Origin: Candidatus Daviesbacteria bacterium
Lineage (GTDB): Bacteria > Patescibacteriota > Microgenomatia > Daviesbacterales > UBA10151
DNA: 64,000 bases
NCBI GenBank assembly: GCA_041690695.1
Contig: JBEPVZ010000003.1
Span: forward strand, 13,633-77,632
Direction of reading: 5' to 3'
Part shown: piece by piece, positions 1 to 64,000 of the stretch
How the letters are laid out: every line of letters starts with the position of its first letter
Numbering within the stretch: position 1 is the stretch's first letter
Translations under genes and position numbers: made by a program
Notes under the pieces: generated by a model
What the model was told of the DNA's origin: nothing
The model's input: only the letters and a program-made list of their open reading frames with translations
Database searches by the model: none

Positions 1-447
1 AGGCAAAAGACGTGGTAAAACTGTTGTTGAAGCCGCTTTATGATGAGCCGCAAAGGCTTCATTAATATAAACGTCACCTAAATCCGCAAGTTCTTTGGCG
101 TAGAGAATGTCGGCTTCATCCTCCCCTTTTTCGAAACGTAAATTTTCTAAGATCTGAAGTCGTTCTGGCGGAAAGTCAAAATCCGGAATCTGACTATTAA
201 ACCAATCGACAATCGGACCAACAGATAACTCTTTAACCTCTTGACCTTCTGGCCGACCAACATGACCTAAAATAATGACTTTTTTAGCATATTGGAGACA
301 GAGATAAAGGCTCGGCAAGGCTGCTTTTAATCGAAAGTCCTCAGCCACGACCCGTTTTCCATTAATTTCATTAAAAGGGACATCAATATCTAGCCTGAGT
401 AAAACAGTTTTATTGGCAATAAAGTGAGGAGTCAAGACCCGAGGCAT
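1..447 (-). CDS. pgk: Phosphoglycerate kinase, N-terminal ~149 codons; gene continues beyond the window start
   Basis: Reverse-complement translation from ATG at 447 reads MPRVLTPHFIANKTVLLRLDIDVPFNEINGKRVVAEDFRLKAALPSLYLCLQYAKKVIILGHVGRPEG. This is the canonical PGK N-terminal substrate-binding region (R-D-N/D-VP ... LSHLGRP-like). No stop before position 1. Confidence 0.8.
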   Translation of the reverse strand, partial: MPRVLTPHFIANKTVLLRLDIDVPFNEINGKRVVAEDFRLKAALPSLYLCLQYAKKVIILGHVGRPEGQEVKELSVGPIVDWFNSQIPDFDFPPERLQILENLRFEKGEDEADILYAKELADLGDVYINEAFAAHHKAASTTVLPRLLP

Positions 448-530
448 AAAGATATATTAGACGATAGTGAGTCGCAGGTGGAAGATAGTATTTTGAAAAG
501 AGAAGAATGTGGTGTGGGCTACGCTAAGCA

Positions 531-605
531 TGGTGGGCAGTAATGGAGTCGAACCATTCACTTCTTCCTTATCAGAGAAGCGTTCTACCGCTGAACTAAC
601 TGCCC
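531..605 (-). tRNA. tRNA-Ile (anticodon GAT), CCA encoded
   Basis: The reverse complement folds as a cloverleaf. Acceptor stem GGGCAGT/ACTGCCC. D-arm GTTC-AGCGGTA-GAAC. Anticodon stem CTTCT/GGAAG with loop CTGATAA (anticodon GAT). T-arm AATGG-TTCGACT-CCATT. Discriminator A followed by CCA. Confidence 0.75.
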
Positions 606-646
606 ATTAGAATGGTATTTTACGTGTCTTTAGCTTTAAAAACAAG

Positions 647-1654
647 TTATGGAACAACAACTGAAACTTTTGGTGTTCCAAATCTACCAATGACTTCTTG
701 GATCTGTTCCCAATTAGAGGCACCAACAAATGGCACTCCAGAATCTGGACCACTTAGATTACCCATAATTTTCCCGATCTCAATAACCGGTAGACGAGCT
801 GCTTTTAGTGTTTCGACGTTTTTTTGCCAATTAATTGGGGTGACCAGATGAGTCGTTAAACCCTTCAAAATATCCGTACTAGTTAATTTTAGGGTGTTGG
901 TGACATCATCTAAAATCGGATGGGCAGGATCCTTCATCCGAAATTTAAAACCTTTCATAATTCTATTGAACTGATTTTGAGCTGGTCCCATTAACGGATG
1001 GTGTGATAATGTTGCTTCTAAATACTCTCGAATTTTAACATCTGGTAAGCTGGCTTGGAGACTTTCAAGTTGACGGCTAACTCCACCCAGGACATATTTA
1101 TTGGCAGCATTAACAACAGTGATTTGAAATGATTGAACGGCAGCTCCAGCTTCTGCAATCTTCTTAGCTAGATCTCCTTCATAAGTCGCTAAAGCGACGG
1201 TGCCTCCAACTTCTTGGGCAACTTTCCACATCACCTCTCCCCGATCTCTGGCCAATCTTAAAACGACATCCCACGACATGACACCTTCTGCTCCCATGGC
1301 AATAATTTGGGCCAGGCTAGAACCCGCCACAAAAGCTTCATTATCTACCCCATTTTCTCTTAAGTATTCAAGGATCATGGCAGTATTCAAAGCATGGCCT
1401 GGCTGAATAACTCGTGTATCCGCAGCGATTTTTTTACGACGGTCTCCTCCAAATAGGCTAATTGGATCATATAAGGCATGTACACCAATCGGGTAACCTT
1501 CAATCTTACCTAAGTTTTTATTAGTCAGATCATAAAGTCGGCGTGCCCCCCGACTGGCCCGCATTAGATGCTCACCAGTTTCACCTGAAGCTAGTTGACC
1601 ACCTTGAGGTGGAATTCCAAGGATATATCCTTCCTGAGTAATTTCTGAGGACAT
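647..1654 (-). CDS. FabD-family acyltransferase (malonyl-CoA:ACP transacylase-like)
   Basis: 335-aa ORF. Motifs align with FabD: AGSSLAQIIAMG (FabD GHSLGE nucleophile-Ser region), RLARDRGEVM, VVNAANKYVLGG (VSPVNFNSPGQVVIAG), SHHPLMGPA (SHCALMKPA catalytic His), WQKNVETL (WTKSVEYM). Confidence 0.6.
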   Translation of the reverse strand: MSSEITQEGYILGIPPQGGQLASGETGEHLMRASRGARRLYDLTNKNLGKIEGYPIGVHALYDPISLFGGDRRKKIAADTRVIQPGHALNTAMILEYLRENGVDNEAFVAGSSLAQIIAMGAEGVMSWDVVLRLARDRGEVMWKVAQEVGGTVALATYEGDLAKKIAEAGAAVQSFQITVVNAANKYVLGGVSRQLESLQASLPDVKIREYLEATLSHHPLMGPAQNQFNRIMKGFKFRMKDPAHPILDDVTNTLKLTSTDILKGLTTHLVTPINWQKNVETLKAARLPVIEIGKIMGNLSGPDSGVPFVGASNWEQIQEVIGRFGTPKVSVVVP

Positions 1655-1719
1655 ACTTTTTAGTATACAAAGATTCCCTAGAGTTACATAGCCATAGTTT
1701 TTTGGTACTATATCCCCAC

Positions 1720-1791
1720 GGCACGGTGGTGAAGTGGTAACACAGGAGTCTGCAAAACTTCGACGCGCGGGTTCGATTCCCGCCCGTGCCT
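1720..1791 (+). tRNA. tRNA-Cys (anticodon GCA), no encoded CCA
   Basis: Acceptor GGCACGG/CCGTGCC. D-arm GTGA-AGTGGTAA-CAC. Anticodon stem GGAGT/ACTTC with loop CTGCAAA (GCA). T-arm GCGGG-TTCGATT-CCCGC. Discriminator T. Confidence 0.75.
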
Positions 1792-1842
1792 CACGAAAGG
1801 TGTCTTATCTTCTTCTTAACTAATTGCTATAGTATCAGGCAA

Positions 1843-2529
1843 ATGCCAAGGTCCATCGAGGAAGAGCAGGTAATTTTTACATCACGTCGAGATCAAGTCA
1901 GTCGATTTTTAAGAGAGCCCGAATTTGAAGATTTAATAAACGATTTACCTGATCAAACTTGCTTAATTGATATCGCCAGTGGAACAGGAGCAATTATTTC
2001 AGCGATTGATCAATCTCTCCATAACCGTTCTAAACAACTTCAAAGCGCAGTCGGAGTCGATAGTTGGGCCATTCACTCTCAGATCAACTTTGATTCACAA
2101 TTAATGCCATTACTTAATAAAGGTCGTTACGCCCTAAATAAAGATGAAGCCGTCCGAAACTTAAGCGCCTATCAAAGTTATTGTGATGTTCGGCTGGTTC
2201 AATCAGATGCTTTAACCTTTTTAAAGCAATACTCGCTCGATAGTTTTGATTTATTAACCGGCTTTGGCCTACCCTGCACTAAATGTCCGGGTGATCTTAA
2301 AGTCGAACCAATTTTAGATTTAATTGATAAAGCTCATTTTGGCCGACCGGTGTTACTAACAATGGGTTCATTCTCAGATAGATACGTGCCATATATTGAA
2401 AAGGCCATTCACCGCCCTCATTACAATAAGTGGCATCTTTATGCTAGGTATTCTAAAAATCCTGAAGATGTAGGCTGGGATACCTGGGTAGTTACAAATA
2501 GAAAATTAGCCCTTCCTGAAGCAGCTTAA
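1843..2529 (+). CDS. Class I SAM-dependent methyltransferase (start moved to internal ATG so as not to overlap tRNA-Cys)
   Basis: The long ORF 1786..2529 overlaps the tRNA. The internal start gives MPRSIEEEQ... Motif I LIDIASGTGAI is typical of the Rossmann-fold SAM-binding site. Confidence 0.55.
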   Translation: MPRSIEEEQVIFTSRRDQVSRFLREPEFEDLINDLPDQTCLIDIASGTGAIISAIDQSLHNRSKQLQSAVGVDSWAIHSQINFDSQLMPLLNKGRYALNKDEAVRNLSAYQSYCDVRLVQSDALTFLKQYSLDSFDLLTGFGLPCTKCPGDLKVEPILDLIDKAHFGRPVLLTMGSFSDRYVPYIEKAIHRPHYNKWHLYARYSKNPEDVGWDTWVVTNRKLALPEAA

Positions 2530-2716
2530 AAACAACTAGACAACTCGAATTCCCAGTTTGAAAAATGATGTTCTAAATAGTGGTGGGTATAGCTTTTTTA
2601 AGAAGGCTATCAGACTTCTGTTACCAAATGCGTGACATTGGTATATATGGATCGAACCCAGGCTATCTTTCCAATTTACATTGAAATTAAGAAATCCTCA
2701 GGTTGACCGAATCTCC

Positions 2717-4168
<1,452 letters not shown>

Positions 4169-4255
4169 TTGTTATCCAAAAATTGGAATTGACAAGAAAA
4201 CTTGTCTTGTTTCCCACCACTATTCAGTACACCATTATCGAGTGACTGAAGAGTG

Positions 4256-4265
4256 ATTTATACCA
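4256..4265 (-). promoter_or_regulatory. Candidate extended -10 element (TGgTATAAA) for the 16S gene
   Basis: Minus-strand sequence TGGTATAAAT lies ~85 nt upstream of the 16S 5' end. There is no convincing -35. Assigned by eye only. Confidence 0.25.
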
Positions 4266-4402
4266 CAATCATAGACACTGATTGTGGTTGAGTTGTCTTT
4301 CAGTTGTCAAAGTGCAGAACACGTACCTTATGGTACATGACAAATCACCTCGCATTGAGGTAGGGGTATTTTATAGGAGTGCCTAGGCGATGTCAACCAC
4401 AA

Positions 4403-4867
4403 CTATGCCGCTAACTCAAAGGAGCCGCGGCGAATTGCCCGAACCATGGCCGGACGATACTGTTCTGGTAGAGCCATCGGCTGATTTAATCTTATCAATC
4501 CTTCAGATGGATCTTGAAGGCCGGGCAAGAGGTCGACAGAAACAATAGCTTGGTCCATCTTCCATAGTCCCGCCATGCTTTCATGAACGGGGTTGATCGC
4601 AATCTCTTCAATAAGGATATTTGGACGAGTTATTAAACTATCAAACAGTTGGCTAGGATCAAGTCCAGCCGCATCGAACGCCGGGAGAGTTGATTGAGAT
4701 AGCAACCCAAAATCAGCTGGAGTTAAAGTTAAAACTTGAGCGATATTAATTCTCTGCAAACCAGTTGCAGTCGCAGCACGGATAACCTGTTGTCCGTCCA
4801 CAATTGGAACTTTAGGAGTTAGACCATAAATTAATTGAAGCTCTTTAGCCATTAATGATTCTGACAT
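4403..4867 (-). CDS. Hypothetical protein (155 aa from internal ATG MSESLMAKE...)
   Basis: An ORF with a TAATATG stop/start junction with the upstream gene suggests an operon. No recognisable motifs. Confidence 0.4.
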   Translation of the reverse strand: MSESLMAKELQLIYGLTPKVPIVDGQQVIRAATATGLQRINIAQVLTLTPADFGLLSQSTLPAFDAAGLDPSQLFDSLITRPNILIEEIAINPVHESMAGLWKMDQAIVSVDLLPGLQDPSEGLIRLNQPMALPEQYRPAMVRAIRRGSFELAA

Positions 4868-4868
4868 A

Positions 4869-5216
4869 TTAAGCTGCTTTCTTAATGGCTTCGTTAATAT
4901 CGAAAAAGCCACCTTTGTTCGGAAAGGCGGTGACATTCGCTGGTAAGCCTCCGGCTGGTGCCACAATGGTTGGTTGTGTAGTCTGGCGATAACGGAAATG
5001 AGAATCAATCCCAATAACCTTTAAAGCTTCTGCGGCTTGAGCGGCCAACTCAGCATCACCTTCCTCAACTTCCTGGTCAATGGCAGCGCTTTCCTGGACC
5101 AAAGCATCTGTCGTTTGAGTTGAGGCCGATTTAGGCGCAGCAGTGCTGGGAGTCGCACCTTCTATAGGTACAATTCCCAACAGCACACTGGCTAATTTGG
5201 GATCCATCTCTGCCAT
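4869..5216 (-). CDS. Hypothetical acidic protein (115 aa)
   Basis: ORF in an operon-like arrangement, overlapping the upstream gene by ~25 nt. No recognisable motifs. Confidence 0.4.
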   Translation of the reverse strand: MAEMDPKLASVLLGIVPIEGATPSTAAPKSASTQTTDALVQESAAIDQEVEEGDAELAAQAAEALKVIGIDSHFRYRQTTQPTIVAPAGGLPANVTAFPNKGGFFDINEAIKKAA

Positions 5217-6289
5217 AAATTGGCGCTTATTCTACTCCTTTTCGGTTTAACAAGCAAGCTAATCGTCGGCTCATCTGGCTTTTGAGATAAAACTTCTTGG
5301 ACCTGAGTTTTTGAAACATTGTCTCCAAATTGTCTTCTCGCTACCGGTAGATGTCGATCATTAACCATCCTGACAATTGATTTAGCTTGGCTTATTGTCA
5401 TTTTACCGATAGCCCGAAGTTCATGTAAAACAGCCGTCAAAGAACCATCAGGCCCTTTTCCGCCAAGTACCTCACTTAATAATTCTGGTTCAGATTGTTT
5501 GATCGCCTGAGCGATCTGCTCTCCTATAATCTCATCCGGAGCTGGGGTAACGTTACCAATTTCAATGACTGCTTGAGTAGCCAGATCATTTCTTTTAGTC
5601 AAAGTATTCTTATCAATTACGTATTTATCACTATTAAGAACAGCTTTTAATTTAAGCTTACCTGGGTAATCTTTGGTAACAGCCTCCTCTGTTTCTTCTT
5701 CTAATAATAGTTTTTGATTCATTCTTTGTTCGATTATTTTCAAAACTCGCGGCTGAAATTTTAATTCTGGCTTAACCATCGGCTGAGGTGCAATTAAACT
5801 TTCAGGAAGAGCTGGAATATTAACACCCAAAAGGACATTTTGAATAACCTGAACATCAGGTTTATGAATTACTGGAGCAAGAACTTCGGGTTTAACAGGA
5901 GAAATCTGAACTGGTTTAGCCTCTGGAATGACTATAACTTTAAAGTTGACCTCTGAGCGAGGAGCTGGGATTGTGTGCGTTGGCTCAGGACTAAACAATC
6001 TCGGGGGTAAAGCGATTTGGCGGCCCATAAGACCAGGTGAGCGACTAATTCCCAGCTTTTGAGCTCCCTTATCGAGGCTAATCGCTCTTTCAAAAAGGCT
6101 CTGGCCAACAGATGGTGCGGTCATAGCTGGTCGTTCTGGAGCAAAACCAGACGAAAAATTGGTATTAATCCGAATTGGGGTCTTAGGTGTGAAAGATTCT
6201 GGAGAAAAAGTTTTAGAGGCTACTCCCACATTGATGCGGGCTGGTCCATGAACTGCTGTCCTTATTGAAGAACCTAGTTCTGGTGACAT
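5192..6289 (-). CDS. Hypothetical protein (365 aa), Pro/Lys-rich
   Basis: Long uninterrupted ORF. No recognisable catalytic motifs. Confidence 0.45.
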   Translation of the reverse strand: MSPELGSSIRTAVHGPARINVGVASKTFSPESFTPKTPIRINTNFSSGFAPERPAMTAPSVGQSLFERAISLDKGAQKLGISRSPGLMGRQIALPPRLFSPEPTHTIPAPRSEVNFKVIVIPEAKPVQISPVKPEVLAPVIHKPDVQVIQNVLLGVNIPALPESLIAPQPMVKPELKFQPRVLKIIEQRMNQKLLLEEETEEAVTKDYPGKLKLKAVLNSDKYVIDKNTLTKRNDLATQAVIEIGNVTPAPDEIIGEQIAQAIKQSEPELLSEVLGGKGPDGSLTAVLHELRAIGKMTISQAKSIVRMVNDRHLPVARRQFGDNVSKTQVQEVLSQKPDEPTISLLVKPKRSRISANLWQRWIPN

Positions 6290-6350
6290 TTAGCCTCCTT
6301 CCTATTTGGATAGCTATTATACCGCAATAAACCCGAAAAAGCAAGCTAAC

Positions 6351-6764
6351 TTAGTCTAAAACTTCAATTCTAATCTCTATAATATTCTTAGGAAAATGTT
6401 TATCAGCGGTAATAAAAGTATCAACTTTACAAACAATTGCCGTGGCGAGTTGAAGAGCATCTGGCGTACGAAGATTATATTTTGCTCGTAATTTTGCAGC
6501 TTGTAACGCAACCGTTTTGGTAATCTCTCGAATAGTAATTAAGCCAGCTCCACTAATATACTCTAAATATAAAGGTATTTTTGCTTCCCCACCTTCTTTA
6601 AAGACTTTAACCATAATTTCCTCAATAGTTAGCACGGAGGTAAAAGCTTCAATTTTTTGAAGTTTAACTTGATCAAGAACTTGACGAGCCTTTCGACCTA
6701 AAACAGTCTGATCTTCAATAGCGTAAATAAAGATATTTGTGTCGATTGCTACTCTTTTTCCCAC
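6351..6764 (-). CDS. vapC: PIN-domain toxin VapC
   Basis: N-terminal AIDTNIFIY and downstream acidic residues are typical of PIN nucleases. It overlaps the upstream small antitoxin-like gene by 16 nt. Confidence 0.8.
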   Translation of the reverse strand: MGKRVAIDTNIFIYAIEDQTVLGRKARQVLDQVKLQKIEAFTSVLTIEEIMVKVFKEGGEAKIPLYLEYISGAGLITIREITKTVALQAAKLRAKYNLRTPDALQLATAIVCKVDTFITADKHFPKNIIEIRIEVLD

Positions 6765-6985
6765 GAGTCTCGTTCTTTATTAATAAATTGTTTGATATCA
6801 GCCTCTTTCCATAAACCTCGCAGGTCAGAGAGATAGTCCTCTGGCCAATTCCGGTCTGGAGTTAAAATAATTTGATCATCAACTGAGTAGACATTGAATT
6901 TTTGCCCAACCGTAATCTTAAGCTTATTTCGAACTTCTTTAGGAATGACTACTTGGAATTTAGTACTGACTTGAGTTTGGATCAT
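6749..6985 (-). CDS. vapB: AbrB/MazE/SpoVT-type antitoxin VapB
   Basis: 78 aa. KFQVVIPKEVRNKLKI is a swapped-hairpin (AbrB) DNA-binding motif. It sits upstream of, and overlapping, the PIN gene. Confidence 0.7.
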   Translation of the reverse strand: MIQTQVSTKFQVVIPKEVRNKLKITVGQKFNVYSVDDQIILTPDRNWPEDYLSDLRGLWKEADIKQFINKERDSWEKE

Positions 6986-7022
6986 AAATTTAGTATAAAA
7001 TATCGTAATACGAAAATCAATA

Positions 7023-7541
7023 TCATTTTACGATCTCATATAAGACTACTCCCAGACTGACTATAACATTCAAACTAATATTCACTCCAAACATTGGTAA
7101 CTCGACGATCGCATTACAAATATCTAAAACCTCTTTCGAAACGCCAGTCGTCTCATTTCCGACGATCAGACAGACCGGCAATTTGTAATCAAATTTGTCA
7201 TATGGAACTGAGTTTTCAGATAGCTCCACCGCCACGACCTGCAAATTTTCAATTGTCAATTTTAAATTTTCAATTGCCGAAATTGCCGTTTCGGCGTATT
7301 CCCACTCTACCCACTCAGTGGTATTAATAGAAGCCTTTTTAATTCGATGATTTGGTGGGATCTCCCCTTCCCCAGTAATAATTACTTTTTTAGCCGCTAC
7401 GGCATCAGCCAGTCGAAAGACTGATCCAATATTATAAGTATCTAAAACATTGTCTAGCAAAATATATATTTCTTGCTTTTTTAGGTCAGTTTTTTGGTGT
7501 TGACCATGACGCAATTCGTAAGCATTTAATTTAAGACTCAT
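7023..7541 (-). CDS. SpoU/TrmH-family RNA 2'-O-methyltransferase
   Basis: SPOUT motifs: LLDNVLDTYNIGSVFRLADA, LIVGNETTGVS, LPMFGVNISLNV. Confidence 0.8.
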   Translation of the reverse strand: MSLKLNAYELRHGQHQKTDLKKQEIYILLDNVLDTYNIGSVFRLADAVAAKKVIITGEGEIPPNHRIKKASINTTEWVEWEYAETAISAIENLKLTIENLQVVAVELSENSVPYDKFDYKLPVCLIVGNETTGVSKEVLDICNAIVELPMFGVNISLNVIVSLGVVLYEIVK

Positions 7542-7578
7542 GGATTCAGATTATAGTGGTACATAAATCGATTGACAA

Positions 7579-9048
7579 TCATTGGCCACACAAGGCTATC
7601 GGACAAGAAATTTTCTTTTTGTCGGTATTATTTCCAAACACATCAGTCATCCGCCCCTTCAAGGTATTAAAACAACTTGTTTTTAAGTCTGGTTTGGCGA
7701 CAGATTCACAGAACTGGCTCCCTTGAGTAGTCAAGGCGTCCCCAGAAAAATCAATCACCACGTTTAAGGCTCCTATAATACAATCTTTAGTATAGTTGGG
7801 ATCAACTAAATCACACAAAGCTAGTGTTTTTTGGGGATTATGGAGCATCTGGCCAGACGCATCTCGACCAAAACTCTGAAAGCAGGTTTCTCGCATATTC
7901 CCAGGCGCACTCAAACATTCTTTAGCCACAACCCCAAAGTTATAACCGGACAGATCAAGCATTCGGCTAGTCTGCATTAGATAACATTGATACTCTGCTG
8001 GATAATTTTGAGCAACCTGATCGCAAGGAAAATATGGATCACTATTAACCCAAGTCGTAGCATGATCGACCGGCGATGCCCCTTTACCTTCGGCAGTAAT
8101 AATATTCTCCATAAAAACCCCGCCATAACATGAGTTTTTAGCAAAATCATCATCTAACTCCTGACATAAATCGAGCGCCCAAGGCAAGTTATAGTTTAAA
8201 TATGCCATGACTCCATGACCAACTCCGTGCAGACATTCAAATTTCGTAAATGAAGTTGGAAACTGGGTACAGAGTTTATCAATTTTAGCCGCCAAATTAT
8301 CTGTTCCTTGTTCATATAAAAAAGCCTCCATCGCCCCGTGATAATAGCCACTGTGACAAGCTGAGGAACCATTATGAAAAACGTTTGAATGAGAGATGTT
8401 GTAAGACAAGCGACCAATTAGATGAGCTTCTTGATGACAATCTAGTTCGGCTCCTCCTCCTGCATCAGCTAAAAGTTTAGTCATAGCTCCATCTCCTCCT
8501 ATAATCTTAATCCAGTAACTCATTTTGGAATCGTCATAAGCTAGCTTCATAAAATCGACTTTAGCTAAGTCTTGAGTTAGTTGGTCAGGGAAAAAATGGT
8601 AATAGATCTTATTGACTAAAACCGTCAGATCATCAAATTTGTCACTCACCCCAGCTTTAACAGTTGTCAGACTGAGCCAAGCTGGGTTATTTTGGCCTGA
8701 AGCTTTAATCGTGCCAGTAAATTGCGGATAAAGGTGATCATGCATATTCCAATCTCCAGCTTTATCAAAGACAAAACTCCAACTCTGACCCGCTTTAATA
8801 CCAGTTTTAGGATCAAATTCCGGATAAATTAGATGAGTTGGGTGAAGATCAGAGGCAGGCCAATGATCTTTTGAATCAACATTTATAAATTTGATAGTGT
8901 CATTCTTATTAATAACTAAATTAGGAGGCTGAAAACCATTTGAAGTCATCTTAACTTCATAAGTAGCCGTTTTGGCAACCGGAGTAGTCGCGGCGAAGTT
9001 GGCTAATAAAAAAATACTGGCCACTAAACAGATAATGGTTTTAATCAT
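7579..9048 (-). CDS. Secreted Cys-rich protein with N-terminal cupredoxin-like beta domain
   Basis: The N-terminal hydrophobic segment MIKTIICLVASIFLLANFAA is a signal peptide or anchor. The next ~100 aa resemble a cupredoxin-like fold. The remainder is rich in Cys/His (HGVGHG, many C). No confident family. Confidence 0.45.
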   Translation of the reverse strand: MIKTIICLVASIFLLANFAATTPVAKTATYEVKMTSNGFQPPNLVINKNDTIKFINVDSKDHWPASDLHPTHLIYPEFDPKTGIKAGQSWSFVFDKAGDWNMHDHLYPQFTGTIKASGQNNPAWLSLTTVKAGVSDKFDDLTVLVNKIYYHFFPDQLTQDLAKVDFMKLAYDDSKMSYWIKIIGGDGAMTKLLADAGGGAELDCHQEAHLIGRLSYNISHSNVFHNGSSACHSGYYHGAMEAFLYEQGTDNLAAKIDKLCTQFPTSFTKFECLHGVGHGVMAYLNYNLPWALDLCQELDDDFAKNSCYGGVFMENIITAEGKGASPVDHATTWVNSDPYFPCDQVAQNYPAEYQCYLMQTSRMLDLSGYNFGVVAKECLSAPGNMRETCFQSFGRDASGQMLHNPQKTLALCDLVDPNYTKDCIIGALNVVIDFSGDALTTQGSQFCESVAKPDLKTSCFNTLKGRMTDVFGNNTDKKKISCPIALCGQ

Positions 9049-9106
9049 TTCTTAATATAGGATACCTTGACAAGCCATCAGTTACAAAGGGATAATAATT
9101 TTAGTA

Positions 9107-9574
9107 ATGTCCAGTAAATCCCTAGCTATTTTAATTGTTGTTAGCCTAATTTTGATAATTGCAGCCGGCTTTGGCGGATACTCCTATGGTAAGACTCAAA
9201 ACTCACCTCAAATTCTTCCACTCACAGCCGTCTCTTCACAGACACCAGTATCAGACAGCAATACTTTGCCTTTAGATTTTGCTAATCAAGTCACTTTTCA
9301 AGGTAAGGTTATTCAACTAACAGGTAGCGAAGCAGTGGTAACCAGTCTCAATAATCAGACCAAGACTTTTGTTATTTCCAAAACTGTTAATATCATTGAT
9401 GCTTCAATTCCCCCAAAACCTGGCACAGTATCTGTTAATCCGACCTTAACAACAATCCCACTAAATAAGTCGGCTGCCATTACTTTAGTGCTAATTAATA
9501 ACCAATATCAGATTACAAATGTCATGATCACCCCCCAAATTGCCACTCCTGCTCCAGCTAACTTAACTAAATAA
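9107..9574 (+). CDS. Small N-terminally membrane-anchored protein (paralog of 12384..12836)
   Basis: N-terminal TM helix LAILIVVSLILIIAAGFGG. The C-terminus ...YQITNVMITPQIATPAP matches the C-terminus of the 12384 ORF (...EYQITNVLLAPPTH). Confidence 0.5.
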   Translation: MSSKSLAILIVVSLILIIAAGFGGYSYGKTQNSPQILPLTAVSSQTPVSDSNTLPLDFANQVTFQGKVIQLTGSEAVVTSLNNQTKTFVISKTVNIIDASIPPKPGTVSVNPTLTTIPLNKSAAITLVLINNQYQITNVMITPQIATPAPANLTK

Positions 9575-9579
9575 CCAAC

Positions 9580-10173
9580 ATGTCGAAGAAACATACCCTA
9601 CTCTGGTTTGGGATGATTATTTTAGGATGTTTTCTAATCGTTGCTCTATCTCTCTGGATTGCTCGAGTGAGGCTGGCCTCCACTCAAGTCGACTCTAGAA
9701 GTCAGAAAACGTCGTTAGTAGTGAAAGCTCCACCTCAAAATAATACTCCCACAAGCGTTCTGTCATTTTCTCCAGCGACCTTAGTTGTAGCCACAGCGTC
9801 AGCCCGTCAAGTCGAGACGGTTTTTGTTAATATTGATTCCGGGATGAATGATCTCCAAAAGATTAACCTCGATCTAAATTATGATCCCAATGTATTAACT
9901 AACCTTGAAGTCAGTCCTGGAGGAGCCGTCCTTTATAGTTCGCCGGATGTTAAATCTTCAGCCGAAAACGGTCATATTAATCTGTCCGCAACCCTCAACA
10001 CCAGTGGTTCGACAGCCTCATCAATTAAAGGTCCTGTTTTAAAAATTAGCTTTACCCCAAAGAGTGGAATATTCACGACTAACATCAAGTTTCTACCGAC
10101 CACAACTTTATTTGGTTCAGACAATAAACCGACTCTTAAATCTATAGCTGAGGAGGTCATACGCACAAATTAA
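9580..10173 (+). CDS. Membrane-anchored hypothetical protein (197 aa)
   Basis: N-terminal TM helix LLWFGMIILGCFLIVALSLWIA, then a Ser/Thr-rich extracellular region. Confidence 0.45.
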   Translation: MSKKHTLLWFGMIILGCFLIVALSLWIARVRLASTQVDSRSQKTSLVVKAPPQNNTPTSVLSFSPATLVVATASARQVETVFVNIDSGMNDLQKINLDLNYDPNVLTNLEVSPGGAVLYSSPDVKSSAENGHINLSATLNTSGSTASSIKGPVLKISFTPKSGIFTTNIKFLPTTTLFGSDNKPTLKSIAEEVIRTN

Positions 10174-10199
10174 CAACTTTCCTGAGCTTTTTAATAGTC

Positions 10200-12326
10200 T
10201 TGACTGGGTTTGTAATTATCGGTCAAAGTCAATCAGTTTTCGCAATCGGTTTTACCAAAAACTGTTATCCCGTCTCCTGTGATCAAGGAGTAAATACACC
10301 TGGAAACCAGATTACTTTTATTGCTAATTCTCCCGCGACTCAAACAATTTCTGGAAGAACTTACACTCTAAATTGTTGGAACTCTCAAGAAAGTAGTAAT
10401 GCGGGCGGAACAGTTAGCTTAGGCACAAATCTCCCTAGTACCAGTAATTGTACTTTGCAACATAATTACTATTCGATATCGGGCCCTTATGAGGTTAGTG
10501 GCCAAACTCAAGCTTGTTACCTTGATCCTGATTCTCATCTTTGTGTCGGAGGGCTCGAGAACGAATTGCTGGGGTTTGGATCAGTGACAGTTAACTCACC
10601 CGCTGGCTCCCCACCTCCTCCAAGCGGTGGAACACCACCTCCACCTCCTCCAAGCGGTGGAACACCACCTCCACCTCCTCCCCCCCCCTCAGGCTGTACA
10701 ACCTCGTCATGTCAGTGTTCTGTTACAAACTCTTCGGGCGGAGTAACGACAAGCATAATTAATGGCAGCTCTTGTACTTCAGCCGATCAAGCCACTTGCC
10801 AATTTTTCACTGGTGGGAATCCCGGCTGGAGCGCTTCGACCCAAACAATAACGGTTCCAAGCAGTTGTAGTGCACCTCCTCCTCCGAGTGGTGGCGGTGG
10901 CGGCGGCGGATCTTGTGTGGCTGATTATGGCTGTGGTTGTGATGGAAGTGGTCTGCCTTACACTTGGCTATCGTGTCATCAGGATCTAACCACGGCGACC
11001 GTTATTCCTGACCCCGTTGAGGTCGGAACCGATCTAACAATACATGCTCATAGCACCGCTAGTACCAACGCGGCTCTGATTTGGATTTCATATGGGACGG
11101 CCCCACAGACACTATTTGTTGGTGACATTTTCTGTACTGGCTTATCTCCCCGAGATAATGGCGGGGTCGGAAATCTGACCAATGTCCAAGATATTACTTT
11201 TAACTGTAATATTCCGGGTAGTGCTCAAGTCGGTCCTTATAGTTGGGAGTTAGAAATGGGCAATGGCTGGGCCACTGGCACAGGTACGATTATGGCCAAC
11301 GTCCCAACCCCAACCGCAACAATCACTCACGTTCAAGGGAGCACAACCTGTTTACCAACAACCGGCGACGATGGCAGTGGAATCTTAATTACTTGGGGCT
11401 CCGATTTTCCGGTGGATCACCTGTTTGTAGCTGAGCAACGTGGTTATAGTGGAGTATTTACATCCAAGGCCGTTTCTGGAACCAGTACCGATGGACAAGG
11501 CTTTATTCTTAGTAATTATAAATTTTGGCCGGGCATTACTTATTACTTCCAAACTCAAGGCCCTGGTGGCTACACTAGTGAATGGTCAGATCCACTCACC
11601 CCAGTCGCCTGCGCAAACACACCAGGTCCTTTTACCATAACCCAAGCGGTCAGTAGTTGTGTTGGAGGACTCCATAACCATATTGTGTGGAGCTCTTCGT
11701 CTAATACCACCTTCTATTCTGTTAATGGCGGCAGCGCCGGTTGGGCTCCAGCTTGGTTAAATTTAAGCTATGATGATTATGGGGTTAGTGCAGGATCAAA
11801 TTATGACTATACGGTTATAGCCGGTAATGCTTATGGCTCAACCAGCTCTAATACGGTCAATGTTGTAGCGGCAACCTGTGATACTATTCCGCCAACTAAT
11901 AGTTCCATTACAGTTATCCCGTCTGGGACTTGTTGGAGTCCTGATAGTTGGTCTCCCGCCCAACGTGGTGAAATTAGTGGAACTTCGGCTGACAACCCTG
12001 GCGGAAGTGGGATCCAAAAGGTTGAGTTGTATGGTTTTGAGATTCCAAATTACGCTGCTCCAATTTTTGGGCCAGTATTAGCGGCTGGCACTACTTCCTG
12101 GACCGCGATTATGCCAACCAACAATCCTCCTTTACAACCTGGACATACCTATACGTTAAGAGCACTTGCAACTGATAATGGGGGCTTAAGTACTTGGAGT
12201 GCCTATACCCCATTTGGCGGGTTCCTCTGGAATAGTAGCGCAGCTGCTTGTGCAGCCCCGTTCTTAGATACCACCAAAGGCGATGTTCACTCCAATACAA
12301 AAATTGATACCCAAGGGGGGCAATAA
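10200..12326 (+). CDS. Large secreted Cys-rich surface protein, paralog A (start codon uncertain: TTG at 10200 or upstream CTG)
   Basis: The N-terminal ~130 aa and the C-terminal ~100 aa (ending ...GDVHSNTKIDTQGGQ) are homologous to the 12839..15475 product. It has a polyproline/Gly linker and FN3-like stretches. The frame is open from 10152 with no canonical ATG, while the paralog has an extra MWKMKRGYTY N-terminal extension. Confidence 0.55.
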   Translation: MTGFVIIGQSQSVFAIGFTKNCYPVSCDQGVNTPGNQITFIANSPATQTISGRTYTLNCWNSQESSNAGGTVSLGTNLPSTSNCTLQHNYYSISGPYEVSGQTQACYLDPDSHLCVGGLENELLGFGSVTVNSPAGSPPPPSGGTPPPPPPSGGTPPPPPPPPSGCTTSSCQCSVTNSSGGVTTSIINGSSCTSADQATCQFFTGGNPGWSASTQTITVPSSCSAPPPPSGGGGGGGSCVADYGCGCDGSGLPYTWLSCHQDLTTATVIPDPVEVGTDLTIHAHSTASTNAALIWISYGTAPQTLFVGDIFCTGLSPRDNGGVGNLTNVQDITFNCNIPGSAQVGPYSWELEMGNGWATGTGTIMANVPTPTATITHVQGSTTCLPTTGDDGSGILITWGSDFPVDHLFVAEQRGYSGVFTSKAVSGTSTDGQGFILSNYKFWPGITYYFQTQGPGGYTSEWSDPLTPVACANTPGPFTITQAVSSCVGGLHNHIVWSSSSNTTFYSVNGGSAGWAPAWLNLSYDDYGVSAGSNYDYTVIAGNAYGSTSSNTVNVVAATCDTIPPTNSSITVIPSGTCWSPDSWSPAQRGEISGTSADNPGGSGIQKVELYGFEIPNYAAPIFGPVLAAGTTSWTAIMPTNNPPLQPGHTYTLRALATDNGGLSTWSAYTPFGGFLWNSSAAACAAPFLDTTKGDVHSNTKIDTQGGQ
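10611..10688 (+). repeat. Perfect 30-bp tandem repeat (x2.3) followed by a C9 homopolymer, inside the coding sequence
   Basis: CCACCTCCTCCAAGCGGTGGAACACCACCT occurs at 10611-10640 and 10641-10670, with a partial third copy running into CCCCCCCCC (10680-10688). Together they encode PPPPSGGTPPPPPPSGGTPPPPPPPPSG. Confidence 0.85.
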
Positions 12327-12383
12327 TCTTAATAACAGAGAACACCTTGACTTGTTCTCCTGATTGTAGGAATAATTAGAGTA

Positions 12384-12836
12384 ATGCAAAAGTCTGCCAA
12401 AGTTAGCTTAATTGTCGGGGGAATAATTCTAGCTCTAGTCTGTTTACTAATTGGCTATTTGTTAGGTAAAAATCAATTTAGAACGATATTTAGACCCTCA
12501 TTTGGTCAATTAGGCGGAATGACTTCTACAAGTCTAACTTCAAGCTTTGCCAGTCAAGCCAGCTTTAACGGTAAAGTCACTCAAATTAAAGACCAGATGG
12601 CGACAGTGTTGACCATGGATAATCAAACTCGAGACTTTACGATCTCAAAATCAGTGGCAGTTTTAGATCCTGCCGCCAAAAAAGTTGCCAGTGTGTCAGC
12701 GAACTCTAAACTAACCACTATTCCGCTAAATCAACCAGCTTTAATTACCGTTCAATTAGTCTTTAGTCGTCAAGGTAACAACACGACATCGGAATACCAG
12801 ATTACTAACGTTTTACTTGCCCCACCAACTCACTAA
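12384..12836 (+). CDS. Small N-terminally membrane-anchored protein (paralog of 9107..9574)
   Basis: TM helix VSLIVGGIILALVCLLIGYLLG. Shares the C-terminal ...YQITNV... motif with 9107..9574. The following giant gene starts 2 nt after its stop. Confidence 0.5.
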   Translation: MQKSAKVSLIVGGIILALVCLLIGYLLGKNQFRTIFRPSFGQLGGMTSTSLTSSFASQASFNGKVTQIKDQMATVLTMDNQTRDFTISKSVAVLDPAAKKVASVSANSKLTTIPLNQPALITVQLVFSRQGNNTTSEYQITNVLLAPPTH

Positions 12837-12838
12837 TA

Positions 12839-15475
12839 ATGTGGAAGATGAAAAGAGGTTATACCTACAAATTAACCGCTTATTTATTTAGTTTTTTTGT
12901 GGTCTTAACTGGATTTCTGGTTCTCGGTCAGGGCCATTCAGTTTTTGCGATTGGGACAATTAAGAATTGTTACCCTGCTTCCTGTGATCAAGGACCGTCA
13001 ACCAGCGGCAACCAGATTACTTTCAGTGCTAACTCCCCCCAAACTCAAACCGTGGCCGGAAGAACATATACTTTATCTTGTTGGAACTCCCAGATGAGCT
13101 CAACTTCTGGGGGGGTAGTCACAATTGGGAATGATATCCCCAGTAATAGTCAATGTACTTTTCAACACACTTACTACTCGACCTCCGGCCCGTACGATGT
13201 CAGTGGTCAAACCCAGGCTTGTTACCTAGATCCTGATTCCCATACCTGTACCGCTGGACTGGAGAATGAAACGGTAGGTTTTGGTTCAATAACTGTTCAG
13301 GCTTGGTCAAGCCCAGCACCACCACCACCAAGTAGCGGCAGCTATTCATATGGGGTAAGTATTAATCCCAACCATGGTGGACAAATCACAAGCATGGCGA
13401 CAAGTGTCACAACTGATAATCCAGGTTACAGTTCAGCAACAATTTACTATGATGGATCATTCATTTGTAATATAGGCGCGAGTAAAAGTGGTGCCTGCAC
13501 TTCTCTGGGTGGGAATCAAGGCAGTCATACTGTCCGAGCCGATTTTGCTAATGGTGGATCGGCTACCACAACTTATACCGTTGATCCAGGACAAGGCCCT
13601 CAACCAACTCCACCTCCAAGTTGTCCTTGTGGAAGTTTTTTGAGTTGTAATAATAATGGAGTGCCTGGGGATGGCTCTAATCCGAGTTGTAGTAATCCGA
13701 CCTACCAATGCTATGGTGTGCTTTCAGATGGAAGTTGTGGCGGTGGAACGAACAGTGTTACTGGCACCTTAACTCCTGATCCAGTCTTGGTTGGAAATAG
13801 CGTCACAGTCACTGCCGTTAACAATGCTTCGTCAGCTGATGCAGTCTTTATCTGGTATCAAGGCAACCCTAGCTGTCTAACAAATGGCCCTGGTAAATGG
13901 AGCTGTGGACATGATCCTAGCGCCCTGAGCTACTTCCCTCCTCCAGGTTTTGGTGCGGATGTCACTTGCTCTGCATCGCCATCCTCTCCTGGGAGTAAAA
14001 CAACTGTCATTACTTGCCCTATTCCTGCGAATGCCACTCTGGGTCAGTATCATTGGTACGTATCCAACGGGACCACTTCTGAAGCAAGCAATGGAGGTTC
14101 TTCATATAATGGCACCATCGTTGATGGAAATAGTTGTAACGATCCTAAATATAGGATCTCTCCTAATACCGGACCAATCGGTACTCAAATTACTATCTCA
14201 GGTTGGCCAGCTGGAAACTACCAATTAGGTATCCAACCAAATATGTCAAATGACCAGGAACTCTTTAGTCAGCCAAATTATGCCAGTTGGTCAAACCTCG
14301 GCCCAGTCACTATGGGTGGTGATAGTAACCATGCCACTTGGACAGTGACTCAACCTCCTATCAACCCTGGTAGGTTTGTAGCCTTAATGTTCACGACAAA
14401 CATCAATGCTCCCTGGAGTGGTCAAACTGTGACTTGTCCTTTTACACCAACTGCGACACCAGTAGCCCCTGGAGCTTTCGACTTTACCTCAAGCACCGGA
14501 ACAGTCTGTACGAGTGGGACTCCTCATAATGATATCTACTGGACTCAATCGAGTGGCGCTGATACCTACTCTCTCTGGCGTTCTGATCCAAATGGACCCG
14601 GTTCATATATTGCCACCCTGGCTTCTTGGCAAACCAGTTTTGCTGATTACAACGTTACACCTGGAGTAGTTTATACGTACATACTTTATGCCCAGAATTC
14701 GGTTGGATTTACCCAGACAAGCACTTTCGACAAAGTTATAACCACCTCAACATGTGGCCCAGCGGGAATTACGCTTGATCCACCAACAACCTCATGTAGC
14801 GGTAGCCCGGCTAAACCAACCGTTTACCTAGCGTGGAGTAGTGCTGGACCTGGAGTAACCTACAGTATTCATCGTCAAGATTATGGCTTTATTCTAACTG
14901 ACTGGTTTGGTGGTGGGTACCCAGATAGCACCGTTAATCAAGGCACAAACTATACCTATTATATTGAGGCTAAAGATTCCTCCGGCCTAACTACCGACTC
15001 AAACACCCAATCAATCACCTCCGCCAGTTGTGATGGGATAGCTCCTCCCGACGTCAATATTAGTGGTGGACCAACAGCCGCTTGTTACTCCCCTACAACT
15101 TGGGCTGGTGAAACCCCTATTAAAGTCATTGCTAACGATGATCCAGGTGGAAGTGGTATTAAATCAGTAGCGGTTTTACTTTATGAGGTCAATTCACCAT
15201 CTGACACCTTAGTTAAGTCCTACCCAACAACTTTCACAGGTGGCTATTGGCAAACCGCCCCGGGAGTACCTCAAGCGTCAGATTTTACTTCGGGTCAAAG
15301 CTATTATCTTCGAGCTACCGCCACCGATAACGCGAATAATACTTCGGCTCCAAGTATTAAAACTCCAGTCTTTGTCTGGAGTAATACTGCGACAGGTTGT
15401 CTTAATCCGTTCTTAAATACAACTCTTGGAGATGTCCATTCTAATACCAAAATTGATACTCGTGGTGGACAATAA
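12839..15475 (+). CDS. Large secreted Cys-rich surface protein, paralog B (878 aa)
   Basis: Signal peptide MWKMKRGYTYKLTAYLFSFFVVLTGFLVLG. The conserved N-terminal domain (KNCYPASCDQG...QACYLDPDSH) and C-terminal domain (...LGDVHSNTKIDTRGGQ) are shared with 10200..12326. The middle is variable, Cys/Gly/Ser/Thr-rich with FN3-like repeats. Confidence 0.65.
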   Translation: MWKMKRGYTYKLTAYLFSFFVVLTGFLVLGQGHSVFAIGTIKNCYPASCDQGPSTSGNQITFSANSPQTQTVAGRTYTLSCWNSQMSSTSGGVVTIGNDIPSNSQCTFQHTYYSTSGPYDVSGQTQACYLDPDSHTCTAGLENETVGFGSITVQAWSSPAPPPPSSGSYSYGVSINPNHGGQITSMATSVTTDNPGYSSATIYYDGSFICNIGASKSGACTSLGGNQGSHTVRADFANGGSATTTYTVDPGQGPQPTPPPSCPCGSFLSCNNNGVPGDGSNPSCSNPTYQCYGVLSDGSCGGGTNSVTGTLTPDPVLVGNSVTVTAVNNASSADAVFIWYQGNPSCLTNGPGKWSCGHDPSALSYFPPPGFGADVTCSASPSSPGSKTTVITCPIPANATLGQYHWYVSNGTTSEASNGGSSYNGTIVDGNSCNDPKYRISPNTGPIGTQITISGWPAGNYQLGIQPNMSNDQELFSQPNYASWSNLGPVTMGGDSNHATWTVTQPPINPGRFVALMFTTNINAPWSGQTVTCPFTPTATPVAPGAFDFTSSTGTVCTSGTPHNDIYWTQSSGADTYSLWRSDPNGPGSYIATLASWQTSFADYNVTPGVVYTYILYAQNSVGFTQTSTFDKVITTSTCGPAGITLDPPTTSCSGSPAKPTVYLAWSSAGPGVTYSIHRQDYGFILTDWFGGGYPDSTVNQGTNYTYYIEAKDSSGLTTDSNTQSITSASCDGIAPPDVNISGGPTAACYSPTTWAGETPIKVIANDDPGGSGIKSVAVLLYEVNSPSDTLVKSYPTTFTGGYWQTAPGVPQASDFTSGQSYYLRATATDNANNTSAPSIKTPVFVWSNTATGCLNPFLNTTLGDVHSNTKIDTRGGQ

Positions 15476-15476
15476 G

Positions 15477-16406
15477 ATGAACCGATCTTTACCAAAAACT
15501 AAATATTTATTAGTCAGTAGTTGGATCTTCGTCCTAAGCTTTTGGGCTTTTGGGGTCTTACCAGCGAGCGTCTTAGCTCCAAGCTCAGCGGCCTCTTCAT
15601 GTGGTGATTCTCCTCGGGCCAATGGCTTAGTCACTAGTCCCAGTCTCGATACCTCAGTCGGAGTTAAATTTGGAACAACCGCCGGATCGTGTGTAACTAA
15701 TACTAACGAAGCCGCTCTGCCGACCTTTCAGATCCAAAGCTATGATGACCTTAGAGCTTTATATTATGATCAATTTAAAGCGCATAGCGGAGTAACTAAA
15801 AGAAGTTTAAGTGAATCTATAAATTTAAGTACTCTAAATCCGATCAATTTTAGTGGTGATAATATTTGGTTTACAAATTTATCAAATTTCAATATTCCTA
15901 GTTCGGGGATAACAGGCAGTGGTACTCAAGTTATCTTTATTGATGGCGAGTTAGAGATTCAACATGATATTAATTATCACACTGGCAACGCCGCTGGAGG
16001 GTTAGTTTTTATCGTTAAAGGCAATATTAATATTGACGCCAGTGTTCATCAGATCGATGCTTATTTAATTTCCGGACAAACAATCTGCACAGGCTATGAC
16101 TTTGGGAGTAATAGTTGTCCAGGAGGGCTAGCGGCTAAAGATACTGTCCCATTAGTAATCAATGGAGGGCTCGTTTCATTAAACAATAGTACTTCTATTC
16201 GCTTTAGACGAGATCTAACTGATAATAGTACCGCAGCCGAGCAAGTTAATTATGATCCAAAGTATCTTTATCTCTTAAAAGGGATGGTTTCTCAAAGTTT
16301 AAGTATTACTACTCAAAACACTAATTTTGCCCCAACCCCAGCTCCTTTGCCGACGAGAACAGCTTTTCCAACTTCTACTCCAGCTTGTGTCCCACCAGCC
16401 TGTTAG
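15477..16406 (+). CDS. Secreted hypothetical protein (start set at ATG 15477: MNRSLPKTKYLL...)
   Basis: Signal-peptide-like N-terminus LVSSWIFVLSFWAFGVLPASVLA. The gene starts 1 nt after the stop of the preceding giant gene. It has a Pro/Thr-rich C-terminus ending in Cys residues. Confidence 0.45.
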   Translation: MNRSLPKTKYLLVSSWIFVLSFWAFGVLPASVLAPSSAASSCGDSPRANGLVTSPSLDTSVGVKFGTTAGSCVTNTNEAALPTFQIQSYDDLRALYYDQFKAHSGVTKRSLSESINLSTLNPINFSGDNIWFTNLSNFNIPSSGITGSGTQVIFIDGELEIQHDINYHTGNAAGGLVFIVKGNINIDASVHQIDAYLISGQTICTGYDFGSNSCPGGLAAKDTVPLVINGGLVSLNNSTSIRFRRDLTDNSTAAEQVNYDPKYLYLLKGMVSQSLSITTQNTNFAPTPAPLPTRTAFPTSTPACVPPAC

Positions 16407-16426
16407 CAAATAAATTGAGTTAAAAA

Positions 16427-17125
16427 CTATTTTCCGAAGTTTCGTTTCTGATTTTGATACCAAACAACCGCCTTCTTTAAATCAGCAGCATCAAATTCAG
16501 GCCAGAATTTAGTTGTAAAATATAACTCCGAATAAGCCGTCTGCCATAATAAGAAATTAGACAATCGGACTTTGCCACCGGTCCGAATCACTAGCTCTGG
16601 ATCGTTGGCTCCCCGAGTATATAAATTTTTAGCAATTAACTCATCATCAATATCTTCAACTTTAATGCCACTTTTGACAATATTTTTAATAGCTTCGATC
16701 AGCTCGCGTTTACCACCATAATTTAAAGCGATATTTAACTTTATCGATTCTTTATCAATATAGGTATCCCTAAGTTGAGTAACCATATTTTGAATACTTT
16801 TTGGTAGACCGTTTAACTCACCTAAGATGGCAATCCGAACCCCCTCTTTCATCATCCTTTTAAAACGAGTTCGGTAAGCTTGACGAAAAACTTGAAATAG
16901 CCCCGCAATCTCCCGTTTAGCTCGTTCGGTTAAATTCTCAGTTGAGAGAGCATAAACAGTTAGAGTTTTGACTCCTAATTTACTGGCGGCTTCAACAATC
17001 TTTTCTAGATTTTCAGCTCCAGCCTGGTGGCCTTTTAGATCAGGTAATCCCCGGGCACGAGCCCAGCGACGATTACCGTCCATGATTATGGCTATATGAG
17101 AAGGAACGTTGTCGAGAGTGTCCAT
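16427..17125 (-). CDS. uppS: Undecaprenyl-diphosphate synthase (cis-isoprenyl transferase)
   Basis: Hallmark HIAIIMDGNRRWA, plus ALNYGGKRE and RTGG...RLSNFLLWQ motifs. Confidence 0.9.
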   Translation of the reverse strand: MDTLDNVPSHIAIIMDGNRRWARARGLPDLKGHQAGAENLEKIVEAASKLGVKTLTVYALSTENLTERAKREIAGLFQVFRQAYRTRFKRMMKEGVRIAILGELNGLPKSIQNMVTQLRDTYIDKESIKLNIALNYGGKRELIEAIKNIVKSGIKVEDIDDELIAKNLYTRGANDPELVIRTGGKVRLSNFLLWQTAYSELYFTTKFWPEFDAADLKKAVVWYQNQKRNFGK

Positions 17126-17200
17126 AATTAATAAATTTTTAATTTTATAATGATTAATTTTTAATAAATTCTTTAAAAATTAGAAATTGGAAATTAAAAA

Positions 17201-17740
17201 TTACTTTAACTCTATTACTTCTCCTCCTTCATAGATCCAAACCTGAACCGTCCTTTGTCTAATCGGATTTTTCCCTTCACCATTACGACCATCAAACTCA
17301 AAAATTGCCACTTGTTGGTATTTTCCAAGCTCCATTTTCCCGTTTCTGACCGGCACCGTTACACTCGGATGAGAATATAGCAAGCTCCGGATATGACTAG
17401 CAGCATTATAATCTTCATCAATCTCGTCACAATAAGGATTGTCCTGACAACGGTGTTTATAATTATCAGTTGGATGTGGATAATCGGCATGGCCATGAAC
17501 CCTAGTTGATCGTTTATCTTCAGGAATATGCTTTAAAGTGTGTCCTAAAATGTCCTCAAGTAAGTTTGGCTCGGCAATCTCTTGAACCACCACACCCAAG
17601 GTGGTGTGTTTACTATTAACCAAAATCCAGCCGTTATCGACCTTCGACTTAGAAATTAAGTCACTCACCTCTTTGGTAATATCTTTTAAATAAGTATGAT
17701 CTGTTGATGGAAATTTAATCTCTTTTAAATAAGTTTTCAT
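17201..17740 (-). CDS. YjbQ/UPF0047-family protein (secondary thiamine-phosphate synthase-like) with a His/Cys-rich insertion
   Basis: NAASHIRSLL...VPVRNGKMELGKYQQVAIFEFDG matches the YjbQ family core. There is a ~35-aa insertion HGHADYPHPTDNYKHRCQDNPYCDEIDEDY. Confidence 0.65.
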   Translation of the reverse strand: MKTYLKEIKFPSTDHTYLKDITKEVSDLISKSKVDNGWILVNSKHTTLGVVVQEIAEPNLLEDILGHTLKHIPEDKRSTRVHGHADYPHPTDNYKHRCQDNPYCDEIDEDYNAASHIRSLLYSHPSVTVPVRNGKMELGKYQQVAIFEFDGRNGEGKNPIRQRTVQVWIYEGGEVIELK

Positions 17741-18762
17741 TTTTGACGATTAACTAACATCTCAGCCAAACCGCTTAACAGTCCTTGATATTCTGGACTT
17801 GAGGTAATTTCAGGAATAACTTTTTTGGCCCGATCGACATATTCTAAAGCAATTTGCTTGGAATAGTCTAGTGCTCCAGTATTTTCAAAAATCTGCCTGA
17901 TTTCAGTCAATTCACCTTCGGATAAACTATTCTTGCCATAAAGCTCGTCTAGGCGTGCTGTTTGGGCTGAATTGGCCTGTTTTCGGGCTTGGATGATCAA
18001 GGTGGTGTTCTTACCTTCTTCGGCGTCTGATGAGGCAGACTTACCCGTTTTAGCTTCATCACCAAAAACGCCTAAAATATCATCTTGGATTTGGAAAGCA
18101 ATGCCCAAGTTATCTCCAAATTGCTTGATTAAATCAAGCATTGATTGATTAGCTCCACCTAAAACAGCCCCCAATGATAACGGACCGGTGGTCGTATACT
18201 GGGAAGTTTTTAAGATGGCAAGTTGGATAATATCTGAGGTCCCTTCAACATCGAGCATCTCCCCCATGATGGTGTCCATAACCGTCTGGGTAAAGACTTC
18301 AACCGCTTGAAGTTTAATTAAGTCTGGAAAATTTGTTTTTAATATCAATTGATTAGCTAGAAAGAAACCGAGATCTCCTAAACAGATCGTTTGTGAGATC
18401 CCATAATGATCACCACCGAGAGCTTTATAAAGAGTTGGCTTACCTCGTCTGAGCGGGCTTTTATCAATGATATCGTCGTGAGCTAAGATAGCGGTTTGGA
18501 AGATTTCAAACGCCACCGAGGCAGCCATAATATCTGTAGTTCGGGGTTGGGAGTTCGTAGTTGGGGCAGATAACTCATATCCGAGCTTTACCAGTACTCC
18601 CCTAATCCGCTTTCCGCCTTCAGTTGAAGTTTCAAACTGTTGACTAAGATGACTGATTAACGGATTTAAAGTCGAGATATTTTTATTCCATGATTTAAAG
18701 AATTGGTCAAGTTGAAGATTTACTTCTGAAGCGTTTGTTTGAAGATAGTCTTCGAAGGTCAT
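17737..18762 (-). CDS. Polyprenyl diphosphate synthase (FPP/GGPP synthase family)
   Basis: First Asp-rich motif ILAHDDIID and second FQIQDDILGVFGD. Start set to the internal ATG (MTFEDYL) to avoid overlapping the divergent gene. Confidence 0.85.
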   Translation of the reverse strand: MTFEDYLQTNASEVNLQLDQFFKSWNKNISTLNPLISHLSQQFETSTEGGKRIRGVLVKLGYELSAPTTNSQPRTTDIMAASVAFEIFQTAILAHDDIIDKSPLRRGKPTLYKALGGDHYGISQTICLGDLGFFLANQLILKTNFPDLIKLQAVEVFTQTVMDTIMGEMLDVEGTSDIIQLAILKTSQYTTTGPLSLGAVLGGANQSMLDLIKQFGDNLGIAFQIQDDILGVFGDEAKTGKSASSDAEEGKNTTLIIQARKQANSAQTARLDELYGKNSLSEGELTEIRQIFENTGALDYSKQIALEYVDRAKKVIPEITSSPEYQGLLSGLAEMLVNRQK

Positions 18763-18805
18763 CAGACCCCAAATGTAGCACAAAGCTATGCTACAATCCA
18801 GTTGA

Positions 18806-19603
18806 ATGATCAAAAAACTGATAATAATCAAACTCGGTGGTGGGTTAATTACGTACAAGAACTCTCCAACTCCCCGCTTAAAAACTAAAGTTTTAATTGA
18901 AATCGTTAACCAGATAAAAAAACTTAATTATCAGGGATATAGTTTTGTAATTATTCATGGAGCCGGCTCGTTCGGCCATCCCTTGGCGAAAAAATATCGC
19001 ATTAATGAGGGCGTTTCGACCGAAGAACAACTTCATGCCGCTATAAATATTCAACTGACTATGCAACAGCTCAGCCTGATAATTGCTAATCAGTTTCATA
19101 AAGTTGGCTTAAACCCTCAAGTCATACCGACTCATTGTTTAGTTAGCCAAGATAATACTCAATTTAAAGATTTTCCAACGGAGATAATCAAACAGACGTT
19201 AACGGAAAAAACAATCCCAATTCTTTATGGTGATGTGGTAATGGACCGCACAACTCACTTCTCAATTATTTCTGGGGATACTTTAGTTGGTTACTTGGCT
19301 AAGCAATTAAAAGCCAACCAAGTCATCTTTTTATCGGATGTTGATGGTGTCTACAATCAAGATCCCAAGACCCATAAACAGGCTCAAAAATTTTCGATTA
19401 TTAACGACCAAAACGTCAACGAGATTCTAGTGAATATTAAACAAAATAATCCTAACGATGTTAGCGGCGAGATGGCTGGTAAGATTAAGCAAATTAAAAA
19501 GTTCTTAGGTGGTATTGAGGTAGGAATTGCCAGTGGCTTGCTTAAGGACAACTTAAGTAAAGCCATCCATGGAAGAGCAGGAACTAAACTTAAGCTTAAT
19601 TAG
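18806..19603 (+). CDS. Isopentenyl phosphate kinase (amino-acid-kinase fold)
   Basis: Matches IPK motifs: IKLGGGLIT (LKLGGS), IIHGAGSFGHP (HGGGAFGHP), YGDVV, ISGDTLV, SDVDGVY, VSGEMAGK (VTGGM). Confidence 0.8.
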   Translation: MIKKLIIIKLGGGLITYKNSPTPRLKTKVLIEIVNQIKKLNYQGYSFVIIHGAGSFGHPLAKKYRINEGVSTEEQLHAAINIQLTMQQLSLIIANQFHKVGLNPQVIPTHCLVSQDNTQFKDFPTEIIKQTLTEKTIPILYGDVVMDRTTHFSIISGDTLVGYLAKQLKANQVIFLSDVDGVYNQDPKTHKQAQKFSIINDQNVNEILVNIKQNNPNDVSGEMAGKIKQIKKFLGGIEVGIASGLLKDNLSKAIHGRAGTKLKLN

Positions 19604-20244
19604 ACACCTAAATAACTAAATAGCTCTGTCGGAAAAGTGTCATTTGGCTGAAGATAAGTTCTGGGTAAAAAGTCTCTGTTGCCACCCATAAATTCTTTTA
19701 AACATGTAATCGCTTCTTCAGTTCCAGGCCGCCAACGCAAACTACCAACATTTACTCTTTTATCATCTTCCAAACTGTTCAGAAATCTTTTAAGTGCGGC
19801 GCTGACCGGTGGTCTCAGAAAATCAGGCAAATTCTCAGAATCTGTTCGTCCGAAGGAATGTTTTGGAGCAGTTAAGATCTCATCAATATCGACCCAACGA
19901 GCATCTGTTGTCGCCGGATCAGACCCAATTTGAACTCCGCCATGAGTTGCATGTAGCGCATAGGCTTTTAGCCAAATACCTGGCCAAAATTGGATTTCTG
20001 CCAGGGGGTTTTGCGTCAGGTTTTGTTCAGCAAAGCTCAGTCCCGTAGTCTCCTCGCCACAAATACTCCGCCTAAGTGTATCCTCATCGCTCTCTCCAAG
20101 TTCTTGAGTTTCCATGGGAATAGACATCATTCCTTCAAGTTTACGAGTGAATCTGCGAGTATTTTGCTCAGTAACAACTAAAATTCTCTGATCAGGATGA
20201 ATTACTACCGCACCAACTCCGACACCGACCACTTCTTTAATCAT
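19600..20244 (-). CDS. Nudix-like hydrolase (divergent Nudix box)
   Basis: N-terminal VGVGAVVI strand and a region ETQELGESDEDTLRRSICGEETTGL resembling GX5EX7REUXEEXGU with a small insertion. Confidence 0.4.
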   Translation of the reverse strand: MIKEVVGVGVGAVVIHPDQRILVVTEQNTRRFTRKLEGMMSIPMETQELGESDEDTLRRSICGEETTGLSFAEQNLTQNPLAEIQFWPGIWLKAYALHATHGGVQIGSDPATTDARWVDIDEILTAPKHSFGRTDSENLPDFLRPPVSAALKRFLNSLEDDKRVNVGSLRWRPGTEEAITCLKEFMGGNRDFLPRTYLQPNDTFPTELFSYLGV

Positions 20245-20262
20245 AAATTGTCTGGAATTATA

Positions 20263-20985
20263 TCAGGTTAGTAGCTTTCTACCATGGATTATTGAGTATG
20301 CTAAAAAGTCTTGATGAGTATCTAAAACAACATTAATTGATTCGTCGAGAAGAATTTGTCGCTTTTCCTGACCAATATCTTCTAGCTTAAACCAAACTTC
20401 CAATTCTTGCCAAAATAGATTCCAGTTTGAAACTTTCGAAAAATCATATTTAGTAAATAAATCAAAATAAGCTTTTAAATTCTGTTCAGTTTCAGCTAAA
20501 TCGATTTTAAAAAAATCAGCTAAAATCAGGCTGATCTGCTTTTGGTCAATCTTTTTAATTGCCGCTTTAAGTTGGGCTTGAAAGGCTGGCTGATCTTTTA
20601 GTAACAAAATATCTACCCCACTCTCAATATAGTTGTGGGCTTTACCGGTCGCATTATCTACTGGCAAACCATAATATTTGCTAACTAATTTAACCAACTC
20701 CTTATTATGTTGAAAGGCATAACCTGGTTTAGTTAAATACTCAAGATGAGTAAAGTCATCCAAAACATTGTGGCCAATAACTCCTTTGGCTAAGTTAATA
20801 TAATCAGGATATTTTTCAAGAACAAATTGGTGAAATTTATTCCGCTCCTCTAGCCCATGCAAACCGCCAGCCCAGCCGATGGTTTTAGTAACAGCTGAGT
20901 CTGGCAAAATCCCCCCAACCAGTATTAACGGATCATCAGACTTATATAACTTAGAGACTACATAAGCATGCATGTGATGAAACAT
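20263..20985 (-). CDS. Uncharacterised protein, paralog of 20989..21609
   Basis: Shared pattern with its neighbour: H-x-Y...K...(I/L)VG...PD and G..HN...D...EY. Confidence 0.4.
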   Translation of the reverse strand: MFHHMHAYVVSKLYKSDDPLILVGGILPDSAVTKTIGWAGGLHGLEERNKFHQFVLEKYPDYINLAKGVIGHNVLDDFTHLEYLTKPGYAFQHNKELVKLVSKYYGLPVDNATGKAHNYIESGVDILLLKDQPAFQAQLKAAIKKIDQKQISLILADFFKIDLAETEQNLKAYFDLFTKYDFSKVSNWNLFWQELEVWFKLEDIGQEKRQILLDESINVVLDTHQDFLAYSIIHGRKLLT

Positions 20986-20988
20986 AAT

Positions 20989-21609
20989 TTATTTAAAGAG
21001 ATCTTCAAAATATGCCCTAGTCCCAGCCAAAATCTGGCGAGCATCAGCATTATTTGTGATGATATGGAGCAGTTCTGGAATCTGCTCAGCCATCTCTTGA
21101 CCATCGATCAGCTTTTCGCAAAAATGACCAACAGATAATGATGATGGCGGTTCCGAAATATAATCACTAATTAATTTATGCCAAGCCTCAACATCTTGAG
21201 TCTGTAAACCATAGCTTAGTTCGTCAGAATTAACTTCACGAAAAAAATCTTTAAACATAAACCAATCACGACTTAAGCCATATAAAAGAACATCTTCACC
21301 AAATTTTTCGGCCTGGCTAATAAATTTATTGTCGGGCAATAACTTATAAAGTCCTGATTGTTGAATATATTCAGTTCGTTTCAAGTCATGATAGTTATGG
21401 AAGAGTAAGCCGGCTTTAAAGGGATCTTTTTCAGCTTTAACTTGTTCTAAACTGACCTCACTGAAATGAGTTTTAGTACGATCAATAATACCGAGGTATC
21501 GAATATCTGGAAAGCTTGTCCCGACGATGAAAGCTTTCTGGTCAATTTCTAAACCACTAATATCGAAAAATCTTTTAGCAAAATAAATGTGACTGACTGG
21601 CGCGGCCAT
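20989..21609 (-). CDS. Uncharacterised protein, paralog of 20263..20985
   Basis: Same conserved N-terminal pattern as its neighbour. No known family assigned. Confidence 0.4.
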   Translation of the reverse strand: MAAPVSHIYFAKRFFDISGLEIDQKAFIVGTSFPDIRYLGIIDRTKTHFSEVSLEQVKAEKDPFKAGLLFHNYHDLKRTEYIQQSGLYKLLPDNKFISQAEKFGEDVLLYGLSRDWFMFKDFFREVNSDELSYGLQTQDVEAWHKLISDYISEPPSSLSVGHFCEKLIDGQEMAEQIPELLHIITNNADARQILAGTRAYFEDLFK

Positions 21610-21634
21610 AATAGAACATATATACTATCACAAA

Positions 21635-22693
21635 ATGAACTCTCAGCCAGAATCAGCTAAAGCCGTTGAACAAAGAAAACGAGAACATATCCAGATTCCC
21701 CTCTCCCAAGATGTCAGTTACAAAACTAAAACGACCATGTTTGAAGATGTAATTTTATTTCATAATGCCCTCCCGGAAATTAATCGCTTAGATATTGATA
21801 CCTCAGTTAAGTTCTTAAACCATCCTATTAAGGCCCCAATTATGATTACCGGCATGACCGGGGGAGCTAAAGAAGCGGCAGTTATTAATAAAAATATTGC
21901 TCGGGCTTGCCAGAAATTAGGAATCGCCATGGGATTAGGTAGTATGAAAGCTATGATTGTTGAACCTTCTTTGACTTATACCTATCAAGTTCGAGAGGTC
22001 GCCCCTGATATTTTATTAGCTGGCAATATTGGAGGAAATGACTTGCGCCATTTTTCAGTTGAAGTTTTAAAAAAGGCTCTAAAAGATGTCGGAGCTGATA
22101 TTTTGGCTGTTCATTTAAATCCAGCTCAAGAATTAGTTCAAAAAGAAGGTCAGGCCGAATTCGCCGATGTGCTAAAAACCATTGCGGACTACTCAAAAAA
22201 ATTGCCAATTTATGTCAAAGAAGTTGGTCAAGGTTTATCTCCTGAAGTAGTTAAGAAGCTATCTCAAACTAATATCCTGGCGTTAGACGTATCGGGGGCA
22301 GGTGGAACAAATTGGATTGATATTGAATATAAACGTCGCGGTTTAGATTTTGGTCCGCTCAGTAATTGGGGAATTCCGACAGCACTGGCTGTTCATCTAG
22401 CATCTCAAAACACCAAGTTGCCGATCCTCGCCAGTGGTGGAATTCGAACTGGCCAAGATGTTATTAAAGCCTTAATCTTGGGAGCCAGTATCGCTGGAAT
22501 GGCCATCCCGGCTTTAAAATCCGGTAACCAAAGTTATGAGGCTGTTGAAGAGAGTCTAGGAAACTTAATCAAAGAGGTTGGAGATATTATGTTTTTATTA
22601 GGAGCGAGGAACTTAGATGAAGTGAAGAAGATTAAACCAATGATTGTGGGTAGATTAAGAGAGGTCATTGCGAGTGCATCCGAAGTAATCTAA
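21635..22693 (+). CDS. fni: Type 2 isopentenyl-diphosphate delta-isomerase (FMN-dependent IDI-2)
   Basis: IMITGMTGG, LAVHLNPAQE and ASGGIRTGQDV motifs of the IDI-2 TIM barrel. Confidence 0.85.
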   Translation: MNSQPESAKAVEQRKREHIQIPLSQDVSYKTKTTMFEDVILFHNALPEINRLDIDTSVKFLNHPIKAPIMITGMTGGAKEAAVINKNIARACQKLGIAMGLGSMKAMIVEPSLTYTYQVREVAPDILLAGNIGGNDLRHFSVEVLKKALKDVGADILAVHLNPAQELVQKEGQAEFADVLKTIADYSKKLPIYVKEVGQGLSPEVVKKLSQTNILALDVSGAGGTNWIDIEYKRRGLDFGPLSNWGIPTALAVHLASQNTKLPILASGGIRTGQDVIKALILGASIAGMAIPALKSGNQSYEAVEESLGNLIKEVGDIMFLLGARNLDEVKKIKPMIVGRLREVIASASEVI

Positions 22694-22751
22694 CTAAAAT
22701 CCTGGACCAATTAAATAGATCGCCACGTCGCTACGCTCCTCGCGATGACAA

Positions 22752-23429
22752 TTAAGGCTCTGTCGTTTGTTCTGGACCCTTATCCCGGAAAACATTAATA
22801 AACTCCCCGATCTTACTTTTATCAATCTTGGTAAGTTTCTCGCTTCTCCCCCAAGCCGTTAAAATTAATGGTGAATCCATACCTAGCCTCGGCATAAAGA
22901 TTAATTTGTGTTGACCAAATTGGTTATACAAATCTTTTAATTGGTTTTTAAAAGTATCACAACTGCCATCGCTAAAGCTTTTAGGCATACTGGCTAAACT
23001 GGCAGATGGGCTACCCTCACTACCTCCAGCCATAGTTCGATTAGCTAAATCAGTAAATGGATCAGTAGTTGCGTTAGCGGCTGGACTAGCAATTTCGGCA
23101 GCATATGCAGCGGGAATTAAATCAGCTGCCAGTGGCTTCTCACAGTCGTACCAAAAGATAATGTAACCGTGCTCTTGGGAGTGAACGACATAACCATCCG
23201 CTCTCGGGGTATCATAAAAACCTTTAGTAATCCAACTTGGATAGTGATTACCTGAGGTTGGAGGATTAAATTGATAAGGCGTTGGTGCACCAAGATCTAA
23301 ATGATTTCGACCTGGTTGGAGCTGGGCTACCCCAGGTAAAGGTTTTGTTGATTCGATAAAAGCCCAGGTTAGAACGGCAATGGTTATTAAAACGGCAGCA
23401 ATAATAATTAAAAGTTTCTTATTTTTCAT
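22752..23429 (-). CDS. Membrane-anchored DUF3105-like protein
   Basis: N-terminal TM helix. PPTSGNHYPSW and HSQEHGYIIFWYD motifs as I recall for DUF3105. Confidence 0.55.
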   Translation of the reverse strand: MKNKKLLIIIAAVLITIAVLTWAFIESTKPLPGVAQLQPGRNHLDLGAPTPYQFNPPTSGNHYPSWITKGFYDTPRADGYVVHSQEHGYIIFWYDCEKPLAADLIPAAYAAEIASPAANATTDPFTDLANRTMAGGSEGSPSASLASMPKSFSDGSCDTFKNQLKDLYNQFGQHKLIFMPRLGMDSPLILTAWGRSEKLTKIDKSKIGEFINVFRDKGPEQTTEP

Positions 23430-24020
23430 CTAAATCCCTTTCTGTGCTTTCTCCAAACCATCTTCGATATAAATCTTAACAACCTCAATGGCTTTTTTAA
23501 TCATTCGCTTAACAACCGGTCGATCTGATTCATCAAACAGATCAATCACAAAATGTTCAGCGTTAAAACTCGTCCGGTGATGTTCTCCCCGAAAAGCTTG
23601 GGTAGTCCCAATTCCAAGTCGGAGTCTAGCAAACTGGTCTGTACCAAGCTCTTTAATAACTGATTCTACTCCATGATGTCCGGCCGCTGCCCCACCCAAA
23701 CGTAGTTTCATCTTGCCGAGCGGTAAATCGAGTTCGTCATGGATTATTAAAATATCCTCAGAAGCAACTTTGTAGAAAGATTTCAGTAAGCTGACCGCAA
23801 TTCCAGAGTTGTTCATGAAAGTCTGAGGTTTTACAAAAAGCAATTGGTCATTGGTGGCTGGTAGCTGGTAGCTGGTAATTTCACTTTTGAACTTCTTTTC
23901 GAAAGTGAATTCGGAGGCATGAAGCTTTTTGGCTAAGGTATCAATCGTTTCAAAACCAAAGTTATGGCGAGTGCCAGTATGTTCTTCGCCTGGATTACCC
24001 AAGCCTATTATTAGTTTCAT
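23430..24020 (-). CDS. pth: Peptidyl-tRNA hydrolase
   Basis: MKLIIGLGNPGEEHTGTRHNFGF is the classic Pth N-terminus. Length 196 aa. Confidence 0.9.
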   Translation of the reverse strand: MKLIIGLGNPGEEHTGTRHNFGFETIDTLAKKLHASEFTFEKKFKSEITSYQLPATNDQLLFVKPQTFMNNSGIAVSLLKSFYKVASEDILIIHDELDLPLGKMKLRLGGAAAGHHGVESVIKELGTDQFARLRLGIGTTQAFRGEHHRTSFNAEHFVIDLFDESDRPVVKRMIKKAIEVVKIYIEDGLEKAQKGI

Positions 24021-24649
24021 ATTAAATTAAGCTGTTCTACCCCCTCCTTCTTTTCTGTTTTCACTTCAGCTTGGCCCTTTTTAAACGCTTCGAGAATTTT
24101 GGGGATAGCCTGAAAATCTTCTTCAAACAACTTTAACATAGCCGTTGCCCGAAGTGCTGCAGCAGGATGATACATTGGGATAACTAGAATTTCCTCACCA
24201 TTAAACACAACTTGGCGAGGTTTGCCATGAACAACTGAAATTTTAACATCCGGGATAAATTTGTTCATCGAAAAACGACCGAGGGTAATTATAATTTTAG
24301 GATCGACAATCGCTATCTCCTCGTCAACATAGGGCTGAAAAGCCGCAATTTCAGATGGCTCTGGATCGCGATTTCCTGGCGGACGATATCTCACAATATT
24401 TGAGATATAAATTTCGGGACGGGTAATACCAATCGATTCGAGAGTTTTACTGAGTAATTTGCCCGCTTGACCAATAAACGGTTTACCATCCCGATCTTCA
24501 TAAAAACCGGGGGCTTCACCGAGAAAATAGAGCTCAGAATCGGGGTTCCCATCACCAAAAACAAGTTGAGTGGCTCCAGCCCGAAGGGGCAACGACATAT
24601 CCTCCTCCATTCGTTTTTTGAGATCAGTTAACCGCTCTTGTTTTGTCAT
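24017..24649 (-). CDS. Uracil-DNA glycosylase, family 4
   Basis: LVFGDGNPDSELYFLGEAPG...KPFIGQAGKLL family-4 UDG motifs. Confidence 0.85.
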   Translation of the reverse strand: MTKQERLTDLKKRMEEDMSLPLRAGATQLVFGDGNPDSELYFLGEAPGFYEDRDGKPFIGQAGKLLSKTLESIGITRPEIYISNIVRYRPPGNRDPEPSEIAAFQPYVDEEIAIVDPKIIITLGRFSMNKFIPDVKISVVHGKPRQVVFNGEEILVIPMYHPAAALRATAMLKLFEEDFQAIPKILEAFKKGQAEVKTEKKEGVEQLNLI

Positions 24650-24686
24650 CTTTCTAAATTTATCACTCCTACCTGCGAACTACCAG

Positions 24687-26450
24687 CTACTGTTTTTTAT
24701 ACTGCTGATTATACATTTCGACTAACTCTTTAACCGTCGTCGCATCTTCAGCCTTTTTATCAGCTTCACGGAAACGGACTAATCTCGGGAATCTGAGGGC
24801 ATAACCTGGAGTTTTTTCGCCCGAGGCTGAGTTTACCGAAGCCCCAGCGGTATGGTTTGGCGACTTGGTGATTTCATCCGCCAAAACCTCAATCACGATC
24901 TCAGGTTTAACCCAAACTGATGGAGTTAAAAGAGAAACCACCCGAGCTGGCTTTTGATCAACTTTAATCTTATCAGCCCGTTTATGAATCTCGCGCCATT
25001 CATCGTCGGTTAAGCCAGTTCCGATCTTGGAAACCGTGACAAATTGGTCGTTTTCTTTATCATAAACTCCGACCAAAAGTGCTCCAGCTCCAAACTCAGC
25101 CCGCTTGCCCCGACCATAAATGTATCCTAGGATAACGGTATCAATGGTATCTTTAAGCTCACCTGACGAGTGGCGCTTGATCTTAATCCAGTTAAAATTT
25201 CTTGCTCCAGCTTGATAAGTTGAATCTGGACGCTTAACGATCAAGCCTTCAAGCCCTTTAGACAAGGCCTCTTCAAACATATTGGTAATCTTGTCCGGTT
25301 CAGTCACGAACTGGCCTGGTTGAGGCATGAGAACATCATCCCCCTTGATCGAGTCTGTCATCAATTTAATTCGCTCTTTGAGCGGCTTATCGACTAACGA
25401 CTTGCCGTTTAAATACATAATGTCAAAAACGAAGGCCTTCAGAGGCAGAGTCTTTGACATCTCTTCGATTCCATATTTGCGGCGACGTTTGGTCGTCTCT
25501 TGAAATGGTAAAAACTCTTCAGATTCAGGATTATATGCCAAAGCTTCAGAGTCTAAAATAATTGATTTAGCCTTGATTTGACTTAAAACCCCAGCAATAA
25601 TATCCGGGAACATTGGGGTGGTCTCTTCGAGATTTCTGGAAAATAGTCTAACTTTTTGGCCATTTTTATGAATTTGAACCCGAAATCCATCGTATTTATA
25701 TTGCAAATGGGCTTCCCCACCAAACTTTTCGAGGATTGTTTTAGGATCAGTAATCCGCTCACACAATTGGGACCGAATTGGCCGACCAACCGTCACATCG
25801 AGCTTTTCAATCGCCTTCAGCCCACCTTCCCAAAGTGTTTCACCAACTAGACCTAAATCTGAAACCTTGTTATAAGCCTCTTCCAATAACTTTCTTTTAG
25901 ACCGATCGCCCAACTTTAATGCTGCAAAGGCGTCTAAAACCGTCGGATCACCAATTCCGAGCCGACTTGCTCCAATTGGGATCCGAACGAGATGTTTAGC
26001 CTCAATTGGGCTAGCGTGCTCAAGTAATTTGGCGAGTGAGGATATTTTGTATTCTACAGTACCATCTCCTTTTGTCTCAGCAATCTTTCTAAGTTCGTCA
26101 AAGACATTTTTGACGGTTAGTTTATTTCCAGTTTGTCTTTTCTTATTGCTTAAGTTCTCAGCAACTTTTCCCAGATCTCCCACTCGGCCATCTTCTTTTA
26201 AAACCTCTTCCCGATCAACCGTATATGCTCGAGCAATTGCTCCGGCAACACTCTTCTCTGCCATACCAATCTCTGTTGCCTCATAAAATGGCGCCACTCG
26301 GCCTTGGATTAGATAACTGACCATGGCGACTTCATCCTTTTCAACATGGCTAAACAGCTCAGATAAGATCTCAATTAAAGTTAGGCGTGAAGATGTCCCT
26401 TCGAGCTTTTCAAAGTATTCAGTCAGAGTTTTAAATGTCATTACGATCAA
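24687..26450 (-). CDS. ATP-dependent DNA ligase
   Basis: Adenylation motif I KYDGFRVQIH (KxDG). 587 aa, with a typical ATP-ligase domain layout. Confidence 0.85.
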   Translation of the reverse strand: MIVMTFKTLTEYFEKLEGTSSRLTLIEILSELFSHVEKDEVAMVSYLIQGRVAPFYEATEIGMAEKSVAGAIARAYTVDREEVLKEDGRVGDLGKVAENLSNKKRQTGNKLTVKNVFDELRKIAETKGDGTVEYKISSLAKLLEHASPIEAKHLVRIPIGASRLGIGDPTVLDAFAALKLGDRSKRKLLEEAYNKVSDLGLVGETLWEGGLKAIEKLDVTVGRPIRSQLCERITDPKTILEKFGGEAHLQYKYDGFRVQIHKNGQKVRLFSRNLEETTPMFPDIIAGVLSQIKAKSIILDSEALAYNPESEEFLPFQETTKRRRKYGIEEMSKTLPLKAFVFDIMYLNGKSLVDKPLKERIKLMTDSIKGDDVLMPQPGQFVTEPDKITNMFEEALSKGLEGLIVKRPDSTYQAGARNFNWIKIKRHSSGELKDTIDTVILGYIYGRGKRAEFGAGALLVGVYDKENDQFVTVSKIGTGLTDDEWREIHKRADKIKVDQKPARVVSLLTPSVWVKPEIVIEVLADEITKSPNHTAGASVNSASGEKTPGYALRFPRLVRFREADKKAEDATTVKELVEMYNQQYKKQ

Positions 26451-26505
26451 ATTATAGCATTGGTGAGTAGGTTGACAAGCTCGTGAATTCGAGTAAGATT
26501 AAATC

Positions 26506-27273
26506 ATGTCCGATCTAGGTCAAGTCGAAAGTGAGAGAACGGAGCGGAGAGCTCAACCTCAACTAGAATCACCCACTATCTATCAGGTAACTCTAGAAAG
26601 AGCTATGTCTATCATGGACTACCTTACTGAGATGAAACCCTCTAAGCAGGAGGGTATTGAGCTGATTCAAAATGCTCTCTTAGATTTTGCCGTTATTGAT
26701 ACTCGAACTAAGCTTCTTAACTTAGTAGGATTACATTACGAACTTAATGAAGCGATGTTGCGCGCTCATACCAAGAACCAACCATTATCGATCCTAGTTT
26801 TAGATGCTGATAGATTTAAATCTATTAATGATACTTATGGTCATAGAGTTGGCGATTTAATTATCCAGGCCATTGCTGAAGCAATCAAAGATGCTATGCG
26901 AGAATCAGACGCCGCTGCCCATGTTAACCTCTCAGAACCGGTTGCCTCGACTGTTCGATCTGACTCCAAAGAAGAAACTGCGGCTCGACCAGGTGGGGAC
27001 GAATTTGTGGTAATTATGGCTGGTAGTGGTCCCGAAGGAGCCCAAAAACTAAGTGCCAGGATTCAAGAAACAGTTATTCCCCATCTACCAAAGGCCCCTG
27101 ATGTTCCTGAATCGTTTGCAAAAGATTTTAGCATGACCATTGGGATGGCGACCTATGACACAAGAATAGATTCTGATACCCATAAGTTTTTAGAAAGAGC
27201 TGATTTCGATATGATGGAGCGTAAAAAAGTCCGTGGAGTCAGTCGAACTCAGGTGGAAACACCCAAGACATAG
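26506..27273 (+). CDS. GGDEF-domain protein (diguanylate cyclase-like)
   Basis: RFKSINDTYGHRVGD and RPGGDEFVVIM (GGDEF) motifs. No obvious sensor domain. Confidence 0.7.
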   Translation: MSDLGQVESERTERRAQPQLESPTIYQVTLERAMSIMDYLTEMKPSKQEGIELIQNALLDFAVIDTRTKLLNLVGLHYELNEAMLRAHTKNQPLSILVLDADRFKSINDTYGHRVGDLIIQAIAEAIKDAMRESDAAAHVNLSEPVASTVRSDSKEETAARPGGDEFVVIMAGSGPEGAQKLSARIQETVIPHLPKAPDVPESFAKDFSMTIGMATYDTRIDSDTHKFLERADFDMMERKKVRGVSRTQVETPKT

Positions 27274-28301
27274 ATCGCTCGCTTAGTATTACCCTCTTTT
27301 TTAACCAATCCCTTTTGTTTTAAAAACTTTAATTCTCTTAAAACTGTATCGTCTGAAAAGTCGGGAAAGATCTTTCGAAAGTCTTTATTACGCATTTCAG
27401 CATGTTTATTTAAATACTCAATAATCGCCATTTGGCGCTCGTTGAGAACAACTTCTTCTCCAAGCTGATCTTTTTGATGACTTTCTGATGCGACCTTTAA
27501 AACGATCTCTTTTAACTTATCAACTTGTATCGCCACGCCCCGACTAAAGTATTCAAGCCACAAAGTTAGATCGCGTTCATGAACATCGAGGACCTTTTGA
27601 TTAGCCGCAGACTGTAAAATTTGATAATATTCAAGCTGTGTGGCTGCGAAGTAGCTCTCTAAGCTTAAAAAACCTTTTAAATCATATTGACCAATTCGAA
27701 GGATTAAATGGCTAAGTAGCCGGCCAACCGCCTCATTATTGCCACTAAAAGGCTGAATTCGATAGATCTCGAAATGAGCAATCGCAGATCTCAAAACCGG
27801 ATGAACTTCAATTGAGACGTCAGAGTTTAACCAATCAATTAAATCATCAATTAAATATGGTATCTCCGCGGCTGGAGGTGGAGAGTAACTAATTTGTCCA
27901 GTCTGGGCATTTCGGATTACTATTTCAGCTTCTCTAAATTGCTCGTCTCCTGAAATCAATCTTTGGAGTTCTAAGACCGTTTCTAGGGTCAAGAAGTTGG
28001 GCCGATCAAGTGAAATTTCAAGTTCATTAACCTCCCGTAAAGCTTTAAACAAGCTTTGATTAAATTGCCAATTTGAATCATCGTTGTTATCTCCGGCAAT
28101 TAACTGGTGAACTTGTTCTTCAGTTAAACTAACTCCTTCTAAAATTGAGCCGTAATAAGTACTGTCAGTTAAAGCTTGATGGCGAAGTTTAGTCAGCCAG
28201 GCTGGAATTAGCTCCGCGTGATTGATAACTTCTCGACCTCCATCAATTGAGCCAATATGCTTAAGAATGGAGTTGGTGATTAAATATTTAGGAATGAACA
28301 T
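27249..28301 (-). CDS. Fic/Doc-family protein with degenerate active-site motif and C-terminal winged HTH
   Basis: HFEIYRIQPFSGNNEAVGRLLSHLIL aligns with HxxxxRIHPFxDGNGRxxRLL, but HPF becomes QPF and GNGR is altered. C-terminal MAIIEYLNKH...VLRELKFLKQKGLV resembles a wHTH. Confidence 0.55.
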   Translation of the reverse strand: MFIPKYLITNSILKHIGSIDGGREVINHAELIPAWLTKLRHQALTDSTYYGSILEGVSLTEEQVHQLIAGDNNDDSNWQFNQSLFKALREVNELEISLDRPNFLTLETVLELQRLISGDEQFREAEIVIRNAQTGQISYSPPPAAEIPYLIDDLIDWLNSDVSIEVHPVLRSAIAHFEIYRIQPFSGNNEAVGRLLSHLILRIGQYDLKGFLSLESYFAATQLEYYQILQSAANQKVLDVHERDLTLWLEYFSRGVAIQVDKLKEIVLKVASESHQKDQLGEEVVLNERQMAIIEYLNKHAEMRNKDFRKIFPDFSDDTVLRELKFLKQKGLVKKEGNTKRAIYVLGVST

Positions 28302-28349
28302 CTAAATTAATTATGACATTTCCCGCAAAAAATGTATAATTAAGCTCAG

Positions 28350-28646
28350 ATGGCTCAAAAAGAAACACCTGAAGAAAAAAAAGAAGAGAAAAACTTTCAC
28401 GAAGAGTTGTTAAGTCAACTTGTTACCTTAGCGACCTCTGGTTTTGGTCTAGTAGCGGCTTTAGCTTGGAATAATACGATTCAAGAGTTTGTTAAAGAGT
28501 ATATTGAGCCTAAAATCCCAGGATCTGGCCTCGTTTCAATGTTAGTTTACGCCGTTTTGATCACAGTTTTTGCCGTCTTTGTGACCTACCAACTGTCTCG
28601 CTTAGCCAGTAAAGTCGCCGCCAGAACCGCTTCCAAAAAAGATTAG
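28350..28646 (+). CDS. Small membrane protein (98 aa)
   Basis: Two hydrophobic helices. A TGTATAAT -10-like element ends ~9 nt before the ATG, suggesting a leaderless or near-leaderless mRNA. Confidence 0.4.
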   Translation: MAQKETPEEKKEEKNFHEELLSQLVTLATSGFGLVAALAWNNTIQEFVKEYIEPKIPGSGLVSMLVYAVLITVFAVFVTYQLSRLASKVAARTASKKD

Positions 28647-29746
28647 GCAGGGATTAGATTAGCCTGATTAACCTTAAAGATCTGACAATCTGTCGTTTTA
28701 AGTAAAGTTCTTAAATCGTCATCAAGCTCAACGGCCACCAAAATCGTTTGCTGTAATCCTAAAAGCCTACTAATATGTAGCCTGTGATCATGATCAAGTT
28801 CAGAGAAGATATCATCGAGGAGCATGATTGGCCGAGTCAGTAATTGAGTTTCAATAAAGGCAACTTCTGACAGCTTTAAATCTAAAACCCCCATCCGATG
28901 TTCCCCTCGTGAGCCATAAAGACCTAAATCTTGGTCATTAAAAATAAAGCTAAAGTCATCCCGGTGAGGACCAATTAGCGAGGTCGCGGCCGCAAGCTCT
29001 CGCCCACGGTAATCACGCAACCGCTCTGGAGTAACCAAACTCGGCGCATACTTAAATTGGTAGCTACCAAATTGTCTAGGAGCTTTATTTAAAAAATAAA
29101 ATAACTGTTGTCTTTTTTGACTAATCAGTTGGCCTAACTCGAGTTGCTGCTCAGACCAGAAATCGAGCTCATCGACTTTGGCAAAGCCTTCTTTAATCCG
29201 TTTTAAAACTCGATTTTTCTTAGTCACGACTTCACCATAATGAGTCAAGGCAATTTTATATTTAGGATCAATTTGAGCCAAAGTTAGATCAATATGCCAT
29301 CTCCTCAGAGACGGTGAGCCAGTTACTAAATTAATATCCTCAGGCGAAAATAAGACGACTGACAAATGTCCAATATAGTCAATAACCCGCCGACTAACCC
29401 CGTTAACTTTCATCCGCTTGGCAATTCGGCTACCTTCAAAGTTTGACCCTAACCCGCCAAAAGTAATCTCACCGACTGAACTTGGCATGTTTTGCATAGT
29501 TATTTCGAGGCTAGTCTGATCATCCAAGTGGCCAGTCACCGATAAGCTCGTCTGCTCTTGATTAATTAATTCCTCATCCTTATTGGCTTTTGAAGACTTT
29601 GTGGTCGCTAAAAAATAAATTGATTCTAAAAGATTAGATTTTCCTTGAGCATTGTCCCCAACCAAGATAATGGTCGTAGAAGTAAATTCAAGGTTAAGTT
29701 CAGAATAGTTGCGGAAGTTTTTTAAAGAGAGCTTCTGGAGAAACAT
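28643..29746 (-). CDS. recF: DNA replication/repair protein RecF
   Basis: MFLQKLSLKNFRNY...VGDNAQGKSNLLE Walker A. C-terminal ...LLDDIFSELD signature/Walker B region. Confidence 0.8.
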   Translation of the reverse strand: MFLQKLSLKNFRNYSELNLEFTSTTIILVGDNAQGKSNLLESIYFLATTKSSKANKDEELINQEQTSLSVTGHLDDQTSLEITMQNMPSSVGEITFGGLGSNFEGSRIAKRMKVNGVSRRVIDYIGHLSVVLFSPEDINLVTGSPSLRRWHIDLTLAQIDPKYKIALTHYGEVVTKKNRVLKRIKEGFAKVDELDFWSEQQLELGQLISQKRQQLFYFLNKAPRQFGSYQFKYAPSLVTPERLRDYRGRELAAATSLIGPHRDDFSFIFNDQDLGLYGSRGEHRMGVLDLKLSEVAFIETQLLTRPIMLLDDIFSELDHDHRLHISRLLGLQQTILVAVELDDDLRTLLKTTDCQIFKVNQANLIPA

Positions 29747-29750
29747 ACTA

Positions 29751-31121
29751 TCACCTTTTCCAATGTCCCAATCCCAAAAACTCTCTCCACCGAAATGACA
29801 GATGACGTTCTTCAAAGAAAAAATCGGGTTTAAGCATCATTAAACCCATAATTCCAATTGAACCTCCTAGACCAATAAAGATCGGCATAGGACCAAAAAT
29901 ATCCGCTAAAACCCCCGCAAAGACCACCGGAATAATCGAGACGGTCGCCATCATCATCCCCAAAACTGCAAAAACCTTGCCTCGATCAGCTTCAGGCGTA
30001 TTCTCTTGTAAAACCGTTTGAGAAGGAATGACGATTGCGGCCATGGCCAGTCCGATAAAGAAAGCTCCAATTGCCATCACAAACGATAAAGAAGGCTGAC
30101 TAATGAAAGCTAAGGGCTTAGGATGAGGAAAATAACGGGTCGCTGGGGAGATTAAAGGGGCGATTCCAACTGACAGAAATAATATACCAACTAGTAAGAC
30201 TGATCTTCCGACCAGCTTCCGACGAGCTAACTTCCCCCCGATTCGACCGACAATCAATGCTCCTAAGATCAAACCAACGCCTAATGGGGCAATCAAAACA
30301 TATGAGGCATCTGTAGCACTAATCTGGAGAACACGCTCTAAAAAGGATGGAACAAGGACAGCCAGCACACCAATAATAGCCTGGACACCTGCCAGAATAA
30401 AGATCGACATTGAGACCGGTAAATTGTGCCTAATTAATTTTAAAGTTTTCTTCATCTCCAAAGTCACGATTGGCTTTAAAGTTTCCCATTTGCCAGCTCT
30501 CAAATTTTTAATCAAATTGGGAGTATCTGGCTCTAAACGAGCCACAATTTTAGGGAACCGATTGGCCAGTAAAAATGCCGTTATCAGAAAAACCGATCCA
30601 CCCAAAAAGACGAAGTTAATCCCCCACAAGGCAATAATCGGTCCAGCTAAACCAAACCCAACTAGCATCGTTAAAAATAAAGTTATCGAAAAAAGTGAGT
30701 TGGCTTGAAGAAGTTGATTACGTTTAACAATAATAGCAATAGCTGAAGACTCGGCTGGAATATAAAACTGAGCTAGGGTATTTATAAAAAATGTGACTGC
30801 TAAAATAGCTGGATAGTTGTATTTTAGTAAAATTAAACTAGCGAACCCAAAAGAGAGTAACAGGTCAATTACGACAATAATCTTTTTACGATCAATACTA
30901 TCAACTACCACCCCGGCAAACAGACCAAACAAGACGGCAGGTAAGTAAACTGCAAACAGTAAGGCTGAGACAGCTGTATTTGAGTTAGTTAACCTAAATA
31001 CCCAAATAATTAAAGCAAAGTTAAGACTATTATAAGAAAGCTGAACGAGAATTTGGTTAATCCAGAGATTAGTAAAACCACGACTTTTTATAACTGAGCC
31101 AAAGTCATTTTTTTGAGACAT
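29751..31121 (-). CDS. MFS transporter
   Basis: 456 aa, ~12 predicted TM helices, with the typical MFS loop motif after TM2 (GVVVDSIDRKK). Confidence 0.7.
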   Translation of the reverse strand: MSQKNDFGSVIKSRGFTNLWINQILVQLSYNSLNFALIIWVFRLTNSNTAVSALLFAVYLPAVLFGLFAGVVVDSIDRKKIIVVIDLLLSFGFASLILLKYNYPAILAVTFFINTLAQFYIPAESSAIAIIVKRNQLLQANSLFSITLFLTMLVGFGLAGPIIALWGINFVFLGGSVFLITAFLLANRFPKIVARLEPDTPNLIKNLRAGKWETLKPIVTLEMKKTLKLIRHNLPVSMSIFILAGVQAIIGVLAVLVPSFLERVLQISATDASYVLIAPLGVGLILGALIVGRIGGKLARRKLVGRSVLLVGILFLSVGIAPLISPATRYFPHPKPLAFISQPSLSFVMAIGAFFIGLAMAAIVIPSQTVLQENTPEADRGKVFAVLGMMMATVSIIPVVFAGVLADIFGPMPIFIGLGGSIGIMGLMMLKPDFFFEERHLSFRWREFLGLGHWKR

Positions 31122-31141
31122 CTAGGAAGGTATTATAGCAG

Positions 31142-31990
31142 CTAATTTTGGCAGTTTTCACAATAGAAAGTTCCCCTACCACCTAAAGAGACTCTTTTAA
31201 TTTGAGAATCACAATTCCGACATTTTTGACCAGCCCGGCTATAAACATAGGCATAATCTAAAAAGTAACCCCGACCGCCAGCCACGTTAACATAATGAGT
31301 TTTTGATGAGCCACCATGCTTAATCCCTAAACTTAAGACCTTAATAATGGCTTTATGAATCTTTTTAAAATCATCATCCGTCAGATCTCCGACCTTTTTA
31401 TGTGGGTCTAATTTAGCATCAAAACAAGCCTCACAAGCATAAATATTGCCAACTCCGGCAACGGTTGTTTGATCTAAAATTGCGACTTTAATGGCCAGAG
31501 TTTTATGACGAAGCAAGTTTTTCTTGAGGGTTTGCCAGCTAAAACCCTTTTCAAGTGGTTCAGGACCAAGTTTTTTAATAAATGAAAATTCCCCCACTTC
31601 TGCAGTCGGGAGGATTTTCACCCAGCCAAATTTCCGTTGATCGTTAAAAAAGATCTTTGAACCATCTTCAAGCTCAAAAATAACTCGTGTCGATTTGTTG
31701 GGCATGTCGGAAGTCATATCTTTAGTCGGGTGTCCTCCCCCAAAATCTTCATAACCACGATAGATAATCTGACCTGACATTTTGAGATGAAATAATAAAC
31801 TCATGCGACCTAGATTTATGATTAATACCTTAGCTTTTCTATCAATACTGAGTACTCTTTGTATCTTTACCTCTTCAGGGTCACCGATGAAAGATTTAGG
31901 GTTTAATATCGTGATATTGGTAATAGTTTGGCCAATAATCCGACTTTGGAGGCCAAGTCGAATAGTTTCAACTTCAGGCAGCTCTGGCAT
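31142..31990 (-). CDS. mutM: Formamidopyrimidine-DNA glycosylase
   Basis: N-terminal MPELPEVE (catalytic Pro2/Glu3). C-terminal zinc finger CRNCDSQIKRVSLGGRGTFYCENC. Confidence 0.85.
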   Translation of the reverse strand: MPELPEVETIRLGLQSRIIGQTITNITILNPKSFIGDPEEVKIQRVLSIDRKAKVLIINLGRMSLLFHLKMSGQIIYRGYEDFGGGHPTKDMTSDMPNKSTRVIFELEDGSKIFFNDQRKFGWVKILPTAEVGEFSFIKKLGPEPLEKGFSWQTLKKNLLRHKTLAIKVAILDQTTVAGVGNIYACEACFDAKLDPHKKVGDLTDDDFKKIHKAIIKVLSLGIKHGGSSKTHYVNVAGGRGYFLDYAYVYSRAGQKCRNCDSQIKRVSLGGRGTFYCENCQN

Positions 31991-32081
31991 GCAGAAAATT
32001 CTAACACACTTTAGTCTGCCACATCGGAGGTGGGAAGCTAAATAATTTGCTATCTAACTATTATAGGTCTATAATACGCAC

Positions 32082-32486
32082 ATGGAAATTAGTCGAGGAC
32101 AATTTATAACAAAAGCTGCTGGCCTAGTTGCCGGTTCATCTTTATTACAACAATCAGTCGAAGCAAATGAAACTCGTGGCGGTGGATCAAAGTCCCTAGA
32201 AATCTTAACGGAAGCCCTTGATTATAGCCCGGCATCCTCTTTAAAGCAGCTCGCCAGAGCAAGTGTCACTGACTATTATGGGGGTCATCCTAATAGTGTC
32301 ATTGTCAGAGGTGGGGTCAAAATTATGGTTCAACAACCAAAATTAATAATTTCAAATCAAGTAATCCAAGATGCACCAAATACTTATCGAGGTGGTGAAT
32401 ATCAGATCAGACATACTGATCCAGCCGTAAAATTGTTACATCCCCGTCAAAACTTGAGACTTTACCTACCTATGAAGATTTTTTAA
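32082..32486 (+). CDS. Hypothetical protein (134 aa)
   Basis: ORF only. A +1 frame opens at 32420 and runs into the next ORF, so the two may be one gene. Confidence 0.3.
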   Translation: MEISRGQFITKAAGLVAGSSLLQQSVEANETRGGGSKSLEILTEALDYSPASSLKQLARASVTDYYGGHPNSVIVRGGVKIMVQQPKLIISNQVIQDAPNTYRGGEYQIRHTDPAVKLLHPRQNLRLYLPMKIF

Positions 32487-32644
32487 CAGATAGTGAACGT
32501 CGAAAGTATTCACAACCAGTTGTTTCTGTTCCAGTCATATTTCCAAAAGCAGTAGGTCTTCAACTCGGATTAGAACCTGAGATTGTAATCTATAACATCT
32601 CAAACGGAAATCAAGACCAATCGCAAACATATAACCAATTTAGT

Positions 32645-33088
32645 TTGCTTAAAGAGATATATACCTTAACCGCACTTGATTTATGGATGGAAAAAGCAGT
32701 CGCAGAGATGGCGCAGATTCATGAGAGACCTGTTACTGAATTAATAATGTCAAATGGATTGTCTAAACAAGCTGAATTAGTCAGCTCAGCAATTAACGAG
32801 ATGTACGATCGACAACATCGATTTGTAGCAGGAATCGATTTAGCAGGCTACTTATTAACTTTTAAAGCACTCCAAAATACTCCATTGCTTGAAAAGGTTC
32901 GCTACTATGATCCTAATATTCGATCAGTAACTGATAAGACAAAACAACTTAATTTAACTGACGATCCTAATCAAATTATCTCTAGAGCGCTACATTGGGT
33001 TATCAATAACCCGGCTGCTCGAGTCCTCCACTATCATGGAGATATAAATCAATTAGTACTTAATGAAAATGAACGATTAGTAGCTTAA
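32645..33088 (+). CDS. Hypothetical protein (147 aa, TTG start)
   Basis: ORF only. Its frame is open upstream to 32420 without a canonical start. Confidence 0.3.
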   Translation: MLKEIYTLTALDLWMEKAVAEMAQIHERPVTELIMSNGLSKQAELVSSAINEMYDRQHRFVAGIDLAGYLLTFKALQNTPLLEKVRYYDPNIRSVTDKTKQLNLTDDPNQIISRALHWVINNPAARVLHYHGDINQLVLNENERLVA

Positions 33089-34183
33089 GTTTTTATCGAT
33101 TAAAGCTAATATCTCTTTTTTAAATCTCTCTTTCGAAAACTTTTCGGCATTCTTAATACAATCCTCTGCCTTATATTTAGTCTGATCAAAGTCAGTTAAT
33201 ACTTCTGATAATGAATCAATGGTCGCTTCTTTGAAAAATTCACCTGTTTTGCCTGGAATAACCGTCTCGAGATAGCCACCAGCTTTGACTGCTATAACTG
33301 GAATACCGGCCGCTTGGGCTTCAACAGCAGTTATTCCAAAATCTTCGTCTTCCGAAGCTACAATTAAAGCTTTAGCACCATGATAAAGCTTAATTCGCTC
33401 CTCATCGGTAACTTCACCGACAAATTCGACCGTCTTGCCAGCCAATTTCTTGAGTCGCTCGAGTTCTGGCCCACCACCAGCCACTTTAAGCGGAACGTTC
33501 AATGCTGTACAAGCTTGAACTGTTATATCAGTCCCCTTCCCCCGAACCAGCCGATTCAAACTCAGAAAATATTTCTTTTCGCCTAGTTCCTTATTCTTCG
33601 TTCCTAGTTCTGCCACTTCCACTGGTGGATAGATAACGACTGAATCCCGCCTGTAGAACTTCTTAATTCGAGCTTGAACATTCTTGGAGTTGGCAATTAA
33701 GATATCTGGCCTTTGGGAAGTTTCAAAATCATAAATCCGTAAAAAGTGATTCATTAACTCCCCAATCACCCGAGTTAAGAAATGTTTTTTATAATTAAAT
33801 GAAGTTGTGTAGCCATATAAATAACGTGGCGGGGTGTGAATATAACTTAAATGCAAGGCTTCAGGTTTAGTAATAACCGCCTTTGAAAAATAAATTGAAC
33901 AAGACGAGATGACAACGTCATACTCGGTCAAATTAAAACTCTCGAAGATTGATGGGGCAAAGATTCGAAATGGTGATAATAACTTGTTGGCACCAGGAAA
34001 CTTTTGTAACCATGAAGTTCGGATATCCCATTTTTTAATTCGGTCAGCATGTGGACCCAAACCAGCTAAGTTTAAATAAGCGGTATAAACGGGGGCCTCT
34101 GGGAAAATTTCATGGAGAGTCTCCAAAACCCTCTCTGCTCCCCCATATTCCCTTAAATAGTCATGTATTAATGCAACTTTCAT
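33077..34183 (-). CDS. Glycosyltransferase, GT4/GT1 family
   Basis: C-terminal motif GEVTDEERIKLYHGAKALIVASEDEDFGITAVEAQAAGIPVIA (E-x7-E). Confidence 0.8.
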   Translation of the reverse strand: MKVALIHDYLREYGGAERVLETLHEIFPEAPVYTAYLNLAGLGPHADRIKKWDIRTSWLQKFPGANKLLSPFRIFAPSIFESFNLTEYDVVISSCSIYFSKAVITKPEALHLSYIHTPPRYLYGYTTSFNYKKHFLTRVIGELMNHFLRIYDFETSQRPDILIANSKNVQARIKKFYRRDSVVIYPPVEVAELGTKNKELGEKKYFLSLNRLVRGKGTDITVQACTALNVPLKVAGGGPELERLKKLAGKTVEFVGEVTDEERIKLYHGAKALIVASEDEDFGITAVEAQAAGIPVIAVKAGGYLETVIPGKTGEFFKEATIDSLSEVLTDFDQTKYKAEDCIKNAEKFSKERFKKEILALIDKNLSY

Positions 34184-34192
34184 AACCTACTA

Positions 34193-34270
34193 CTGTCATC
34201 CCTGCGAAAGCAGGGATCCAATTAAAAACTTAACTATTTATATAGATTCCCGCCTACGCGGGAATGACAG
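34193..34270. repeat. Inverted pair of ~26-nt hairpin-forming elements flanking an AT-rich spacer in a divergent promoter region
   Basis: CTGTCATCCCTGCGAAAGCAGGGATC (34193-34218) and GATTCCCGCCTACGCGGGAATGACAG (34246-34270). Each is an 8-bp hairpin, and the two are near reverse complements of each other. The spacer contains TATATA. Confidence 0.7.
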
Positions 34271-34331
34271 AAGTGAGATTAGTATATAGTATTTGGTATT
34301 TAGGGTCACCTTAGTTTAAAATAGTTAGGTT

Positions 34332-35276
34332 ATGGATTTCTCCCTAGTTGCTAAAGATGTCGTTAAACATTACCCCAAGGCTTCAGTCAACGCCGTTGAT
34401 GGGATAAATCTCGAGGTTAAAACTGGTGAGATCTATGGATTCCTAGGCCCAAATGGGGCTGGTAAGTCAACCGCCATCAAGATGTTCGTGACTACCCTAT
34501 TCCCGACTTCAGGTCAGATCCTAGTTGATGGCTTAGATCCGAAGAAAGATTCGAATAAGGTTCGCCAACAAATTGGGGTGGTTTATCAAAGTGTCAGTTT
34601 AGATGAGAATTTAACGGCTGAAGAAAATTTAAGATCTCACGCCGTTTTATATAACATAACTGGTTTTGCCTTAACTTACAAAGCTACCAGTCCTAAATAC
34701 AAAAAGCGACTGGATGAGGTTTTAACACTAGTTGATCTGGCTGATAAAAAGTTTGATATTGTCAAAACCTTTAGCGGAGGAATGAAAAGACGGCTCGATA
34801 TTGCTAAAGCTTTGCTTCATTTTCCGAAAGTTTTATTTTTAGATGAACCGACGACGGGGCTTGATCCTCAAAGCCGCAAAGCGGTTTGGGAATATCTGAC
34901 AACTCTTCAAAAACAACACAGTTTTACAGTTTTTTTAACCACTCAGTACCTGGAAGAAGCTGAGATTTGTAACCGAATTAGTATTATTGACCATGGCAAG
35001 ATCCTTGTCACCGATACCCCAGCTAATTTAAAGAAGAGTGTCGGTGAAGAGCTTCTTTACTTAAAACCAGCCAAGAAAGAAGCTTTGGAAGCTGAGTTAA
35101 ATAAGCATGACATTGCCTTTTCAGTCGACAGTTTTGGGGATTATATTATTGATTTAAAGCACAAGAAAGCTCAAGATATTTTGCGATTAATCAAATGCGA
35201 TTTAGAAGAGATTAATATTAAAAAACCATCGTTAGATGATGTTTTTATTAAGTACACTGGAAGGAAAATAGAATGA
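34332..35276 (+). CDS. ABC transporter ATP-binding protein
   Basis: Walker A GPNGAGKST, signature LSGGMKRRLDIAKAL, Walker B LFLDEPTTGLD. Confidence 0.85.
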   Translation: MDFSLVAKDVVKHYPKASVNAVDGINLEVKTGEIYGFLGPNGAGKSTAIKMFVTTLFPTSGQILVDGLDPKKDSNKVRQQIGVVYQSVSLDENLTAEENLRSHAVLYNITGFALTYKATSPKYKKRLDEVLTLVDLADKKFDIVKTFSGGMKRRLDIAKALLHFPKVLFLDEPTTGLDPQSRKAVWEYLTTLQKQHSFTVFLTTQYLEEAEICNRISIIDHGKILVTDTPANLKKSVGEELLYLKPAKKEALEAELNKHDIAFSVDSFGDYIIDLKHKKAQDILRLIKCDLEEINIKKPSLDDVFIKYTGRKIE

Positions 35277-36055
35277 ATGAACTAAACAAAACTTTAACTC
35301 TTGCCCAACGCGATTTAATGAAGTTCTTGCGTGATCGTGGTCGAATTGTGGCGACTTTTATCTTTCCAATTATTTTTATCGGGGTATTTGGGGTAACTTT
35401 GAATGCTGGACTTGGCAAATATAACTTAGGTTTTAGCTATATTGATTACGTCTTTGCCGGCATGCTTTTACAAACCGTTTTCCAAAGCAGCTTTGCCGGT
35501 ATTACTTCCCTATTACTAGATCGAGAGAAAGATTTTTCGATGAGTATTTTCGTTGCACCAGTCTCGCGCTATTCAATTGTCTTGGGAAAAATCCTGGGCG
35601 AAAGTTTAGTCAGCTTTTTACAACTGTTCGGCATTATCTTGTTTGGTAAGCTGATTGGAGTCAGTTTTGGTTTTGATAAATTATTACTGGCTCTACCAGT
35701 TTGTTTACTCGGTTGTATCGTTGGAGCTAGTTTTGGAATTTTGGTCGCCAGTCGGATTAGCAAAGCTGATAACGCTCAGAGAATCTTTCCTTTTTTGGTT
35801 TTTCCAATGATCTTTTTAAGTGGAGCCTTTACCCCAGTTAATAATTTACCCTGGTTTTTAAATATCTTAAAAGAGATTAATCCGATTTATTATGGAGTGG
35901 ATATGATCAGAAATGTTTTATTTGCTGGGACAGCTGCTCTACCGCTTGTTACTTCAAACACCTTCTTGTTTGATTTAACAGTTTTCAGCGTTTTGGGAGT
36001 AGTCTTCTTTATTGTCGGAACATTTCTGTTTACTCAAAAAGAGGGCAATCGATAA
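35273..36055 (+). CDS. ABC-2 type transporter permease
   Basis: 260 aa with 6 TM helices. The start overlaps the stop of the ATPase gene (ATGA). Confidence 0.7.
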   Translation: MNELNKTLTLAQRDLMKFLRDRGRIVATFIFPIIFIGVFGVTLNAGLGKYNLGFSYIDYVFAGMLLQTVFQSSFAGITSLLLDREKDFSMSIFVAPVSRYSIVLGKILGESLVSFLQLFGIILFGKLIGVSFGFDKLLLALPVCLLGCIVGASFGILVASRISKADNAQRIFPFLVFPMIFLSGAFTPVNNLPWFLNILKEINPIYYGVDMIRNVLFAGTAALPLVTSNTFLFDLTVFSVLGVVFFIVGTFLFTQKEGNR

Positions 36056-36153
36056 TGAACAGTTCTCATCCTTATTACTGGGTACACCAGATAATCGCTT
36101 TACGAGTCTTTCTCTTTGTCCTCGTTTTAGTATTTATAATAACAATTGTCTGG

Positions 36154-37170
36154 TTATTGACCCGTCACAGAAAATAGAGTTTTTTCGATCGCCGCCAGTA
36201 ATTCTTTCTTGGATTCTTCAAATGGTTTAGTTAACATCGCCCCAGCGGCCCCTTTATGCCCACCACCACCGATTGATGTCGCCAATTTTGATAGATCATA
36301 TTTTTCACTATCTTGAGTTCGCATGCTGATCGCAATCATATTTGGTTCTTTTTCAACAAAACTAATCCCAATCTCCCAGCCGACCACTTCAATTAAATGA
36401 CTCGACATACCACTCTTTTCGGTGTATTGGCTATCAATTTTAAGTTCTTTTAATTTGTGATACGGAATCTCGATGATCGCAACTTTATCATCAAAATAGT
36501 TTTGAATTGAGTTTAAAGCCAGCGCTTCAAACCGCAATTGAGCAGGCTCTTTAGTCGCTTCCATCTTAGCAATCAATTTAGGAAAGTCAGGATTGATCTT
36601 AGCTAACGCGGAGGCAGCTTCGAAAGTTTCAGAGGTGACGCCTGAAAACTTAAACAATGAATCGCTATAAATTCCCACCAATAGACAAGCGGCAGCCTCT
36701 TTACTAATCTCAACTCCCCAATTACTGACAACATCAAAAATCAGTTGAGCATTGGCCGGATAGTTACTATCGACTAAATTAAGTTGGCCAAAGCCTAAAT
36801 TACTAGAATGATGATCTATGACGATCGTTTTTAAATGATCTGGAAATTTAACCTCCTCAAGTCGAGAGACCATCTCTTTAGTTGAGCTATCCATAATAAT
36901 GAAGAGGTCAAACTTTGATAAATCGGTTTCACCATAATTTTTGAGGATAATCTGATCCGCGCCAGGTAAAATTTGGAGGTTGATTGGCAATTTTGAATCT
37001 CCCCCAATAACGGTGGCTTTTTTACCCATGGCTTGCAAAATATGCATTAAGCCGAGCGCTCCCCCAGCCGAATCACCATCTGGGCTTGGGTGAAGATGTA
37101 AAAGAATACTATTTGATTGTTTAATTGTCTCAAGAATTTGGGGAGCTAGCTGATGAACTTTTTCAGACAT
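36154..37170 (-). CDS. DHH/DHHA1 phosphoesterase (NrnA-like nanoRNase/pAp phosphatase)
   Basis: HPSPDGDSAGG, VIDHHSSN (DHH) and GGGHKGAAGA (DHHA1 GGGH) motifs. Confidence 0.8.
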   Translation of the reverse strand: MSEKVHQLAPQILETIKQSNSILLHLHPSPDGDSAGGALGLMHILQAMGKKATVIGGDSKLPINLQILPGADQIILKNYGETDLSKFDLFIIMDSSTKEMVSRLEEVKFPDHLKTIVIDHHSSNLGFGQLNLVDSNYPANAQLIFDVVSNWGVEISKEAAACLLVGIYSDSLFKFSGVTSETFEAASALAKINPDFPKLIAKMEATKEPAQLRFEALALNSIQNYFDDKVAIIEIPYHKLKELKIDSQYTEKSGMSSHLIEVVGWEIGISFVEKEPNMIAISMRTQDSEKYDLSKLATSIGGGGHKGAAGAMLTKPFEESKKELLAAIEKTLFSVTGQ

Positions 37171-37221
37171 AAAGGTGATTATAGCGTATTAGGTATGGTA
37201 AAGTTATAAAGAGAAACTGCC

Positions 37222-39735
37222 ATGCTGACACTGCCTTTTAGATTCTTAAAATTCTATTTCCTTGACGCTGCCCGAACCTGGCTTAGAATGTGGACCAATA
37301 CCATGGCCTTTTTGGAAGAAGATCTGGCTGTTGGTTTAATGCTCAAGTTAATCTTCACCCCCCTTTTTCATGATCGAACGCTGGCTGGCCGATTTTTAAG
37401 TTTTATCTTTCGAGTCACTCGAATTGTCTGGGGGCTTTTTGCTTACTTAGCCGCGACCATCGTCATTTTTGGCTTAACTTTTGTCTGGTTTGCCCATCCT
37501 CTGATTATTATGGGCTGGCCGGAGTATTGGTATGTTAGCTTAGGAATTCTCCTTTTTAGCATCGCTTTATTTATCGATCGAGTGGTTGTTTATCCAAAGC
37601 GACCCCTCCGCCATGCTCAGAATTTAAGTCAGATTTGGGAAACGACCAAGCTTCATAAAAGTGATATTACCTGGGCTAAATTAACTCCGATGTTTGAGGT
37701 TAAGTTGTTGCTAGAGAGCCTCGAGCTAAATCCAACCCAATTTGGAAATTTAGAGATCCCATTTGATGATCAATTAGTTTTACGCGCCACTGAACTAGCC
37801 AGACAATGCAAAGCTCAATACCTAACCGCTGTCTACTTTTGGGTAGCGATGGTTGAGAGAGTTCCCAACCTAGATAACGAACTCTTAAAAGTTAATTTAA
37901 AAATCGATGATTTTCATCAAGCTTTAAACTTTTTTGAACACAAACGAAATACTTGGCGACGAATCTATATTTGGGATGAAGATTTCTCAGTTAGACACTT
38001 AAAAGGAACCAATCGAGGCTGGCTGGCAGCACCGACCCCAGCTTTAGACGCCGCCTCAGTCGATCTAACCAAAGAAGCCGCCCGATTTGGAGTGCCTGAT
38101 TTTATCGGCCGGAAAGAGGTCTTAGATCAAGTTATTAATGTTTTGTCATCAGATGGCAATCATAATTTAGTTTTAGTTGGTCCTGTTGGAACGGGTAAAA
38201 CAGCTTTGGTTAAATATTTGGCCAAGATGATTGTTCAAGGAAATGCTCCAAAATCGATGGCCACCAAGCGACTGGTTTTCCTTGAGCCAGCCCGGTTAAT
38301 GTCTGGCGCCAATAACGAAGGAGAGTTGGCTGAAAAGATTAAAAATGTCTTTGATGAGATTAGTTTTATTGAAGATGTCATTATCTTTATTGATGAGATT
38401 CATACTTTAGGGACTGGTGAGGCTGGGTCAACCTATAACCTATTCTCCTTGCTCGCTCCAGAGCTCGAATCCCAAAATTTTCAGTTTTTAGGTACAACTG
38501 AGCCTGAAAATTACAATCGAACGATTGAAAAAAACGGTTCGTTTGCTCGTATCTTTACCCGAGTTGATATTCCCCCAGCCAGTCCTGAAGAGACGATCGA
38601 GATTCTTCAAAACAGGGCTATTGATATGGAACGTTATCAAAAAACTAAGGTCACATTTTTAGCGATCAAGGAGGTTGTTCATTTAGCTAGCCGGTTTATT
38701 CATGAGCGAGTTTTGCCAGATAGCGCCATTTCAGTTTTGGAAGATTGTCAAACTTTAGTTAAATCTCAAACTGATAAGCAAATTAATCTTAAGCTAGTCC
38801 GCCAAGTTTTAGGCCAGAGAGTCAAAGTTCCAGTTGCCGAAATTAATCCTGATCAAAAGAAACAACTTTTGAATTTAGAAGATCAGATTCATGCTAAGTT
38901 CATCGATCAAGAAGAGGCCGTTAAAGATGTTTCGACAGTCCTCCGCCGAAGTGCGGCCCAACTCCGCGAAACCAATCGGCCAATTGGCTCATTCTTATTC
39001 GTTGGTCCGACTGGTGTTGGAAAAACTGAACTAGCTAAAACCTTATCTGAAGTTTACTTTAAAGGTCGGGATACTTTCGTCCGGTTTGATATGTCAGAGT
39101 ATCAAAATGCTGATTCGGTTAATCGCCTACTTGGCACTGACACAGAGCCAGGTCAACTAACGGAAATTATTTATCATCAACCTTATTGTCTACTGTTACT
39201 CGACGAGTTTGAAAAGGCTCATCCTCAGATTTTAACTCTGTTTTTACAGGTCTTGGACGACGGACGGTTAACCGATGGGGGCGGTAAAACGGTTGATTTT
39301 AGTAATACCATTATTATCGCCACCTCAAATGCGGCTTCGGTTACTATCGCTGAAGGACTTAAGGCCAAAAAACCACTAACTGAGATTAAAGCCACTGTTA
39401 CGGAAGAGCTTTTAAAGATTTATCGTCCAGAGTTAGTCAACCGGTTTGATGAGGTAGTTATCTTTAAACCACTCTCCCCTGAAGATCTTGATAAGGTCGT
39501 AACGATTAAATTGGCTAGTCTTAAAGCTAATCTCAAAGAACAAGGCTACTTGGTTGATTTTGCGCCAGCTTTAGTTGCGGAACTTGGTAAACGAGGCTTT
39601 GATCCGGTCCTAGGTGCCCGACCACTCAGACGATTAATCCAAGACACTTTGGAAGCGAGATTGTCGGTCATGATCTTGGAAGATAAGTTGCCAAAAGGCC
39701 AGCCAACTGAGATCGGGGTAGAAGTTTTAACATGA
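37222..39735 (+). CDS. Clp/Hsp100-family double AAA+ ATPase with N-terminal transmembrane domain
   Basis: Residues ~40-125 form 2-3 hydrophobic helices, followed by a Clp_N-like repeat. AAA1 Walker A LVGPVGTGKTA. AAA2 FVGPTGVGKTELAKTL with Walker B LLLDEFEKAHP. The M-domain is short, and no IGF/LGF ClpP-docking loop was recognised. Confidence 0.8.
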   Translation: MLTLPFRFLKFYFLDAARTWLRMWTNTMAFLEEDLAVGLMLKLIFTPLFHDRTLAGRFLSFIFRVTRIVWGLFAYLAATIVIFGLTFVWFAHPLIIMGWPEYWYVSLGILLFSIALFIDRVVVYPKRPLRHAQNLSQIWETTKLHKSDITWAKLTPMFEVKLLLESLELNPTQFGNLEIPFDDQLVLRATELARQCKAQYLTAVYFWVAMVERVPNLDNELLKVNLKIDDFHQALNFFEHKRNTWRRIYIWDEDFSVRHLKGTNRGWLAAPTPALDAASVDLTKEAARFGVPDFIGRKEVLDQVINVLSSDGNHNLVLVGPVGTGKTALVKYLAKMIVQGNAPKSMATKRLVFLEPARLMSGANNEGELAEKIKNVFDEISFIEDVIIFIDEIHTLGTGEAGSTYNLFSLLAPELESQNFQFLGTTEPENYNRTIEKNGSFARIFTRVDIPPASPEETIEILQNRAIDMERYQKTKVTFLAIKEVVHLASRFIHERVLPDSAISVLEDCQTLVKSQTDKQINLKLVRQVLGQRVKVPVAEINPDQKKQLLNLEDQIHAKFIDQEEAVKDVSTVLRRSAAQLRETNRPIGSFLFVGPTGVGKTELAKTLSEVYFKGRDTFVRFDMSEYQNADSVNRLLGTDTEPGQLTEIIYHQPYCLLLLDEFEKAHPQILTLFLQVLDDGRLTDGGGKTVDFSNTIIIATSNAASVTIAEGLKAKKPLTEIKATVTEELLKIYRPELVNRFDEVVIFKPLSPEDLDKVVTIKLASLKANLKEQGYLVDFAPALVAELGKRGFDPVLGARPLRRLIQDTLEARLSVMILEDKLPKGQPTEIGVEVLT

Positions 39736-40037
39736 TCCTACTTATTCCAATCGGTTTCTGCTTTGGTATTAGTTGGTTTATAGCCACAAATTCTAACGCT
39801 ACAAAGCCGACCAGTTGGTGGAAAGCATTAATAAGATGTTTCATTGTGACATCCCCACTTGCCTTGATTCTAACCTACTTTTTATCTAATATTTGTATCG
39901 ATAGTTGTAGTAACCATCCACTCGATGCGGTAACCAAGATCTTTGGTTTAGTCGTAGGAGTCACTACTTTGCCAATTTATGCTGGCTGGATGGTGGGAGC
40001 GAGAGCGAGAACTAAAACCAAACCTAGCCGACATTAA
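39732..40037 (+). CDS. Small membrane protein (101 aa), translationally coupled to the Clp-like gene
   Basis: ATGA start/stop overlap with the upstream gene. Three hydrophobic segments. Confidence 0.4.
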   Translation: MILLIPIGFCFGISWFIATNSNATKPTSWWKALIRCFIVTSPLALILTYFLSNICIDSCSNHPLDAVTKIFGLVVGVTTLPIYAGWMVGARARTKTKPSRH

Positions 40038-40061
40038 CCAACTTGTGGTATTTTTAGACTA

Positions 40062-41231
40062 ATGCTCAAAAAGCCTAGCTTCAAAACCCCATTAATTGTT
40101 CAAGAAAATCCCAAATTATCAATCTTTGTCGGAGTCTTACTGTTTTTAATCCTGCTCTTCATGGCCTTAATCTTCTTTTTTAAAAACCCTAATCTAGCTT
40201 CTAATTTCTCAAACAATAACTCGACCCCCGTCCAGTTTACCGATGCCCCTAAGGTTCAATTCTTTAATTACAATATCAGCAGTGCTAGCGCAGCCTTAAA
40301 GCCACCTACTCAAGTTAAGTTATATGACTTAAAAACTGATTTTAGTAATAATGAGATTCTAGACTTTGCGAAGAAGCTAGGTTTATCAAGTTATACGCCA
40401 GATAACGGGCCAACAGTAGTCGTTTATAACTATGATGACCCTGCTAATCGGGGCTTAATTCAATTTGATAAAACCACAGGTAGCTTTAGTTACGAATCAT
40501 ATGGAGTTTTAAAACCTTCTATTCAAGCCTCTACCCCTACTCAATCAGCCTTAAACATACTAACGGATCTAAACCTAAATGACTCGACATAGGTCTGTGA
40601 CTACACTTATCAGCGACAAGAAACTACAACTCAAACTTATCTTGAATGACATCATTCATGCGCAAAATTAGGTATGCCATTAACAAGCTTGGCCCAATCT
40701 TTAAATTTAACAGAGGACGAAAAGTTAATCTCAGCTGCACCCGGCAACGTTACAGAAGCGGTCGATGACGACCCGACAATTCAAAACGTCAAACAAAATG
40801 GCTTAGCTCAAGTAGCTAGTAATGGTCGGGCTAGACCAGCTGATTTTAATACTGTCACTGTGGGAGTTAATACCGATGGATCGATTCAAACAATCGTCTC
40901 TAATTTGCGATGGATTACAAGTGCTGACACCTTAGCTTCAAGCCAGTTAATTACTCCCCAAGAAGCACTGACGACATTTAAAAATAACCAGGCCGATATT
41001 GCTATGGTTGTTCCTGAAGGCCGCGGAGTAGTCGATCTGACTAAAGTTTTTCATCATAATACGGCTATTGGCCAAGATGGCAATATTTCTGAATTTCAAT
41101 TGATTTACCTTGAAAAAACCAGCGATACAGCCGAAACTCAATATCTTCCTTACTATTTAATTCGCGGTTACTCGGAGTTAGATTCTGGTTACAATGTTCG
41201 TTTTGCCGAGTTAATCAAAGCTATTAAATAA
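40062..41231 (+). pseudogene. Disrupted paralog of the 45399..46565 gene (frameshift near 40590 plus in-frame TGA near 40650)
   Basis: ORF 40062..40592 matches the N-terminal half of the 388-aa paralog (FDKTTG.FSY.SYG) and ORF 40674..41231 matches the C-terminal half (SRPSDFNTVTVG...YLVYLEK...YYLI.G...SGY.V.F...IK). The gap translates in a shifted frame to VCDYTYQRQETTTQTYLE*HHSCAKLGMPL, aligning to IGCNHSYQQTTLPGVTFVECHRQWDKLGLPL, with TGA at the conserved Cys. Confidence 0.55.
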
Positions 41232-41640
41232 CTATGACAAAACTCGCACTATCACTACCAGGCTTTCAAAATGCGGTCTCAAGTCCTGCTAAAACTCAGT
41301 ATCAGGATCTTGGCTCACTACTTTCAGGTGGTTACTCTATTCTGCTTTTGATTGCTGCCTTTTTAATGGTTTATTGGTTGTCTTGGGGAATCTTTCAATA
41401 CATCTTTGCTGGTGGTGAAAAAGAAAAGTTAGCTCATGCTCGGAAAAGAATTACTTGGGCGATTGTTGGTTTTATCATTATTGTTTTAGCTTTTACGATT
41501 CGTTACTTTGTAGAAGAAGTCTTCCCCCCTCAAAATACATTAACCCAAGTCGATACTCCCCTTAACTATGTCTCAACTGATCTTCAACAACCCCCAACTG
41601 CAGTTCAACAACCTCAAACTGGTGGTACTGGTGGTCAAGC
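41226..41640 (+). repeat. Copy A of a perfect 415-bp direct repeat (copy B at 46560..46974)
   Basis: Identical by direct comparison, from 8 nt upstream of the ATG through codon ~135. Identity ends inside the Gly/Thr-rich linker, where copy A has an extra 21-nt GGTGGQA-type unit. Confidence 0.9.
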
Positions 41641-43237
41641 CGACGGAACAGGCGGCCAAGCTGGTACAAATGGTCAGCAAAATCCCAGCCAACACAGCCC
41701 TATTTTACCAAATGCTCCTGGGGGACCAGCTCAACAGGATCAGATTACAACCAATATTCCTGAAACTTGCCAGCAATATGTTTCAGCTCATGGTTCAGCT
41801 ATAGCCGACATTCAAGGCTATAATCTATCTTTTAATGTTCCTAATTATGGAATATTAAATGTCGCCATGAAAAGTCGAGGTATTTATTTGACTGACGATA
41901 CCCCCGTTACAACGGCACAATCTCAGAGAGAGCAAACTAAAAACGCCTTTTTCCAAGTCATCAAACAACAATATTTAAGAAACTTTGCTTATGATCTGGT
42001 TAAAAGACGGAAAAGAGAAGCTGATCTGGGAGTTGATCCCAAAAATCAGAGTTTTGATATAAATCACAATTTTAATAATACCGATGAGATCAAAACTGAG
42101 TTTAGTAAGTTAGATAATTCGTATAAGTCCACCTTCAATGGTGGTGAACCAGATAGTATTGGTTGTAGCTTTAATCCTGATCCAGGCACTGCTCTATATT
42201 ACCCCGCTCCTTTATATAACTGTACTAAAAATACCCAATTAGATAATGGCATGATTGAGATAATCGCTGATGGAGTTGCCTCAGATTATAAAAACTCGAC
42301 AGTGGCAGAGCGTTACGACTGGGCTAACAAAGTTGAAGATTATAAATTCGGTAATTTAAACTACACCCTTCCTTACTACTTTACTGACTTTATTGCTAAT
42401 CCTTCGAGCACCAATGGTGCATCGTCTGGGGCTGCCAAGGCCTGTTATGTAACTGGATTTGTTCACAACCCGCAATTAGATAATCTAAACCGTCAGGCTA
42501 ACTTTTCTGAGTTTGGTTGCTATGAATTGGCAGTCACAGGGCCTGGCAATTCAGCTATTCCGCTTGAAAACGGCAACTTAAATCAACAAGTTCAAGATTA
42601 TGAGAACTCTGTCGCTTCGCATCAACCTGGTGGGACATCAACAATCAAGGCGACCTTGCCAAACGACGATAAAGCTTTTAAATATGTTGAAGGTGCACCA
42701 GGTCAGACGGTTGATGCAAGTGGTCAAATAATAATTGGGGCGGTCGGCGAACCACTCTATGCACAAGGTACGGGCAATGTTGTTAAAAAGTTATTTCACT
42801 ACGATTACGATACCAGTAAGATTATCTGGAACGACCCAACTAGCTATTATGTTATTCCAAATATTCAAACTGATCCTAATAATCCAAGTTGGAATCCGAT
42901 TATTGATAAAATTGGCCAAGGTTTAGGATTAAACGCGGTCGAGATTACGGCTCTTAAGTTGAGTATGATTCATCACGCTATGTACTTTACTCCCCAGGAA
43001 GCACCTTACCTAAAAATCTCAGTGGTTGATCCTGCTGAAGTCAAGGAAAAAATACCATTAAGTATTGATAGTAGCTATGGTGAGGTTGATCCTAAATCTT
43101 TCCACCGTAATAACTTACTAGTTGAGAAACTAAAAATCGATGACCCCACCTTACATGGTCATGAACCCCAGCTTAAACCTTATCCCGTTTCCCCAACACC
43201 GGTAATTATGTTTGAAACGGGTGTGGCAGTGAGATAA
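41234..43237 (+). CDS. Fusion protein: N-terminal VirB2/TrbC-like (CPR T4SS-pilin-like) two-helix hairpin plus long variable C-terminal ectodomain (667 aa)
   Basis: N-terminal [65 protein letters not shown] has a TM1 / short basic loop / TM2 topology like VirB2/TrbC pilins. It is followed by a GTGGQ-rich linker and a ~500-aa unique region. The first 415 nt are identical to the 46568 gene. Confidence 0.6.
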   Translation: MTKLALSLPGFQNAVSSPAKTQYQDLGSLLSGGYSILLLIAAFLMVYWLSWGIFQYIFAGGEKEKLAHARKRITWAIVGFIIIVLAFTIRYFVEEVFPPQNTLTQVDTPLNYVSTDLQQPPTAVQQPQTGGTGGQADGTGGQAGTNGQQNPSQHSPILPNAPGGPAQQDQITTNIPETCQQYVSAHGSAIADIQGYNLSFNVPNYGILNVAMKSRGIYLTDDTPVTTAQSQREQTKNAFFQVIKQQYLRNFAYDLVKRRKREADLGVDPKNQSFDINHNFNNTDEIKTEFSKLDNSYKSTFNGGEPDSIGCSFNPDPGTALYYPAPLYNCTKNTQLDNGMIEIIADGVASDYKNSTVAERYDWANKVEDYKFGNLNYTLPYYFTDFIANPSSTNGASSGAAKACYVTGFVHNPQLDNLNRQANFSEFGCYELAVTGPGNSAIPLENGNLNQQVQDYENSVASHQPGGTSTIKATLPNDDKAFKYVEGAPGQTVDASGQIIIGAVGEPLYAQGTGNVVKKLFHYDYDTSKIIWNDPTSYYVIPNIQTDPNNPSWNPIIDKIGQGLGLNAVEITALKLSMIHHAMYFTPQEAPYLKISVVDPAEVKEKIPLSIDSSYGEVDPKSFHRNNLLVEKLKIDDPTLHGHEPQLKPYPVSPTPVIMFETGVAVR

Positions 43238-43241
43238 AGTT

Positions 43242-45344
43242 ATGGTCACCAACTCTGCGACAGACCCACTTTCAAAAAATAAGCGTAAATTAAAATTAAT
43301 TTTAATTGGTTTCGGATTACTGGTTATCTTTATACCAATTTCAGCATTCTTAATTAATCATTTTCAAAGGCCATCAACTCCACCTAGCCTAGCCGATTTT
43401 CCACAAATGACCCCATACACTAGTAGTGCCTCGGCCTTTGTAGCTAATCAGTTAATTGTTAAATATAAAGAGGCTTCATCTCCAGCCGAGTTAACGGACA
43501 ACAATGAAAAAGATGCAATTGCCAAGCTCTATGCCGAGCTCGGAGTTTCTTCACAGCTTCAAGCTTATCCTTCAACCGATAACCCAGATCTTAAGGAGTA
43601 CTATCTACTCGAGTTCAAAGCAGGTTCGAGTCTTAGTCTTGCCAAACAGACTCTGTCACAGCTCAAAGAAGTTGAAACCGTCGACCTAAATCCAGTCCTA
43701 AGCTTGCAAGCCACCCAAGTAGCCGGGTTAACTAATGATCTTTACTCTCTATATCAATGGAATTTAGGAAAGATTAATATTGCTCCTGTTTGGAAAGCTG
43801 GTTACCTTGGCTCAGATAAAGTTGGCATAGCAATTTTAGATTCAGGATTAGTTTTTCCTCAAAAGCATCCTGATTTACCCAGCAATATCATTCATGTTAC
43901 AAAACCTGATGACTATAACCAAGCTGCTGAGTTTTATGGAACAGCCCAGAATGACCATGTTCATGGCACTGTTGTAACAGGAATTATTGGTGCGATCAAA
44001 GACAATCATCAAGGTATTAGCGGAGTAAGTCCGATGGTTCAGATATATTCTTATCAAGTTTGTCGAAATGAAGAGTGTGATAGCTTAGCAGCTAGCCAAG
44101 CCCTCGAGTCTATCGCTCAATCCCCTGGCAAGGTTAAAGTAGTCAACTTAAGTTTAGGAGCTCCTAGCCAATCGACACCTTCAGAACCAGTTTGCCCCGA
44201 TTGGGTACAAGGACCAATTAACGATCTAACCAGTAAAGGCATTCTAGTCGTAGCCGGAGTTGGGAATGGTGATTTTACCACTGGTAATCGAGTTGGAATT
44301 GATGCCAAAAACTTTATTCCAGCCTCATGCAAAGGAGTTTTAGGTGTAGCTGCAACTAATGCCAATGACCAAAAAGCTTCATATTCAAATTATGGATCGG
44401 TGGCAAAAATTTCAGCACCGGGAGGTGAGAACGAGGCCAATGGTGCAATTTTATCGACAATTCCATTTGGAGATATTCCTAAGGATGGTCAGCTCGGGCC
44501 TTATGGAAAATATTTCGGCACATCGATGGCTACACCCCAAGTTAGTGCCGTCGCCGCTTTATTGTTTTCAGCCAATCCCGACTTAACTGTCGATAAGATT
44601 AAACAATGTTTAACTGAGGGAGGAGATCCAGTAAGCAACTTAGATCCTAAACAACCAATTGGTCCAAGATTGAACGCCGCTGGAGCTTTTAATACTTGTG
44701 GAATTCAAATCGCAAACACAACCACAGCTGATGCTAAAACAGCAACTCCACCGGTCATCCAACCCGCCCAGCCAAAAACTCCACCTCCTCCCCCGCCACC
44801 GGTCGTTTCAAAAAGTATATTACCCACTCTCCCATCAACCAACACTCCAACTACCCAAACCCCAACGAGTGTTGACTTACCCTCTGCCCTCTTTAAAGAA
44901 GTTAAAGTTGACCCTGAACAAGGCCAACTTAACGCTTTAATTACTGCCAATGTAGCTTTGTCTAATACCCAAACTCATCAGTACAAATTCCACTGGTGTG
45001 CCAATCCAACGGATATCGCGCCTCACCAGATCTGTAACGACATCACTAATTACTTTAACTTTCAAAGAGCTCCATCCGATGGACCGACTCCCAATACCAT
45101 TTTAAATGATCAGATTATTGGTCAATTTAGTCCTTCTTTGATCTGGCAGCCTTCAATTGCAATATCGGACAGAACAACTGGTAATGCTATTTATGGAAAC
45201 TATATTCTTGAAGTTGATGCCTGTAACAAGCAACCTGATGGAACCTGTCAGAACTCCAACAAACAAGATGTTTGTAGCGTTATTCAATACGATGAGTGCG
45301 TTAATTATGATCATTACAATGTCATCTTTCAACTAAACCCCTAA
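43242..45344 (+). CDS. Membrane-anchored subtilisin-like serine protease (peptidase S8) with conserved C-terminal 6-Cys domain
   Basis: N-terminal TM anchor. I9-like propeptide region. Catalytic triad context AILDSG (Asp), HGTVVTG (His), [16 protein letters not shown] (Ser). The C-terminal ~150 aa ([11 protein letters not shown]...DECVNYDH) are shared with the 48777 gene. Confidence 0.8.
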   Translation: MVTNSATDPLSKNKRKLKLILIGFGLLVIFIPISAFLINHFQRPSTPPSLADFPQMTPYTSSASAFVANQLIVKYKEASSPAELTDNNEKDAIAKLYAELGVSSQLQAYPSTDNPDLKEYYLLEFKAGSSLSLAKQTLSQLKEVETVDLNPVLSLQATQVAGLTNDLYSLYQWNLGKINIAPVWKAGYLGSDKVGIAILDSGLVFPQKHPDLPSNIIHVTKPDDYNQAAEFYGTAQNDHVHGTVVTGIIGAIKDNHQGISGVSPMVQIYSYQVCRNEECDSLAASQALESIAQSPGKVKVVNLSLGAPSQSTPSEPVCPDWVQGPINDLTSKGILVVAGVGNGDFTTGNRVGIDAKNFIPASCKGVLGVAATNANDQKASYSNYGSVAKISAPGGENEANGAILSTIPFGDIPKDGQLGPYGKYFGTSMATPQVSAVAALLFSANPDLTVDKIKQCLTEGGDPVSNLDPKQPIGPRLNAAGAFNTCGIQIANTTTADAKTATPPVIQPAQPKTPPPPPPPVVSKSILPTLPSTNTPTTQTPTSVDLPSALFKEVKVDPEQGQLNALITANVALSNTQTHQYKFHWCANPTDIAPHQICNDITNYFNFQRAPSDGPTPNTILNDQIIGQFSPSLIWQPSIAISDRTTGNAIYGNYILEVDACNKQPDGTCQNSNKQDVCSVIQYDECVNYDHYNVIFQLNP

Positions 45345-45398
45345 TAAAAACGAGTCTTTATCCTTGCCTGAAAGTCGATTAGGTGGTAAGTTTAGTAT

Positions 45399-46565
45399 GT
45401 GCTAAAAACTGTTCAAGACTGGGCTCGGGCTAATAAGTTATTATTCAGTTTAAGCGCAGGTGGGCTTATTTTAATTCTGATTCTGGGAATAGTCACTCTT
45501 GTTTTGAAACTTAATCAGTCTCACACCACTCCCACTTCTACTAAATCATCATCACAATCAACTAGTCTGCCGACCTATCCCGCTCCAGCTGTGAAATTTA
45601 ATAGCTACCAGATCAGTGATGCCGCTAAAGCTTTGAAAGTGCCTGATCAAGTTAAACAATACCTCTTAAGAGCCCATTTTTCAGACTCAGACGTTAAAGC
45701 TTTTAGCAGAGCTTTTGGTTTAAATGACTATTACCTGGATGAATCTGGCCAAGCAGTCGCCTCAAACGTTAGTGATGTTAATAACCAAGGCTTAATGAAT
45801 TTTGATAAAACGACCGGCTTTTTTAGCTATCGATCTTACGGTTTAATTCAACCATCGGCTTCGTCTTCAGGCACAATTAATGCAGCGGTCAGTTATTTGA
45901 GCGATGTTGGATTGACTGATCCGACGATTGGTTGCAACCATAGCTACCAACAAACCACTCTTCCAGGCGTAACTTTCGTTGAATGTCATCGTCAGTGGGA
46001 CAAGCTCGGCTTACCACTGGTGAACTTACCAGGCGTTCTCAATATTCCTGAAAATCAAACTTTTACCGCTACTCGACCAGGCGATGTCGCTGAATTCTCA
46101 CTCCTTGACCCCTCTATCGCTAGCGTTAGTGCTTATGGAGTCTTAAAACCAACGGACAATGGTAAATCTCGGCCCTCAGATTTTAATACTGTCACAGTTG
46201 GGCTTTGGGGTGGAACTAATATTTATAGTTTATCTTCAAATCTGCGAACGATTATCTCCTCATCAGTTGTGACAAACTTATTAACTCCCGATGAAGCTCT
46301 CCAAGCTTTTAAAGATCAAAAAGCCGAGGTTTCTTTAACCCTGCCGACCGGTCAAGGCTCGTTTGACTTTGCTAAAGCTTATCCTAATAACCAGGCCCTA
46401 GCCCAAACAGCCACCATTAATAAACTCTATCTCGTTTACCTTGAAAAACCCCATGACCAGGCTCAAACTGACTACTCACCCTATTATTTAATTCAAGGCA
46501 CCGCCAATTTAAGCAGCGGTTATACAGTCAAATTTGTTCAAGTGCTATCAGCCATTAAAAAATAA
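45399..46565 (+). CDS. TM-anchored protein of unknown function (388 aa), intact paralog of pseudogene 40062..41231
   Basis: N-terminal TM helix LLFSLSAGGLILILILGIVTLVL. Conserved blocks FDKTTGFFSYRSYG, SRPSDFNTVTVG, YLVYLEKPHDQAQTDYSPYYLIQG. No known domain recognised. Confidence 0.5.
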   Translation: MLKTVQDWARANKLLFSLSAGGLILILILGIVTLVLKLNQSHTTPTSTKSSSQSTSLPTYPAPAVKFNSYQISDAAKALKVPDQVKQYLLRAHFSDSDVKAFSRAFGLNDYYLDESGQAVASNVSDVNNQGLMNFDKTTGFFSYRSYGLIQPSASSSGTINAAVSYLSDVGLTDPTIGCNHSYQQTTLPGVTFVECHRQWDKLGLPLVNLPGVLNIPENQTFTATRPGDVAEFSLLDPSIASVSAYGVLKPTDNGKSRPSDFNTVTVGLWGGTNIYSLSSNLRTIISSSVVTNLLTPDEALQAFKDQKAEVSLTLPTGQGSFDFAKAYPNNQALAQTATINKLYLVYLEKPHDQAQTDYSPYYLIQGTANLSSGYTVKFVQVLSAIKK

Positions 46566-46974
46566 CTATGACAAAACTCGCACTATCACTACCAGGCTTT
46601 CAAAATGCGGTCTCAAGTCCTGCTAAAACTCAGTATCAGGATCTTGGCTCACTACTTTCAGGTGGTTACTCTATTCTGCTTTTGATTGCTGCCTTTTTAA
46701 TGGTTTATTGGTTGTCTTGGGGAATCTTTCAATACATCTTTGCTGGTGGTGAAAAAGAAAAGTTAGCTCATGCTCGGAAAAGAATTACTTGGGCGATTGT
46801 TGGTTTTATCATTATTGTTTTAGCTTTTACGATTCGTTACTTTGTAGAAGAAGTCTTCCCCCCTCAAAATACATTAACCCAAGTCGATACTCCCCTTAAC
46901 TATGTCTCAACTGATCTTCAACAACCCCCAACTGCAGTTCAACAACCTCAAACTGGTGGTACTGGTGGTCAAGC
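46560..46974 (+). repeat. Copy B of the perfect 415-bp direct repeat (copy A at 41226..41640)
   Basis: See copy A. Confidence 0.9.
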
Positions 46975-48757
46975 TGGTACAACTCATGCCGCTCCGGTTG
47001 TAGTAACTAATCCTGGCACACTAGAATCATTACCCCACAATACAGATGGTAGCCCCAAGATTAGCTTCAGCTGTAGCGCCAGCCCTCAAACCATTAATTA
47101 TGATGACACTTTGACCGTCACCACCACTAATAGCCATCCCCAGGGTATTAATATCTTTATTGATAATAATACTCAAAATGCTGGCTCACTGAGTCCGATC
47201 ACAACCCAATCGACCACAAATAAAAATGTTTATAACATCGGCTTTAAGGCCCAGTTACAATATAACCCTCTCTACGCTCCACCTTATAATCACACCTTAA
47301 TTTTAGTTGATAATGGCAATCCGGCCATCTCAGAAAGCTGTACTTTTAACGTCAGCCCTCAAACGAGTTGTTTAAATGGGGACAAGAACGAAGTCTCAAC
47401 ATTTTCGATCAACTTACCCGACTTCGGAAACTATAATGTTACTTACTCAACACTCGGGACAACCACTGAAAATGCGGGCAGAGCGGCTGGGGTGGTTACT
47501 TCATTTTTTACCGACAAACCATCAAATTTAAGTAATAATCCGACTCTCTTAAATAGCCTCAGAGAAGCCATTTACAAGCGAGTTGAAGACCAATACGTCA
47601 TTAATGTCGCCGCCTTCCTGGTGAGAGTTAATCAAAATATCTCTCGGCCGCTACCAGCCAAAGGCTCGGTTGATGAAGCGAATGCAGTCGCAGCTCTTAA
47701 AAACTTAGATTTCAATCATCAAGATACTAAATTCACCAGCCTTGACCAACTCACTAATATCAAAAGTCCTAACGATATCTTGTCACTTTTTTCAAGCGAG
47801 TGTAAGTTTCAGGAACAGGGTGGAACGATGCCGTATTATCAGTGCAATCCTCAAACCATCGGCGACTATGGTGATCCAGGTTTAAGCAATCGGGTTAACC
47901 AAACTGCCCAAGACGTCGCGAGTAGAGTCTTTACCTTAATAAATAGTAATCCAAACGATATTATTGCGGCCTTAACTCCTACCGCAAATCAACCAGCTTT
48001 ATTTGTCGGTCGACCGATGAGTAATATCTATGAATCATTAATTACTCCTAATATTTCTGATCCTAATCCCAACAATGCTAATTTAGCTTTGGGGAATGAT
48101 CTAATAACCCAAAGAGGTATTAACCCAGGTCCTAATCTAGTTGACCTTTATCCTAAAACAGTCAGCCAGCTTCAATCCTGTTTTATAACCGGGGTGACTT
48201 TAAATTCACCGAGCTTATTCTTATACACCCAGATACCCCAATCAGTTAAAGTCACCACCCAATCCCAGGTTGGCTACTCAGACCCAGCCACAAATGATAA
48301 CAGCTGGAATGTCACCACTTCCCCCTCTGGCCAAGTGACAACAGATAATAATATTGAGCGAGATTATCTCTATTATGAATATAAGAGGGCCAGTGTTAGC
48401 TTTAACCAGCCCAACACCGGTTATATTGTCACAAGATCTGACTGGCAAAATTTAATCCGCAATACTATTGCTAAAGGTTTAGGACTTAATCAAAAAGAGA
48501 CTGACCGCATGATTAGTGAAGTTAGTAATGCTTTAGTCGGCTCTTCAAATTCACCATATTTAAGAATCTCATTGATTGATCAAGCCGAATTAAATTCTCA
48601 ATTGCCACTCCATTTCTCAACTCAGCCTGATCATCTCTATCGCTTCCACCTCATGGTCAGCTCTGTTCAGGCACCAGCTTCAATTCCCGAGCCCACTCTA
48701 AAAACGGTCGAGCGCTTAGGTTTTACCGCCATCGAGCTGGGTGCGGTCTACCGCTAA
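46568..48757 (+). CDS. Fusion protein: VirB2/TrbC-like pilin N-domain plus different variable C-terminal ectodomain (729 aa)
   Basis: The first ~135 aa are identical to the 41234 product. The downstream ~590 aa are unrelated in sequence to the 41234 C-terminus, and Asn/Thr/Ser-rich. Confidence 0.6.
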   Translation: MTKLALSLPGFQNAVSSPAKTQYQDLGSLLSGGYSILLLIAAFLMVYWLSWGIFQYIFAGGEKEKLAHARKRITWAIVGFIIIVLAFTIRYFVEEVFPPQNTLTQVDTPLNYVSTDLQQPPTAVQQPQTGGTGGQAGTTHAAPVVVTNPGTLESLPHNTDGSPKISFSCSASPQTINYDDTLTVTTTNSHPQGINIFIDNNTQNAGSLSPITTQSTTNKNVYNIGFKAQLQYNPLYAPPYNHTLILVDNGNPAISESCTFNVSPQTSCLNGDKNEVSTFSINLPDFGNYNVTYSTLGTTTENAGRAAGVVTSFFTDKPSNLSNNPTLLNSLREAIYKRVEDQYVINVAAFLVRVNQNISRPLPAKGSVDEANAVAALKNLDFNHQDTKFTSLDQLTNIKSPNDILSLFSSECKFQEQGGTMPYYQCNPQTIGDYGDPGLSNRVNQTAQDVASRVFTLINSNPNDIIAALTPTANQPALFVGRPMSNIYESLITPNISDPNPNNANLALGNDLITQRGINPGPNLVDLYPKTVSQLQSCFITGVTLNSPSLFLYTQIPQSVKVTTQSQVGYSDPATNDNSWNVTTSPSGQVTTDNNIERDYLYYEYKRASVSFNQPNTGYIVTRSDWQNLIRNTIAKGLGLNQKETDRMISEVSNALVGSSNSPYLRISLIDQAELNSQLPLHFSTQPDHLYRFHLMVSSVQAPASIPEPTLKTVERLGFTAIELGAVYR

Positions 48758-48776
48758 GATGTGATACCTTTAGGTT

Positions 48777-51700
48777 ATGTCTGAACCAAACACTCCTAGT
48801 CCTATCGTAGCTCCACCATCGACTCAAGCGTCCTCACCTCATACAAGTAAACTAGCGTTTTTTAAAACTCATAAAAAACTCGCCATTATTGGGGGCTATG
48901 TACTGGTTTTAATTTTAATTCCTTTAATATTTCTGGCGATCTCAGGTCAAAAAAAACAGCCGCAGACTAGTCCAACGGAGCTCGAAGTCGTTATACCTAA
49001 ACCAGGCGCCGCCAATCAGCCAAAGGTTGTTGCGGACGAGCTGATTGTTAAGTACAAGGCTGGCCAATCGCTTAATGAAGCCAGTTCTGCGGCCAATATC
49101 TTGCCTCTTCAAACCGCTGAGCAAGCTGCAGGCATGGCTAGCCAAGAGCCACTTTATCTCTCAGATGACCCTAGTTTAAAAGAGTTTTACGTTTTTAAGC
49201 TCAAAAATGGCACCAATTTAGATCAATCTCGAAAAGCCTTAGCTCAACTTCCCCAAATTGAATCAGTTGAAGTCAACCCGATTCTGTCACTACAAGAGCA
49301 AAATCAGGTCACGATGTCAGTTGCACCTAATGATTACTTTTATCCCCAACAATGGAACTTACAAAAGATTCAGATCGAGAAGGTCTGGCAACAATATACT
49401 TTAGGTTCAAAAGACGTTTCGATCGCCTTAATTGATGGCGGAGTTGATCCGACTCATCCTGATCTTCCTCGAGATATTACGATCGGTAAAAACTTTATTA
49501 GCGATTCCCAAACGGATCATGACCACGCCACCGGCTTAGCTGGAATTATGGTCGCTCAAACCAATAATAAGATTGGTATTAGCGGGATTAGCCCGGGAGT
49601 TCATTTAGTCTCTTTTCAAGCTTGTAGTGATTTAGATCCTCAATTTTGTAGCATGGTTTCGATCGATCGGGCAATTGAGACCGCTGCAAATACTAAAGGG
49701 GTCAGAGTTATTAATATCAGTATTGAGGGCGAAAATACCCAAGATGGGGTTAATATCGGTTGCCCAAGCTTTACCCAAGCTTCAATCACTAAGGCCACTC
49801 AGGCCGGAGTGCTGGTCGTCGCTAGCTCTGGTAATGGCATTGATAATCATGGTAAAGCGGTTGATGCCAAAAGCATGAATATTGGAACTTGTGTCGGCGT
49901 TTTAATGGTTGGGGCGACTACCATTACCAAAAATGGCGATCAAGAAGTTGAGAAACGAGCTAACTATTCAAATTACGGATCCTCAGTTAAATTATCCGCT
50001 CCAGGTGGAAGCATTCCAGATCCAAGTAATCCAAACGATCCGCTTAATCATGGTATTATCTCGCTTGGCAAAACCAAACCCGATCAAAAAGGTCCACGCT
50101 ACACCCAAGCTTCTGGAACTTCAGATGCTGCCCCTGAAGTTAGTGCCGTTGCGGCGCTGCTCTTCTCAGTCAAACCCAGCTTAACCGCCGAACAAGCCAC
50201 AGATTGTTTAATTCAAGGCGCTGATACTATTCAAACTGATTTGCCGATTGGTCCAAGATTAAACGCTCTGGGAGCATTTAAAGCTTGTGGGATTAAGCCA
50301 ACTAATTATCCATCAGCTAATTCGGCTCCAACAGTCACACCTACAATCACCCTCTCCCCCTCTGACACAGTCACTGAAGGCAGTAATATTCAAATAACCT
50401 CAAATTTAAATGGCGAGATCGGTCAATTAGTCGCATTTAAATTGTGTTTTGAAGGCCCGGATAAATCTAACTTAAACTCTGACAAGAGCTGTTCTGGATT
50501 AATTGCCGGAACAACTTTACCGGCCCAAGCCATTAATAAAAGCTATGGCTATTACCAAGTTTATGGAATGAGTTGTCAAACAACCGGTAGCGCCCCAAGC
50601 TTGACCTGTGATCCCACTGTTCGACCAACCCAAGAGGCATGGAGCCAGCCGATTCAATTAGTCAAAGCTGGCAGCACCGGTGGGACTGGTGGCACCACCA
50701 CCCAACCTTCCACCACTCAGACTGGTCTGAATAAGATTCAACACATTATCATCATGGTCAAAGAGAACCATACCTTTGATAACTATTTTGGAACATTCCC
50801 TGGCGCCAATGGCACCACCACCTACCCTGGCCCAGATGGTAATCCGAAACCGTTGGCCCATGATCCTGATTCTTTACTAAATGATATTAATCACGATCCA
50901 GCCGCCGCTCACCTAGCTTACGATTCTGGCAAAATGGATAATTTCAAAAATATTCCAGGAGCAATCCAAGATGGTCATGACTATTCTGATGGCCAATATT
51001 ATCAGGCTGATATTCCAAATTATTGGGCTTACGCTCAAAAATATACTTTACATGATAACTTTTTTACCAACATCCTTGGACCGAGCTTTGAAAATCATCT
51101 TTTAACTATCGCTGGAGATAATCCTAGCAATGTCGATGGTAATCCCCAAGGCGATACTAATCCCAACCACAACAATGGTGCCGGGGTTTGGGGATGTGAT
51201 TCAGCTTCCAATACCCAAGTCGAGAAACGAGATGGCAATGGTAGTATCACTACGACTTATCCCTGTTTTGACTTGCCAACTTTAGGCGATAGTCTAAATA
51301 AAGCTAATATCTCTTGGAAATATTATGCCCCAGCCCAAAACCAGCCCGGTTATCAATGGTCTGCCTACGATGCTATTAAAGGTATCCGAAATTCAGATCA
51401 ATGGTCTACGCATGTTGTTGACTCTGACCAGTTCCAAAAAGATGCTGCTAGTGGTAATTTACCAGCCGTTAGCTGGCTAGTTCAACCGTTTGACGTTAGT
51501 GATCACGCACCTTCGAGTGTCTGTCAAGGTGAAAACTGGACAGTCGATCAGATGAACGCGATTATGGGTAATTCGAACTCATGGGATAACTCAGTCGTAA
51601 TCTTAACTTGGGACGATTTTGGGGGCTTTTACGACCATGTTACCCCTCCCAAAGGACCTAATGGCGAGATTATGGATGGCTTTAGAGTTCCAGCCTTAAT

Positions 51701-52640
51701 TATCTCCCCTTATGCTAAACCAGGCTTTATTGATCATACTCAAAACACCTTTTCATCGATTCTTAAATTCGTCGAGAATCGCTATGGTTTACCACCTCTT
51801 GGCTCTCTTGATAGTGCGGCAACCGATTTCAGTAGCTCACTTGATTTCAATCAAACCCCACTCTCAGCTCTAACCTTAAAAACCAGAAGTTGTCCAGCCA
51901 CAACTCAAGAGAAATCAGGATCAGCCACGACTCCTGTTCCACCCGTCAAGACTCCTCCGACCACTCCACCGTCAAGCTGCTTAATCAAGATTGGACCACT
52001 CTGTATTCCGAGTTTGCCTAAAATTACTTTTCCGACCTTACCAAAGATTGATCCATCCGCAATTTGTAAAGTTCTTCATACCTGTTCGAACCCCAAACCA
52101 GACACAAACACTTCACCCGCCAGCTCATCGGCCACCCAAACTAACCCACCTCCAGCTCAAAACCAATCTAGTGTCGATTTACCTTCGGCTCTCTTTAAAA
52201 CAGTTAAAGTCACACCTGAGGATGGCAAGCTTGATAGCTTAATTAGCGCCGACATTAATTTATCAAACACCCAGTCTCATCAATATAAATTCCATTGGTG
52301 TGCTAGCCCAGCTAATATTGCTCCTCATGAGATCTGTAACAATATTACTAACTATTTTAACTTTGCCAGAACCGATCCAGCGACAGGCACAATTGTTAAT
52401 GATCATATTACCGGCCAATTTAGCCCATCCTTAATTTGGAATCCTGATATCGTAGTTTCCAATCGCGCTCCAACCAACGCCTATTATGGAACATATTTCC
52501 TTGAAGCCGACGTCTGTAATACTCAACCCAATGGCAAATGTAATAACTCTAAAAATGAGGATGTTTGTAGCATTATCCGAAATGATGAGTGTGTTAATTA
52601 TGACCATTTCTCGGTCAAGTTTAATTTAAACCAACAATGA
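48777..52640 (+). CDS. Membrane-anchored multidomain enzyme: S8 subtilisin plus phosphoesterase (phospholipase C / acid phosphatase family) plus shared C-terminal 6-Cys domain (1287 aa)
   Basis: S8 motifs [13 protein letters not shown] (Asp), DHATGLAG (His), [16 protein letters not shown] (Ser). Central [23 protein letters not shown] matches the phosphoesterase-family ENRSFDHYFG motif. C-terminal ~150 aa are homologous to the 43242 C-terminus. The TGA stop overlaps the ATG of the next gene. Confidence 0.8.
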
Positions 52641-53197
52641 CAAAATTAGCCTTATCACTTCCAGGTTTCTCAGACGCGATTGATAGTCCGACCAAACAAG
52701 CTAAACCTCAATTTCAAGATCTTGGTTCCCTACTGTCTGGTGGATACAGTATCTTACTTTTGATTGTCGCTTTTTTAATGGTTTATTGGTTGTCTTGGGG
52801 AATCTTTCAATACATCTTTGCGGGTGGTGAGAAAGAAAAGTTAGCTCATGCCAAAAAGCGAATTACCTGGGCAATTGTCGGTTTTATAATCGTGGTTTTA
52901 GCATTTACGATTCGAGGGTTTGTCGAAGAAACATTTACCCCTCAAAACACCCTAACTCCCGTTAGTGTCCCCGGAGCCGTTTCGCCCAATCAAGCTCAAG
53001 GTAATTCGGGCAATAGTGGAGGTGGCACGACTGGCGGCGGAGTCAATCCGGGTAGTGGTACTGGAAACACTGGCAATCCTAATCAAGGCCAGCCTGGTGG
53101 AGGAGCTGGAAATGGCGGGTCACTTAGCTTGCCTGGTAGTGGTGGGACCTTTAAAGTTCAGGGTTATATTCCTGGCCAACACCTATTATCAAATTAA
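52637..53197 (+). CDS. Short VirB2/TrbC-like pilin-family protein with Gly-rich C-terminal tail (186 aa)
   Basis: The N-terminal 110 aa are ~85% identical in protein to the pilin-like N-domains of 41234/46568. The tail is [40 protein letters not shown]. Confidence 0.55.
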
Positions 53198-53200
53198 AAT

Positions 53201-53728
53201 TTACTCAGTTTTGGCTTCTTTTTGACGGATAACTTCGTATAAAAAGATAGCGGTTGCGACTGAGACGTTTAAACTCTCAGTTAATCCATACATTGGCAGA
53301 TAGATATTTTGATCAACAAGCCTTTGGGCTTCCTCAGTTAAACCAGTTGTTTCAGTACCCATCACGATCGCGACTTTGCCAATAAAATTCTGGTCCCATA
53401 AAACATGGGCTTTCGGATCGACCAAAGCTCCAACTGTTAAATAACCCTTTTCCTTTAAGTCTTTCAAGCACTCAGTAATTGAGTTGTGATACTCAACCTT
53501 TAACCACTTGGTCGCACCACTTGATGTTCCCATCGATAATTTTGGCTTTGAGCCGGGGGTATAAATAATATGAATCTGGCCCACTCCAAACGCCTCAGCA
53601 GTTCGTAAAATAGCTGAGATATTCTTATCTTCTGATAGATTTTCCAGAACCAGACAGAGGTCAGAACGACGCAACTCCATGATCTTGTCAATCCGGTCTT
53701 GCCTCGGTAAATCAGCGTAAGTTTTCAT
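53201..53728 (-). CDS. SpoU/TrmH-family RNA methyltransferase (second copy in window)
   Basis: LVLENLSEDKNISAILRTAEAFG, VAIVMGTETTGLTEEA, LPMYGLTESLNVSVATAI SPOUT motifs. Confidence 0.8.
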   Translation of the reverse strand: MKTYADLPRQDRIDKIMELRRSDLCLVLENLSEDKNISAILRTAEAFGVGQIHIIYTPGSKPKLSMGTSSGATKWLKVEYHNSITECLKDLKEKGYLTVGALVDPKAHVLWDQNFIGKVAIVMGTETTGLTEEAQRLVDQNIYLPMYGLTESLNVSVATAIFLYEVIRQKEAKTE

Positions 53729-53749
53729 AAACTGCAGTATACTAAACTT

Positions 53750-54649
53750 ATGCCAATTCTCAAAAAACTGTTCTTTGCCCCCTTCTTTTTTCTGTTCACT
53801 TTCCTACTCTATTTTGAATTGAGTGAGATCATCCTTAATCCAAACTTTTTATTTTCACTTGACCTCGGAGTCTTTTGGCAGCTCTTAGTTTTATCCGGAC
53901 TTTTTTTAATGGTCAGTTTATTTTTTAGTTATTTTGCGATCTTAAATAACGACTGGCGGTTAAGTTTAGGCACGATTGGAGTTAGTATCTTCATCCCCTT
54001 GCTAGTTTTTCGCCCCAAAGGCGCAGCCATTATTGGGTTTCTTAATGCGATCTGGTTTGGCTTTAGTTATTGGAGTATTCAACAAGATTTAAAAACTAGC
54101 TTTGACTTTCAAGCTTCAAAATTAATTAGCCCAGCAGTTCGGAACCTGGCCACCTTATTAGTTCTGACCGCCTCGATTCTCTACTTTTTGGGCGTTCGTG
54201 ATCAATTAGCAGCTAGTAATGGCTTTCAAGTTCCCGACTCACTAATTGACAGTGCCATTAAATTGAGTGGTCAAAGCACTCCGACGACGGAGACCCCCGA
54301 TTCGACAAGTTCTTTAAGCCAGCTGGTTCCAGCAGATCAATTAGATCAACTTAAACAGCTTGGGATTGATCCCAAAAGTTTAGAACAAGTTAGTTCGTCA
54401 CAACTCGCGGCTGGAACTGATACCATCAAAAAACAGATTAAAGATCAGATTCAAAAAACGATCGCCCCTTATCAACCTTTTATCTCCTATCTGTTAGCAG
54501 TCTTGTTTTTCTTTACCTTAACTTCATTTGTAGCGTTGTTAAAACTCCTCATCCGTCCACTAACAGCTTTAACTTTTTATCTCTTAAAAGAAACCGGATT
54601 TATAAGCTTTACGATTGAGATGAAACCTGCCAAGAAGTTAAACGTTTAG
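53750..54649 (+). CDS. Polytopic membrane protein of unknown function
   Basis: 299 aa with multiple hydrophobic helices. No motifs recognised. Confidence 0.4.
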   Translation: MPILKKLFFAPFFFLFTFLLYFELSEIILNPNFLFSLDLGVFWQLLVLSGLFLMVSLFFSYFAILNNDWRLSLGTIGVSIFIPLLVFRPKGAAIIGFLNAIWFGFSYWSIQQDLKTSFDFQASKLISPAVRNLATLLVLTASILYFLGVRDQLAASNGFQVPDSLIDSAIKLSGQSTPTTETPDSTSSLSQLVPADQLDQLKQLGIDPKSLEQVSSSQLAAGTDTIKKQIKDQIQKTIAPYQPFISYLLAVLFFFTLTSFVALLKLLIRPLTALTFYLLKETGFISFTIEMKPAKKLNV

Positions 54650-56770
54650 GGGCTTTAGTTCTCCCCAATTTTTACCGGTTTTCAAACTGACTTCGACTGG
54701 AATTGATAATTTAAGGGCATTGATCATTTTTTCTTTAACAATTTTAGCTAATTTTTCAACTTGATCCGGCTCACATTCAAACAACAGCTCATCATGGACT
54801 TGGAGGATCATTGCAGAATCACCAATCTCCTTATCGATATCGATCATGGCTCTCTTAATCATATCGGCCTGGGTGCCTTGAATAGGCATGTTAATGGCCA
54901 TTCGCTCACCAGCTGACCTCATCATTCTATTGGCAGCTTGAAGCTCAGGAATATAGCGTCTACGGCCCCAGATCGTCTCGACATAGCCATGTTTAACACC
55001 CTCTTCAACGATTTGTTGCATCCAAGCTTTAACCTTTGGATATTCTGCAAAGTATTCTTCGATATAAAGTTTGGCAGTCGCATAATCAACTTTAAGTTGC
55101 TGGGATAAAGCTCTTGGGCCTTGACCGTATAAAGTCGCAAAGTTCATGGTTTTACCAACCATTCTCTGCTCTTTACTAACCTGATCAACCGGGATCTTAA
55201 AAATTCTAGCAGCGGTTGAGGCGTGAATATCAGTCCCATCCAAAAAGGCCTTCTTTAAACCAGGATCATCAGCCAAGTGGGCCATAATTCGCAGTTCAAT
55301 TTGAGAATAATCTGCCCCCAGCATGACTTTGCCTTTGGGAGCGATAAAAGCTTTTCTGAGCTCTGAACCCTGTGTTCCTCGAATCGGAATATTCTGCAAA
55401 TTTGGATCCTGTGAGCTGAGTCGACCAGTGGCAGCACCCTCAACATTAAAGGTCGAATGGATTCGTCCATCCTCACCAAAATAGCGTGGTAGTGAGTCAA
55501 TATAGGTTGAAACCAACTTAAAGAGTTGACGATATTCTAATATTTTGGGGATGGCGGGATGAGCATCATAGAGCTCGGTTAAGGTTGCCTCATCAGTTGA
55601 TCGACCGGTTTTAGTCTTACGGACTACTTCCAGATTTAACTCGTCAAATAAAACTTCTCCAAGCTGTTTTGGGCTACTTAAATTAAATTCATGGCCAACT
55701 GAGTTGTAAATCTCTTTCTCGAGCGTTGCCAACCGATCTTTCAAAGTTTTGCCCATCTGAGTAATAAAAGCTTGGTCAACTAAGATGCCAGTTTTAGTCA
55801 TCTTTTTTAAGACCTCATCAACTTCCAAATCCAGGTTGGTGGTAGCTTTATTCTTCGGCAACACGACCTTGTCAGGCGGAGTCTCCATGGTGACAGATTT
55901 ACCACCATTAACTCGAGAGATTAAACTCTTAAAGTCGAGCTCTTCAAACAATTTAATCAGTTTTTTATGATCAAAATCCTTAGCTTGGGCTTTTTTAAGA
56001 TCTAGTTTAATTGGGGCATCTAAATCAATAGTCGCCAGTTGCTTACTCATAACCGCCGACTCAGCTCCCTCGGATAAAAGTTTTTGCATTCGCTCTGGCA
56101 AAGTTTTTAAGTTGTCAGTTTTATAGATCTCTTCAATACTATTAAACTGTTTAATTAATTTAGTAGCCGAAACTTCACCAATCCCTGGAACTCCCGGAAT
56201 ATTATCAGAAGAGTCCCCTGCCAGCGCTTTATAATCTATTAGCTGAATTGGCTGAAAACCAAATCGCTCCACAAACTCGGTAACCCCATAAAGCCCAACA
56301 TCGGATAACGTTTTCTTGGGCATTAACACCTTGACTCTGGGTTCAATAATTTGCATGATATCTCGATCACCAGTTAGGACAATTATTTCGAGATCCTTCT
56401 GACTAATCACAGCTTGGCGAGCCATTGTCCCAATTAAATCATCAGCTTCGTAGCCTGATAACTTAAATTCAGCCATATTTAAATCAGTCGCGACTTGATG
56501 AACCCGGTCATATTGGCTAGATAAGCCATCATCAGTTGGACCACGGGTAGCTTTGTATTGGGTATAGGCCTGATGGCGAAAGGTTGGACCCTTTTCATCC
56601 CAAGCGATGGCCACATAATCGGGCTTTAAATCATCAAGTGCTTTTAAAAGCATTAAACTAAAGCCATAGACGGCGTTAACGAGTTCACCTTTTGGGGTGG
56701 TTAAAGGCGGTGTGGCATGGTAGGCTCGGTGCAAGAGGGCATTGCCATCAATTAAGATCAGACGTTTCAT
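54638..56770 (-). CDS. polA: DNA polymerase I (5'-3' exonuclease plus polymerase; short form, apparently lacking a proofreading domain)
   Basis: N-terminal MKRLILIDGNALLHRAYHA (FEN/5'-exo). Polymerase motif A DYSQIELR, motif B RRRYIPEL...KTMNFATLYG, motif C VHDELLFE. 710 aa. Confidence 0.9.
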   Translation of the reverse strand: MKRLILIDGNALLHRAYHATPPLTTPKGELVNAVYGFSLMLLKALDDLKPDYVAIAWDEKGPTFRHQAYTQYKATRGPTDDGLSSQYDRVHQVATDLNMAEFKLSGYEADDLIGTMARQAVISQKDLEIIVLTGDRDIMQIIEPRVKVLMPKKTLSDVGLYGVTEFVERFGFQPIQLIDYKALAGDSSDNIPGVPGIGEVSATKLIKQFNSIEEIYKTDNLKTLPERMQKLLSEGAESAVMSKQLATIDLDAPIKLDLKKAQAKDFDHKKLIKLFEELDFKSLISRVNGGKSVTMETPPDKVVLPKNKATTNLDLEVDEVLKKMTKTGILVDQAFITQMGKTLKDRLATLEKEIYNSVGHEFNLSSPKQLGEVLFDELNLEVVRKTKTGRSTDEATLTELYDAHPAIPKILEYRQLFKLVSTYIDSLPRYFGEDGRIHSTFNVEGAATGRLSSQDPNLQNIPIRGTQGSELRKAFIAPKGKVMLGADYSQIELRIMAHLADDPGLKKAFLDGTDIHASTAARIFKIPVDQVSKEQRMVGKTMNFATLYGQGPRALSQQLKVDYATAKLYIEEYFAEYPKVKAWMQQIVEEGVKHGYVETIWGRRRYIPELQAANRMMRSAGERMAINMPIQGTQADMIKRAMIDIDKEIGDSAMILQVHDELLFECEPDQVEKLAKIVKEKMINALKLSIPVEVSLKTGKNWGELKPLNV

Positions 56771-56778
56771 TACATTAG

Positions 56779-56991
56779 TTAAAGATCTTTAAACTCTACT
56801 TCAGTTAGTCCCATTTGACTGATAATACTTTTAAGAGTGCCTGGCTTTATTTCGTGATGATGAGGAATAACACAAGTCCGACGCGTTGATTCTTGCCACC
56901 AAATCTCGTGACTACCACCGGTATTTCTCCTAAAAGTAAAACCAGCCTTGCGAGCTTTTTTAATGATTTCGCGATAAGTTAGTGGCTTCAT
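56779..56991 (-). CDS. hicA: HicA-family toxin (mRNA interferase)
   Basis: 70 aa. KKARKAGFTFRRNTGGSHEIW...PHHHEIKPGTLKSI matches the HicA dsRBD-like fold with catalytic His. Confidence 0.75.
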   Translation of the reverse strand: MKPLTYREIIKKARKAGFTFRRNTGGSHEIWWQESTRRTCVIPHHHEIKPGTLKSIISQMGLTEVEFKDL

Positions 56992-57257
56992 GCTGCCATA
57001 ATAATTGGCAGGTTAGACAGGTTGGCAAGACTTTGTTCTTTTTGGAGCTTAAGGGGTATTTCTAAATCTTCTTCCTTATAAAGTTCTATTAAGGATTGGG
57101 CAACTCCTGTTATTTCTAAGATTGCTTCGTCAATTGTTTCTCCCTGAGCATAACAATCTGACCAAACTGGCGAACTCACCACAAAGCCGCCCTCTTTTTG
57201 AGCTTTAATAACAATTGGTAATTCATATTCAGAAACTCTTTCAGATTTCTTCAACAT
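56988..57257 (-). CDS. hicB: HicB-family antitoxin
   Basis: 89 aa UPF0150/HicB-like N-terminal domain (YELPIVIKAQKEGGFVVSSPVWSDCYAQGETIDEAI). Overlaps hicA by 4 nt. Confidence 0.7.
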   Translation of the reverse strand: MLKKSERVSEYELPIVIKAQKEGGFVVSSPVWSDCYAQGETIDEAILEITGVAQSLIELYKEEDLEIPLKLQKEQSLANLSNLPIIMAA

Positions 57258-57278
57258 GTCGGTATTATATCATGGCTT

Positions 57279-59042
57279 TTAGCCTTTTAACTCACTCTGC
57301 TTCACGATCTCCGCATAAACTCCATCTTTGGCTAATAGCTCACGATGAGTACCTGATTCAAGCAACCTTCCCCGATCCATGACTAAAATCTGATCGGCTT
57401 TTTGAACGGTCGATAGCCGGTGGGCAATAATAACTTTGGTCATACTATGACTAGCCGACAGATCTTCCAAAGCTTTTTGAATCAAGCTTTCCGATAAAGT
57501 ATCCAAATGGCTGGTTGGCTCATCCATAATTAAGATCTTTGGTCTTGAGAACAGAGCTCGAGCAATAGCCAAGCGTTGTCTCTGACCACCTGACAGTTTC
57601 ACCCCACGCTCCCCAACTTTAGTTTGATAACCTTCATCAAGCTCCAAAATAAAATCGTGAGCGTAAGCTAACTTGGCGGCCACAATAACAGACTCTTTGA
57701 CATCTTCATAATTTTGTTTCCCAGCCGCGTACGAGATAACTTCCCAAACGGTTCGGCTTGGAACAGGTGAGTCCTGGAAAACCACCGAAGTTGTCGCTCT
57801 AAACTTGTCTAAATCTAGATCTCTTAAATCGTATTGACCATCAATGAAGATCCCGCCACTGGTCGGATCATAGTAACGGCTAATTAACTTGGCGATCGTT
57901 GATTTGCCAGAGCCAGATTTACCAACGATGGCGGTAAAACTACCAGATGGAATAGTAAAGGACAAATTGCTTAAAACTTTGCGTTTGTTATAGGCAAAGT
58001 TGACGTTTTTAAAGCCAATCTCCCCATGAATTTCGTCTGGAAAGATTGGTGCTTCAGCTAGTTTAATTGAGGATTTTTGAGCTAACAGATTCGAAATTCG
58101 CTCGACTGGTTCAGCCGCATCGGCGGCTCGGTTATAAATTCGACCAATTCGGTAAATATTAGAATAAGCTCGCTCAATCATATTGATTAAAAAGACTAAA
58201 CTTCCAACCGTTAACGCCCCATTACCAATTTCAACCATTCCTAAGACCAGCAAAACAATGTAAAAAATCTCCACGGTTAGACTCCGCCCAAAGCCAACGA
58301 TCATATGAGCTTTATATTCCCGAATTGACAGATCTTTAATATTTGACCAGATCGATTGGAATGACCTGTCTTCTCGACTCTCTTGAGCAAAAGCTTTGAC
58401 CACTGAAATATTAGTGATGGTATCCCCAATCTCGCCACTTGAGAATTCATAAGCGTCGTGACGTTCAGAGCGCAAATGCTTAGTAGCTTCGAAAAGTTTA
58501 TAAGTAATAAAGATAAAGGGGATCAACGACAAACTAAAGACGATCCCAATCTTCCAACTAGTTAAACCAATAAAGACTGAGCTGACGATCAGTTGCAATA
58601 CTAAAGGCTGAAGTTCAAAAGTGTATGAACCGACTAGTTCAATTAACTTATCGGCGCCTTTGTTAACCATGTTAATCTTGGTTCCAGTATTAACCCGCTC
58701 GTGATAATCGATTGATAACTCCAGTAATTTCGAGAAGGCAGTCGTTGAGACGTGACGGTGAGCCCGAAGAAGCATCAACTCGATAATGACATCAGTAATG
58801 TAGTCAATAACTAACGAAACAAACCTAACTCCAGCTAATCCGCCGACAATGACCACCGCCGTTTGGAAGCTTAACTTACCATTACTTTTGATTAAAACAT
58901 CCAAAATTCGGCCAAATAAGTATGGCCCACCCATTCGGATGGTTTCAAATAGAACAGTGACAAAGAAAATCGCATAGAGCGTTCTATGAAATGGCTTCAT
59001 TAACTGCCAGGTTTTAGTAATAAGAGAACTTTTTAGCTTCAT
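57279..59042 (-). CDS. ABC exporter, fused permease/ATPase (type I exporter)
   Basis: Six N-terminal TM helices, then Walker A GKSGSGKST, signature LSGGQRQRLAIARAL, Walker B LIMDEPTSHLD. Confidence 0.85.
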   Translation of the reverse strand: MKLKSSLITKTWQLMKPFHRTLYAIFFVTVLFETIRMGGPYLFGRILDVLIKSNGKLSFQTAVVIVGGLAGVRFVSLVIDYITDVIIELMLLRAHRHVSTTAFSKLLELSIDYHERVNTGTKINMVNKGADKLIELVGSYTFELQPLVLQLIVSSVFIGLTSWKIGIVFSLSLIPFIFITYKLFEATKHLRSERHDAYEFSSGEIGDTITNISVVKAFAQESREDRSFQSIWSNIKDLSIREYKAHMIVGFGRSLTVEIFYIVLLVLGMVEIGNGALTVGSLVFLINMIERAYSNIYRIGRIYNRAADAAEPVERISNLLAQKSSIKLAEAPIFPDEIHGEIGFKNVNFAYNKRKVLSNLSFTIPSGSFTAIVGKSGSGKSTIAKLISRYYDPTSGGIFIDGQYDLRDLDLDKFRATTSVVFQDSPVPSRTVWEVISYAAGKQNYEDVKESVIVAAKLAYAHDFILELDEGYQTKVGERGVKLSGGQRQRLAIARALFSRPKILIMDEPTSHLDTLSESLIQKALEDLSASHSMTKVIIAHRLSTVQKADQILVMDRGRLLESGTHRELLAKDGVYAEIVKQSELKG

Positions 59043-59160
59043 AACTACCCAAGAAGCTGGTTACAGACGATAAAAAATAGTAAGGTTAATACCGCCAAGT
59101 TGTTTTGCCAATTTCATGGGACAAAGTCAAGTTTAGGGACAAGCAATTAAAAAGTCAAAC

Positions 59161-61035
59161 CTAAACAGTTTTTTTACCAACAATCTTCTCAAACTCATCA
59201 GCCTCGAGAGTTTCAGTAATCAGTAATTCTTTGGCAACTTTATCAAGCTTAGCTTTATGCTTTTTTAAGACTTCTAAAGCTTGTTTATACGCGGTATCCA
59301 TAATCTTTCTAATCTCTTGATCAACCTTAGCATGCATCTCGGCTGAAACACCTGATGCATCATCTGGATTACCAGCCCAGCCAAACATTGATCTGGAGTG
59401 AAGGCTAATCGGCCCAAGCGGTGACATTCCAAATTCAGTCACCATCTGACGAGCGATACTGGTGGCAACTTCAATATCTGATGAAGCACCTGTTGAGATA
59501 TCTTTAAAAATCAATTCTTCAGCCGCTTGACCACCCAAAGCCGTTGTGACTTGAGCAACTAATCTCGATTTAGTTTCGTTTGAACGGTCTTCAACCGGTG
59601 GGAACATGGTATGTCCGCCTGACATCCCTCGAGCCACGATCGTAATCCGATGAACTGGATCAACATTAGCTAAGAAGTGACCAACAATGGCGTGACCAGC
59701 TTCATGATAAGCTGATAATTTTCGATCAGTCTCAGTTTGCAAACGGGTTTTCTTAGCACCCATCTTTTCCCGAGTGGCAGCTTCTTCAAGATCTTTATTA
59801 TCAATAACTTTTTTATCTTCGCGGGCGGCTAAGATAGCGGCTTCATTTAACATATTGGCTAAATCAGCACCTGAAAACCCGATCGTCCGCTTGGCTAATC
59901 GATCAACATTAACTTCAGGCGCAAACGGTTTACCTTGCATATGGAGTTCAATAATAGCTTTGCGCTCCTCTAAACTTGGCAGTTGAATAACCACACGGCG
60001 ATCAAATCGGCCTGGTCGAACTAAAGCTTGATCTAATAGATCCGGTCGGTTAGTTGCTCCAATGACGATGACTTGATCATTCGGGGTAAATCCATCCATC
60101 TCGACTAAGATCTGATTTAAAGTTTGCTCCCTTTCATCATGACCACCCATCATCCCCGATCCCCGAGCTCGGCCGATTGATTCAATCTCATCAATAAAGA
60201 TAATTGAAGGCGAACCTTTTTTAGCAGTTGCAAACATATCTCGAACACGCGCCGCTCCAACTCCAACTAACATCTCCATAAATTCAGATCCAGCGATTGA
60301 GTAAAAAGGTACTCCCGCTTCTCCCGCGACAGCCCGAGCGACCAACGTTTTACCAACTCCCGCCGGACCAACCAATAAGACTCCTTTAGGAATCCTAGCT
60401 CCCAAGGCTGTAAACTTTTGGGGGGTTTTTAAAAACTCAACGATCTCTTGAAGCTCTTGTTTAGCTTCATAGGCTCCAGCCACGTTAGTAAATTTAATTT
60501 GCGGAGCATCTTTGGAAAAAACTTTAGCTCTTGATTGACCAAATGAGAAGATCCCCTGAGCACCTTCACGAGCTTGGCGGAAAATAAAGAAGAAAAATAG
60601 TAACATCAAAGCGATTGGTAAAACTGTCCCTAAAATACCTAACCAAGCTTGCCGGATTGAGACATCTTTAATATCAATTGTAACGGCTTTAGGATCAACT
60701 CCTGCGTCAAACAAAGTCGTATATAAAGATTCTGATGGCTCTTTGTGAGCATCCATAGTCTTGCCATCTTTATATGTGGCGGTTATTTGATCACCATCAA
60801 CGGACAACTTATCAACCTTATTATTCTTAATATCCGAAATGACTTGAGAAATCGGGACAACGTTACTACTTGGAGCAGTATCACTTAAGTTAACAAAAAA
60901 GATTAATGCCGCTAGCCCAATCAAAGCATAGACCGCAAAGCCTTTTAAGATTGAGGTAAATCGATTTTTAGGTAATTTTGAGAATTTAGGTCCCGCTAAG
61001 CGAGATTTAAGCAGGGATTTCTTGGAGGCCGGCAT
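59161..61035 (-). CDS. ftsH: ATP-dependent zinc metalloprotease FtsH
   Basis: Two N-terminal TM helices. AAA Walker [13 protein letters not shown], Walker [12 protein letters not shown]. Zinc motif [10 protein letters not shown]. Confidence 0.9.
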
Positions 61036-61077
61036 GCGGCTAAATATAACACAAACCCAGGCTGGGATCTAGTCTGA

Positions 61078-61755
61078 TTATCTTTTCTTCCTTTTAAGAA
61101 GCCTTCCCATATCTTTAAGCGCACCATGAGCATCTTTAGTATTTTGGGCCAGATCAGTCTGATTTCTGGTATGGGCTGCATGAACAGCATCCTCGCCATG
61201 ACGTCGAATCTTGTTGGCTAGCGCAACAAACGGTCGGGCTGGGACGACCGGTATGATCGCGGCCGCAAGAGAGATGAGCCTTCCAGTCTTATCTAACCGA
61301 TCGCCAGTTGACCAATCTCGTCCAAAAACAGCACTCCCCAAAGTGAAAAAATCCCCTAGCCCCCATGGCCCAAGACCACCCGGGATCATCTCGACTCCCG
61401 TTGCGAGTACTCGACCAACTCCAGAGCTAAATCTCCGTTGAATCCAATTTCGTTCTTGACGATTAGCTTCCTCAGTGGCAAGGCGTCTTTGCCGCGACAA
61501 TAAGATCGCCCGTTTAGCAATTTCGGGAGCTAAAAGTGGATTACGATGCAGCTTTTTGGCGGCCTCAATGAGCTCCTCAGCCTCAGCTTTTCTGGCTTGC
61601 TCAGTCCGATCCACTCTAAAAGATTCAAAAGTTTGGCCTTCGGCTTTATTACGATCTTCTTTACTTACTTTACTTAATTCAGGCTGTAGGATTTGGGTTG
61701 GATCTGAGATTAAATCAGCTGAGTTCGGACCAGCTTCTTTGCTACTATCATCCAT
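61078..61755 (-). CDS. Hypothetical protein with coiled-coil N-terminus and a pre-toxin-TG-like glycine-rich segment
   Basis: IPGGLGPWGLGDFFTLGSAVFGRDWSTGDRLDKTGRLISLAAAIIPVVP resembles the PT-TG motif of polymorphic toxin systems, as I recall it. Short basic C-terminus. Confidence 0.35.
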   Translation of the reverse strand: MDDSSKEAGPNSADLISDPTQILQPELSKVSKEDRNKAEGQTFESFRVDRTEQARKAEAEELIEAAKKLHRNPLLAPEIAKRAILLSRQRRLATEEANRQERNWIQRRFSSGVGRVLATGVEMIPGGLGPWGLGDFFTLGSAVFGRDWSTGDRLDKTGRLISLAAAIIPVVPARPFVALANKIRRHGEDAVHAAHTRNQTDLAQNTKDAHGALKDMGRLLKRKKR

Positions 61756-62078
61756 TACTTTATATTACTACCTGGCTCCGCTTGTTGACTCGGCTGAAGC
61801 AAAATCGGTTTATCCTCCCCCTCAGCCGCCAAAACCATACCTTGAGATTCAAAGCCCATCATCGTTCGAGGCTCGAGATTAGCAATAATCACCAATTGCT
61901 TGCCGACAAACTCCTCCGGCGTATACCACTTTTTCATCCCAGTCAAAACTTGGCGGGGATTCTCCTCACCCAAATCAATCTGGAGTTTAATTAACTTTTC
62001 AGAACCTTCAATCTCCTCAGCAGAAAGGACTGTGCCAACTTTAAGTTCTAATTTGTGAAAATCATCTATCGAAACCAT
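61755..62078 (-). CDS. tRNA-binding domain protein (CsaA/Trbp111/MetRS C-terminal-like OB fold)
   Basis: KLELKVGTVLSAEEI...KLIKLQIDLGEE...QLVIIANLEPR...GFESQGMVLAA is a typical EMAP/Trbp111 tRNA-binding domain. Confidence 0.75.
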   Translation of the reverse strand: MVSIDDFHKLELKVGTVLSAEEIEGSEKLIKLQIDLGEENPRQVLTGMKKWYTPEEFVGKQLVIIANLEPRTMMGFESQGMVLAAEGEDKPILLQPSQQAEPGSNIK

Positions 62079-62113
62079 AAAGTAATTAGGATTATTCGGC
62101 AGACCAAGTCTCC

Positions 62114-63133
62114 CTAACTTCCCTCCTCTTCAAAGTAATCTAATTTCATAACTTGTTTAACTTCCTTTAAAGTTTTTCTGGCTTCTTCCTGTGCCCTAGC
62201 TGTTCCTCTTTTTAAAATCTCCTCGACTAACTTAGGATTATTTTCATATTTACTACGTCGCTTCCTAATCGGCTCCAGGAATTTATTGAGGATTTCAGCT
62301 AAATATTTTTTAACCTCAATATCTCCAACCTGGCCTGTCCTATAGCGTTTTTTATATTCGTCGATTTGAGCTTTGTCTGATCCTTCACCAAAGGCGTCTA
62401 GATAAATAAATAATGGGTTACCTTCAACCGTCCCTGGGTCTGTGGCCTTGATTCGGTTAGGGTCGGTGTACATACTCATGACCTTCTTTTCGACATCTTC
62501 TTTAGAATCTGACAGATAAATAACATTACCAATGCTCTTACTCATTTTGCCATTGCCATCAGTGCCAATTAGTCTGCCGACATTCCCAACCTTAATATCT
62601 GGTTCTGGAAAAACTGTCCCATAAATTGAGTTAAAGCGTCTAGCAATCTCCCGGGCTTGTTCAATCATCGGTCGTTGATCCTCTCCAGCTGGAACAAGAT
62701 CCGTCTTTAAAAATAAAATGTCGGCGGCTTGAGAGATCGGATAAGTCACAAAGCCGACCGGAACATCTTCATTAAAGCCTTTTTGTTTAACCTCATCTTT
62801 AACGGTTGGATTACGCATTAGCCTAGCCATGGTGACCAGATTCATGAAAAACACCGTTAGTTCGGCTATTTCGGGAACTTGAGATTGAATAAAAAAAGTC
62901 GCTTTTTCAGGATCAAGACCAACTGCTAAGTTATCCATGGTCACCTCCAAAACGTTATCCCGAACCTTTTGAGGATTATCAAAATTGTCAGTTAAAGCTT
63001 GAACATCAGCCACCATGATAAAAGTCTCGTATTCGTCCTGAAGATCAACCCGACCTTTCAGTGAACCCAAATAATGGCCTAAATGAAGTTTACCGGTTGG
63101 ACGATCACCTGTAAGAATCCGTTTTTGAGCCAT
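62114..63133 (-). CDS. trpS: Tryptophanyl-tRNA synthetase
   Basis: HIGH-type motif TGKLHLGHYLG, KMSKS motif GKMSKSIGN. 339 aa, class Ic architecture matching TrpRS. Confidence 0.85.
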   Translation of the reverse strand: MAQKRILTGDRPTGKLHLGHYLGSLKGRVDLQDEYETFIMVADVQALTDNFDNPQKVRDNVLEVTMDNLAVGLDPEKATFFIQSQVPEIAELTVFFMNLVTMARLMRNPTVKDEVKQKGFNEDVPVGFVTYPISQAADILFLKTDLVPAGEDQRPMIEQAREIARRFNSIYGTVFPEPDIKVGNVGRLIGTDGNGKMSKSIGNVIYLSDSKEDVEKKVMSMYTDPNRIKATDPGTVEGNPLFIYLDAFGEGSDKAQIDEYKKRYRTGQVGDIEVKKYLAEILNKFLEPIRKRRSKYENNPKLVEEILKRGTARAQEEARKTLKEVKQVMKLDYFEEEGS

Positions 63134-63192
63134 ATGATGGTTATTTTAACACTTTTAAAAGTTAGCTAATATCTAGCTCTCAAAGGTCGAGT

Positions 63193-63441
63193 TTATTTTG
63201 ACTCTGAGGAATGATTAATTAAAGATGCAAATGCTTGAAAAACTTTGGGATCCTCAATTCGAGCTACAATCGGAAGTCGAGTTCTTCCATCGTGTGGTAG
63301 ACCAAAAATTACTCGACCATCGGCAAGATTAACCGGACGTCCAACCACAGGAATAGTTCTCTGGCTACTACCTTCAGCCAAAGTAACGTGTGATGCACCT
63401 TGCTCGCCATATTCTATATTAGTAACAATTTCTATTGCCAT
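63193..63441 (-). CDS. Hypothetical small protein (82 aa)
   Basis: ORF only. Confidence 0.3.
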   Translation of the reverse strand: MAIEIVTNIEYGEQGASHVTLAEGSSQRTIPVVGRPVNLADGRVIFGLPHDGRTRLPIVARIEDPKVFQAFASLINHSSESK

Positions 63442-63517
63442 AAAAAACTCCCAAAAAAAATACCCCCTTTGGGATATGCCTTTTGTTTATTTAACTAAAG
63501 ACTAGTATATCACATCT

Positions 63518-64000
63518 TTATGATTTGTCAAAATTTAGCTTTGAGCTATTTAGATACTGCCCAATTAACCCCGGCATTCTGGCGATCATAAAGACCGCTT
63601 TACCAAGCTCCGGTTTGAAGCCAAATGTACAAAAAGCCACTGCAATCGCCCCATCGACGTTTAAAGGCAATTTGCGGCCTTTTTGAGCCTCCAGCTCATG
63701 TTCTATAGCCCTAGCCAGTTTGATATAGTCTAGGCCTAAGTCATACTGCTGCAACTTAGTAATTATTAACTCAGCTCTAGGATCAACTTGATAAATTCGG
63801 TGCCCAAAGCCGCCTATGATTCGCTGCTCAGCTAAGTATTCCTCAATTAAGGACTTGATGCCTGCCTCATCTAAATCATCTTCATGAATTTTATATAAAA
63901 ACTTCATGCCGGGTTCAGCCGCCCCGCCATGCTTATCACCAATCTGTAAAATCCCAGCCGCGACAGCTTCAGACATTGATTTACCTTCCTCTGCAGCTTG
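63518..64000 (-). CDS. Citrate synthase-family protein, C-terminal part (gene probably extends beyond the window end)
   Basis: GDKHGGAAE (CS GP[AL]HGGANE), GFGHRIYQVDPRA (CS GFGHRVYKNYDPRA with catalytic His), LPLNVDGAIAVAF (LYPNVDFYSGI). The frame is open to position 64000. Confidence 0.65.
   Translation of the reverse strand, partial: QAAEEGKSMSEAVAAGILQIGDKHGGAAEPGMKFLYKIHEDDLDEAGIKSLIEEYLAEQRIIGGFGHRIYQVDPRAELIITKLQQYDLGLDYIKLARAIEHELEAQKGRKLPLNVDGAIAVAFCTFGFKPELGKAVFMIARMPGLIGQYLNSSKLNFDKS

Follow-up and report, generated by a model that had tools for sequence, protein, structure and literature searches.

Two large exported proteins encoded by a surface-protein island of a CPR/Patescibacteria genome end in a conserved tail of 22 residues, and genes for proteins with this tail are linked to a second gene, here called p309, whose product is secreted as well. 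The island lies at positions 9107-16406 of the window, as we call the whole stretch of 64,000 nucleotides of Candidatus Daviesbacteria DNA that was analysed. The tail is autonomous and holds a fixed position at the C-terminus, and its gene is coupled to p309 in the gene neighbourhood. The window also carries a 16S gene, at 2719-4170. On balance, and with confidence that is about even, we read the region as a hypervariable island of surface adhesins, with the tail docking onto p309 as its partner.

The ORF coordinates reported previously were verified. The six genes of the island appear as two duplicated transcription units, of which the first would consist of small1, the gene of a cohesin-domain protein and giant1, and the second of small2, giant2 and p309 (Table 1). 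The preliminary description had presented this interval as a small gene followed by a giant one, twice. For unit 1 this arrangement does not hold, as a third gene (9580-10173) lies between small1 and giant1. The sixth gene of the interval (15477-16406), which is p309, the key partner, had been left undescribed. The word giant, which is kept here as a label, does not hold either, since proteins of 708-878 aa are large only. The −35 and −10 boxes of the promoter-like site before small1 align with those of the site upstream of small2. Each of the six proteins contains one N-terminal hydrophobic segment and no other, and therefore all of them are taken to be exported or membrane-anchored.

Table 1. 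Features of the island and of its upstream sequence (positions in the window).
Feature	Position	Strand	Remarks
Promoter-like site, unit 1 (TTGACA-18-GATAAT)	9067..9096	+	11/12 consensus positions, best of the region; consensus match only
small1	9107..9574	+	N-terminal membrane anchor and beta-rich ectodomain of ~100 aa; paralogue of small2
Cohesin-domain protein	9580..10173	+	Membrane-anchored; accessory gene inserted in unit 1; Pfam Cohesin PF00963
giant1, secreted modular protein	10152..12326	+	Annotated start TTG 10200, ORF open from 10152; paralogue of giant2
N-domain of giant1	10242..10601	+	Orphan, Cys-rich, 6 conserved Cys; 73% identical to giant2 N-domain
Pro-rich linker of giant1	10611..10670	+	Exact 30-nt tandem repeat, repeat family D9, 100% identity
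Middle domain of giant1	10992..11294	+	Homologous to giant2 13760-14122 (BLASTP 29% identity, E 4e-6)
Tail of giant1 (CAAPFLDTTKGDVHSNTKIDTQGGQ)	12249..12323	+	Fits consensus from 32 distinct proteins; multiple in-frame stops after
Promoter-like site, unit 2 (TTGACT-18-AATAAT)	12347..12376	+	10/12 consensus positions; consensus match only
small2	12384..12836	+	Membrane-anchored; paralogue of small1
giant2, secreted modular protein	12839..15475	+	Signal peptide, orphan N-domain, middle domains, FN3/Ig array, tail
N-domain of giant2	12947..13306	+	Orphan, Cys-rich; homology to giant1 N-domain; AF2 confidence low here
FN3/Ig-like array of giant2	14546..15403	+	Includes last Ig-like module (D.xGSGI ... 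ATDNANN) before tail
Tail of giant2 (CLNPFLNTTLGDVHSNTKIDTRGGQ)	15398..15472	+	Fits consensus from 32 distinct proteins; in-frame stops after
p309, secreted	15477..16406	+	Signal peptide, Cys-loop N-module, predicted beta-solenoid core ~15774-16256, Pro/Thr-rich end

The tail has the consensus PWIQTxGGDVHSNxxINTPGGP-COOH (22 residues) and is carried by 32 distinct proteins, a set made up of 20 proteins from the exhaustive HMMER search, both giants included, together with those from metagenome and related loci (the latter numbered here with the prefix L). In the 20 proteins found by HMMER the match reaches the last residues of the profile and of the protein alike. Within the motif G, D and H never vary and N is conserved in 31/32, and the distance from GD to the C-terminus is exactly 15 residues in 25/32, with an overall range of 14-19. 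The bodies that bear it are diverse: LamG (Laminin_G_3), PA14, FN3/Ig, Cys-rich and low-complexity sequences were all found, and the element directly preceding the tail may be an Ig-like module, PA14 or a low-complexity linker (TYPTYP, PPPP, YSQSS). In the AF2 model of giant2 on its own, no secondary structure was predicted for the tail (pLDDT 55-67). At L009 a degenerate tail-like motif sits internally and not C-terminally. No description of the motif was found in the literature and databases searched, and the search for CPR sorting signals gave nothing relevant. The shared ending GDVHSNTKIDT(Q/R)GGQ initially reported is present on giant1 and giant2. Its interpretation as a sorting or processing signal gains weight from the tail being an independent module at the very end of 32 distinct proteins with unrelated bodies; the supposed invariance of GGQ, however, has to be abandoned, since GGP is the usual ending and GGQ is that of the two giants. 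GDVHS also resembles GDxHG, a metallophosphatase motif, but this likeness was rejected: the tail motif falls within the final 15 residues, with an Ig-like domain or a bare linker before it, and the gene downstream encodes a predicted solenoid and not a phosphoesterase.

A p309-domain gene was found at most two genes downstream of the tail gene in 14 of the 17 distinct loci (the window, L002, L005-L008, L010-L014, L016/17/19, L018 and L020). The tail loci with no p309 gene nearby (L004, L015 and L021/22) lie on contigs that are short or end close by. The gap between both genes is mostly −4 to +6 nt and frequently consists of a 4-nt overlap (ATGA) of the translational-coupling type; in the window, p309 starts 1 nt past the giant2 stop. 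As the p309 family is extremely rare, with 16 clusters among 5.8e9, this co-occurrence cannot be attributed to chance. In many relatives the island is located between SpoU and UppS, whose identity between relatives is 63-74% vs 27-48% for p309, and only the C-module of the giants is shared with relatives (~30-36%), the N-domain being shared with none. The island thus diverges far faster than its SpoU and UppS flanks, that is, it undergoes rapid turnover between conserved neighbours.

Regarding p309 itself, neither Pfam nor NCBIfam gave any match, the only name that the sources give to members of its family is 'hypothetical protein', and nothing about the family was found in the literature searched. 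The AF2 model has an N-terminal helix (residues 8-26), an N-module of low confidence (pLDDT 38-60) and a core with pLDDT 80-94, predicted as a beta-solenoid with a helix at its flank; 74 of the 309 residues are below 50. DUF3494 proteins were the top Foldseek match both in PDB and in BFVD, although not significantly (E 0.15-1, TM 0.26-0.32), the sole match of the p309 profile among PDB sequences was 3vn3, also a DUF3494 protein (E 0.49), and 0/15 members of the family matched the DUF3494 Pfam model at E<=10. The p309-domain proteins bring variable cargo of their own (LamG-like, FN3 and other) and no membrane anchor. The NCBIfam matches of p309 relatives (internalin, ClfB, TrbJ) were set aside as single-member and low-complexity matches. 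A phage origin, of the tail fibre plus chaperone kind, had been prompted by a Peptidase_S74 neighbour in L010 and was rejected, as searches of viral contigs turned up neither of the two elements, tail or p309, and no match in BFVD was significant.

The invariant G, D and H, the almost constant N and the regular spacing after GD look chemically constrained, and the combination of variable cargo and constant tail is a hallmark of sorting signals. Both would suit a tail acting as a processing or covalent-attachment signal, which a dedicated enzyme, either p309 or one encoded elsewhere, would cleave or transpeptidate to the wall or to another protein, comparable to sortase, exosortase or PorU signals except that no membrane-spanning segment is present. 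We consider this explanation unlikely. After the motif, the tail proteins show neither a C-terminal membrane helix nor a basic cluster, and no CTERM, LPXTG, sortase or T9SS model of Pfam or NCBIfam matched the tail. Moreover, p309 is a predicted solenoid that falls into no recognisable catalytic family, and several members have Tyr in place of its one candidate Cys (ICTG). There is no sortase-like gene among the neighbours scanned, and no sorting enzyme was detected among the window ORFs scanned against Pfam (those up to ~19.6 kb and from ~37.2 to 53.2 kb).

A connection with type IV pili was also contemplated, in which p309 would be a ComZ/PilX-like beta-solenoid tip module and the tail proteins would be adhesins loaded through it onto the pilus tip. 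ComZ (6qvi) ranks high among the Foldseek matches of p309 (not significant, all Foldseek E-values of p309 being above 0.1), one member of the p309 family weakly matches DUF7305 (E 0.039), which we take to occur in PilX-like pilins, and in L006, L014, L017 and L020 the p309-like genes are closely followed by genes that resemble those of type IV pilins and include a LamG domain. However, these likenesses of structure and sequence are not significant, the p309 signal peptide is ordinary, and p309 and 15 relatives have no class III (N-methyl) leader (G-F-T-L-I-E) and no N_methyl Pfam match, such class III/N-methylation motifs being confined to separate neighbouring genes of the same four loci. The pilin gene is absent from the island of the window and from most related loci. 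For these reasons a role as pilus accessory seems to us quite unlikely.

As for the giants, their paralogy (giant1, 10200-12326; giant2, 12839-15475) holds in the alignments of both the N-domain and the C-region. The first 133 aa are 70% identical (E 3e-58), which confirms the conserved N-domain proposed before. The conserved C-domain is shared as well (35% identity, E 3e-31), although it spans 284 aa instead of ~100, and the middles, described as completely different, include a domain of ~100 aa with detectable homology (Table 1), given which the contrast between conserved ends and variable middle was overstated. The Cys/Gly/Thr-rich composition was corroborated, Cys accounting for 3.0-3.4% of the giants vs a window mean of 0.57%, and Gly+Ser+Thr for 37% vs 20%. 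The DNA identity of the duplicated region is 70-78% and its synonymous sites are saturated (pS 0.69-0.74; pN 0.20-0.23), with a dN/dS of ~0.14. Given this saturation and this ratio, the duplication is old and under purifying selection. Recent gene conversion is ruled out by the same identity and pS values and by the 14 identical tail codons of the giants, 8 of which differ synonymously. In giant1 the first ATG, GTG or TTG is the TTG at 10200, and the homology to the signal peptide of giant2 begins earlier, at 10153. In the ORF, open from 10152, no canonical start codon covers the full signal peptide, which may impair the export or the expression of giant1; if it is translated, its candidate starts are a near-cognate codon around 10161-10182 and the TTG at 10200. 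The giant2 model has an N-terminal helix at residues 2-29.

Neither giant matched a Pfam family at E<=1 or an NCBIfam model, and the word-indexed homology search of giant2 in 5.8e9 clusters recovered giant2 and giant1 only. The N-domain (profile positions 1-111) had no match among 1.84e9 (1.84 billion) representative proteins in the exhaustive HMMER search, and no relatives in the scan of genome contigs. The word-indexed search with the N-domain alignment also gave nothing, but it missed the domain itself and is by itself a weak negative. At the other end of giant2, residues ~570-855 were modelled with pLDDT mostly of 75-93 and gave 327 Foldseek matches in PDB at E<=0.001, down to 4e-11, the top ones being all FN3/Ig arrays, and in profile searches this region matched Ig-like modules of many surface proteins. 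The predicted structure therefore resembles tandem FN3/Ig arrays, in agreement with the FN3-like character claimed earlier, although the Pfam fn3 score stays below threshold. The suggestion of an adhesin or surface-layer system can be retained in its first half: the export signals, the FN3/Ig richness of the giants and the lectin-type modules on tail-bearing relatives (Laminin_G_3 and PA14) fit adhesins, while an S-layer received no support from the tests run.

The two small anchored proteins are likewise paralogues, as had been stated (40% identity over 143 aa, E 1e-23), with no match to any Pfam family, DUF5666 (PF18914) included, or to NCBIfam. An iterative profile built on the whole small proteins was dropped because it recruited any short membrane-anchored protein; with an ectodomain-only profile, relatives were found in L003, L008, L011 and L015, and further small anchored proteins were identified by position in L002, L007, L013 and L020. 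Subthreshold matches to DUF5666 appeared in positionally equivalent proteins of L010 (E 1.4e-4) and L007 (E 4e-3; cutoff 27 bits). The protein encoded between small1 and giant1, which carries its hydrophobic segment at the N-terminus, exceeds the cutoff of the Cohesin family (E 5.2e-9, 36.9 bits vs 24.1), and when every ORF of the 21 related loci was searched with it by phmmer, it retrieved only itself.

The coupling of the giants to small anchored partners, proposed from the window, recurs in several related loci and often beside tail genes, yet it is looser than the link between tail and p309. The small membrane-anchored genes directly adjoin tail genes in the window, L002, L007, L013, L015 and L020, and three tail loci have no p309 gene nearby, from which it could be thought that the tail does not touch p309 and binds these proteins or, in the manner of SLH, WxL or LysM modules, an envelope component (peptidoglycan, wall polymer or membrane), p309 being just another secreted cargo retained in the island. 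Nevertheless, the ATGA overlaps and the presence of both genes in 14/17 loci link the tail gene to p309 in particular, members of the small-protein family could be detected in some loci only, and an unstructured peptide of 22 residues is short for a wall-binding module, which makes this explanation very unlikely. Finally, that the tail and p309 belong to one gene split by sequencing error, pseudogenisation or programmed recoding is hardly credible and was rejected, as was read-through, for although a conserved ORF end abuts the conserved start of the next ORF in many loci, the relative frames and spacings differ among them (−4, +1, +6 and +39 nt), several in-frame stops follow the tail, p309 proteins bring their own signal peptide, and the arrangement recurs in independent assemblies from many samples.

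The docking of the tail onto p309 can be pictured as follows. Both giants would be exported through Sec and, from N- to C-terminus, would comprise a disulfide-rich and lineage-specific N-domain, probably the ligand-binding head, Pro-rich linkers, middle domains, an FN3/Ig stalk and the unstructured tail of ~22 residues. The tail would be a conserved functional handle docking on the co-secreted p309 encoded immediately downstream, and a single p309 gene would serve both giants. From the gene coupling and the models we infer a physical binding, probably non-covalent and with folding upon binding, for which the p309 surface would be the Cys-loop N-module and/or the open end of the beta-solenoid. 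The low pLDDT of the tail and of the p309 N-module is what would be expected of segments folding on binding. In this way variable cargo proteins could be joined into one extracellular complex, with the membrane-anchored small proteins and, here, the cohesin-domain protein as candidate tethers to the cell, and with adhesion as the presumed biological role. A broader formulation, to which we give somewhat less than even confidence, is that tail and p309 form an unrecognised two-component assembly or sorting system specific to a CPR/Patescibacteria lineage, the peptide, which has no membrane helix, either completing or capping the solenoid or being chemically processed by p309, so that rapidly shuffled lectin/Ig heads would be displayed on a common scaffold for host attachment.

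CPR/Patescibacteria are ultrasmall and mostly uncultured bacteria, of which the few in cultivation live attached to the cells of a host. To our knowledge, how most of their lineages construct the surface that contacts the host is largely unknown. The neighbourhood of tail and p309 suggests a so far unknown way of assembling surface proteins, and it turns an orphan gene pair into a defined and testable system composed of a 22-residue tail, a coupled p309 family and a hypervariable island whose place on the chromosome, between SpoU and UppS, is fixed. If tail and p309 bind each other, they would constitute a new pair of docking partners, of use in the annotation of CPR surface proteomes, in the prediction of host-interaction genes and possibly as a small pair for tagging proteins. 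Were the tail processed instead, it would represent a new class of sorting signal working without a transmembrane segment.

Among known systems, cohesin-dockerin pairs, cellulosomal or not, also combine variable secreted bodies with a short conserved C-terminal module; for the tail, docking on a dedicated partner protein is what we propose here. A genuine membrane-anchored cohesin-domain protein (9580-10173) is encoded in the operon. However, the tail has 22 residues, no duplicated Ca-binding repeat (DxNxDG-type) and no Pfam dockerin match, its conserved partner is the predicted beta-solenoid p309, and the cohesin gene is missing from all 21 related loci. The signals of sortase (LPXTG), exosortase/archaeosortase (PEP-CTERM, PGF-CTERM) and rhombosortase (GlyGly-CTERM) share with the tail a constant C-terminal signature on unrelated exported proteins and a dedicated partner. 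In those signals the motif precedes a transmembrane helix and a basic cluster, and a membrane enzyme cleaves them, whereas the proteins described here end mostly 15 residues past GD, with no hydrophobic segment and no family match. The CTD of the T9SS likewise marks diverse surface and secreted cargo by a C-terminal element without membrane helix, but it folds into a beta-sandwich of ~80-100 aa and depends on a machine in the outer membrane to handle it; the tail has ~22 aa and can follow a bare linker, and Por_Secre_tail/TIGR04183 gave no match in the Pfam/NCBIfam searches.

The WxL/Csc clusters of Lactobacillales resemble the island in that large secreted proteins with a common C-terminal module are encoded with small anchored proteins and are duplicated and strain-variable. 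Nonetheless, none of the six island proteins matched WxL or DUF916 in Pfam, an LPXTG regular expression had no match among the window ORFs, and the tail and p309 are unrelated in sequence to Csc components. The solenoids of DUF3494/IBP-1 and ComZ/PilX are comparable to the predicted p309 core with its flanking helix, although the matches are those non-significant ones already mentioned and p309 has no pilin leader. Lastly, a purely inferential comparison can be made with donor-strand or strand-exchange assembly (chaperone-usher pili; type V pili of Bacteroidia), where an unstructured peptide at the end of one subunit fills in the fold of the following one, as is proposed here for the tail and p309. 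The tail, however, is not accompanied by usher, chaperone or lipoprotein-protease machinery, and its acceptor would be a solenoid/Cys-loop module instead of an Ig-like pilin.

The island comprises six closely spaced ORFs (window 9107-16406), whose coordinates are collected in the table together with other features of the window. Two tandem pairs of a small anchored protein and a giant secreted protein had been proposed from the sequence alone. Alignment revealed that small1 and small2, the membrane-anchored proteins, share 40% identity over 143 aa (E 1e-23), and that between giant1 and giant2 identity is 70% in the initial 133 aa (E 3e-58) and 35% in the final 284 aa (E 3e-31), both proteins ending in GDVHSNTKIDT(Q/R)GGQ. 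Judged by these sequence comparisons, the paralogy of both pairs is far beyond chance. Nevertheless, the first unit is not only a small-giant pair, as a membrane-anchored cohesin-domain protein (Pfam Cohesin, E 5e-9), overlooked in the preliminary description, is encoded between small1 and giant1; no counterpart of it was found in the second unit nor across the 21 related loci. The middles of the giants, reported as completely different, do differ, mainly by extra segments in giant2, but a ~100-aa domain in them is homologous (E 4e-6).

Features of the island and of the rest of the window (window positions)
Feature	Position	Strand	Type
small1	9107-9574	+	ORF
Cohesin-domain protein	9580-10173	+	ORF
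giant1	10200-12326	+	ORF
small2	12384-12836	+	ORF
giant2	12839-15475	+	ORF
p309 (309 aa; likely start ATG 15477)	15477-16406	+	ORF
489-aa exported protein, island flank	7579-9048	-	
Complete bacterial 16S rRNA gene (1400 bits; no 23S beside it)	2719-4170	-	rRNA
tRNA gene	534-605	-	tRNA
tRNA gene	1720-1791	+	tRNA
Other tandem array: N-terminal T4SS_pilin (PF18895) proteins alternating with subtilases, one subtilase fused to a phosphoesterase domain	41234-53197		

At DNA level the conserved parts of giant1 and giant2 are only 70-78% identical. In the N-domain, Nei-Gojobori counts were pS 0.69 and pN 0.23, and over the last 31 codons pS 0.74 and pN 0.20; synonymous differences occur at 8 of the 14 codons that specify identical residues in the final tail. 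These values indicate an old duplication in which purifying selection, rather than recent gene conversion, has maintained the sequences. In addition, small1 and small2 are each closely preceded by one of the two best promoter-like sites of the region, and the stretches upstream of both genes can be aligned with each other; therefore, the duplicated unit seems to include its own promoter. An exact 30-nt tandem duplication was also observed at 10611-10670, encoding PPPPSGGTPP in the Pro-rich linker of giant1.

The complete signal peptide of giant1 lacks a canonical start codon. Its frame is open from 10152 and homology to the giant2 signal peptide begins at 10153, while no ATG, GTG or TTG occurs in this frame between the stop at 10149-10151 and the TTG at 10200. 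The cohesin gene extends with its 3' end into this signal-peptide-coding stretch, and GAGGAGG is found at 10150-10156. Possible reasons include initiation at a near-cognate codon, an error in the assembly and a gene in the course of losing export.

Each of the six island proteins has a single hydrophobic segment, located at the N-terminus. Neither giant is matched by any Pfam or NCBIfam model, and the sole PDB sequence match was to an 'Fn3-like protein' (E 0.075). The AF2 model of giant2 was confident only in one middle domain and at residues ~570-855, which resemble tandem FN3/Ig arrays (327 PDB matches at E<=0.001). This agrees with the FN3-like character noticed at first, as does the Cys content of the giants (3.0-3.4%, against a window mean of 0.57%) with the enrichment then described. 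The giants are ordinary in kind, being modular FN3/Ig surface proteins. Their N-domain, with six conserved Cys, was poorly modelled in giant2. An exhaustive HMMER search with a profile joining the N-domain to the C-module among 1.84 billion representative proteins gave 44 hits, all of which, besides the two window proteins, matched best to the C-module. Relatives of the N-domain were also absent from a word-indexed search and from a scan of species-representative genomes, so that by sequence it is an orphan.

The alignments of 20 of the 44 hits, both giants included, extended to the end of the profile and to the extreme C-terminus of the protein, these proteins ending in ...C-x-x-P-[WFY]-[LI]-[QK]-T-x-x-G-D-V-H-S-N-x-x-I-[ND]-x-P-G-G-P, and a metagenome motif scan added 12 more tail loci. 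G, D and H never vary across the 32 distinct tails, P(-7), T(-3), N(+6) and I(+9) hardly ever do, and in 25 of them the distance between the G of GD and the C-terminus is exactly 15 residues. The GGQ once taken as the invariant ending proved to be a minor variant, GGP being usual. The bodies of these proteins, all with signal peptides, are mutually unrelated (Laminin_G_3, PA14, FN3 and Cys-rich modules). The tail is preceded not only by the Ig-like module, as it follows a PA14 domain in L006, identified by scanning genome contigs, and elsewhere bare low-complexity linkers such as TYPTYP..., PPPP... or YSQSS.... No hydrophobic helix was detected after the motif, several in-frame stops follow in the two window genes, and the tail was modelled in giant2 without secondary structure (pLDDT 55-67). 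The tail thus constitutes an autonomous module of ~22 residues at the C-terminus of diverse exported proteins. L009 (195-3737) encodes a 1180-aa LamG protein with a degenerate tail-like motif (CDEPYLRTRAGSVHTNQDIDVP) in its interior, near residues 596-616, and the most divergent p309 homologue comes after this protein.

An HMM of the family of p309, the secreted protein encoded downstream of giant2, was run on all ORFs of 22 loci. The p309 domain was present at most two genes downstream of a tail gene in 14 of 17 distinct loci (the window, L002, L005-L008, L010-L014, L016/17/19, L018 and L020) and was not found there in L004, L015 and L021/22. It is usually the very next gene, with a gap of -4 nt (ATGA overlap), +1 or +6 nt in most loci. 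The p309 family is so rare (16 clusters among 5.8 billion) that this association cannot be coincidental; the family has no Pfam domain, and its only name is 'hypothetical protein [Patescibacteria group bacterium]'. The contigs of tail-bearing hits share a conserved neighbourhood. In L002 the order is the same as in the window: tail protein, small membrane protein, tail protein and p309 homologue, with UppS and YjbQ next, encoded on the other strand. The domain may be N-terminal, followed by up to ~600 residues of LamG, FN3 or other cargo, and is C-terminal in one 1611-aa protein. The N-module of the domain, which consists of a Cys loop and F-x-I-P-x-Y..L..YY-x-Q-x-K, is separable from the solenoid module; both are on separate proteins in L020 (4148-5712), and in L013 (3266-5743) the N-module closes a large 825-aa protein. 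In AF2 modelling with 15 sequences, the core was predicted as a beta-solenoid flanked by a helix (pLDDT 80-94), while the N-module was of low confidence (pLDDT 38-60). The nearest structures in PDB and BFVD were DUF3494 ice-binding-type solenoids, with the ComZ pilin solenoid also among the matches, and the sole PDB sequence match of the family profile was a DUF3494 antifreeze protein; no match reached significance (E 0.15-1, TM ~0.3). Pfam DUF3494 did not match the family, and one member had a marginal DUF7305 match.

Relatives carry the island with a SpoU methyltransferase gene on one side and the UppS and polyprenyl-synthase genes on the other. Identity to the window is 63-74% for these flanks, compared with 27-48% for p309 and ~30-36% for the C-module, the only part that the giants have in common with relatives, the N-domain not being shared. 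Membrane-anchored ectodomain relatives of small1 and small2 occur in L003, L008, L011 and L015, and other small anchored proteins adjoin tail genes in L002, L007, L013 and L020; some of these positional equivalents gave subthreshold DUF5666 matches. No relatives were detected in viral contigs. The organism is CPR-like. T4SS_pilin (PF18895) genes and a 16S gene lacking an adjacent 23S occur in the window, and one homologue of p309 bears a Patescibacteria label. L003 has, in the corresponding position, a homologue of the flanking 489-aa protein (Cys 3.5%, N-terminal cupredoxin-like domain) with 35% identity, and weaker homologues occur in L019, L021 and L022. The L003 island also contains a RiPP-like cluster (3276-8853; nitroreductase, YcaO, NTP_transf_5, PqqD-like, ScmC) with a 76-aa ORF whose end is rich in Cys, Ser, Thr and Gly. 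A membrane-anchored Peptidase_S74 protein (tail-spike-type intramolecular chaperone) adjoins a p309-like gene in L010 (1130-2368), and a membrane-anchored SurA/PpiC-type foldase gene is directly upstream of the tail-bearing gene of L006 (2492-3454).

Exported modular proteins rich in FN3/Ig and lectin modules, a fixed tail, a translationally coupled partner and fast turnover between stable flanks together fit a hypervariable surface-adhesin island. The most economical mechanism would be docking on p309 by the unstructured tail, which would fold upon binding; the site would be the conserved, poorly ordered N-module of p309 and/or the end of its solenoid. In this way variable cargo proteins of two families would be joined in one extracellular complex, with the small anchored proteins and the cohesin protein of the window as possible tethers. 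Alternatively, the tail could be a covalent processing signal, a reading with which its fixed length, its invariant D and H and its near-invariant N would also be compatible. The system could also be an accessory at the tip of type IV pili; in four loci, genes for type IV pilin-like proteins come after the p309 gene. These lie just downstream of p309-like genes and have class III leaders (L006 7247-8548, L014 4191-4382, L017 5582-6883, L020 5709-7001), the L006 protein containing Laminin_G_3 in a Pfam scan and those of L017 and L020 being of similar length (433 and 430 aa). A third alternative is that the tail binds the envelope directly and p309 is a bystander. Finally, a single split gene is excluded by the varying frames and spacings, the in-frame stops and the signal peptide of p309 itself.

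The pairing of the tail with p309 has no Pfam or NCBIfam model and was not found in the literature searched, and there is a considerable, though less than even, probability that it represents a genuinely new system for docking or sorting. In function the system is similar to C-terminal sorting signals, cohesin-dockerin assembly and WxL/Csc clusters. However, it lacks the features that define each of them: the island has neither a dockerin, a conserved cohesin nor a WxL domain, the tail lacks the transmembrane helix plus basic tail of sorting signals, and the proteins bearing it lack a T9SS CTD. In kind, the display of surface proteins by a conserved C-terminal module and a dedicated partner is known.

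Follow-up and report, generated by a model that had tools for sequence, protein, structure and literature searches.

Two surface-protein paralogs apparently split by a VirB2-like pilin reading frame in a Candidatus Daviesbacteria genome

We analyzed a 64-kb stretch of DNA from a Candidatus Daviesbacteria bacterium (the window), in which two consecutive modules each combine a gene A, a gene B that starts with a pilin domain, and a gene C for a subtilase. With moderate confidence, we explain this locus by a lineage-specific rearrangement in which paralogs of a surface-protein family, A-ECTO, were split by a pilin ORF, the pilin hairpin now exporting and anchoring the detached ectodomain (ECTO). 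The explanation draws on the architecture of the locus, the homologies of its proteins, and the divergence pattern between the modules, all read directly from the sequences. A pilin-split surface gene with a pilin-fused outer half was not found in any sampled relative.

Organization of the locus

The ORF list places A1-B1-C1, then A2-B2-C2, and then B3 on the plus strand, with the following coordinates in the window.

37222..40037, plus strand: Clp-type AAA+ ATPase (837 aa) and 101-aa membrane protein (ORFs; ATPase identified by eye only)
40062..41231, plus strand: A1, pseudogene of the A half (TM anchor and A domain), with in-frame TAG and TGA
41226..41640, plus strand: identical 415-nt tract, copy 1 (100% identity to 46560-46974)
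41234..43237, plus strand: B1, 667 aa; pilin hairpin (aa 1-109), linker, ECTO domain to aa 667
43242..45344, plus strand: C1, 700 aa, membrane-anchored S8 subtilase (Peptidase_S8 match, TM, motifs)
45399..46565, plus strand: A2, 388 aa, intact A half; TM at aa 11-41, extracellular tandem PepSY-like domain (modeled)
46560..46974, plus strand: identical 415-nt tract, copy 2 (100% identity to 41226-41640)
46568..48757, plus strand: B2, 729 aa; pilin hairpin (aa 1-109), linker, insert, ECTO
48777..52640, plus strand: C2, 1287 aa, membrane-anchored S8 subtilase with phosphoesterase (Pfam matches, TM)
52637..53197, plus strand: B3, 186 aa, stand-alone pilin with Gly-rich tail (PF18895 match)

The original prediction was confirmed in its ORFs and their coordinates, in the gene order with its tight junctions, and in the domains. 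The A/B junction reads TAA-CT-ATG in both modules, B1 and C1 are joined by TAA-4 nt-ATG, a gap of 19 nt separates B2 from C2, and the ATG of B3 overlaps the stop of C2 (ATGA). Upstream, the start of the 101-aa membrane protein, which had no match in a Pfam search, overlaps the stop of the AAA+ ATPase.

The duplication is far beyond chance (A1b versus A2, E = 3e-50; 41 to 44% identity between A1 and A2). C1 and C2 matched at E = 3.5e-81 over the protease part and at E = 9.6e-69 over the C-terminal 167 aa (63% identity), and B1 and B2 matched at E = 3.9e-83 over their first 127 aa (100% identity). The 667- and 729-aa proteins, described earlier as pilin fusions with unrelated ectodomains, are indeed fusions, but their ectodomains are related to each other (24% identity; E = 5.6e-12). 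Since no close relative of the source genome was found and all data come from one contig, the age of the insertion is deduced from divergence alone.

Gene A and the B ectodomain as halves of one protein family

A profile search with gene A yielded 275 representatives, the best 150 of which were examined. In nearly all of these 150, the A domain made up the first ~390 aa of a 700- to 885-aa protein, and all 137 that extend for 150 aa or more beyond the A domain had an ECTO-like C-terminal half. Only 1 of the 150 showed a TM-like segment past residue 100, and none carried a pilin domain. For example, residues 48 to 375 of the homologue P0025 matched A2 (E = 4e-73), and residues 455 to 858 matched residues 252 to 727 of B2 (E = 1.6e-43). 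We also compared 24 loci from Levyi-, Davies-, Roizman-, and Gottesmanbacteria, and A and ECTO formed one ORF in ~19 of them. These homologies show that gene A and the B ectodomain are two halves of one family, with ~700 to 880 aa per chain in relatives, that is widespread in Microgenomates. Its layout is an N-terminal TM anchor, the A domain, a linker, and the ECTO domain. Given that genes A and B correspond to a single protein in relatives, the "fusion" would be a pilin ORF inserted into an A-ECTO gene.

In two Gottesmanbacteria loci (L018 and L019), the A-ECTO gene likewise directly follows a member of the upstream AAA+ ATPase family, which marks this position of the gene as ancestral. Another locus, L026, presents an independent, clean split of A from ECTO, with ECTO carrying its own N-terminal signal-peptide-like segment, which suggests that A and ECTO can function without being joined in one chain.

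In A1, the in-frame TAG and TGA cut the ORF into 176- and 185-aa pieces. The TGA stands at the nearly invariant Cys196, and A1 lacks 7 of the 31 residues that are invariant in the family, with the losses concentrated at an FVECHRxW motif; these features uphold the earlier view of A1 as a pseudogene. The GTG start of A2 is backed by homology to the MLK of A1. As anticipated, gene A had no recognizable domain in Pfam or NCBIfam. The A domain nonetheless models as tandem PepSY-like folds, predicted to be extracellular in A2; Pfam PepSY matched none of 14 A-family members.

The ECTO profile matched B2 at E = 3e-86 (ECTO at ~aa 252 to 729, with a B2-specific insert of ~125 aa at ~aa 140 to 265) and B1 over aa 137 to 408 and 516 to 665 (E about 1e-8 to 1e-13), and both proteins keep the invariant residues of the family. 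The AF2 model of B2 is confident only over the last ~185 aa. ECTO could not be assigned to any fold or family in our searches, which leaves "host contact" as a guess drawn from the gene context. Together, the decay of A1 and an ECTO far more diverged in B1 than in B2 suggest that module 1 may be in the process of being lost.

The pilin segments

The HMM check proposed with the original prediction supported its assignment of the N-terminal hairpins to VirB2-like CPR pilins, as PF18895 (T4SS_pilin) matched B1, B2, and B3 at 31.5, 31.3, and 36.9 bits, respectively, above the cutoff of 26.6. B3 also reached NF045849 at 40.0 bits, which equals its cutoff. Hydropathy revealed two TM segments in each of the three proteins (within aa 26 to 55 and 71 to 96 in B1), and the 14-letter loop joining the two pilin helices is rich in Lys/Arg. 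The inserted piece aligns end to end with stand-alone pilins of 103 to 152 aa, with every invariant column kept, and thus is a whole pilin gene. B3 shares 84% amino acid and 77% nucleotide identity with the pilin segment of B1 and B2; the comparison with B1 (dN/dS of 0.12, dS of 1.15) shows purifying selection on this segment.

Long C-terminal fusions to a pilin had been called unusual, and among 139 ORFs with a pilin domain in relatives, none carried a soluble C-terminal ectodomain comparable to those of B1 and B2; a C-terminal extension of >100 aa was present in 1 of the 139 (L027, a polytopic membrane protein). The broader statement that large pilin proteins are unusual holds for this C-terminal arrangement only, since 20 of the 139 ORFs encode large pilin-domain proteins with an N-terminal extension.

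It is possible, although rather unlikely, that B1 and B2 are genuine minor or tip pilin subunits that a type IV secretion system (T4SS) extracts into a VirB2-type pilus. The filament could then display ECTO (500 to 600 aa) as an adhesin or enzyme, with B3 as the matching major or spacer pilin. VirB2-like pilin arrays are known from Patescibacteria T4SS (PMC12102498), and such pilins are essential in Southlakia epibionticum (PMC10633639). The hairpin is under purifying selection and retains all family-invariant residues, and this favors a pilus because a generic anchor need not keep them. B3, a free pilin from the same subfamily, is probably cotranscribed at the end of the locus, judging from gene order. 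Furthermore, pilin arrays of relatives regularly start with a large pilin-domain protein (extension of 165 to 415 aa), suggesting that T4SS loci tolerate big domains on this hairpin. However, that extension is N-terminal, not C-terminal. As the original prediction had noted for the T4SS ATPase, a scan of 48 ORFs in the window detected neither this ATPase nor any further Pfam family of the T4SS (no VirB4/TraC, VirB6/PrgI, or VirD4), whereas the close pilin homologues form arrays within ~10 kb of TraC and PrgI homologues. Judging from F- and T-pilus structures, a helical VirB2 lattice would not accommodate subunits that each carry a 500-aa domain. Lastly, ECTO in the independently split locus L026 relies on an ordinary signal peptide, suggesting that export alone is required.

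The associated proteases

C1 and C2 proved to be membrane-anchored S8 subtilases, as predicted: Peptidase_S8 matched both (E = 8e-46 and 1e-36), hydropathy showed a single N-terminal TM segment in each (as in A), and both contain Asp, His, and Ser contexts typical of subtilases, the His context of C2 fitting only a relaxed pattern. C1 comprises a TM segment (aa 15 to 41), a prodomain (~aa 56 to 164), the S8 domain (aa 193 to 458; motifs IAILDSG, HGTVVTG, and GTSMATP), a P/T-rich linker, and a 6-Cys domain (aa 531 to 700; Cys at 586, 598, 661, 669, 678, and 686). In C2, the TM segment (aa 33 to 60) and S8 domain (aa 212 to 482) are followed by a phosphoesterase (aa 654 to 1006) and the 6-Cys domain (aa 1121 to 1287). 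The common 6-Cys domain was verified by its six Cys with conserved spacing, and the extra domain of C2 by a match to PF04185 (Phosphoesterase) over model positions 1 to 356 of 356 (E = 1e-64). PDB sequence matches to acid phosphatase 2d1g (5e-25) and phospholipase C 9gye (1.5e-23) suggest a PLC/acid phosphatase type. The propeptides, described earlier as I9-like, gave only subthreshold Fervidolysin_NPro-like matches (19.0 and 15.7 bits versus 21).

In the model that follows from the original prediction, the locus is a conserved three-gene surface module, tandemly duplicated, whose proteases could cleave the pilin fusions or act against a host, a role that is pure conjecture. The same order and tight junctions in both modules and the private C-terminal domain common to C1 and C2 speak for this model, as does one other locus, L010, where an S8 gene overlaps the end of the A-ECTO gene. 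Yet genes A and B are one gene in relatives, and A-ECTO has no conserved neighbor across the 24 other loci. An S8 gene immediately neighbors A-ECTO in only 1 of them and lies within 10 kb in 4, modestly above a chance level that is a rough guess rather than a computed value. In L010, the C-terminal part of the protease is unrelated and was not matched by the Cys-domain profile, the Cys and phosphoesterase domains are absent from every other fetched locus (24), and no evidence of a processing site was found. The synteny data thus largely refute a conserved three-gene module, and we consider this model unlikely.

An identical tract in diverged modules

The pilin segments of the two modules are identical at 415 of 415 nt. 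Within this tract lie the TAA that ends gene A, a 2-nt spacer, the ATG of gene B with the complete pilin domain, and the first part of a Q/P/G-rich linker; identity drops immediately to ~50% on both sides, and a 21-nt tandem duplication follows the tract in B1. Between the modules, synonymous sites are saturated (pS of 0.72 to 0.80), and dN/dS is ~0.19 to 0.24 where calculable. Because the rest of the modules is saturated, the identity of the pilin segments reflects recent gene conversion. The split is most likely older than the duplication of the paralogs.

Could the pilin gene simply have broken a surface-protein gene, leaving nonfunctional fusion ORFs in a decaying locus? The stops and lost invariant residues of A1, the weak conservation of the B1 ECTO, and the fact that A2, B1, B2, B3, C1, and C2 all form singleton clusters (6/6 proteins looked up) would fit such a neutral accident. 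However, ORFs of 667 and 729 codons have stayed open and in frame despite synonymous saturation (dN/dS of ~0.2), the ECTO invariant residues are kept in B1 and B2, and start/stop coupling persists throughout, all of which makes this scenario very unlikely.

An exact 415-nt repeat in a MAG contig is the type of sequence where assemblers can mis-join or collapse variants, but chimeric joins at the repeat or between pilin and ECTO are extremely unlikely, as they would need an in-frame join twice at the homologous linker position between outer flanks ~50% identical and would have to keep a consistent A-pilin-ECTO-S8 order, and a swap of downstream parts at the repeat would give the same architecture anyway.

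A model for the split A-ECTO genes

In the lineage-specific rearrangement that we favor, the core of the locus is two anciently diverged A-ECTO paralogs, each with a complete VirB2-like pilin ORF in its interdomain linker. The inserted piece consists of a stop codon, 2 nt, an ATG, the hairpin, and a Q/P/G-rich tail that lacks a stop codon and reads in frame into ECTO. Gene A therefore ends at the new stop, A2 remaining intact and A1 having since decayed, and ECTO would be made as a separate protein with an N-terminal pilin hairpin. Each split gene is followed by an anchored S8 subtilase, the free pilin gene closing the array.

We propose that the hairpin spans the membrane with its two ends on the outer side and the Lys/Arg-rich loop on the inner side and thereby gives ECTO back the export signal and membrane anchor lost on separation from the A half. 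Export and anchoring of the detached ectodomain is the most likely role of the hairpin on the available sequence evidence. Together with A2, both ECTO proteins on their pilin anchors and both anchored hydrolases may form a coexpressed cell-surface set, likely used for contact with, or degradation or scavenging of, a host or substrate envelope.

Comparison with known systems

C1 and C2 resemble known subtilases and the PlcH/AcpA family (PF04185) in their strong HMM matches, three catalytic-residue contexts, and full phosphoesterase coverage. They differ from named S8 subfamilies, scoring far below the cutoffs (mycosin, 105 to 108 versus 279 bits), and their combination of TM, prodomain, S8, phosphoesterase (in C2), and private 6-Cys domain was not found elsewhere in our data. 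The modeled A domain is of the PepSY type, like the C-terminal domain of YpeB (5boi), YycH/YycI (2fgt and 2o3o), and the propeptides of M4/M36 proteases (3nqz and 4k90), a likeness at the fold level only, with ~10% sequence identity.

With the VirB2-like pilins of Patescibacteria, B1 and B2 share the two-helix hairpin, the basic loop, and the invariant residues of the closest subfamily, and their pilin segments are 44 to 56% identical to Microgenomates and Daviesbacteria pilins. Known pilins of this type are ~100 to 150 aa long and lie in arrays of 2 to 11 genes next to virB4, whereas B1 and B2 carry C-terminal ectodomains of 558 and 620 aa and sit inside the reading frame of another gene family. 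The large array-leading proteins (L029 to L058) likewise join a big non-pilin domain to the same hairpin type; however, their hairpin is at the C terminus, behind a 165- to 415-aa extension, they lie inside pilin arrays, and the A and ECTO profiles detected no homology to them.

A2 and the decayed A1 correspond to the N-terminal half of the A-ECTO family (e.g., P0017, P0019, and P0025), and the B1 and B2 ectodomains, with the family invariant residues, to its C-terminal half. A linker motif, (L/Q)(Q/K)(L/G)xTF, is present in 76 of 137 relatives and absent from the source locus. In relatives, A-ECTO is a single chain whose only TM segment is N-terminal, whereas here it is encoded by two genes with a pilin ORF between its halves.

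Two homologous gene sets on one strand

Positions 40062-53197 of the window contain eight reading frames, all on the same strand and with exactly the coordinates of the original prediction; rechecking coordinates and junctions confirmed the ORFs, the gene order and the tight junctions that it had described.

Genes of the surface-protein locus
40062-41231, + strand: A1, pseudogene of a TM-anchored protein, broken into pieces of 176 and 185 aa
same strand: B1, 667 aa, pilin hairpin followed by an ectodomain (ECTO)
same strand: C1, 700 aa, anchored S8 subtilase
same strand: A2, 388 aa, TM-anchored protein with a GTG start
same strand: B2, 729 aa, pilin hairpin followed by ECTO
same strand: C2, 1287 aa, anchored S8 subtilase
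same strand: B3, 186 aa, free pilin closing the locus

The A/B junction reads TAA-CT-ATG in modules 1 (A1, B1, C1) and 2 (A2, B2, C2) alike, the B1/C1 junction consists of TAA plus 4 nt, a 19-nt gap separates B2 from C2, and C2 overlaps B3 in the string ATGA. No frameshift occurs in A1: read straight through, it is a single frame that a TAG and a TGA interrupt. Hydropathy gave one N-terminal TM segment for each of A1, A2, C1, and C2 and two for every B protein. Flanking genes of Clp-like and PolA-like type were recognised by eye only, and a promoter and terminator scan yielded no signal above shuffled expectation.

Comparison of the modules matched the A1b piece of the pseudogene to A2 (E=3e-50) and the protease parts of C1 and C2 to each other (E=3.5e-81), with 63% identity over their C-terminal 167 aa (E=9.6e-69). 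The ectodomains of B1 and B2 were 24% identical (E=5.6e-12), and their first 127 aa were 100% identical. Judged by these alignments, the modules are clearly homologous.

Genes A and B carry the two halves of one surface-protein family

Gene A had no Pfam or NCBIfam match, and a word-index protein search with A2 returned A2 alone. An exhaustive HMMER profile search with gene A against 1.84 billion representatives recovered 275 homologs, and almost every one of the best 150 of these was a protein of 700-885 aa with the A domain as its N-terminal ∼390 residues. The C-terminal halves of four homologs ended like B2 (...YxKISL...LPL...R.H...GFTVVELG). We trimmed the A domain off the homologs and ran an iterated search seeded with the B2 ectodomain, which recovered all 137 proteins, from the best 150, that retained at least 150 aa after trimming. 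One such chain, P0025, aligned with A2 over residues 48-375 (E=4e-73) and with B2 252-727 over residues 455-858 (E=1.6e-43). Among the best 150 homologs, none had a pilin domain, and TM-like segments past residue 100 were confined to one. Scanning species-representative genomes gave 24 loci, the named ones from Levyi-, Davies-, Roizman-, and Gottesmanbacteria MAGs, and at about 19 of them A and ECTO occupied one ORF of 680-880 aa.

The window proteins fit these profiles. A2 matched the A-domain profile at 6e-145, is included in its 31 invariant columns, and has the motifs FVECHRxW and RPxDFNT behind the N-terminal TM segment. B2 matched the ECTO profile at 3e-86 and B1 at 6e-8 and 6e-13; B1 and B2 share the invariant columns of the ECTO family, whose end pattern is ...YxxISL...LPL...R.H...G.T..E.G. 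Since A and ECTO lie on one chain in relatives, the TM protein and the part of the pilin fusion that follows the hairpin are two halves of one surface protein. The original prediction had assigned them to two separate genes of a module, a view at odds with the 137 of 137 homologs extending past the A domain, and the about 19 of 24 loci, in which they are joined. No Pfam family was found in the 14 A-domain or 20 ECTO homologs scanned. The searches define A-ECTO as a widespread, un-annotated Microgenomates surface-protein family without a Pfam model. Structural modeling points to tandem PepSY-like modules in the part of the A half predicted to lie outside the membrane, a resemblance at the level of fold (about 10% identity) and not of family membership; the N-terminal half of A-ECTO thereby has a confident model with a putatively PepSY-like fold.

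Three further observations concern the family. The inter-domain linker (for example, P0017 aa 395-440 and P0018 aa 390-470) contains the motif (L/Q)(Q/K)(L/G)xTF in 76 of the 137 relatives, and the motif is absent in the window; it is preceded by VAG in 40/137 and by an AxA-Q/E-like string resembling a signal-peptidase site in 55/137. The motif could be a processing site or the vestigial signal peptide of an older gene fusion. Tandem A-ECTO paralogs also occur elsewhere, as a pair at locus L017. Eight contigs titled "uncultured Gammaproteobacteria bacterium" (L005, L007, L011, L013, L015, L023, L024, and L026) encode Microgenomates-type A-ECTO, and their taxonomic labels are probably wrong.

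At one of these loci the family is divided. L026 9956-12603 encodes a 371-aa A protein, a 2-nt gap, and a 509-aa ECTO protein beginning with a signal-peptide-like segment (MKNTHINKFIVVVTTVLVFSYGVSAQ). This independent, clean split shows that the halves can exist as separate, exported chains.

A complete pilin ORF lies in the linker of both paralogs

The N termini of B1, B2, and B3 scored 31.5, 31.3, and 36.9 bits against PF18895 (T4SS_pilin; Pfam gathering cut-off, 26.6), so that the pilin assignment made originally was right, and they also matched the NCBIfam Mbov_0395 pilin-like family, B3 at exactly the cut-off. Hydrophobic helices at about aa 26-55 and 71-96 flank a short basic loop. From the first Met to the Pro-rich tail, the N-terminal segment of B1 and B2 aligned with stand-alone pilins of Microgenomates and Daviesbacteria (103-152 aa in the 11 closest homologs) and kept every invariant column of their alignment. 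Between the pilin segments of B1 and B3, dS was 1.15 and dN/dS 0.12. In both paralogs the complete pilin ORF sits within the inter-domain linker; upstream the insert adds a TAA stop and a 2-nt spacer, it has no stop of its own, and its reading frame continues into ECTO. When 48 window ORFs, all large ones included, were scanned with Pfam, housekeeping genes emerged but no T4SS family, VirB4, VirD4, VirB6, and VirB11 included, in line with the absence of nearby T4SS machinery reported originally.

Scanning metagenomes with the pilin alignment yielded 36 loci, which together with the earlier loci gave 139 distinct pilin-domain ORFs outside the window. Twenty of them had an N-terminal extension of 165-415 aa with the hairpin C-terminal and were typically the first gene of an array. 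A C-terminal extension of more than 100 aa occurred in only one, a polytopic membrane protein in L027, and none of the 139 had a C-terminal soluble ectodomain comparable to that of B1 (558 aa) or B2 (620 aa). Searches of the literature turned up no account of large domains fused to the C terminus of VirB2. Large proteins built on a pilin hairpin thus have precedents, but in the sample the orientation and the partner seen here are both new.

Within L029-L058, Microgenomates pilin arrays are usually opened by proteins of 287-477 aa (e.g., L029 2444-3505, L036 6471-7781, and L038 6094-7527) in which the hairpin is the C-terminal ∼70 aa and the N-terminal 165-415 aa form an unannotated domain; possibly they are large or tip pilins specific to the arrays. 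Six of the 139 ORFs were tandem double pilins of 210-241 aa in a single reading frame, the result of a fusion between neighbouring pilin genes or of read-through in sequencing.

Double-pilin ORFs
L039 2177-2848
L043 560-1231
L046 8001-8642
L048 734-1426
L050 276-908
L059 588-1313

Probable role of the hairpin

We propose that the hairpin inserts into the membrane with its basic loop cytoplasmic and both termini outside. It would supply ECTO with the export signal and anchor lost in the split, for which L026 would use a signal peptide instead, and the products would form a surface set for interaction with a host or substrate. We regard export and anchoring by the hairpin, with such a surface set, as the most likely mechanism, and give it slightly better than even weight. 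In the main rival reading, the hairpin would continue to interact with a T4SS and bring ECTO onto a pilus. Perfect conservation of the pilin residues, purifying selection on the pilin segment, and the co-encoded free pilin would all fit such a role, but the window has no T4SS genes, the orientation is opposite to that of natural large pilin proteins, and steric considerations also weigh against it; we judge it unlikely.

Protease partners and neighbourhood

C1 and C2 matched Peptidase_S8 (Pfam E=8e-46 and 1e-36, respectively). Their catalytic contexts, sought with PROSITE-type Asp/His/Ser patterns, were IAILDSG, HGTVVTG, and GTSMATP in C1 and IALIDGG, HATGLAG (relaxed pattern only), and GTSDAAP in C2. 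The putative prodomains scored 19.0 and 15.7 bits against PF22148 (Fervidolysin_NPro-like; cut-off, 21), too low to establish the I9-like label of the first reading, and no I9 family was among the matches listed. The C-terminal domain common to both proteins has six Cys with conserved spacing. In C2, aa 654-1006 matched PF04185 (Phosphoesterase) over model positions 1-356 of 356 (E=1.2e-64), with acid phosphatases and phospholipases C as solved relatives (2d1g and 9gye). The S8 and phospholipase-C-like domains named in the first reading are hence upheld by HMM matches, full length in the case of PF04185.

That reading also described a three-gene module whose proteases could process the pilin fusions. 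Neighbour clustering found no conserved neighbour of A-ECTO at the 24 other loci; an S8 gene lay within 10 kb at 4 of the 24 and directly adjoined A-ECTO only in L010, and the Cys-domain profile had no match in the C-terminal part of the L010 S8 protein. The Cys and phosphoesterase domains were found in no other fetched locus, these loci having been chosen for other purposes. The module is not conserved across these loci, and we consider a conserved module with processing proteases quite unlikely. The locus is better described as a pilin capture inside a conserved gene, with lineage-specific protease partners. A Clp-type ATPase upstream is common to the window and two Gottesmanbacteria loci and marks the ancestral position of the A-ECTO gene. 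In L006 (2365-8587), a pilin gene of 111 aa begins 29 nt after an intact 804-aa A-ECTO gene, and beyond it lie a 702-aa membrane protein and a protein with an ECTO-matching C terminus and an N terminus unlike the A domain; the window arrangement may have passed through such a stage, or L006 may be a parallel to it.

An old duplication and an identical pilin segment

Between modules, pS was 0.72-0.80 in A, the S8 domain, the Cys domain, and ECTO, and dN/dS, where calculable, was about 0.19-0.24. Synonymous saturation together with these ratios indicates that the duplication is old and the genes are under constraint. In contrast to this divergence, 41226-41640 and 46560-46974 were identical at 415 of 415 nt, with identity dropping to about 50% immediately outside on both flanks. 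Since the flanks have no homology, copying of the cassette into an unsplit paralog by homologous recombination is unlikely, and we rejected a recent insertion into module 2 by that route. The simplest ordering would be one insertion before the paralogs diverged, then repeated gene conversion in the sole segment similar enough to recombine.

Directly after the tract, the B1 linker has a 21-nt tandem duplication (41614-41669; GGQADGT/GGQAGT), and with this indel removed the B1/B2 identity runs 9 nt further. B2 has a private Cys-containing insert of ∼125 aa between pilin linker and ECTO (46985-47360; B2 aa ∼140-265), missing from B1 and the aligned homologs; its model was of low confidence, and it may be a small beta-rich domain.

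The identical tracts also enter a further reading, in which B1 and B2 are functional T4SS pilins bearing a large ectodomain on a conjugative-type CPR pilus. The 415-nt 5' cassettes, kept identical by gene conversion, would then be a constant region where recombination can exchange, duplicate, or delete ectodomain-protease units, varying pilus display to different hosts; we hold this very unlikely. Decay is seen in A1, where the near-invariant Cys196 has given way to one of the two stops and only 24 of 31 invariant residues are kept, the other 7 having been lost. Stop-codon recoding of A1 was rejected, as the two stops differ, one of them stands in place of the conserved Cys, and invariant residues close by have disappeared. 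The observations show that both fusions have long been kept open and constrained, with the free pilin and the anchored hydrolases tightly packed on the same strand, and that the whole arrangement is a decaying accident seems highly improbable. The evidence base is a single contig, and the proteins looked up are all singleton clusters; we give an assembly artefact scarcely any credence.

Other features of the window

Other window genes
9107-16406, + strand: second cluster of probable surface proteins, all on one strand: 155 aa; 197 aa with a Cohesin domain (E=5e-9); 708, 150, 878, and 326 aa without Pfam match
531-605, - strand: tRNA-Ile
1720-1792, + strand: tRNA-Cys
2719-4170, - strand: 16S rRNA gene
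24687-26450, - strand: ATP-dependent DNA ligase (archaeal/eukaryotic-type), all three domains
26506-27273, + strand: GGDEF-domain protein
27249-28301, - strand: Fic-domain protein

Proteins of the 9107-16406 cluster and other window proteins without assignment had no similarity to ORFs in the fetched T4SS/pilin loci. The 16S rRNA and tRNA-Ile genes lie about 2.1 kb apart, with the opposite-strand tRNA-Cys and 247-aa and 335-aa ORFs without Pfam match between them, so 531-4170 is not a canonical 16S-tRNA-23S spacer. The ligase, GGDEF, and Fic genes are neighbours.

Comparison with known pilins and surface proteins

Only a few systems have been shown to be essential to Patescibacteria living as epibionts, and VirB2-like pilins and the T4SS belong to them. 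The fusions show that a large surface protein can take on a pilin hairpin as its N-terminal module, by capture of a whole pilin ORF in the linker of a conserved two-domain gene. If the hairpin is an anchor only, the locus would be a clean example from nature in which domain capture rescued a split gene. Should the hairpin still engage a T4SS, this would be the first VirB2-type pilin with a large C-terminal cargo domain among the sampled loci and the literature searched, and would suggest a way for CPR pili to display adhesins or enzymes to their hosts.

PF18895 pilins are small stand-alone proteins of about 100-150 aa, from which B1 (667 aa), B2 (729 aa), and B3 (186 aa) differ. Pilins of relatives form arrays of five or six genes with PrgI-like and TraC-like genes within about 10 kb, matching the arrangement described for Patescibacteria (PMC12102498). 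In the A-ECTO family both domains reside on one polypeptide, whereas in the window a stop codon and a pilin ORF split them in both copies.

Follow-up and report, generated by a model that had tools for sequence, protein, structure and literature searches.

Organization of the locus

The stretch of DNA analysed here (the window) comprises 64,000 nt of the Candidatus Daviesbacteria contig JBEPVZ010000003.1 (GCA_041690695.1), positions 13,633–77,632 of the forward strand, and all coordinates given below are positions within it. A single MAG stands behind the record. The locus consists of a tandem pair of ancient three-gene modules, each with the order up, pilin-ecto and S8 protease, followed by a lone pilin gene (Table 1). 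Both pilin-ecto fusion genes are complete, with an ATG 2 nt past the upstream stop codon; upB ends in SAIKK two nt 5' of the pilB start codon. The pilA-ectoA and pilB-ectoB genes are predicted to be translationally coupled to the genes upstream of them. Read-through of the upstream stop was considered and rejected, as the upstream frame soon meets another stop and the pilin is encoded in another frame. At the end of the second module pilC lies directly 3' of S8B, the stop codon of which overlaps the pilC start (ATGA).

The two stops that break upA are a TAG at 40590–40592 and a TGA at 40647–40649, leaving ORFs of 40062–40592 and 40674–41231. The TGA sits on the conserved Cys of a FVECHR motif, and the C-terminal fragment contains no TM segment.

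Judged by amino acid identity, the modules are old paralogues over their whole length: upA and upB share 39–42%, the ecto regions 24%, and S8A and S8B 37% over the protease part and 63% over the C-terminal domain. The first-pass annotation had described the downstream 1.6–1.8 kb of the two fusion genes as unrelated. This is wrong: BLASTP aligns them at 24% identity over ~540 aa (E 6e-12), and a profile search and alignment place ectoA and ectoB in the same protein family.

Table 1. Features of the locus in window coordinates.
Feature	Position	Strand	Length	Description
ClpB-like gene	37222–39735			
upA	40062–41231	+		Homologue of the N-terminal family half, broken by two in-frame stops
Identical block, copy A	41226–41640	+	415 nt	Exact match with 46560–46974; last Lys codon and TAA stop of upstream gene, CT, ATG, hairpin codons 1–97, linker
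pilA-ectoA	41234–43237	+	667 aa	Pilin hairpin, linker, divergent C-terminal half of the ~830-aa family
S8A	43242–45344	+	700 aa	Membrane-anchored subtilisin-family protease with Cys-rich 167-aa C-terminal domain
upB	45399–46565	+	388 aa	Intact homologue of the N-terminal family half with N-terminal TM anchor
Identical block, copy B	46560–46974	+	415 nt	Same 415 nt as 41226–41640
pilB-ectoB	46568–48757	+	729 aa	Pilin hairpin, linker, ~100-aa extra insert, C-terminal family half
S8B	48777–52640	+	1287 aa	S8 protease, phosphoesterase domain, S8A-type C-terminal domain
pilC	52637–53197	+	186 aa	Free-standing pilin with G-rich tail; third, diverged module copy

The pilin module

The N-terminal domain of the fusion proteins was previously taken for a type IV pilin, a reading that is not borne out. 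The domain belongs to PF18895 (T4SS_pilin), a VirB2-like two-helix hairpin, with scores of 31.5 and 31.3 bits for the A and B modules and 36.9 bits for pilC (cut-off 26.6); in copy A the match spans residues 35–91. The NCBIfam model NF045849 (Mbov_0395 pilin-like) gives 33–40 bits against a cut-off of 40, which pilC alone reaches. The Pfam search of the module reported no type IV pilin or N_methyl family, and beyond PF18895 returned one sub-threshold match to an unrelated TM family. As in a two-helix hairpin, TM segments are found at residues ~36–57 and 75–93 with a K/R-rich loop between them. AF2 models helices at residues 20–58 and 63–96 with pLDDT of 82–91 (10-residue block means, residues 31–90), and in a single-sequence AF2 model of pilA the hairpin alone is folded. 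The hairpin is thus predicted, from sequence and model, to be the only membrane or export determinant of the ecto protein.

Only three pilin copies were detected in the window by HMM search, each with an ATG start. All exceed the stand-alone size of about 100–135 aa (A 667, B 729 and C 186 aa), the 38 closest outside homologues being 103–135 aa long. Close homologues of the module in relatives lie in arrays of 5–6 pilin genes beside PrgI/TraC/VirB4-like genes, and in two relatives (L001 and L002) T4SS genes of the VirB4/VirB6/PrgI type stand next to the pilins. No T4SS genes of this type were seen among the ~55 of the 62 larger window ORFs that were scanned. The searches made found no relative closer than ~55% for the pilin or 44% for up. 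Scans of genomes and metagenomes with the pilin N-domain alignment gave no match, and exact look-ups of pilB and pilC returned no independent assembly with these proteins. A homology search with full-length pilB retrieved itself and pilA only, the query being swamped by low complexity, and one with upB returned upB alone.

The third pilin copy was put at ~80% identity in the first-pass annotation. The protein figure (78–84%) brackets this value, and the nucleotide figure is somewhat lower, at 76% by codon alignment and 71% ungapped. Between pilC and copy A dS is 1.17, dN 0.10 and pS 0.59 (dN/dS ~0.08). Identity to A/B is concentrated in a 75-nt near-identical core at ORF nt 121–195 (93–98%), and is 56–87% outside it, or 56–82% when the windows on either side of the core are left out. 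At most 16 consecutive codons are identical (permutation P = 0.002). Such clustering is beyond the reach of selection, and from it we infer that conversion between A/B and C may have been recurrent. The possibility that pilC is a truncated third fusion, its tail being a remnant of the family 'PGYG' motif, finds no support from the family HMM.

The identical block

Comparison of the two copies confirms that they are identical nucleotide for nucleotide (415/415), and neither end can be extended ungapped. The block begins 8 nt 5' of the ATG and ends at codon 135, as first described, the last part being a Q/P/G-rich linker. Within the linker copy A does carry 21 extra nt, GCCGACGGAACAGGCGGCCAA, encoding ADGTGGQ. 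Past these a further ten nt are identical (GCTGGTACAA), and from there on the copies cannot be aligned. The extra unit is similar at the protein level to the preceding TGGTGGQ unit and differs from it at many bases (by eye, uncounted), and is therefore not the product of fresh slippage. The indel notwithstanding, each fusion remains in frame over 530–590 codons, which argues that the junctions are real, selected gene structures.

The block pair is the sole 100% repeat family within the window. There are no synonymous differences between copies A and B at ~97 sites (dS = 0), whereas the flanking up, ecto and S8 paralogue pairs are saturated at synonymous sites (pS 0.72–0.78). At the 76% identity seen between A and C, the chance of 415 matches would be P ~5e-49. 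At either edge of the block identity drops straight from 100% to background with no intermediate shoulder, the flanks being only ~55–60% identical at the nucleotide level. The earlier view that a sharp, perfect block in diverged paralogues marks recent non-reciprocal recombination is upheld by the contrast between a pS of 0 inside the block and 0.72–0.78 in the flanks. The edges of the block coincide with those of the inserted piece, namely stop codon, start codon, pilin hairpin and linker. No compositional anomaly was found over the block, and a promoter and terminator scan gave hits at chance level only.

The up and ecto proteins are halves of one family

The up and ecto proteins each correspond to one half of a single surface protein of Microgenomates, ~830 aa long and with an N-terminal TM anchor. 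A search with the ectodomain profile found 113 representatives, mostly of 720–880 aa, including the window's own two proteins; pilA-ectoA scores 1000 bits against it, a circular value since the profile was built from A and B. In about 75 of the 113 the N-terminal part is a full-length up region, and a pilin domain is present in none of them. Conversely, residues ~10–387 of upB match the first ~400 residues of ~75 family proteins (phmmer, E down to 4e-85). When concatenated, the window halves can be aligned over their full length with 38 relatives, and in this alignment the split point falls directly after a conserved (V/I)PA(L/I)K motif. Both window paralogues are split at the same linker position.

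Both halves are present in ~45 of 60 fetched loci, as one stop-to-stop ORF in all except three: in two (L018 and L025) the halves are in overlapping frames, and in one (L035) a single in-frame stop intervenes. A pilin between up and ecto occurs in none of the ~60 loci from other Microgenomates, and no orthologous split loci were found in other genomes. The family norm is therefore a single polypeptide with one N-terminal TM anchor, to which neither window copy conforms. On this comparison the pilin module, lying in the inter-domain linker, cuts the gene into an N-terminally anchored up protein and an ecto protein with a predicted pilin anchor. That the module is an insert splitting an otherwise single gene was missed in the first-pass annotation and is new here.

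The AF2 model of ectoB, made with the family alignment, has pLDDT of 91–98 (10-residue block means) from ~residue 411 to the C-terminus, and its confident part is the C-terminal ~190 aa. A Foldseek search against the PDB gave no match at E <= 0.001; the up-ecto family has no Pfam relative and sequence searches of the PDB were empty.

S8 proteases and gene neighbourhoods

S8A matches PF00082 (E 8e-46). S8B contains PF00082 and PF04185, a PLC/acid-phosphatase-like phosphoesterase domain, and scores under the cut-offs of TIGR03396/03397. S8 genes also lie near the up-ecto family in four relatives (L008, L013, L026 and L047). In a further locus, L045, an S8 protease with a C-terminally fused pilin hairpin precedes up-ecto. 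The order in L031 is a ClpB-like gene, a 120-aa pilin and up-ecto, syntenic with the ClpB-like gene of the window.

Origin of the identical block

The likely explanation is an old fission with anchor capture, followed by concerted evolution that included a very recent conversion of the whole module between A and B. Fission and capture would have occurred once, through local rearrangement of a neighbouring pilin gene; a local source for the captured pilin is suggested by the orders ClpB–pilin–[up-ecto] and S8~pilin–[up-ecto] in relatives. The splitting would have preceded duplication of the module. This order, insertion first and duplication second, is a matter of parsimony and not proof, as the sisterhood of A and B is not firm in NJ bootstrap (51% for up, 3.5% for ecto and 70% combined). 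Thereafter the pilin modules would have evolved in concert by RecA-type gene conversion, with an older short tract tying copy C to A/B and a very recent one copying the whole module between A and B. The recent tract would have stopped where homology ends, at the upstream stop codon on the left and in the indel-rich linker on the right.

It could be expected, however, that a shared old insert followed by conversion would leave a shoulder on one side at least, and none is seen; the edges are explained equally well if the whole module was recently copied into the second paralogue. Under this alternative only one paralogue was split until recently, and the 415-nt cassette was then copied into the homologous linker site of the other. 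Entry could have been through micro-homology, both at ...GC(T/C)ATTAAA and within the G-rich linker, or the cassette could have displaced an older insert of very different sequence; the identity would then reflect a young insertion and not homogenised old copies. The identical block is indeed the foreign insert from edge to edge, without flanking intermediate identity. The A–B protein distance is also about equal to or above that of B to homologues from other genomes, including other orders, which, with the weak sisterhood, means that the duplication may pre-date lineages without the insert. The hairpin is moreover promiscuous in this gene neighbourhood, being free-standing in L031, C-terminal on an S8 protease in L045 and N-terminal on ecto in the window. 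We nevertheless regard a recent spread as rather improbable. The identity of the flanks is too low for RecA-mediated transfer of the insert to an unsplit recipient, and it would be a large coincidence for illegitimate recombination to hit one and the same residue (AIK versus AIKK) and also keep the ecto frame. The derived order up/pil-ecto/S8 and a lineage-specific S8 C-terminal domain are common to both modules, an indication that the unit had been rearranged before it was duplicated. Finally, neither transposition or homing machinery nor terminal repeats were found in the window (repeats across the window; ~55 of 62 larger ORFs scanned).

An artefact of assembly or polishing, in which the blocks are similar and not identical or one set of junctions is chimeric between strains, appears very improbable. 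The contig is metagenome-assembled and was seen once, De Bruijn assemblers merge near-identical bubbles, and no independent assembly with these proteins was found. A collapse, which had been raised as an alternative, is ruled out: it would give one copy, and there are two, with four distinct junctions, all of unique sequence, and two long in-frame fusions. A unique segment (45344–45399) between S8A and upB physically joins the modules, and long ORFs are preserved in both fusions. Identity of ~76%, the level of copy C, cannot become 100% by artefact, and the one other path through the repeat graph (in-R-out plus a circle) is the less parsimonious. The perfect identity and its timing do rest on one MAG, in which bubble removal could have polished the identity; should bubble-popping have removed a few real differences, 'perfect' may mean 'near-perfect'.

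The first-pass annotation also suggested swapping of ectodomains onto a constant N-terminal domain. In such a programmed system, comparable to pilE/pilS or Anaplasma msp2, the N-terminal module would be a handle for exchanging ectodomains at an expression site. The locus has this appearance in that divergent 3' parts stand in tandem, each behind the same constant 5' module, and VirB2 arrays of Patescibacteria and Rickettsiales have already been proposed as a source of surface variation (PMC12102498; PMC3556328). The details of the locus nevertheless make this the least plausible of the explanations. Both copies are full, coupled ORFs and there are no 5'-truncated silent cassettes. The window holds just two, anciently diverged homologues of a housekeeping-like conserved family, and the tract that is homogenised is the constant N-terminal module, the variable parts being at 24% identity. 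The repeats are in direct orientation, so that crossing-over between them deletes or duplicates 4.9 kb and gives no reversible switching. No recombinase, transposase or reverse transcriptase was found among the ~55 of 62 larger window ORFs scanned, and no inverted repeats occur in the 64-kb window; a DGR, shufflon or transposon was rejected on the same observations. Being a by-product of recombination in an array that offers no other similar sequences, or an effect of it that preserves compatibility, the block identity would not represent a programmed variation device.

Comparison with known systems

Gene conversion and concerted evolution between tandem bacterial paralogues are well known, for example in tuf genes and rRNA operons. 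The present case is similar in showing a sharp tract of identity, synonymous sites included, amid diverged paralogues, and in being non-reciprocal and confined to a stretch of sufficient pre-existing similarity. It differs in that the tract is a captured foreign module in genes that are otherwise 24–44% identical in amino acid sequence. General gene fission with gain of a new anchor offers a second parallel: one ORF becomes two, and the downstream half gains a start codon and a membrane-targeting element. Here, however, what was gained is the complete head of a pilin gene from the same neighbourhood, and it occurs in two copies that are kept identical.

Arrays of VirB2-like pilins occur widely in Patescibacteria, and one has been reported to be essential in Ca. 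S. epibionticum (PMC12102498). The window pilins belong to the same PF18895 family and occur in the same phylum-level group. Members of the published arrays share a mean of 25% and at most 54% amino acid identity (PMC12102498), whereas the window modules are 100% and 84% identical. Unlike those arrays, two window members bear ectodomains of 530–590 aa, the copies stand 5–6 kb apart, interleaved with other genes, and no T4SS machinery was found in the window (ORF scan as above).

Neisseria pilE/pilS and Anaplasma msp2/p44 likewise involve conversion in a surface-protein family with a constant N-terminal part. In contrast to pilE/pilS, the window protein carries a T4SS pilin hairpin and not a type IV pilin, silent truncated cassettes are absent from the window, the repeats are direct and the conserved rather than the variable part has been converted. 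Both window copies are probably expressed, and the evidence is of one recent conversion and one older tract, not of repeated switching. The modular type IV pilins PilB and PilC of Streptococcus sanguinis, which are assembled by the T4P machinery (PMC8179133, PMC9934059), are similar in that a pilin module has a bulky functional domain grafted C-terminally, which in the window proteins would be displayed outside the cell. The carrier in the window is, however, a VirB2-like hairpin for which incorporation into a filament is hypothetical, and the grafted domain comes from the fission of a neighbouring gene.

Implications for Patescibacteria

Gene conversion is itself ordinary; what is unusual is the element that is homogenised, a T4SS-pilin hairpin that splits a conserved Microgenomates surface-protein gene in two ancient paralogues. 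Recombination between the two 415-bp direct repeats can now delete or amplify the 4.9 kb that separates them. More generally, a perfect repeat in diverged genes can signal domain capture rather than antigenic variation.

The occurrence of the hairpin on large ectodomains, together with the protease-fused hairpin in a relative, suggests that it may serve as a general anchor or display module. As a bolder proposal, which we consider unlikely though conceivable, the VirB2-like hairpins of Patescibacteria would be portable export/anchor or pilus-display modules that can be grafted onto surface proteins. The fusions would then be 'modular T4SS pilins', their carrier kept identical through conversion for a common assembly or processing machinery, possibly including the adjacent S8 proteases. 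The locus ties the pilin hairpin genetically both to S8 proteases and to a family of ~830-aa proteins that is widely conserved and uncharacterised, and yields concrete candidates for experiments on CPR cell-surface biology. If the proposal is true, the fusions would be the T4SS counterpart of modular type IV pilins and would give epibiotic CPR bacteria a new means of displaying adhesins or enzymes.

The tandem modules

Modules A and B are a tandem pair of three-gene units (Table). In each, an up gene and an ecto region encode the N- and C-terminal halves of a Microgenomates surface protein family of ~830 aa, with a pilin module between them, and a subtilisin-family protease (S8) follows. The first-pass annotation took the downstream parts of the two fusion genes to be unrelated, which is incorrect, as ectoA and ectoB are homologous (24% identity over ~540 aa, E 6e-12). 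S8A and S8B share 37% identity, and 63% in their common Cys-rich C-terminal domain, for which no homologue was seen among the related loci scanned; upA and upB are 39-42% identical. The ecto, S8 and up pairs are all homologous, and the whole unit represents an old duplication.

The two in-frame stops of upA are 57 nt apart within the most conserved motif region, with the TGA in place of the almost invariant Cys of FVECHR. Neither a transmembrane (TM) segment nor a signal is present in the fragment downstream of them. Decay of module A is probable; otherwise upA is a two-piece gene. An insert in ectoB, roughly 100 aa long (ISFSCSASPQTINYDDTLTVTTTN..., at residues ~1-184 of the modelled part), occurs neither in ectoA nor in any relative. 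It may be an added β-rich domain; its AF2 prediction failed (pLDDT below 50).

Coordinates of features in the window and in relatives' loci
Feature	Position	Strand	Remark
Paralog pair	10200-12326, 12839-15475		708 and 878 aa; large tandem; no Pfam domain
Repeats of this pair	10178-10387, 12883-13092		
Cohesin-domain protein	9580-10173		
ClpB-like gene	37222-39735		just upstream of module A
upA	40062-41231	+	module A; broken by in-frame TAG and TGA
upA stops	40590-40592, 40647-40649		TAG; TGA
upA downstream fragment	40674-41231		
pilA-ectoA	41234-43237	+	module A
S8A	43242-45344	+	module A
upB	45399-46565	+	module B
pilB-ectoB	46568-48757	+	module B
ectoB insert	46976-47530		
S8B	48777-52640	+	module B; subtilase, PF04185 phosphoesterase (PLC/acid-phosphatase-like, 219 bits), Cys-rich 167-aa C-terminal domain
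pilC	52637-53197	+	after module B
Identical block	41226-41640, 46560-46974		A; B
Core of ~75 nt	41354-41428, 46688-46762, about 52766-52840		A; B; C
L004 tandem paralogs	10001-15100		relative
L031 cluster	2740-8439		relative
L035 ORFs	320-1816, 1820-2938		metagenome relative; stop at 1817-1819
L045 S8-hairpin fusion	1629-3263		JGI Ga0194111_10037981

Extent and age of the identical block

The A and B blocks, known from one MAG, match at 415 of 415 positions, and neither end extends ungapped (repeat finder and alignment), which confirms the perfect identity first noted. They form the sole 100% repeat family within the 64 kb. At the left edge the upstream gene contributes its final Lys codon and its TAA stop, before CT-ATG; the right edge lies 2 nt past codon 135 of the downstream gene. 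Beyond it copy A carries 21 extra nt (ADGTGGQ) and 10 further identical nt follow, after which no sequence can be aligned. The window holds a second mosaic pair, the 708- and 878-aa paralogs, with N-terminal 133 aa 70% identical (71-78% at nt level), an unalignable middle and ~280 C-terminal aa at 35%. A small ORF precedes each.

By Nei-Gojobori counting, 0 of ~97 synonymous sites differ between the blocks (pS 0), against a pS of 0.78 and 0.72 for the N- and C-terminal halves of up, 0.77 for the ectodomains, 0.77 for the S8 proteases and 0.75 for the S8 C-terminal domain. The pilin modules of A and C give a pS of 0.59 (dS 1.17, dN 0.10), and P is ~5e-49 for 415 matches given the identity of A and C. 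Chance and purifying selection were rejected as the cause, as the flanks are synonymously saturated while the block lacks any change. With no difference in 415 sites, the last homogenising event is younger than the flanking-gene duplication by a factor of at least about 100. Recent gene conversion best explains the identity, and the recombination signature proposed earlier is borne out by a block pS of 0 versus 0.72-0.78 in the flanks.

Bubble removal during assembly could have erased a few real A/B differences. However, a collapse cannot yield two copies, each of the four junctions is unique sequence, the S8A-upB spacer links the modules, and both fusions retain ORFs of 530-590 codons across the 21-nt in-frame indel. 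No second assembly with these proteins was found. The repeat is real.

Class of the pilin module

The N-module matches Pfam PF18895 (T4SS_pilin) at 31-37 bits (cut-off 26.6) and is similar to NF045849, a pilin-like family of Mycoplasma ICEs. A two-helix hairpin is predicted confidently by AlphaFold, and hydropathy shows two TM segments with a K/R-rich loop between them, which directs the C-terminus outward. The module is a VirB2-like T4SS pilin and not a type IV pilin. Its closest relatives outside the contig (≤55% identity, 103-135 aa, from Microgenomates such as Daviesbacteria) stand in arrays of 5-6 pilin genes adjoining PrgI/TraC/VirB4-like genes. No T4SS machinery, integrase, transposase or RT was found among the ~55 larger ORFs scanned in the window, which holds a bacterial 16S rRNA gene and otherwise housekeeping genes (PolA, FtsH, RecF-like, Fpg, ATP-dependent ligase, TyrRS/TrpRS-class and others). 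Members of published Patescibacteria VirB2 arrays share a mean of 25% and a maximum of 54% aa identity (PMC12102498); compared with this maximum, the 100% (A/B) and 84% (C) of the window pilins are exceptional for the VirB2-like family.

The proposal of a pilE/pilS-type antigenic-variation system, with cassette-like swapping of C-terminal domains, is not supported. That system uses a type IV pilin, whereas the module here is VirB2-like; each copy is a complete gene, coupled to the one upstream; conversion would have affected the constant part and spared the variable one; and direct repeats lead to deletion or duplication, not switching. Silent cassettes and inverted repeats were not found in the window, nor recombinases among the ORFs scanned.

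The block splits a conserved surface protein gene

When 1.84 billion representative proteins were searched with a profile built on both ectodomains, 113 were retrieved, the two of the window among them; most have 720-880 aa and lack a Pfam domain. The first ~400 residues of these proteins are homologous to the gene upstream of the block: by phmmer, upB residues ~10-387 match ~75 of them (E as low as 4e-85). An HMM built from homologues of the pilin module gave 0 matches in these ~75. The joined window halves are colinear with 38 relatives, and the split lies directly after the conserved (V/I)PA(L/I)K, ahead of the linker motifs VAG..T and LQLxTFxP. Loci were fetched from GTDB species representatives (22) and JGI metagenomes (38), including Daviesbacteria, Levybacteria, Gottesmanbacteria and Roizmanbacteria. 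About 45 hold both halves; apart from three (overlapping frames in L018 and L025, one in-frame stop in L035), these encode them in a single stop-to-stop ORF, and a pilin domain never lies between the halves in these ~45. As up-ecto is intact or pilin-free in relatives, the window is the only pilin-split case found, and is so in both paralogs. The break residue is common to the two (AIK* and AIKK*), and what interrupts the gene coincides exactly with the 415-nt identical block, made up of stop, start, hairpin and linker.

The L035 stop lies in the linker, with no pilin, and marks either a tolerated break point or a sequencing error. Two tandem ~830-aa paralogs with no pilin or S8 gene between them often occur in other Microgenomates too (L004, L016, L030, L043/L044), so that tandem duplication of the up-ecto gene is recurrent or ancient.

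The sole anchor in relatives is the N-terminal TM segment of the up half. In the ecto halves the hairpin is the one TM segment or signal seen, and it is therefore the putative exporter and anchor of the orphaned C-terminal half. No solved structure related to the family was found by sequence or by fold; its C-terminal ~190 aa have a confident predicted fold. We infer that up-ecto is a membrane-anchored extracellular protein, now in two chains, the second anchored by the hairpin.

Origin of the split

Pilin and S8 genes recur beside the up-ecto family in relatives. In L031/L032 a ClpB-like AAA+ gene (873 aa), a 120-aa pilin gene and an up-ecto gene (872 aa, 11-nt overlap with the pilin) follow one another, syntenic with the ClpB-like gene of the window, whose product seems, by eye, to be extended at its N-terminus by ~130 hydrophobic aa. 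L045 encodes an S8 protease (544 aa) with a P/T-rich linker and a C-terminal T4SS-pilin hairpin, and an up-ecto gene comes directly after it; the hairpin has thus been joined to different partners in this neighbourhood. S8 genes also occur near the family in L008, L013, L026 and L047. The head of a neighbouring pilin gene seems to have moved locally into the up|ecto linker, giving the A and B modules.

A recent copying of the whole pilin module into the second paralog would agree with the drop of identity to background at either edge of the block, where no shoulder is seen. It is unlikely and is ranked second, because homologous transfer into an unsplit gene would work poorly with flanks of ~55-60% nt identity. 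In the favoured order, one fission came before the module duplication and conversion between the pilin modules came later, given the common derived gene order, the common S8 C-terminal domain and the identical break position. In neighbour-joining (NJ) analysis the up halves of A and B are 1.05 apart, and B is 0.96-1.03 from its closest outside homologues; the corresponding ecto values are 2.08 and 1.3. A and B thus lie no closer to each other than to homologues of other orders, copy A is a long branch, and bootstrap values for A+B sisterhood are 51% (up), 3.5% (ecto) and 70% (all).

A third, diverged copy does begin at 52637 as first described, although the ~80% identity then given is measured here as 76% at nt level (codon alignment) and 78-84% at aa level. 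Its similarity to A/B forms a mosaic, with 93-98% identity over ORF nt 121-195 but 56-87% in the remainder (56-82% once the core-flanking windows are set aside), and 16 identical codons occur in one run (permutation P = 0.002). This core, 93-98% identical across the three copies, synonymous sites included, would reflect an older conversion tract or else a constraint at the nucleotide level. The A-C pS lies below that of the saturated flanks, and mosaic and reduced pS together fit an older, shorter conversion tract with C besides the very recent A-B event. pilC overlaps the stop codon of S8B, directly behind it, a position of ancestral type given the pilin and S8 genes beside the family in relatives. 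A truncated third fusion was considered for pilC, as its G-rich tail (53100-53197) resembles by eye the ecto-start motif 'LN(I/V)PGYGTLNV', but the family HMM gives it no support.

The noteworthy feature of the locus is the pilin-mediated gene fission in both paralogs.
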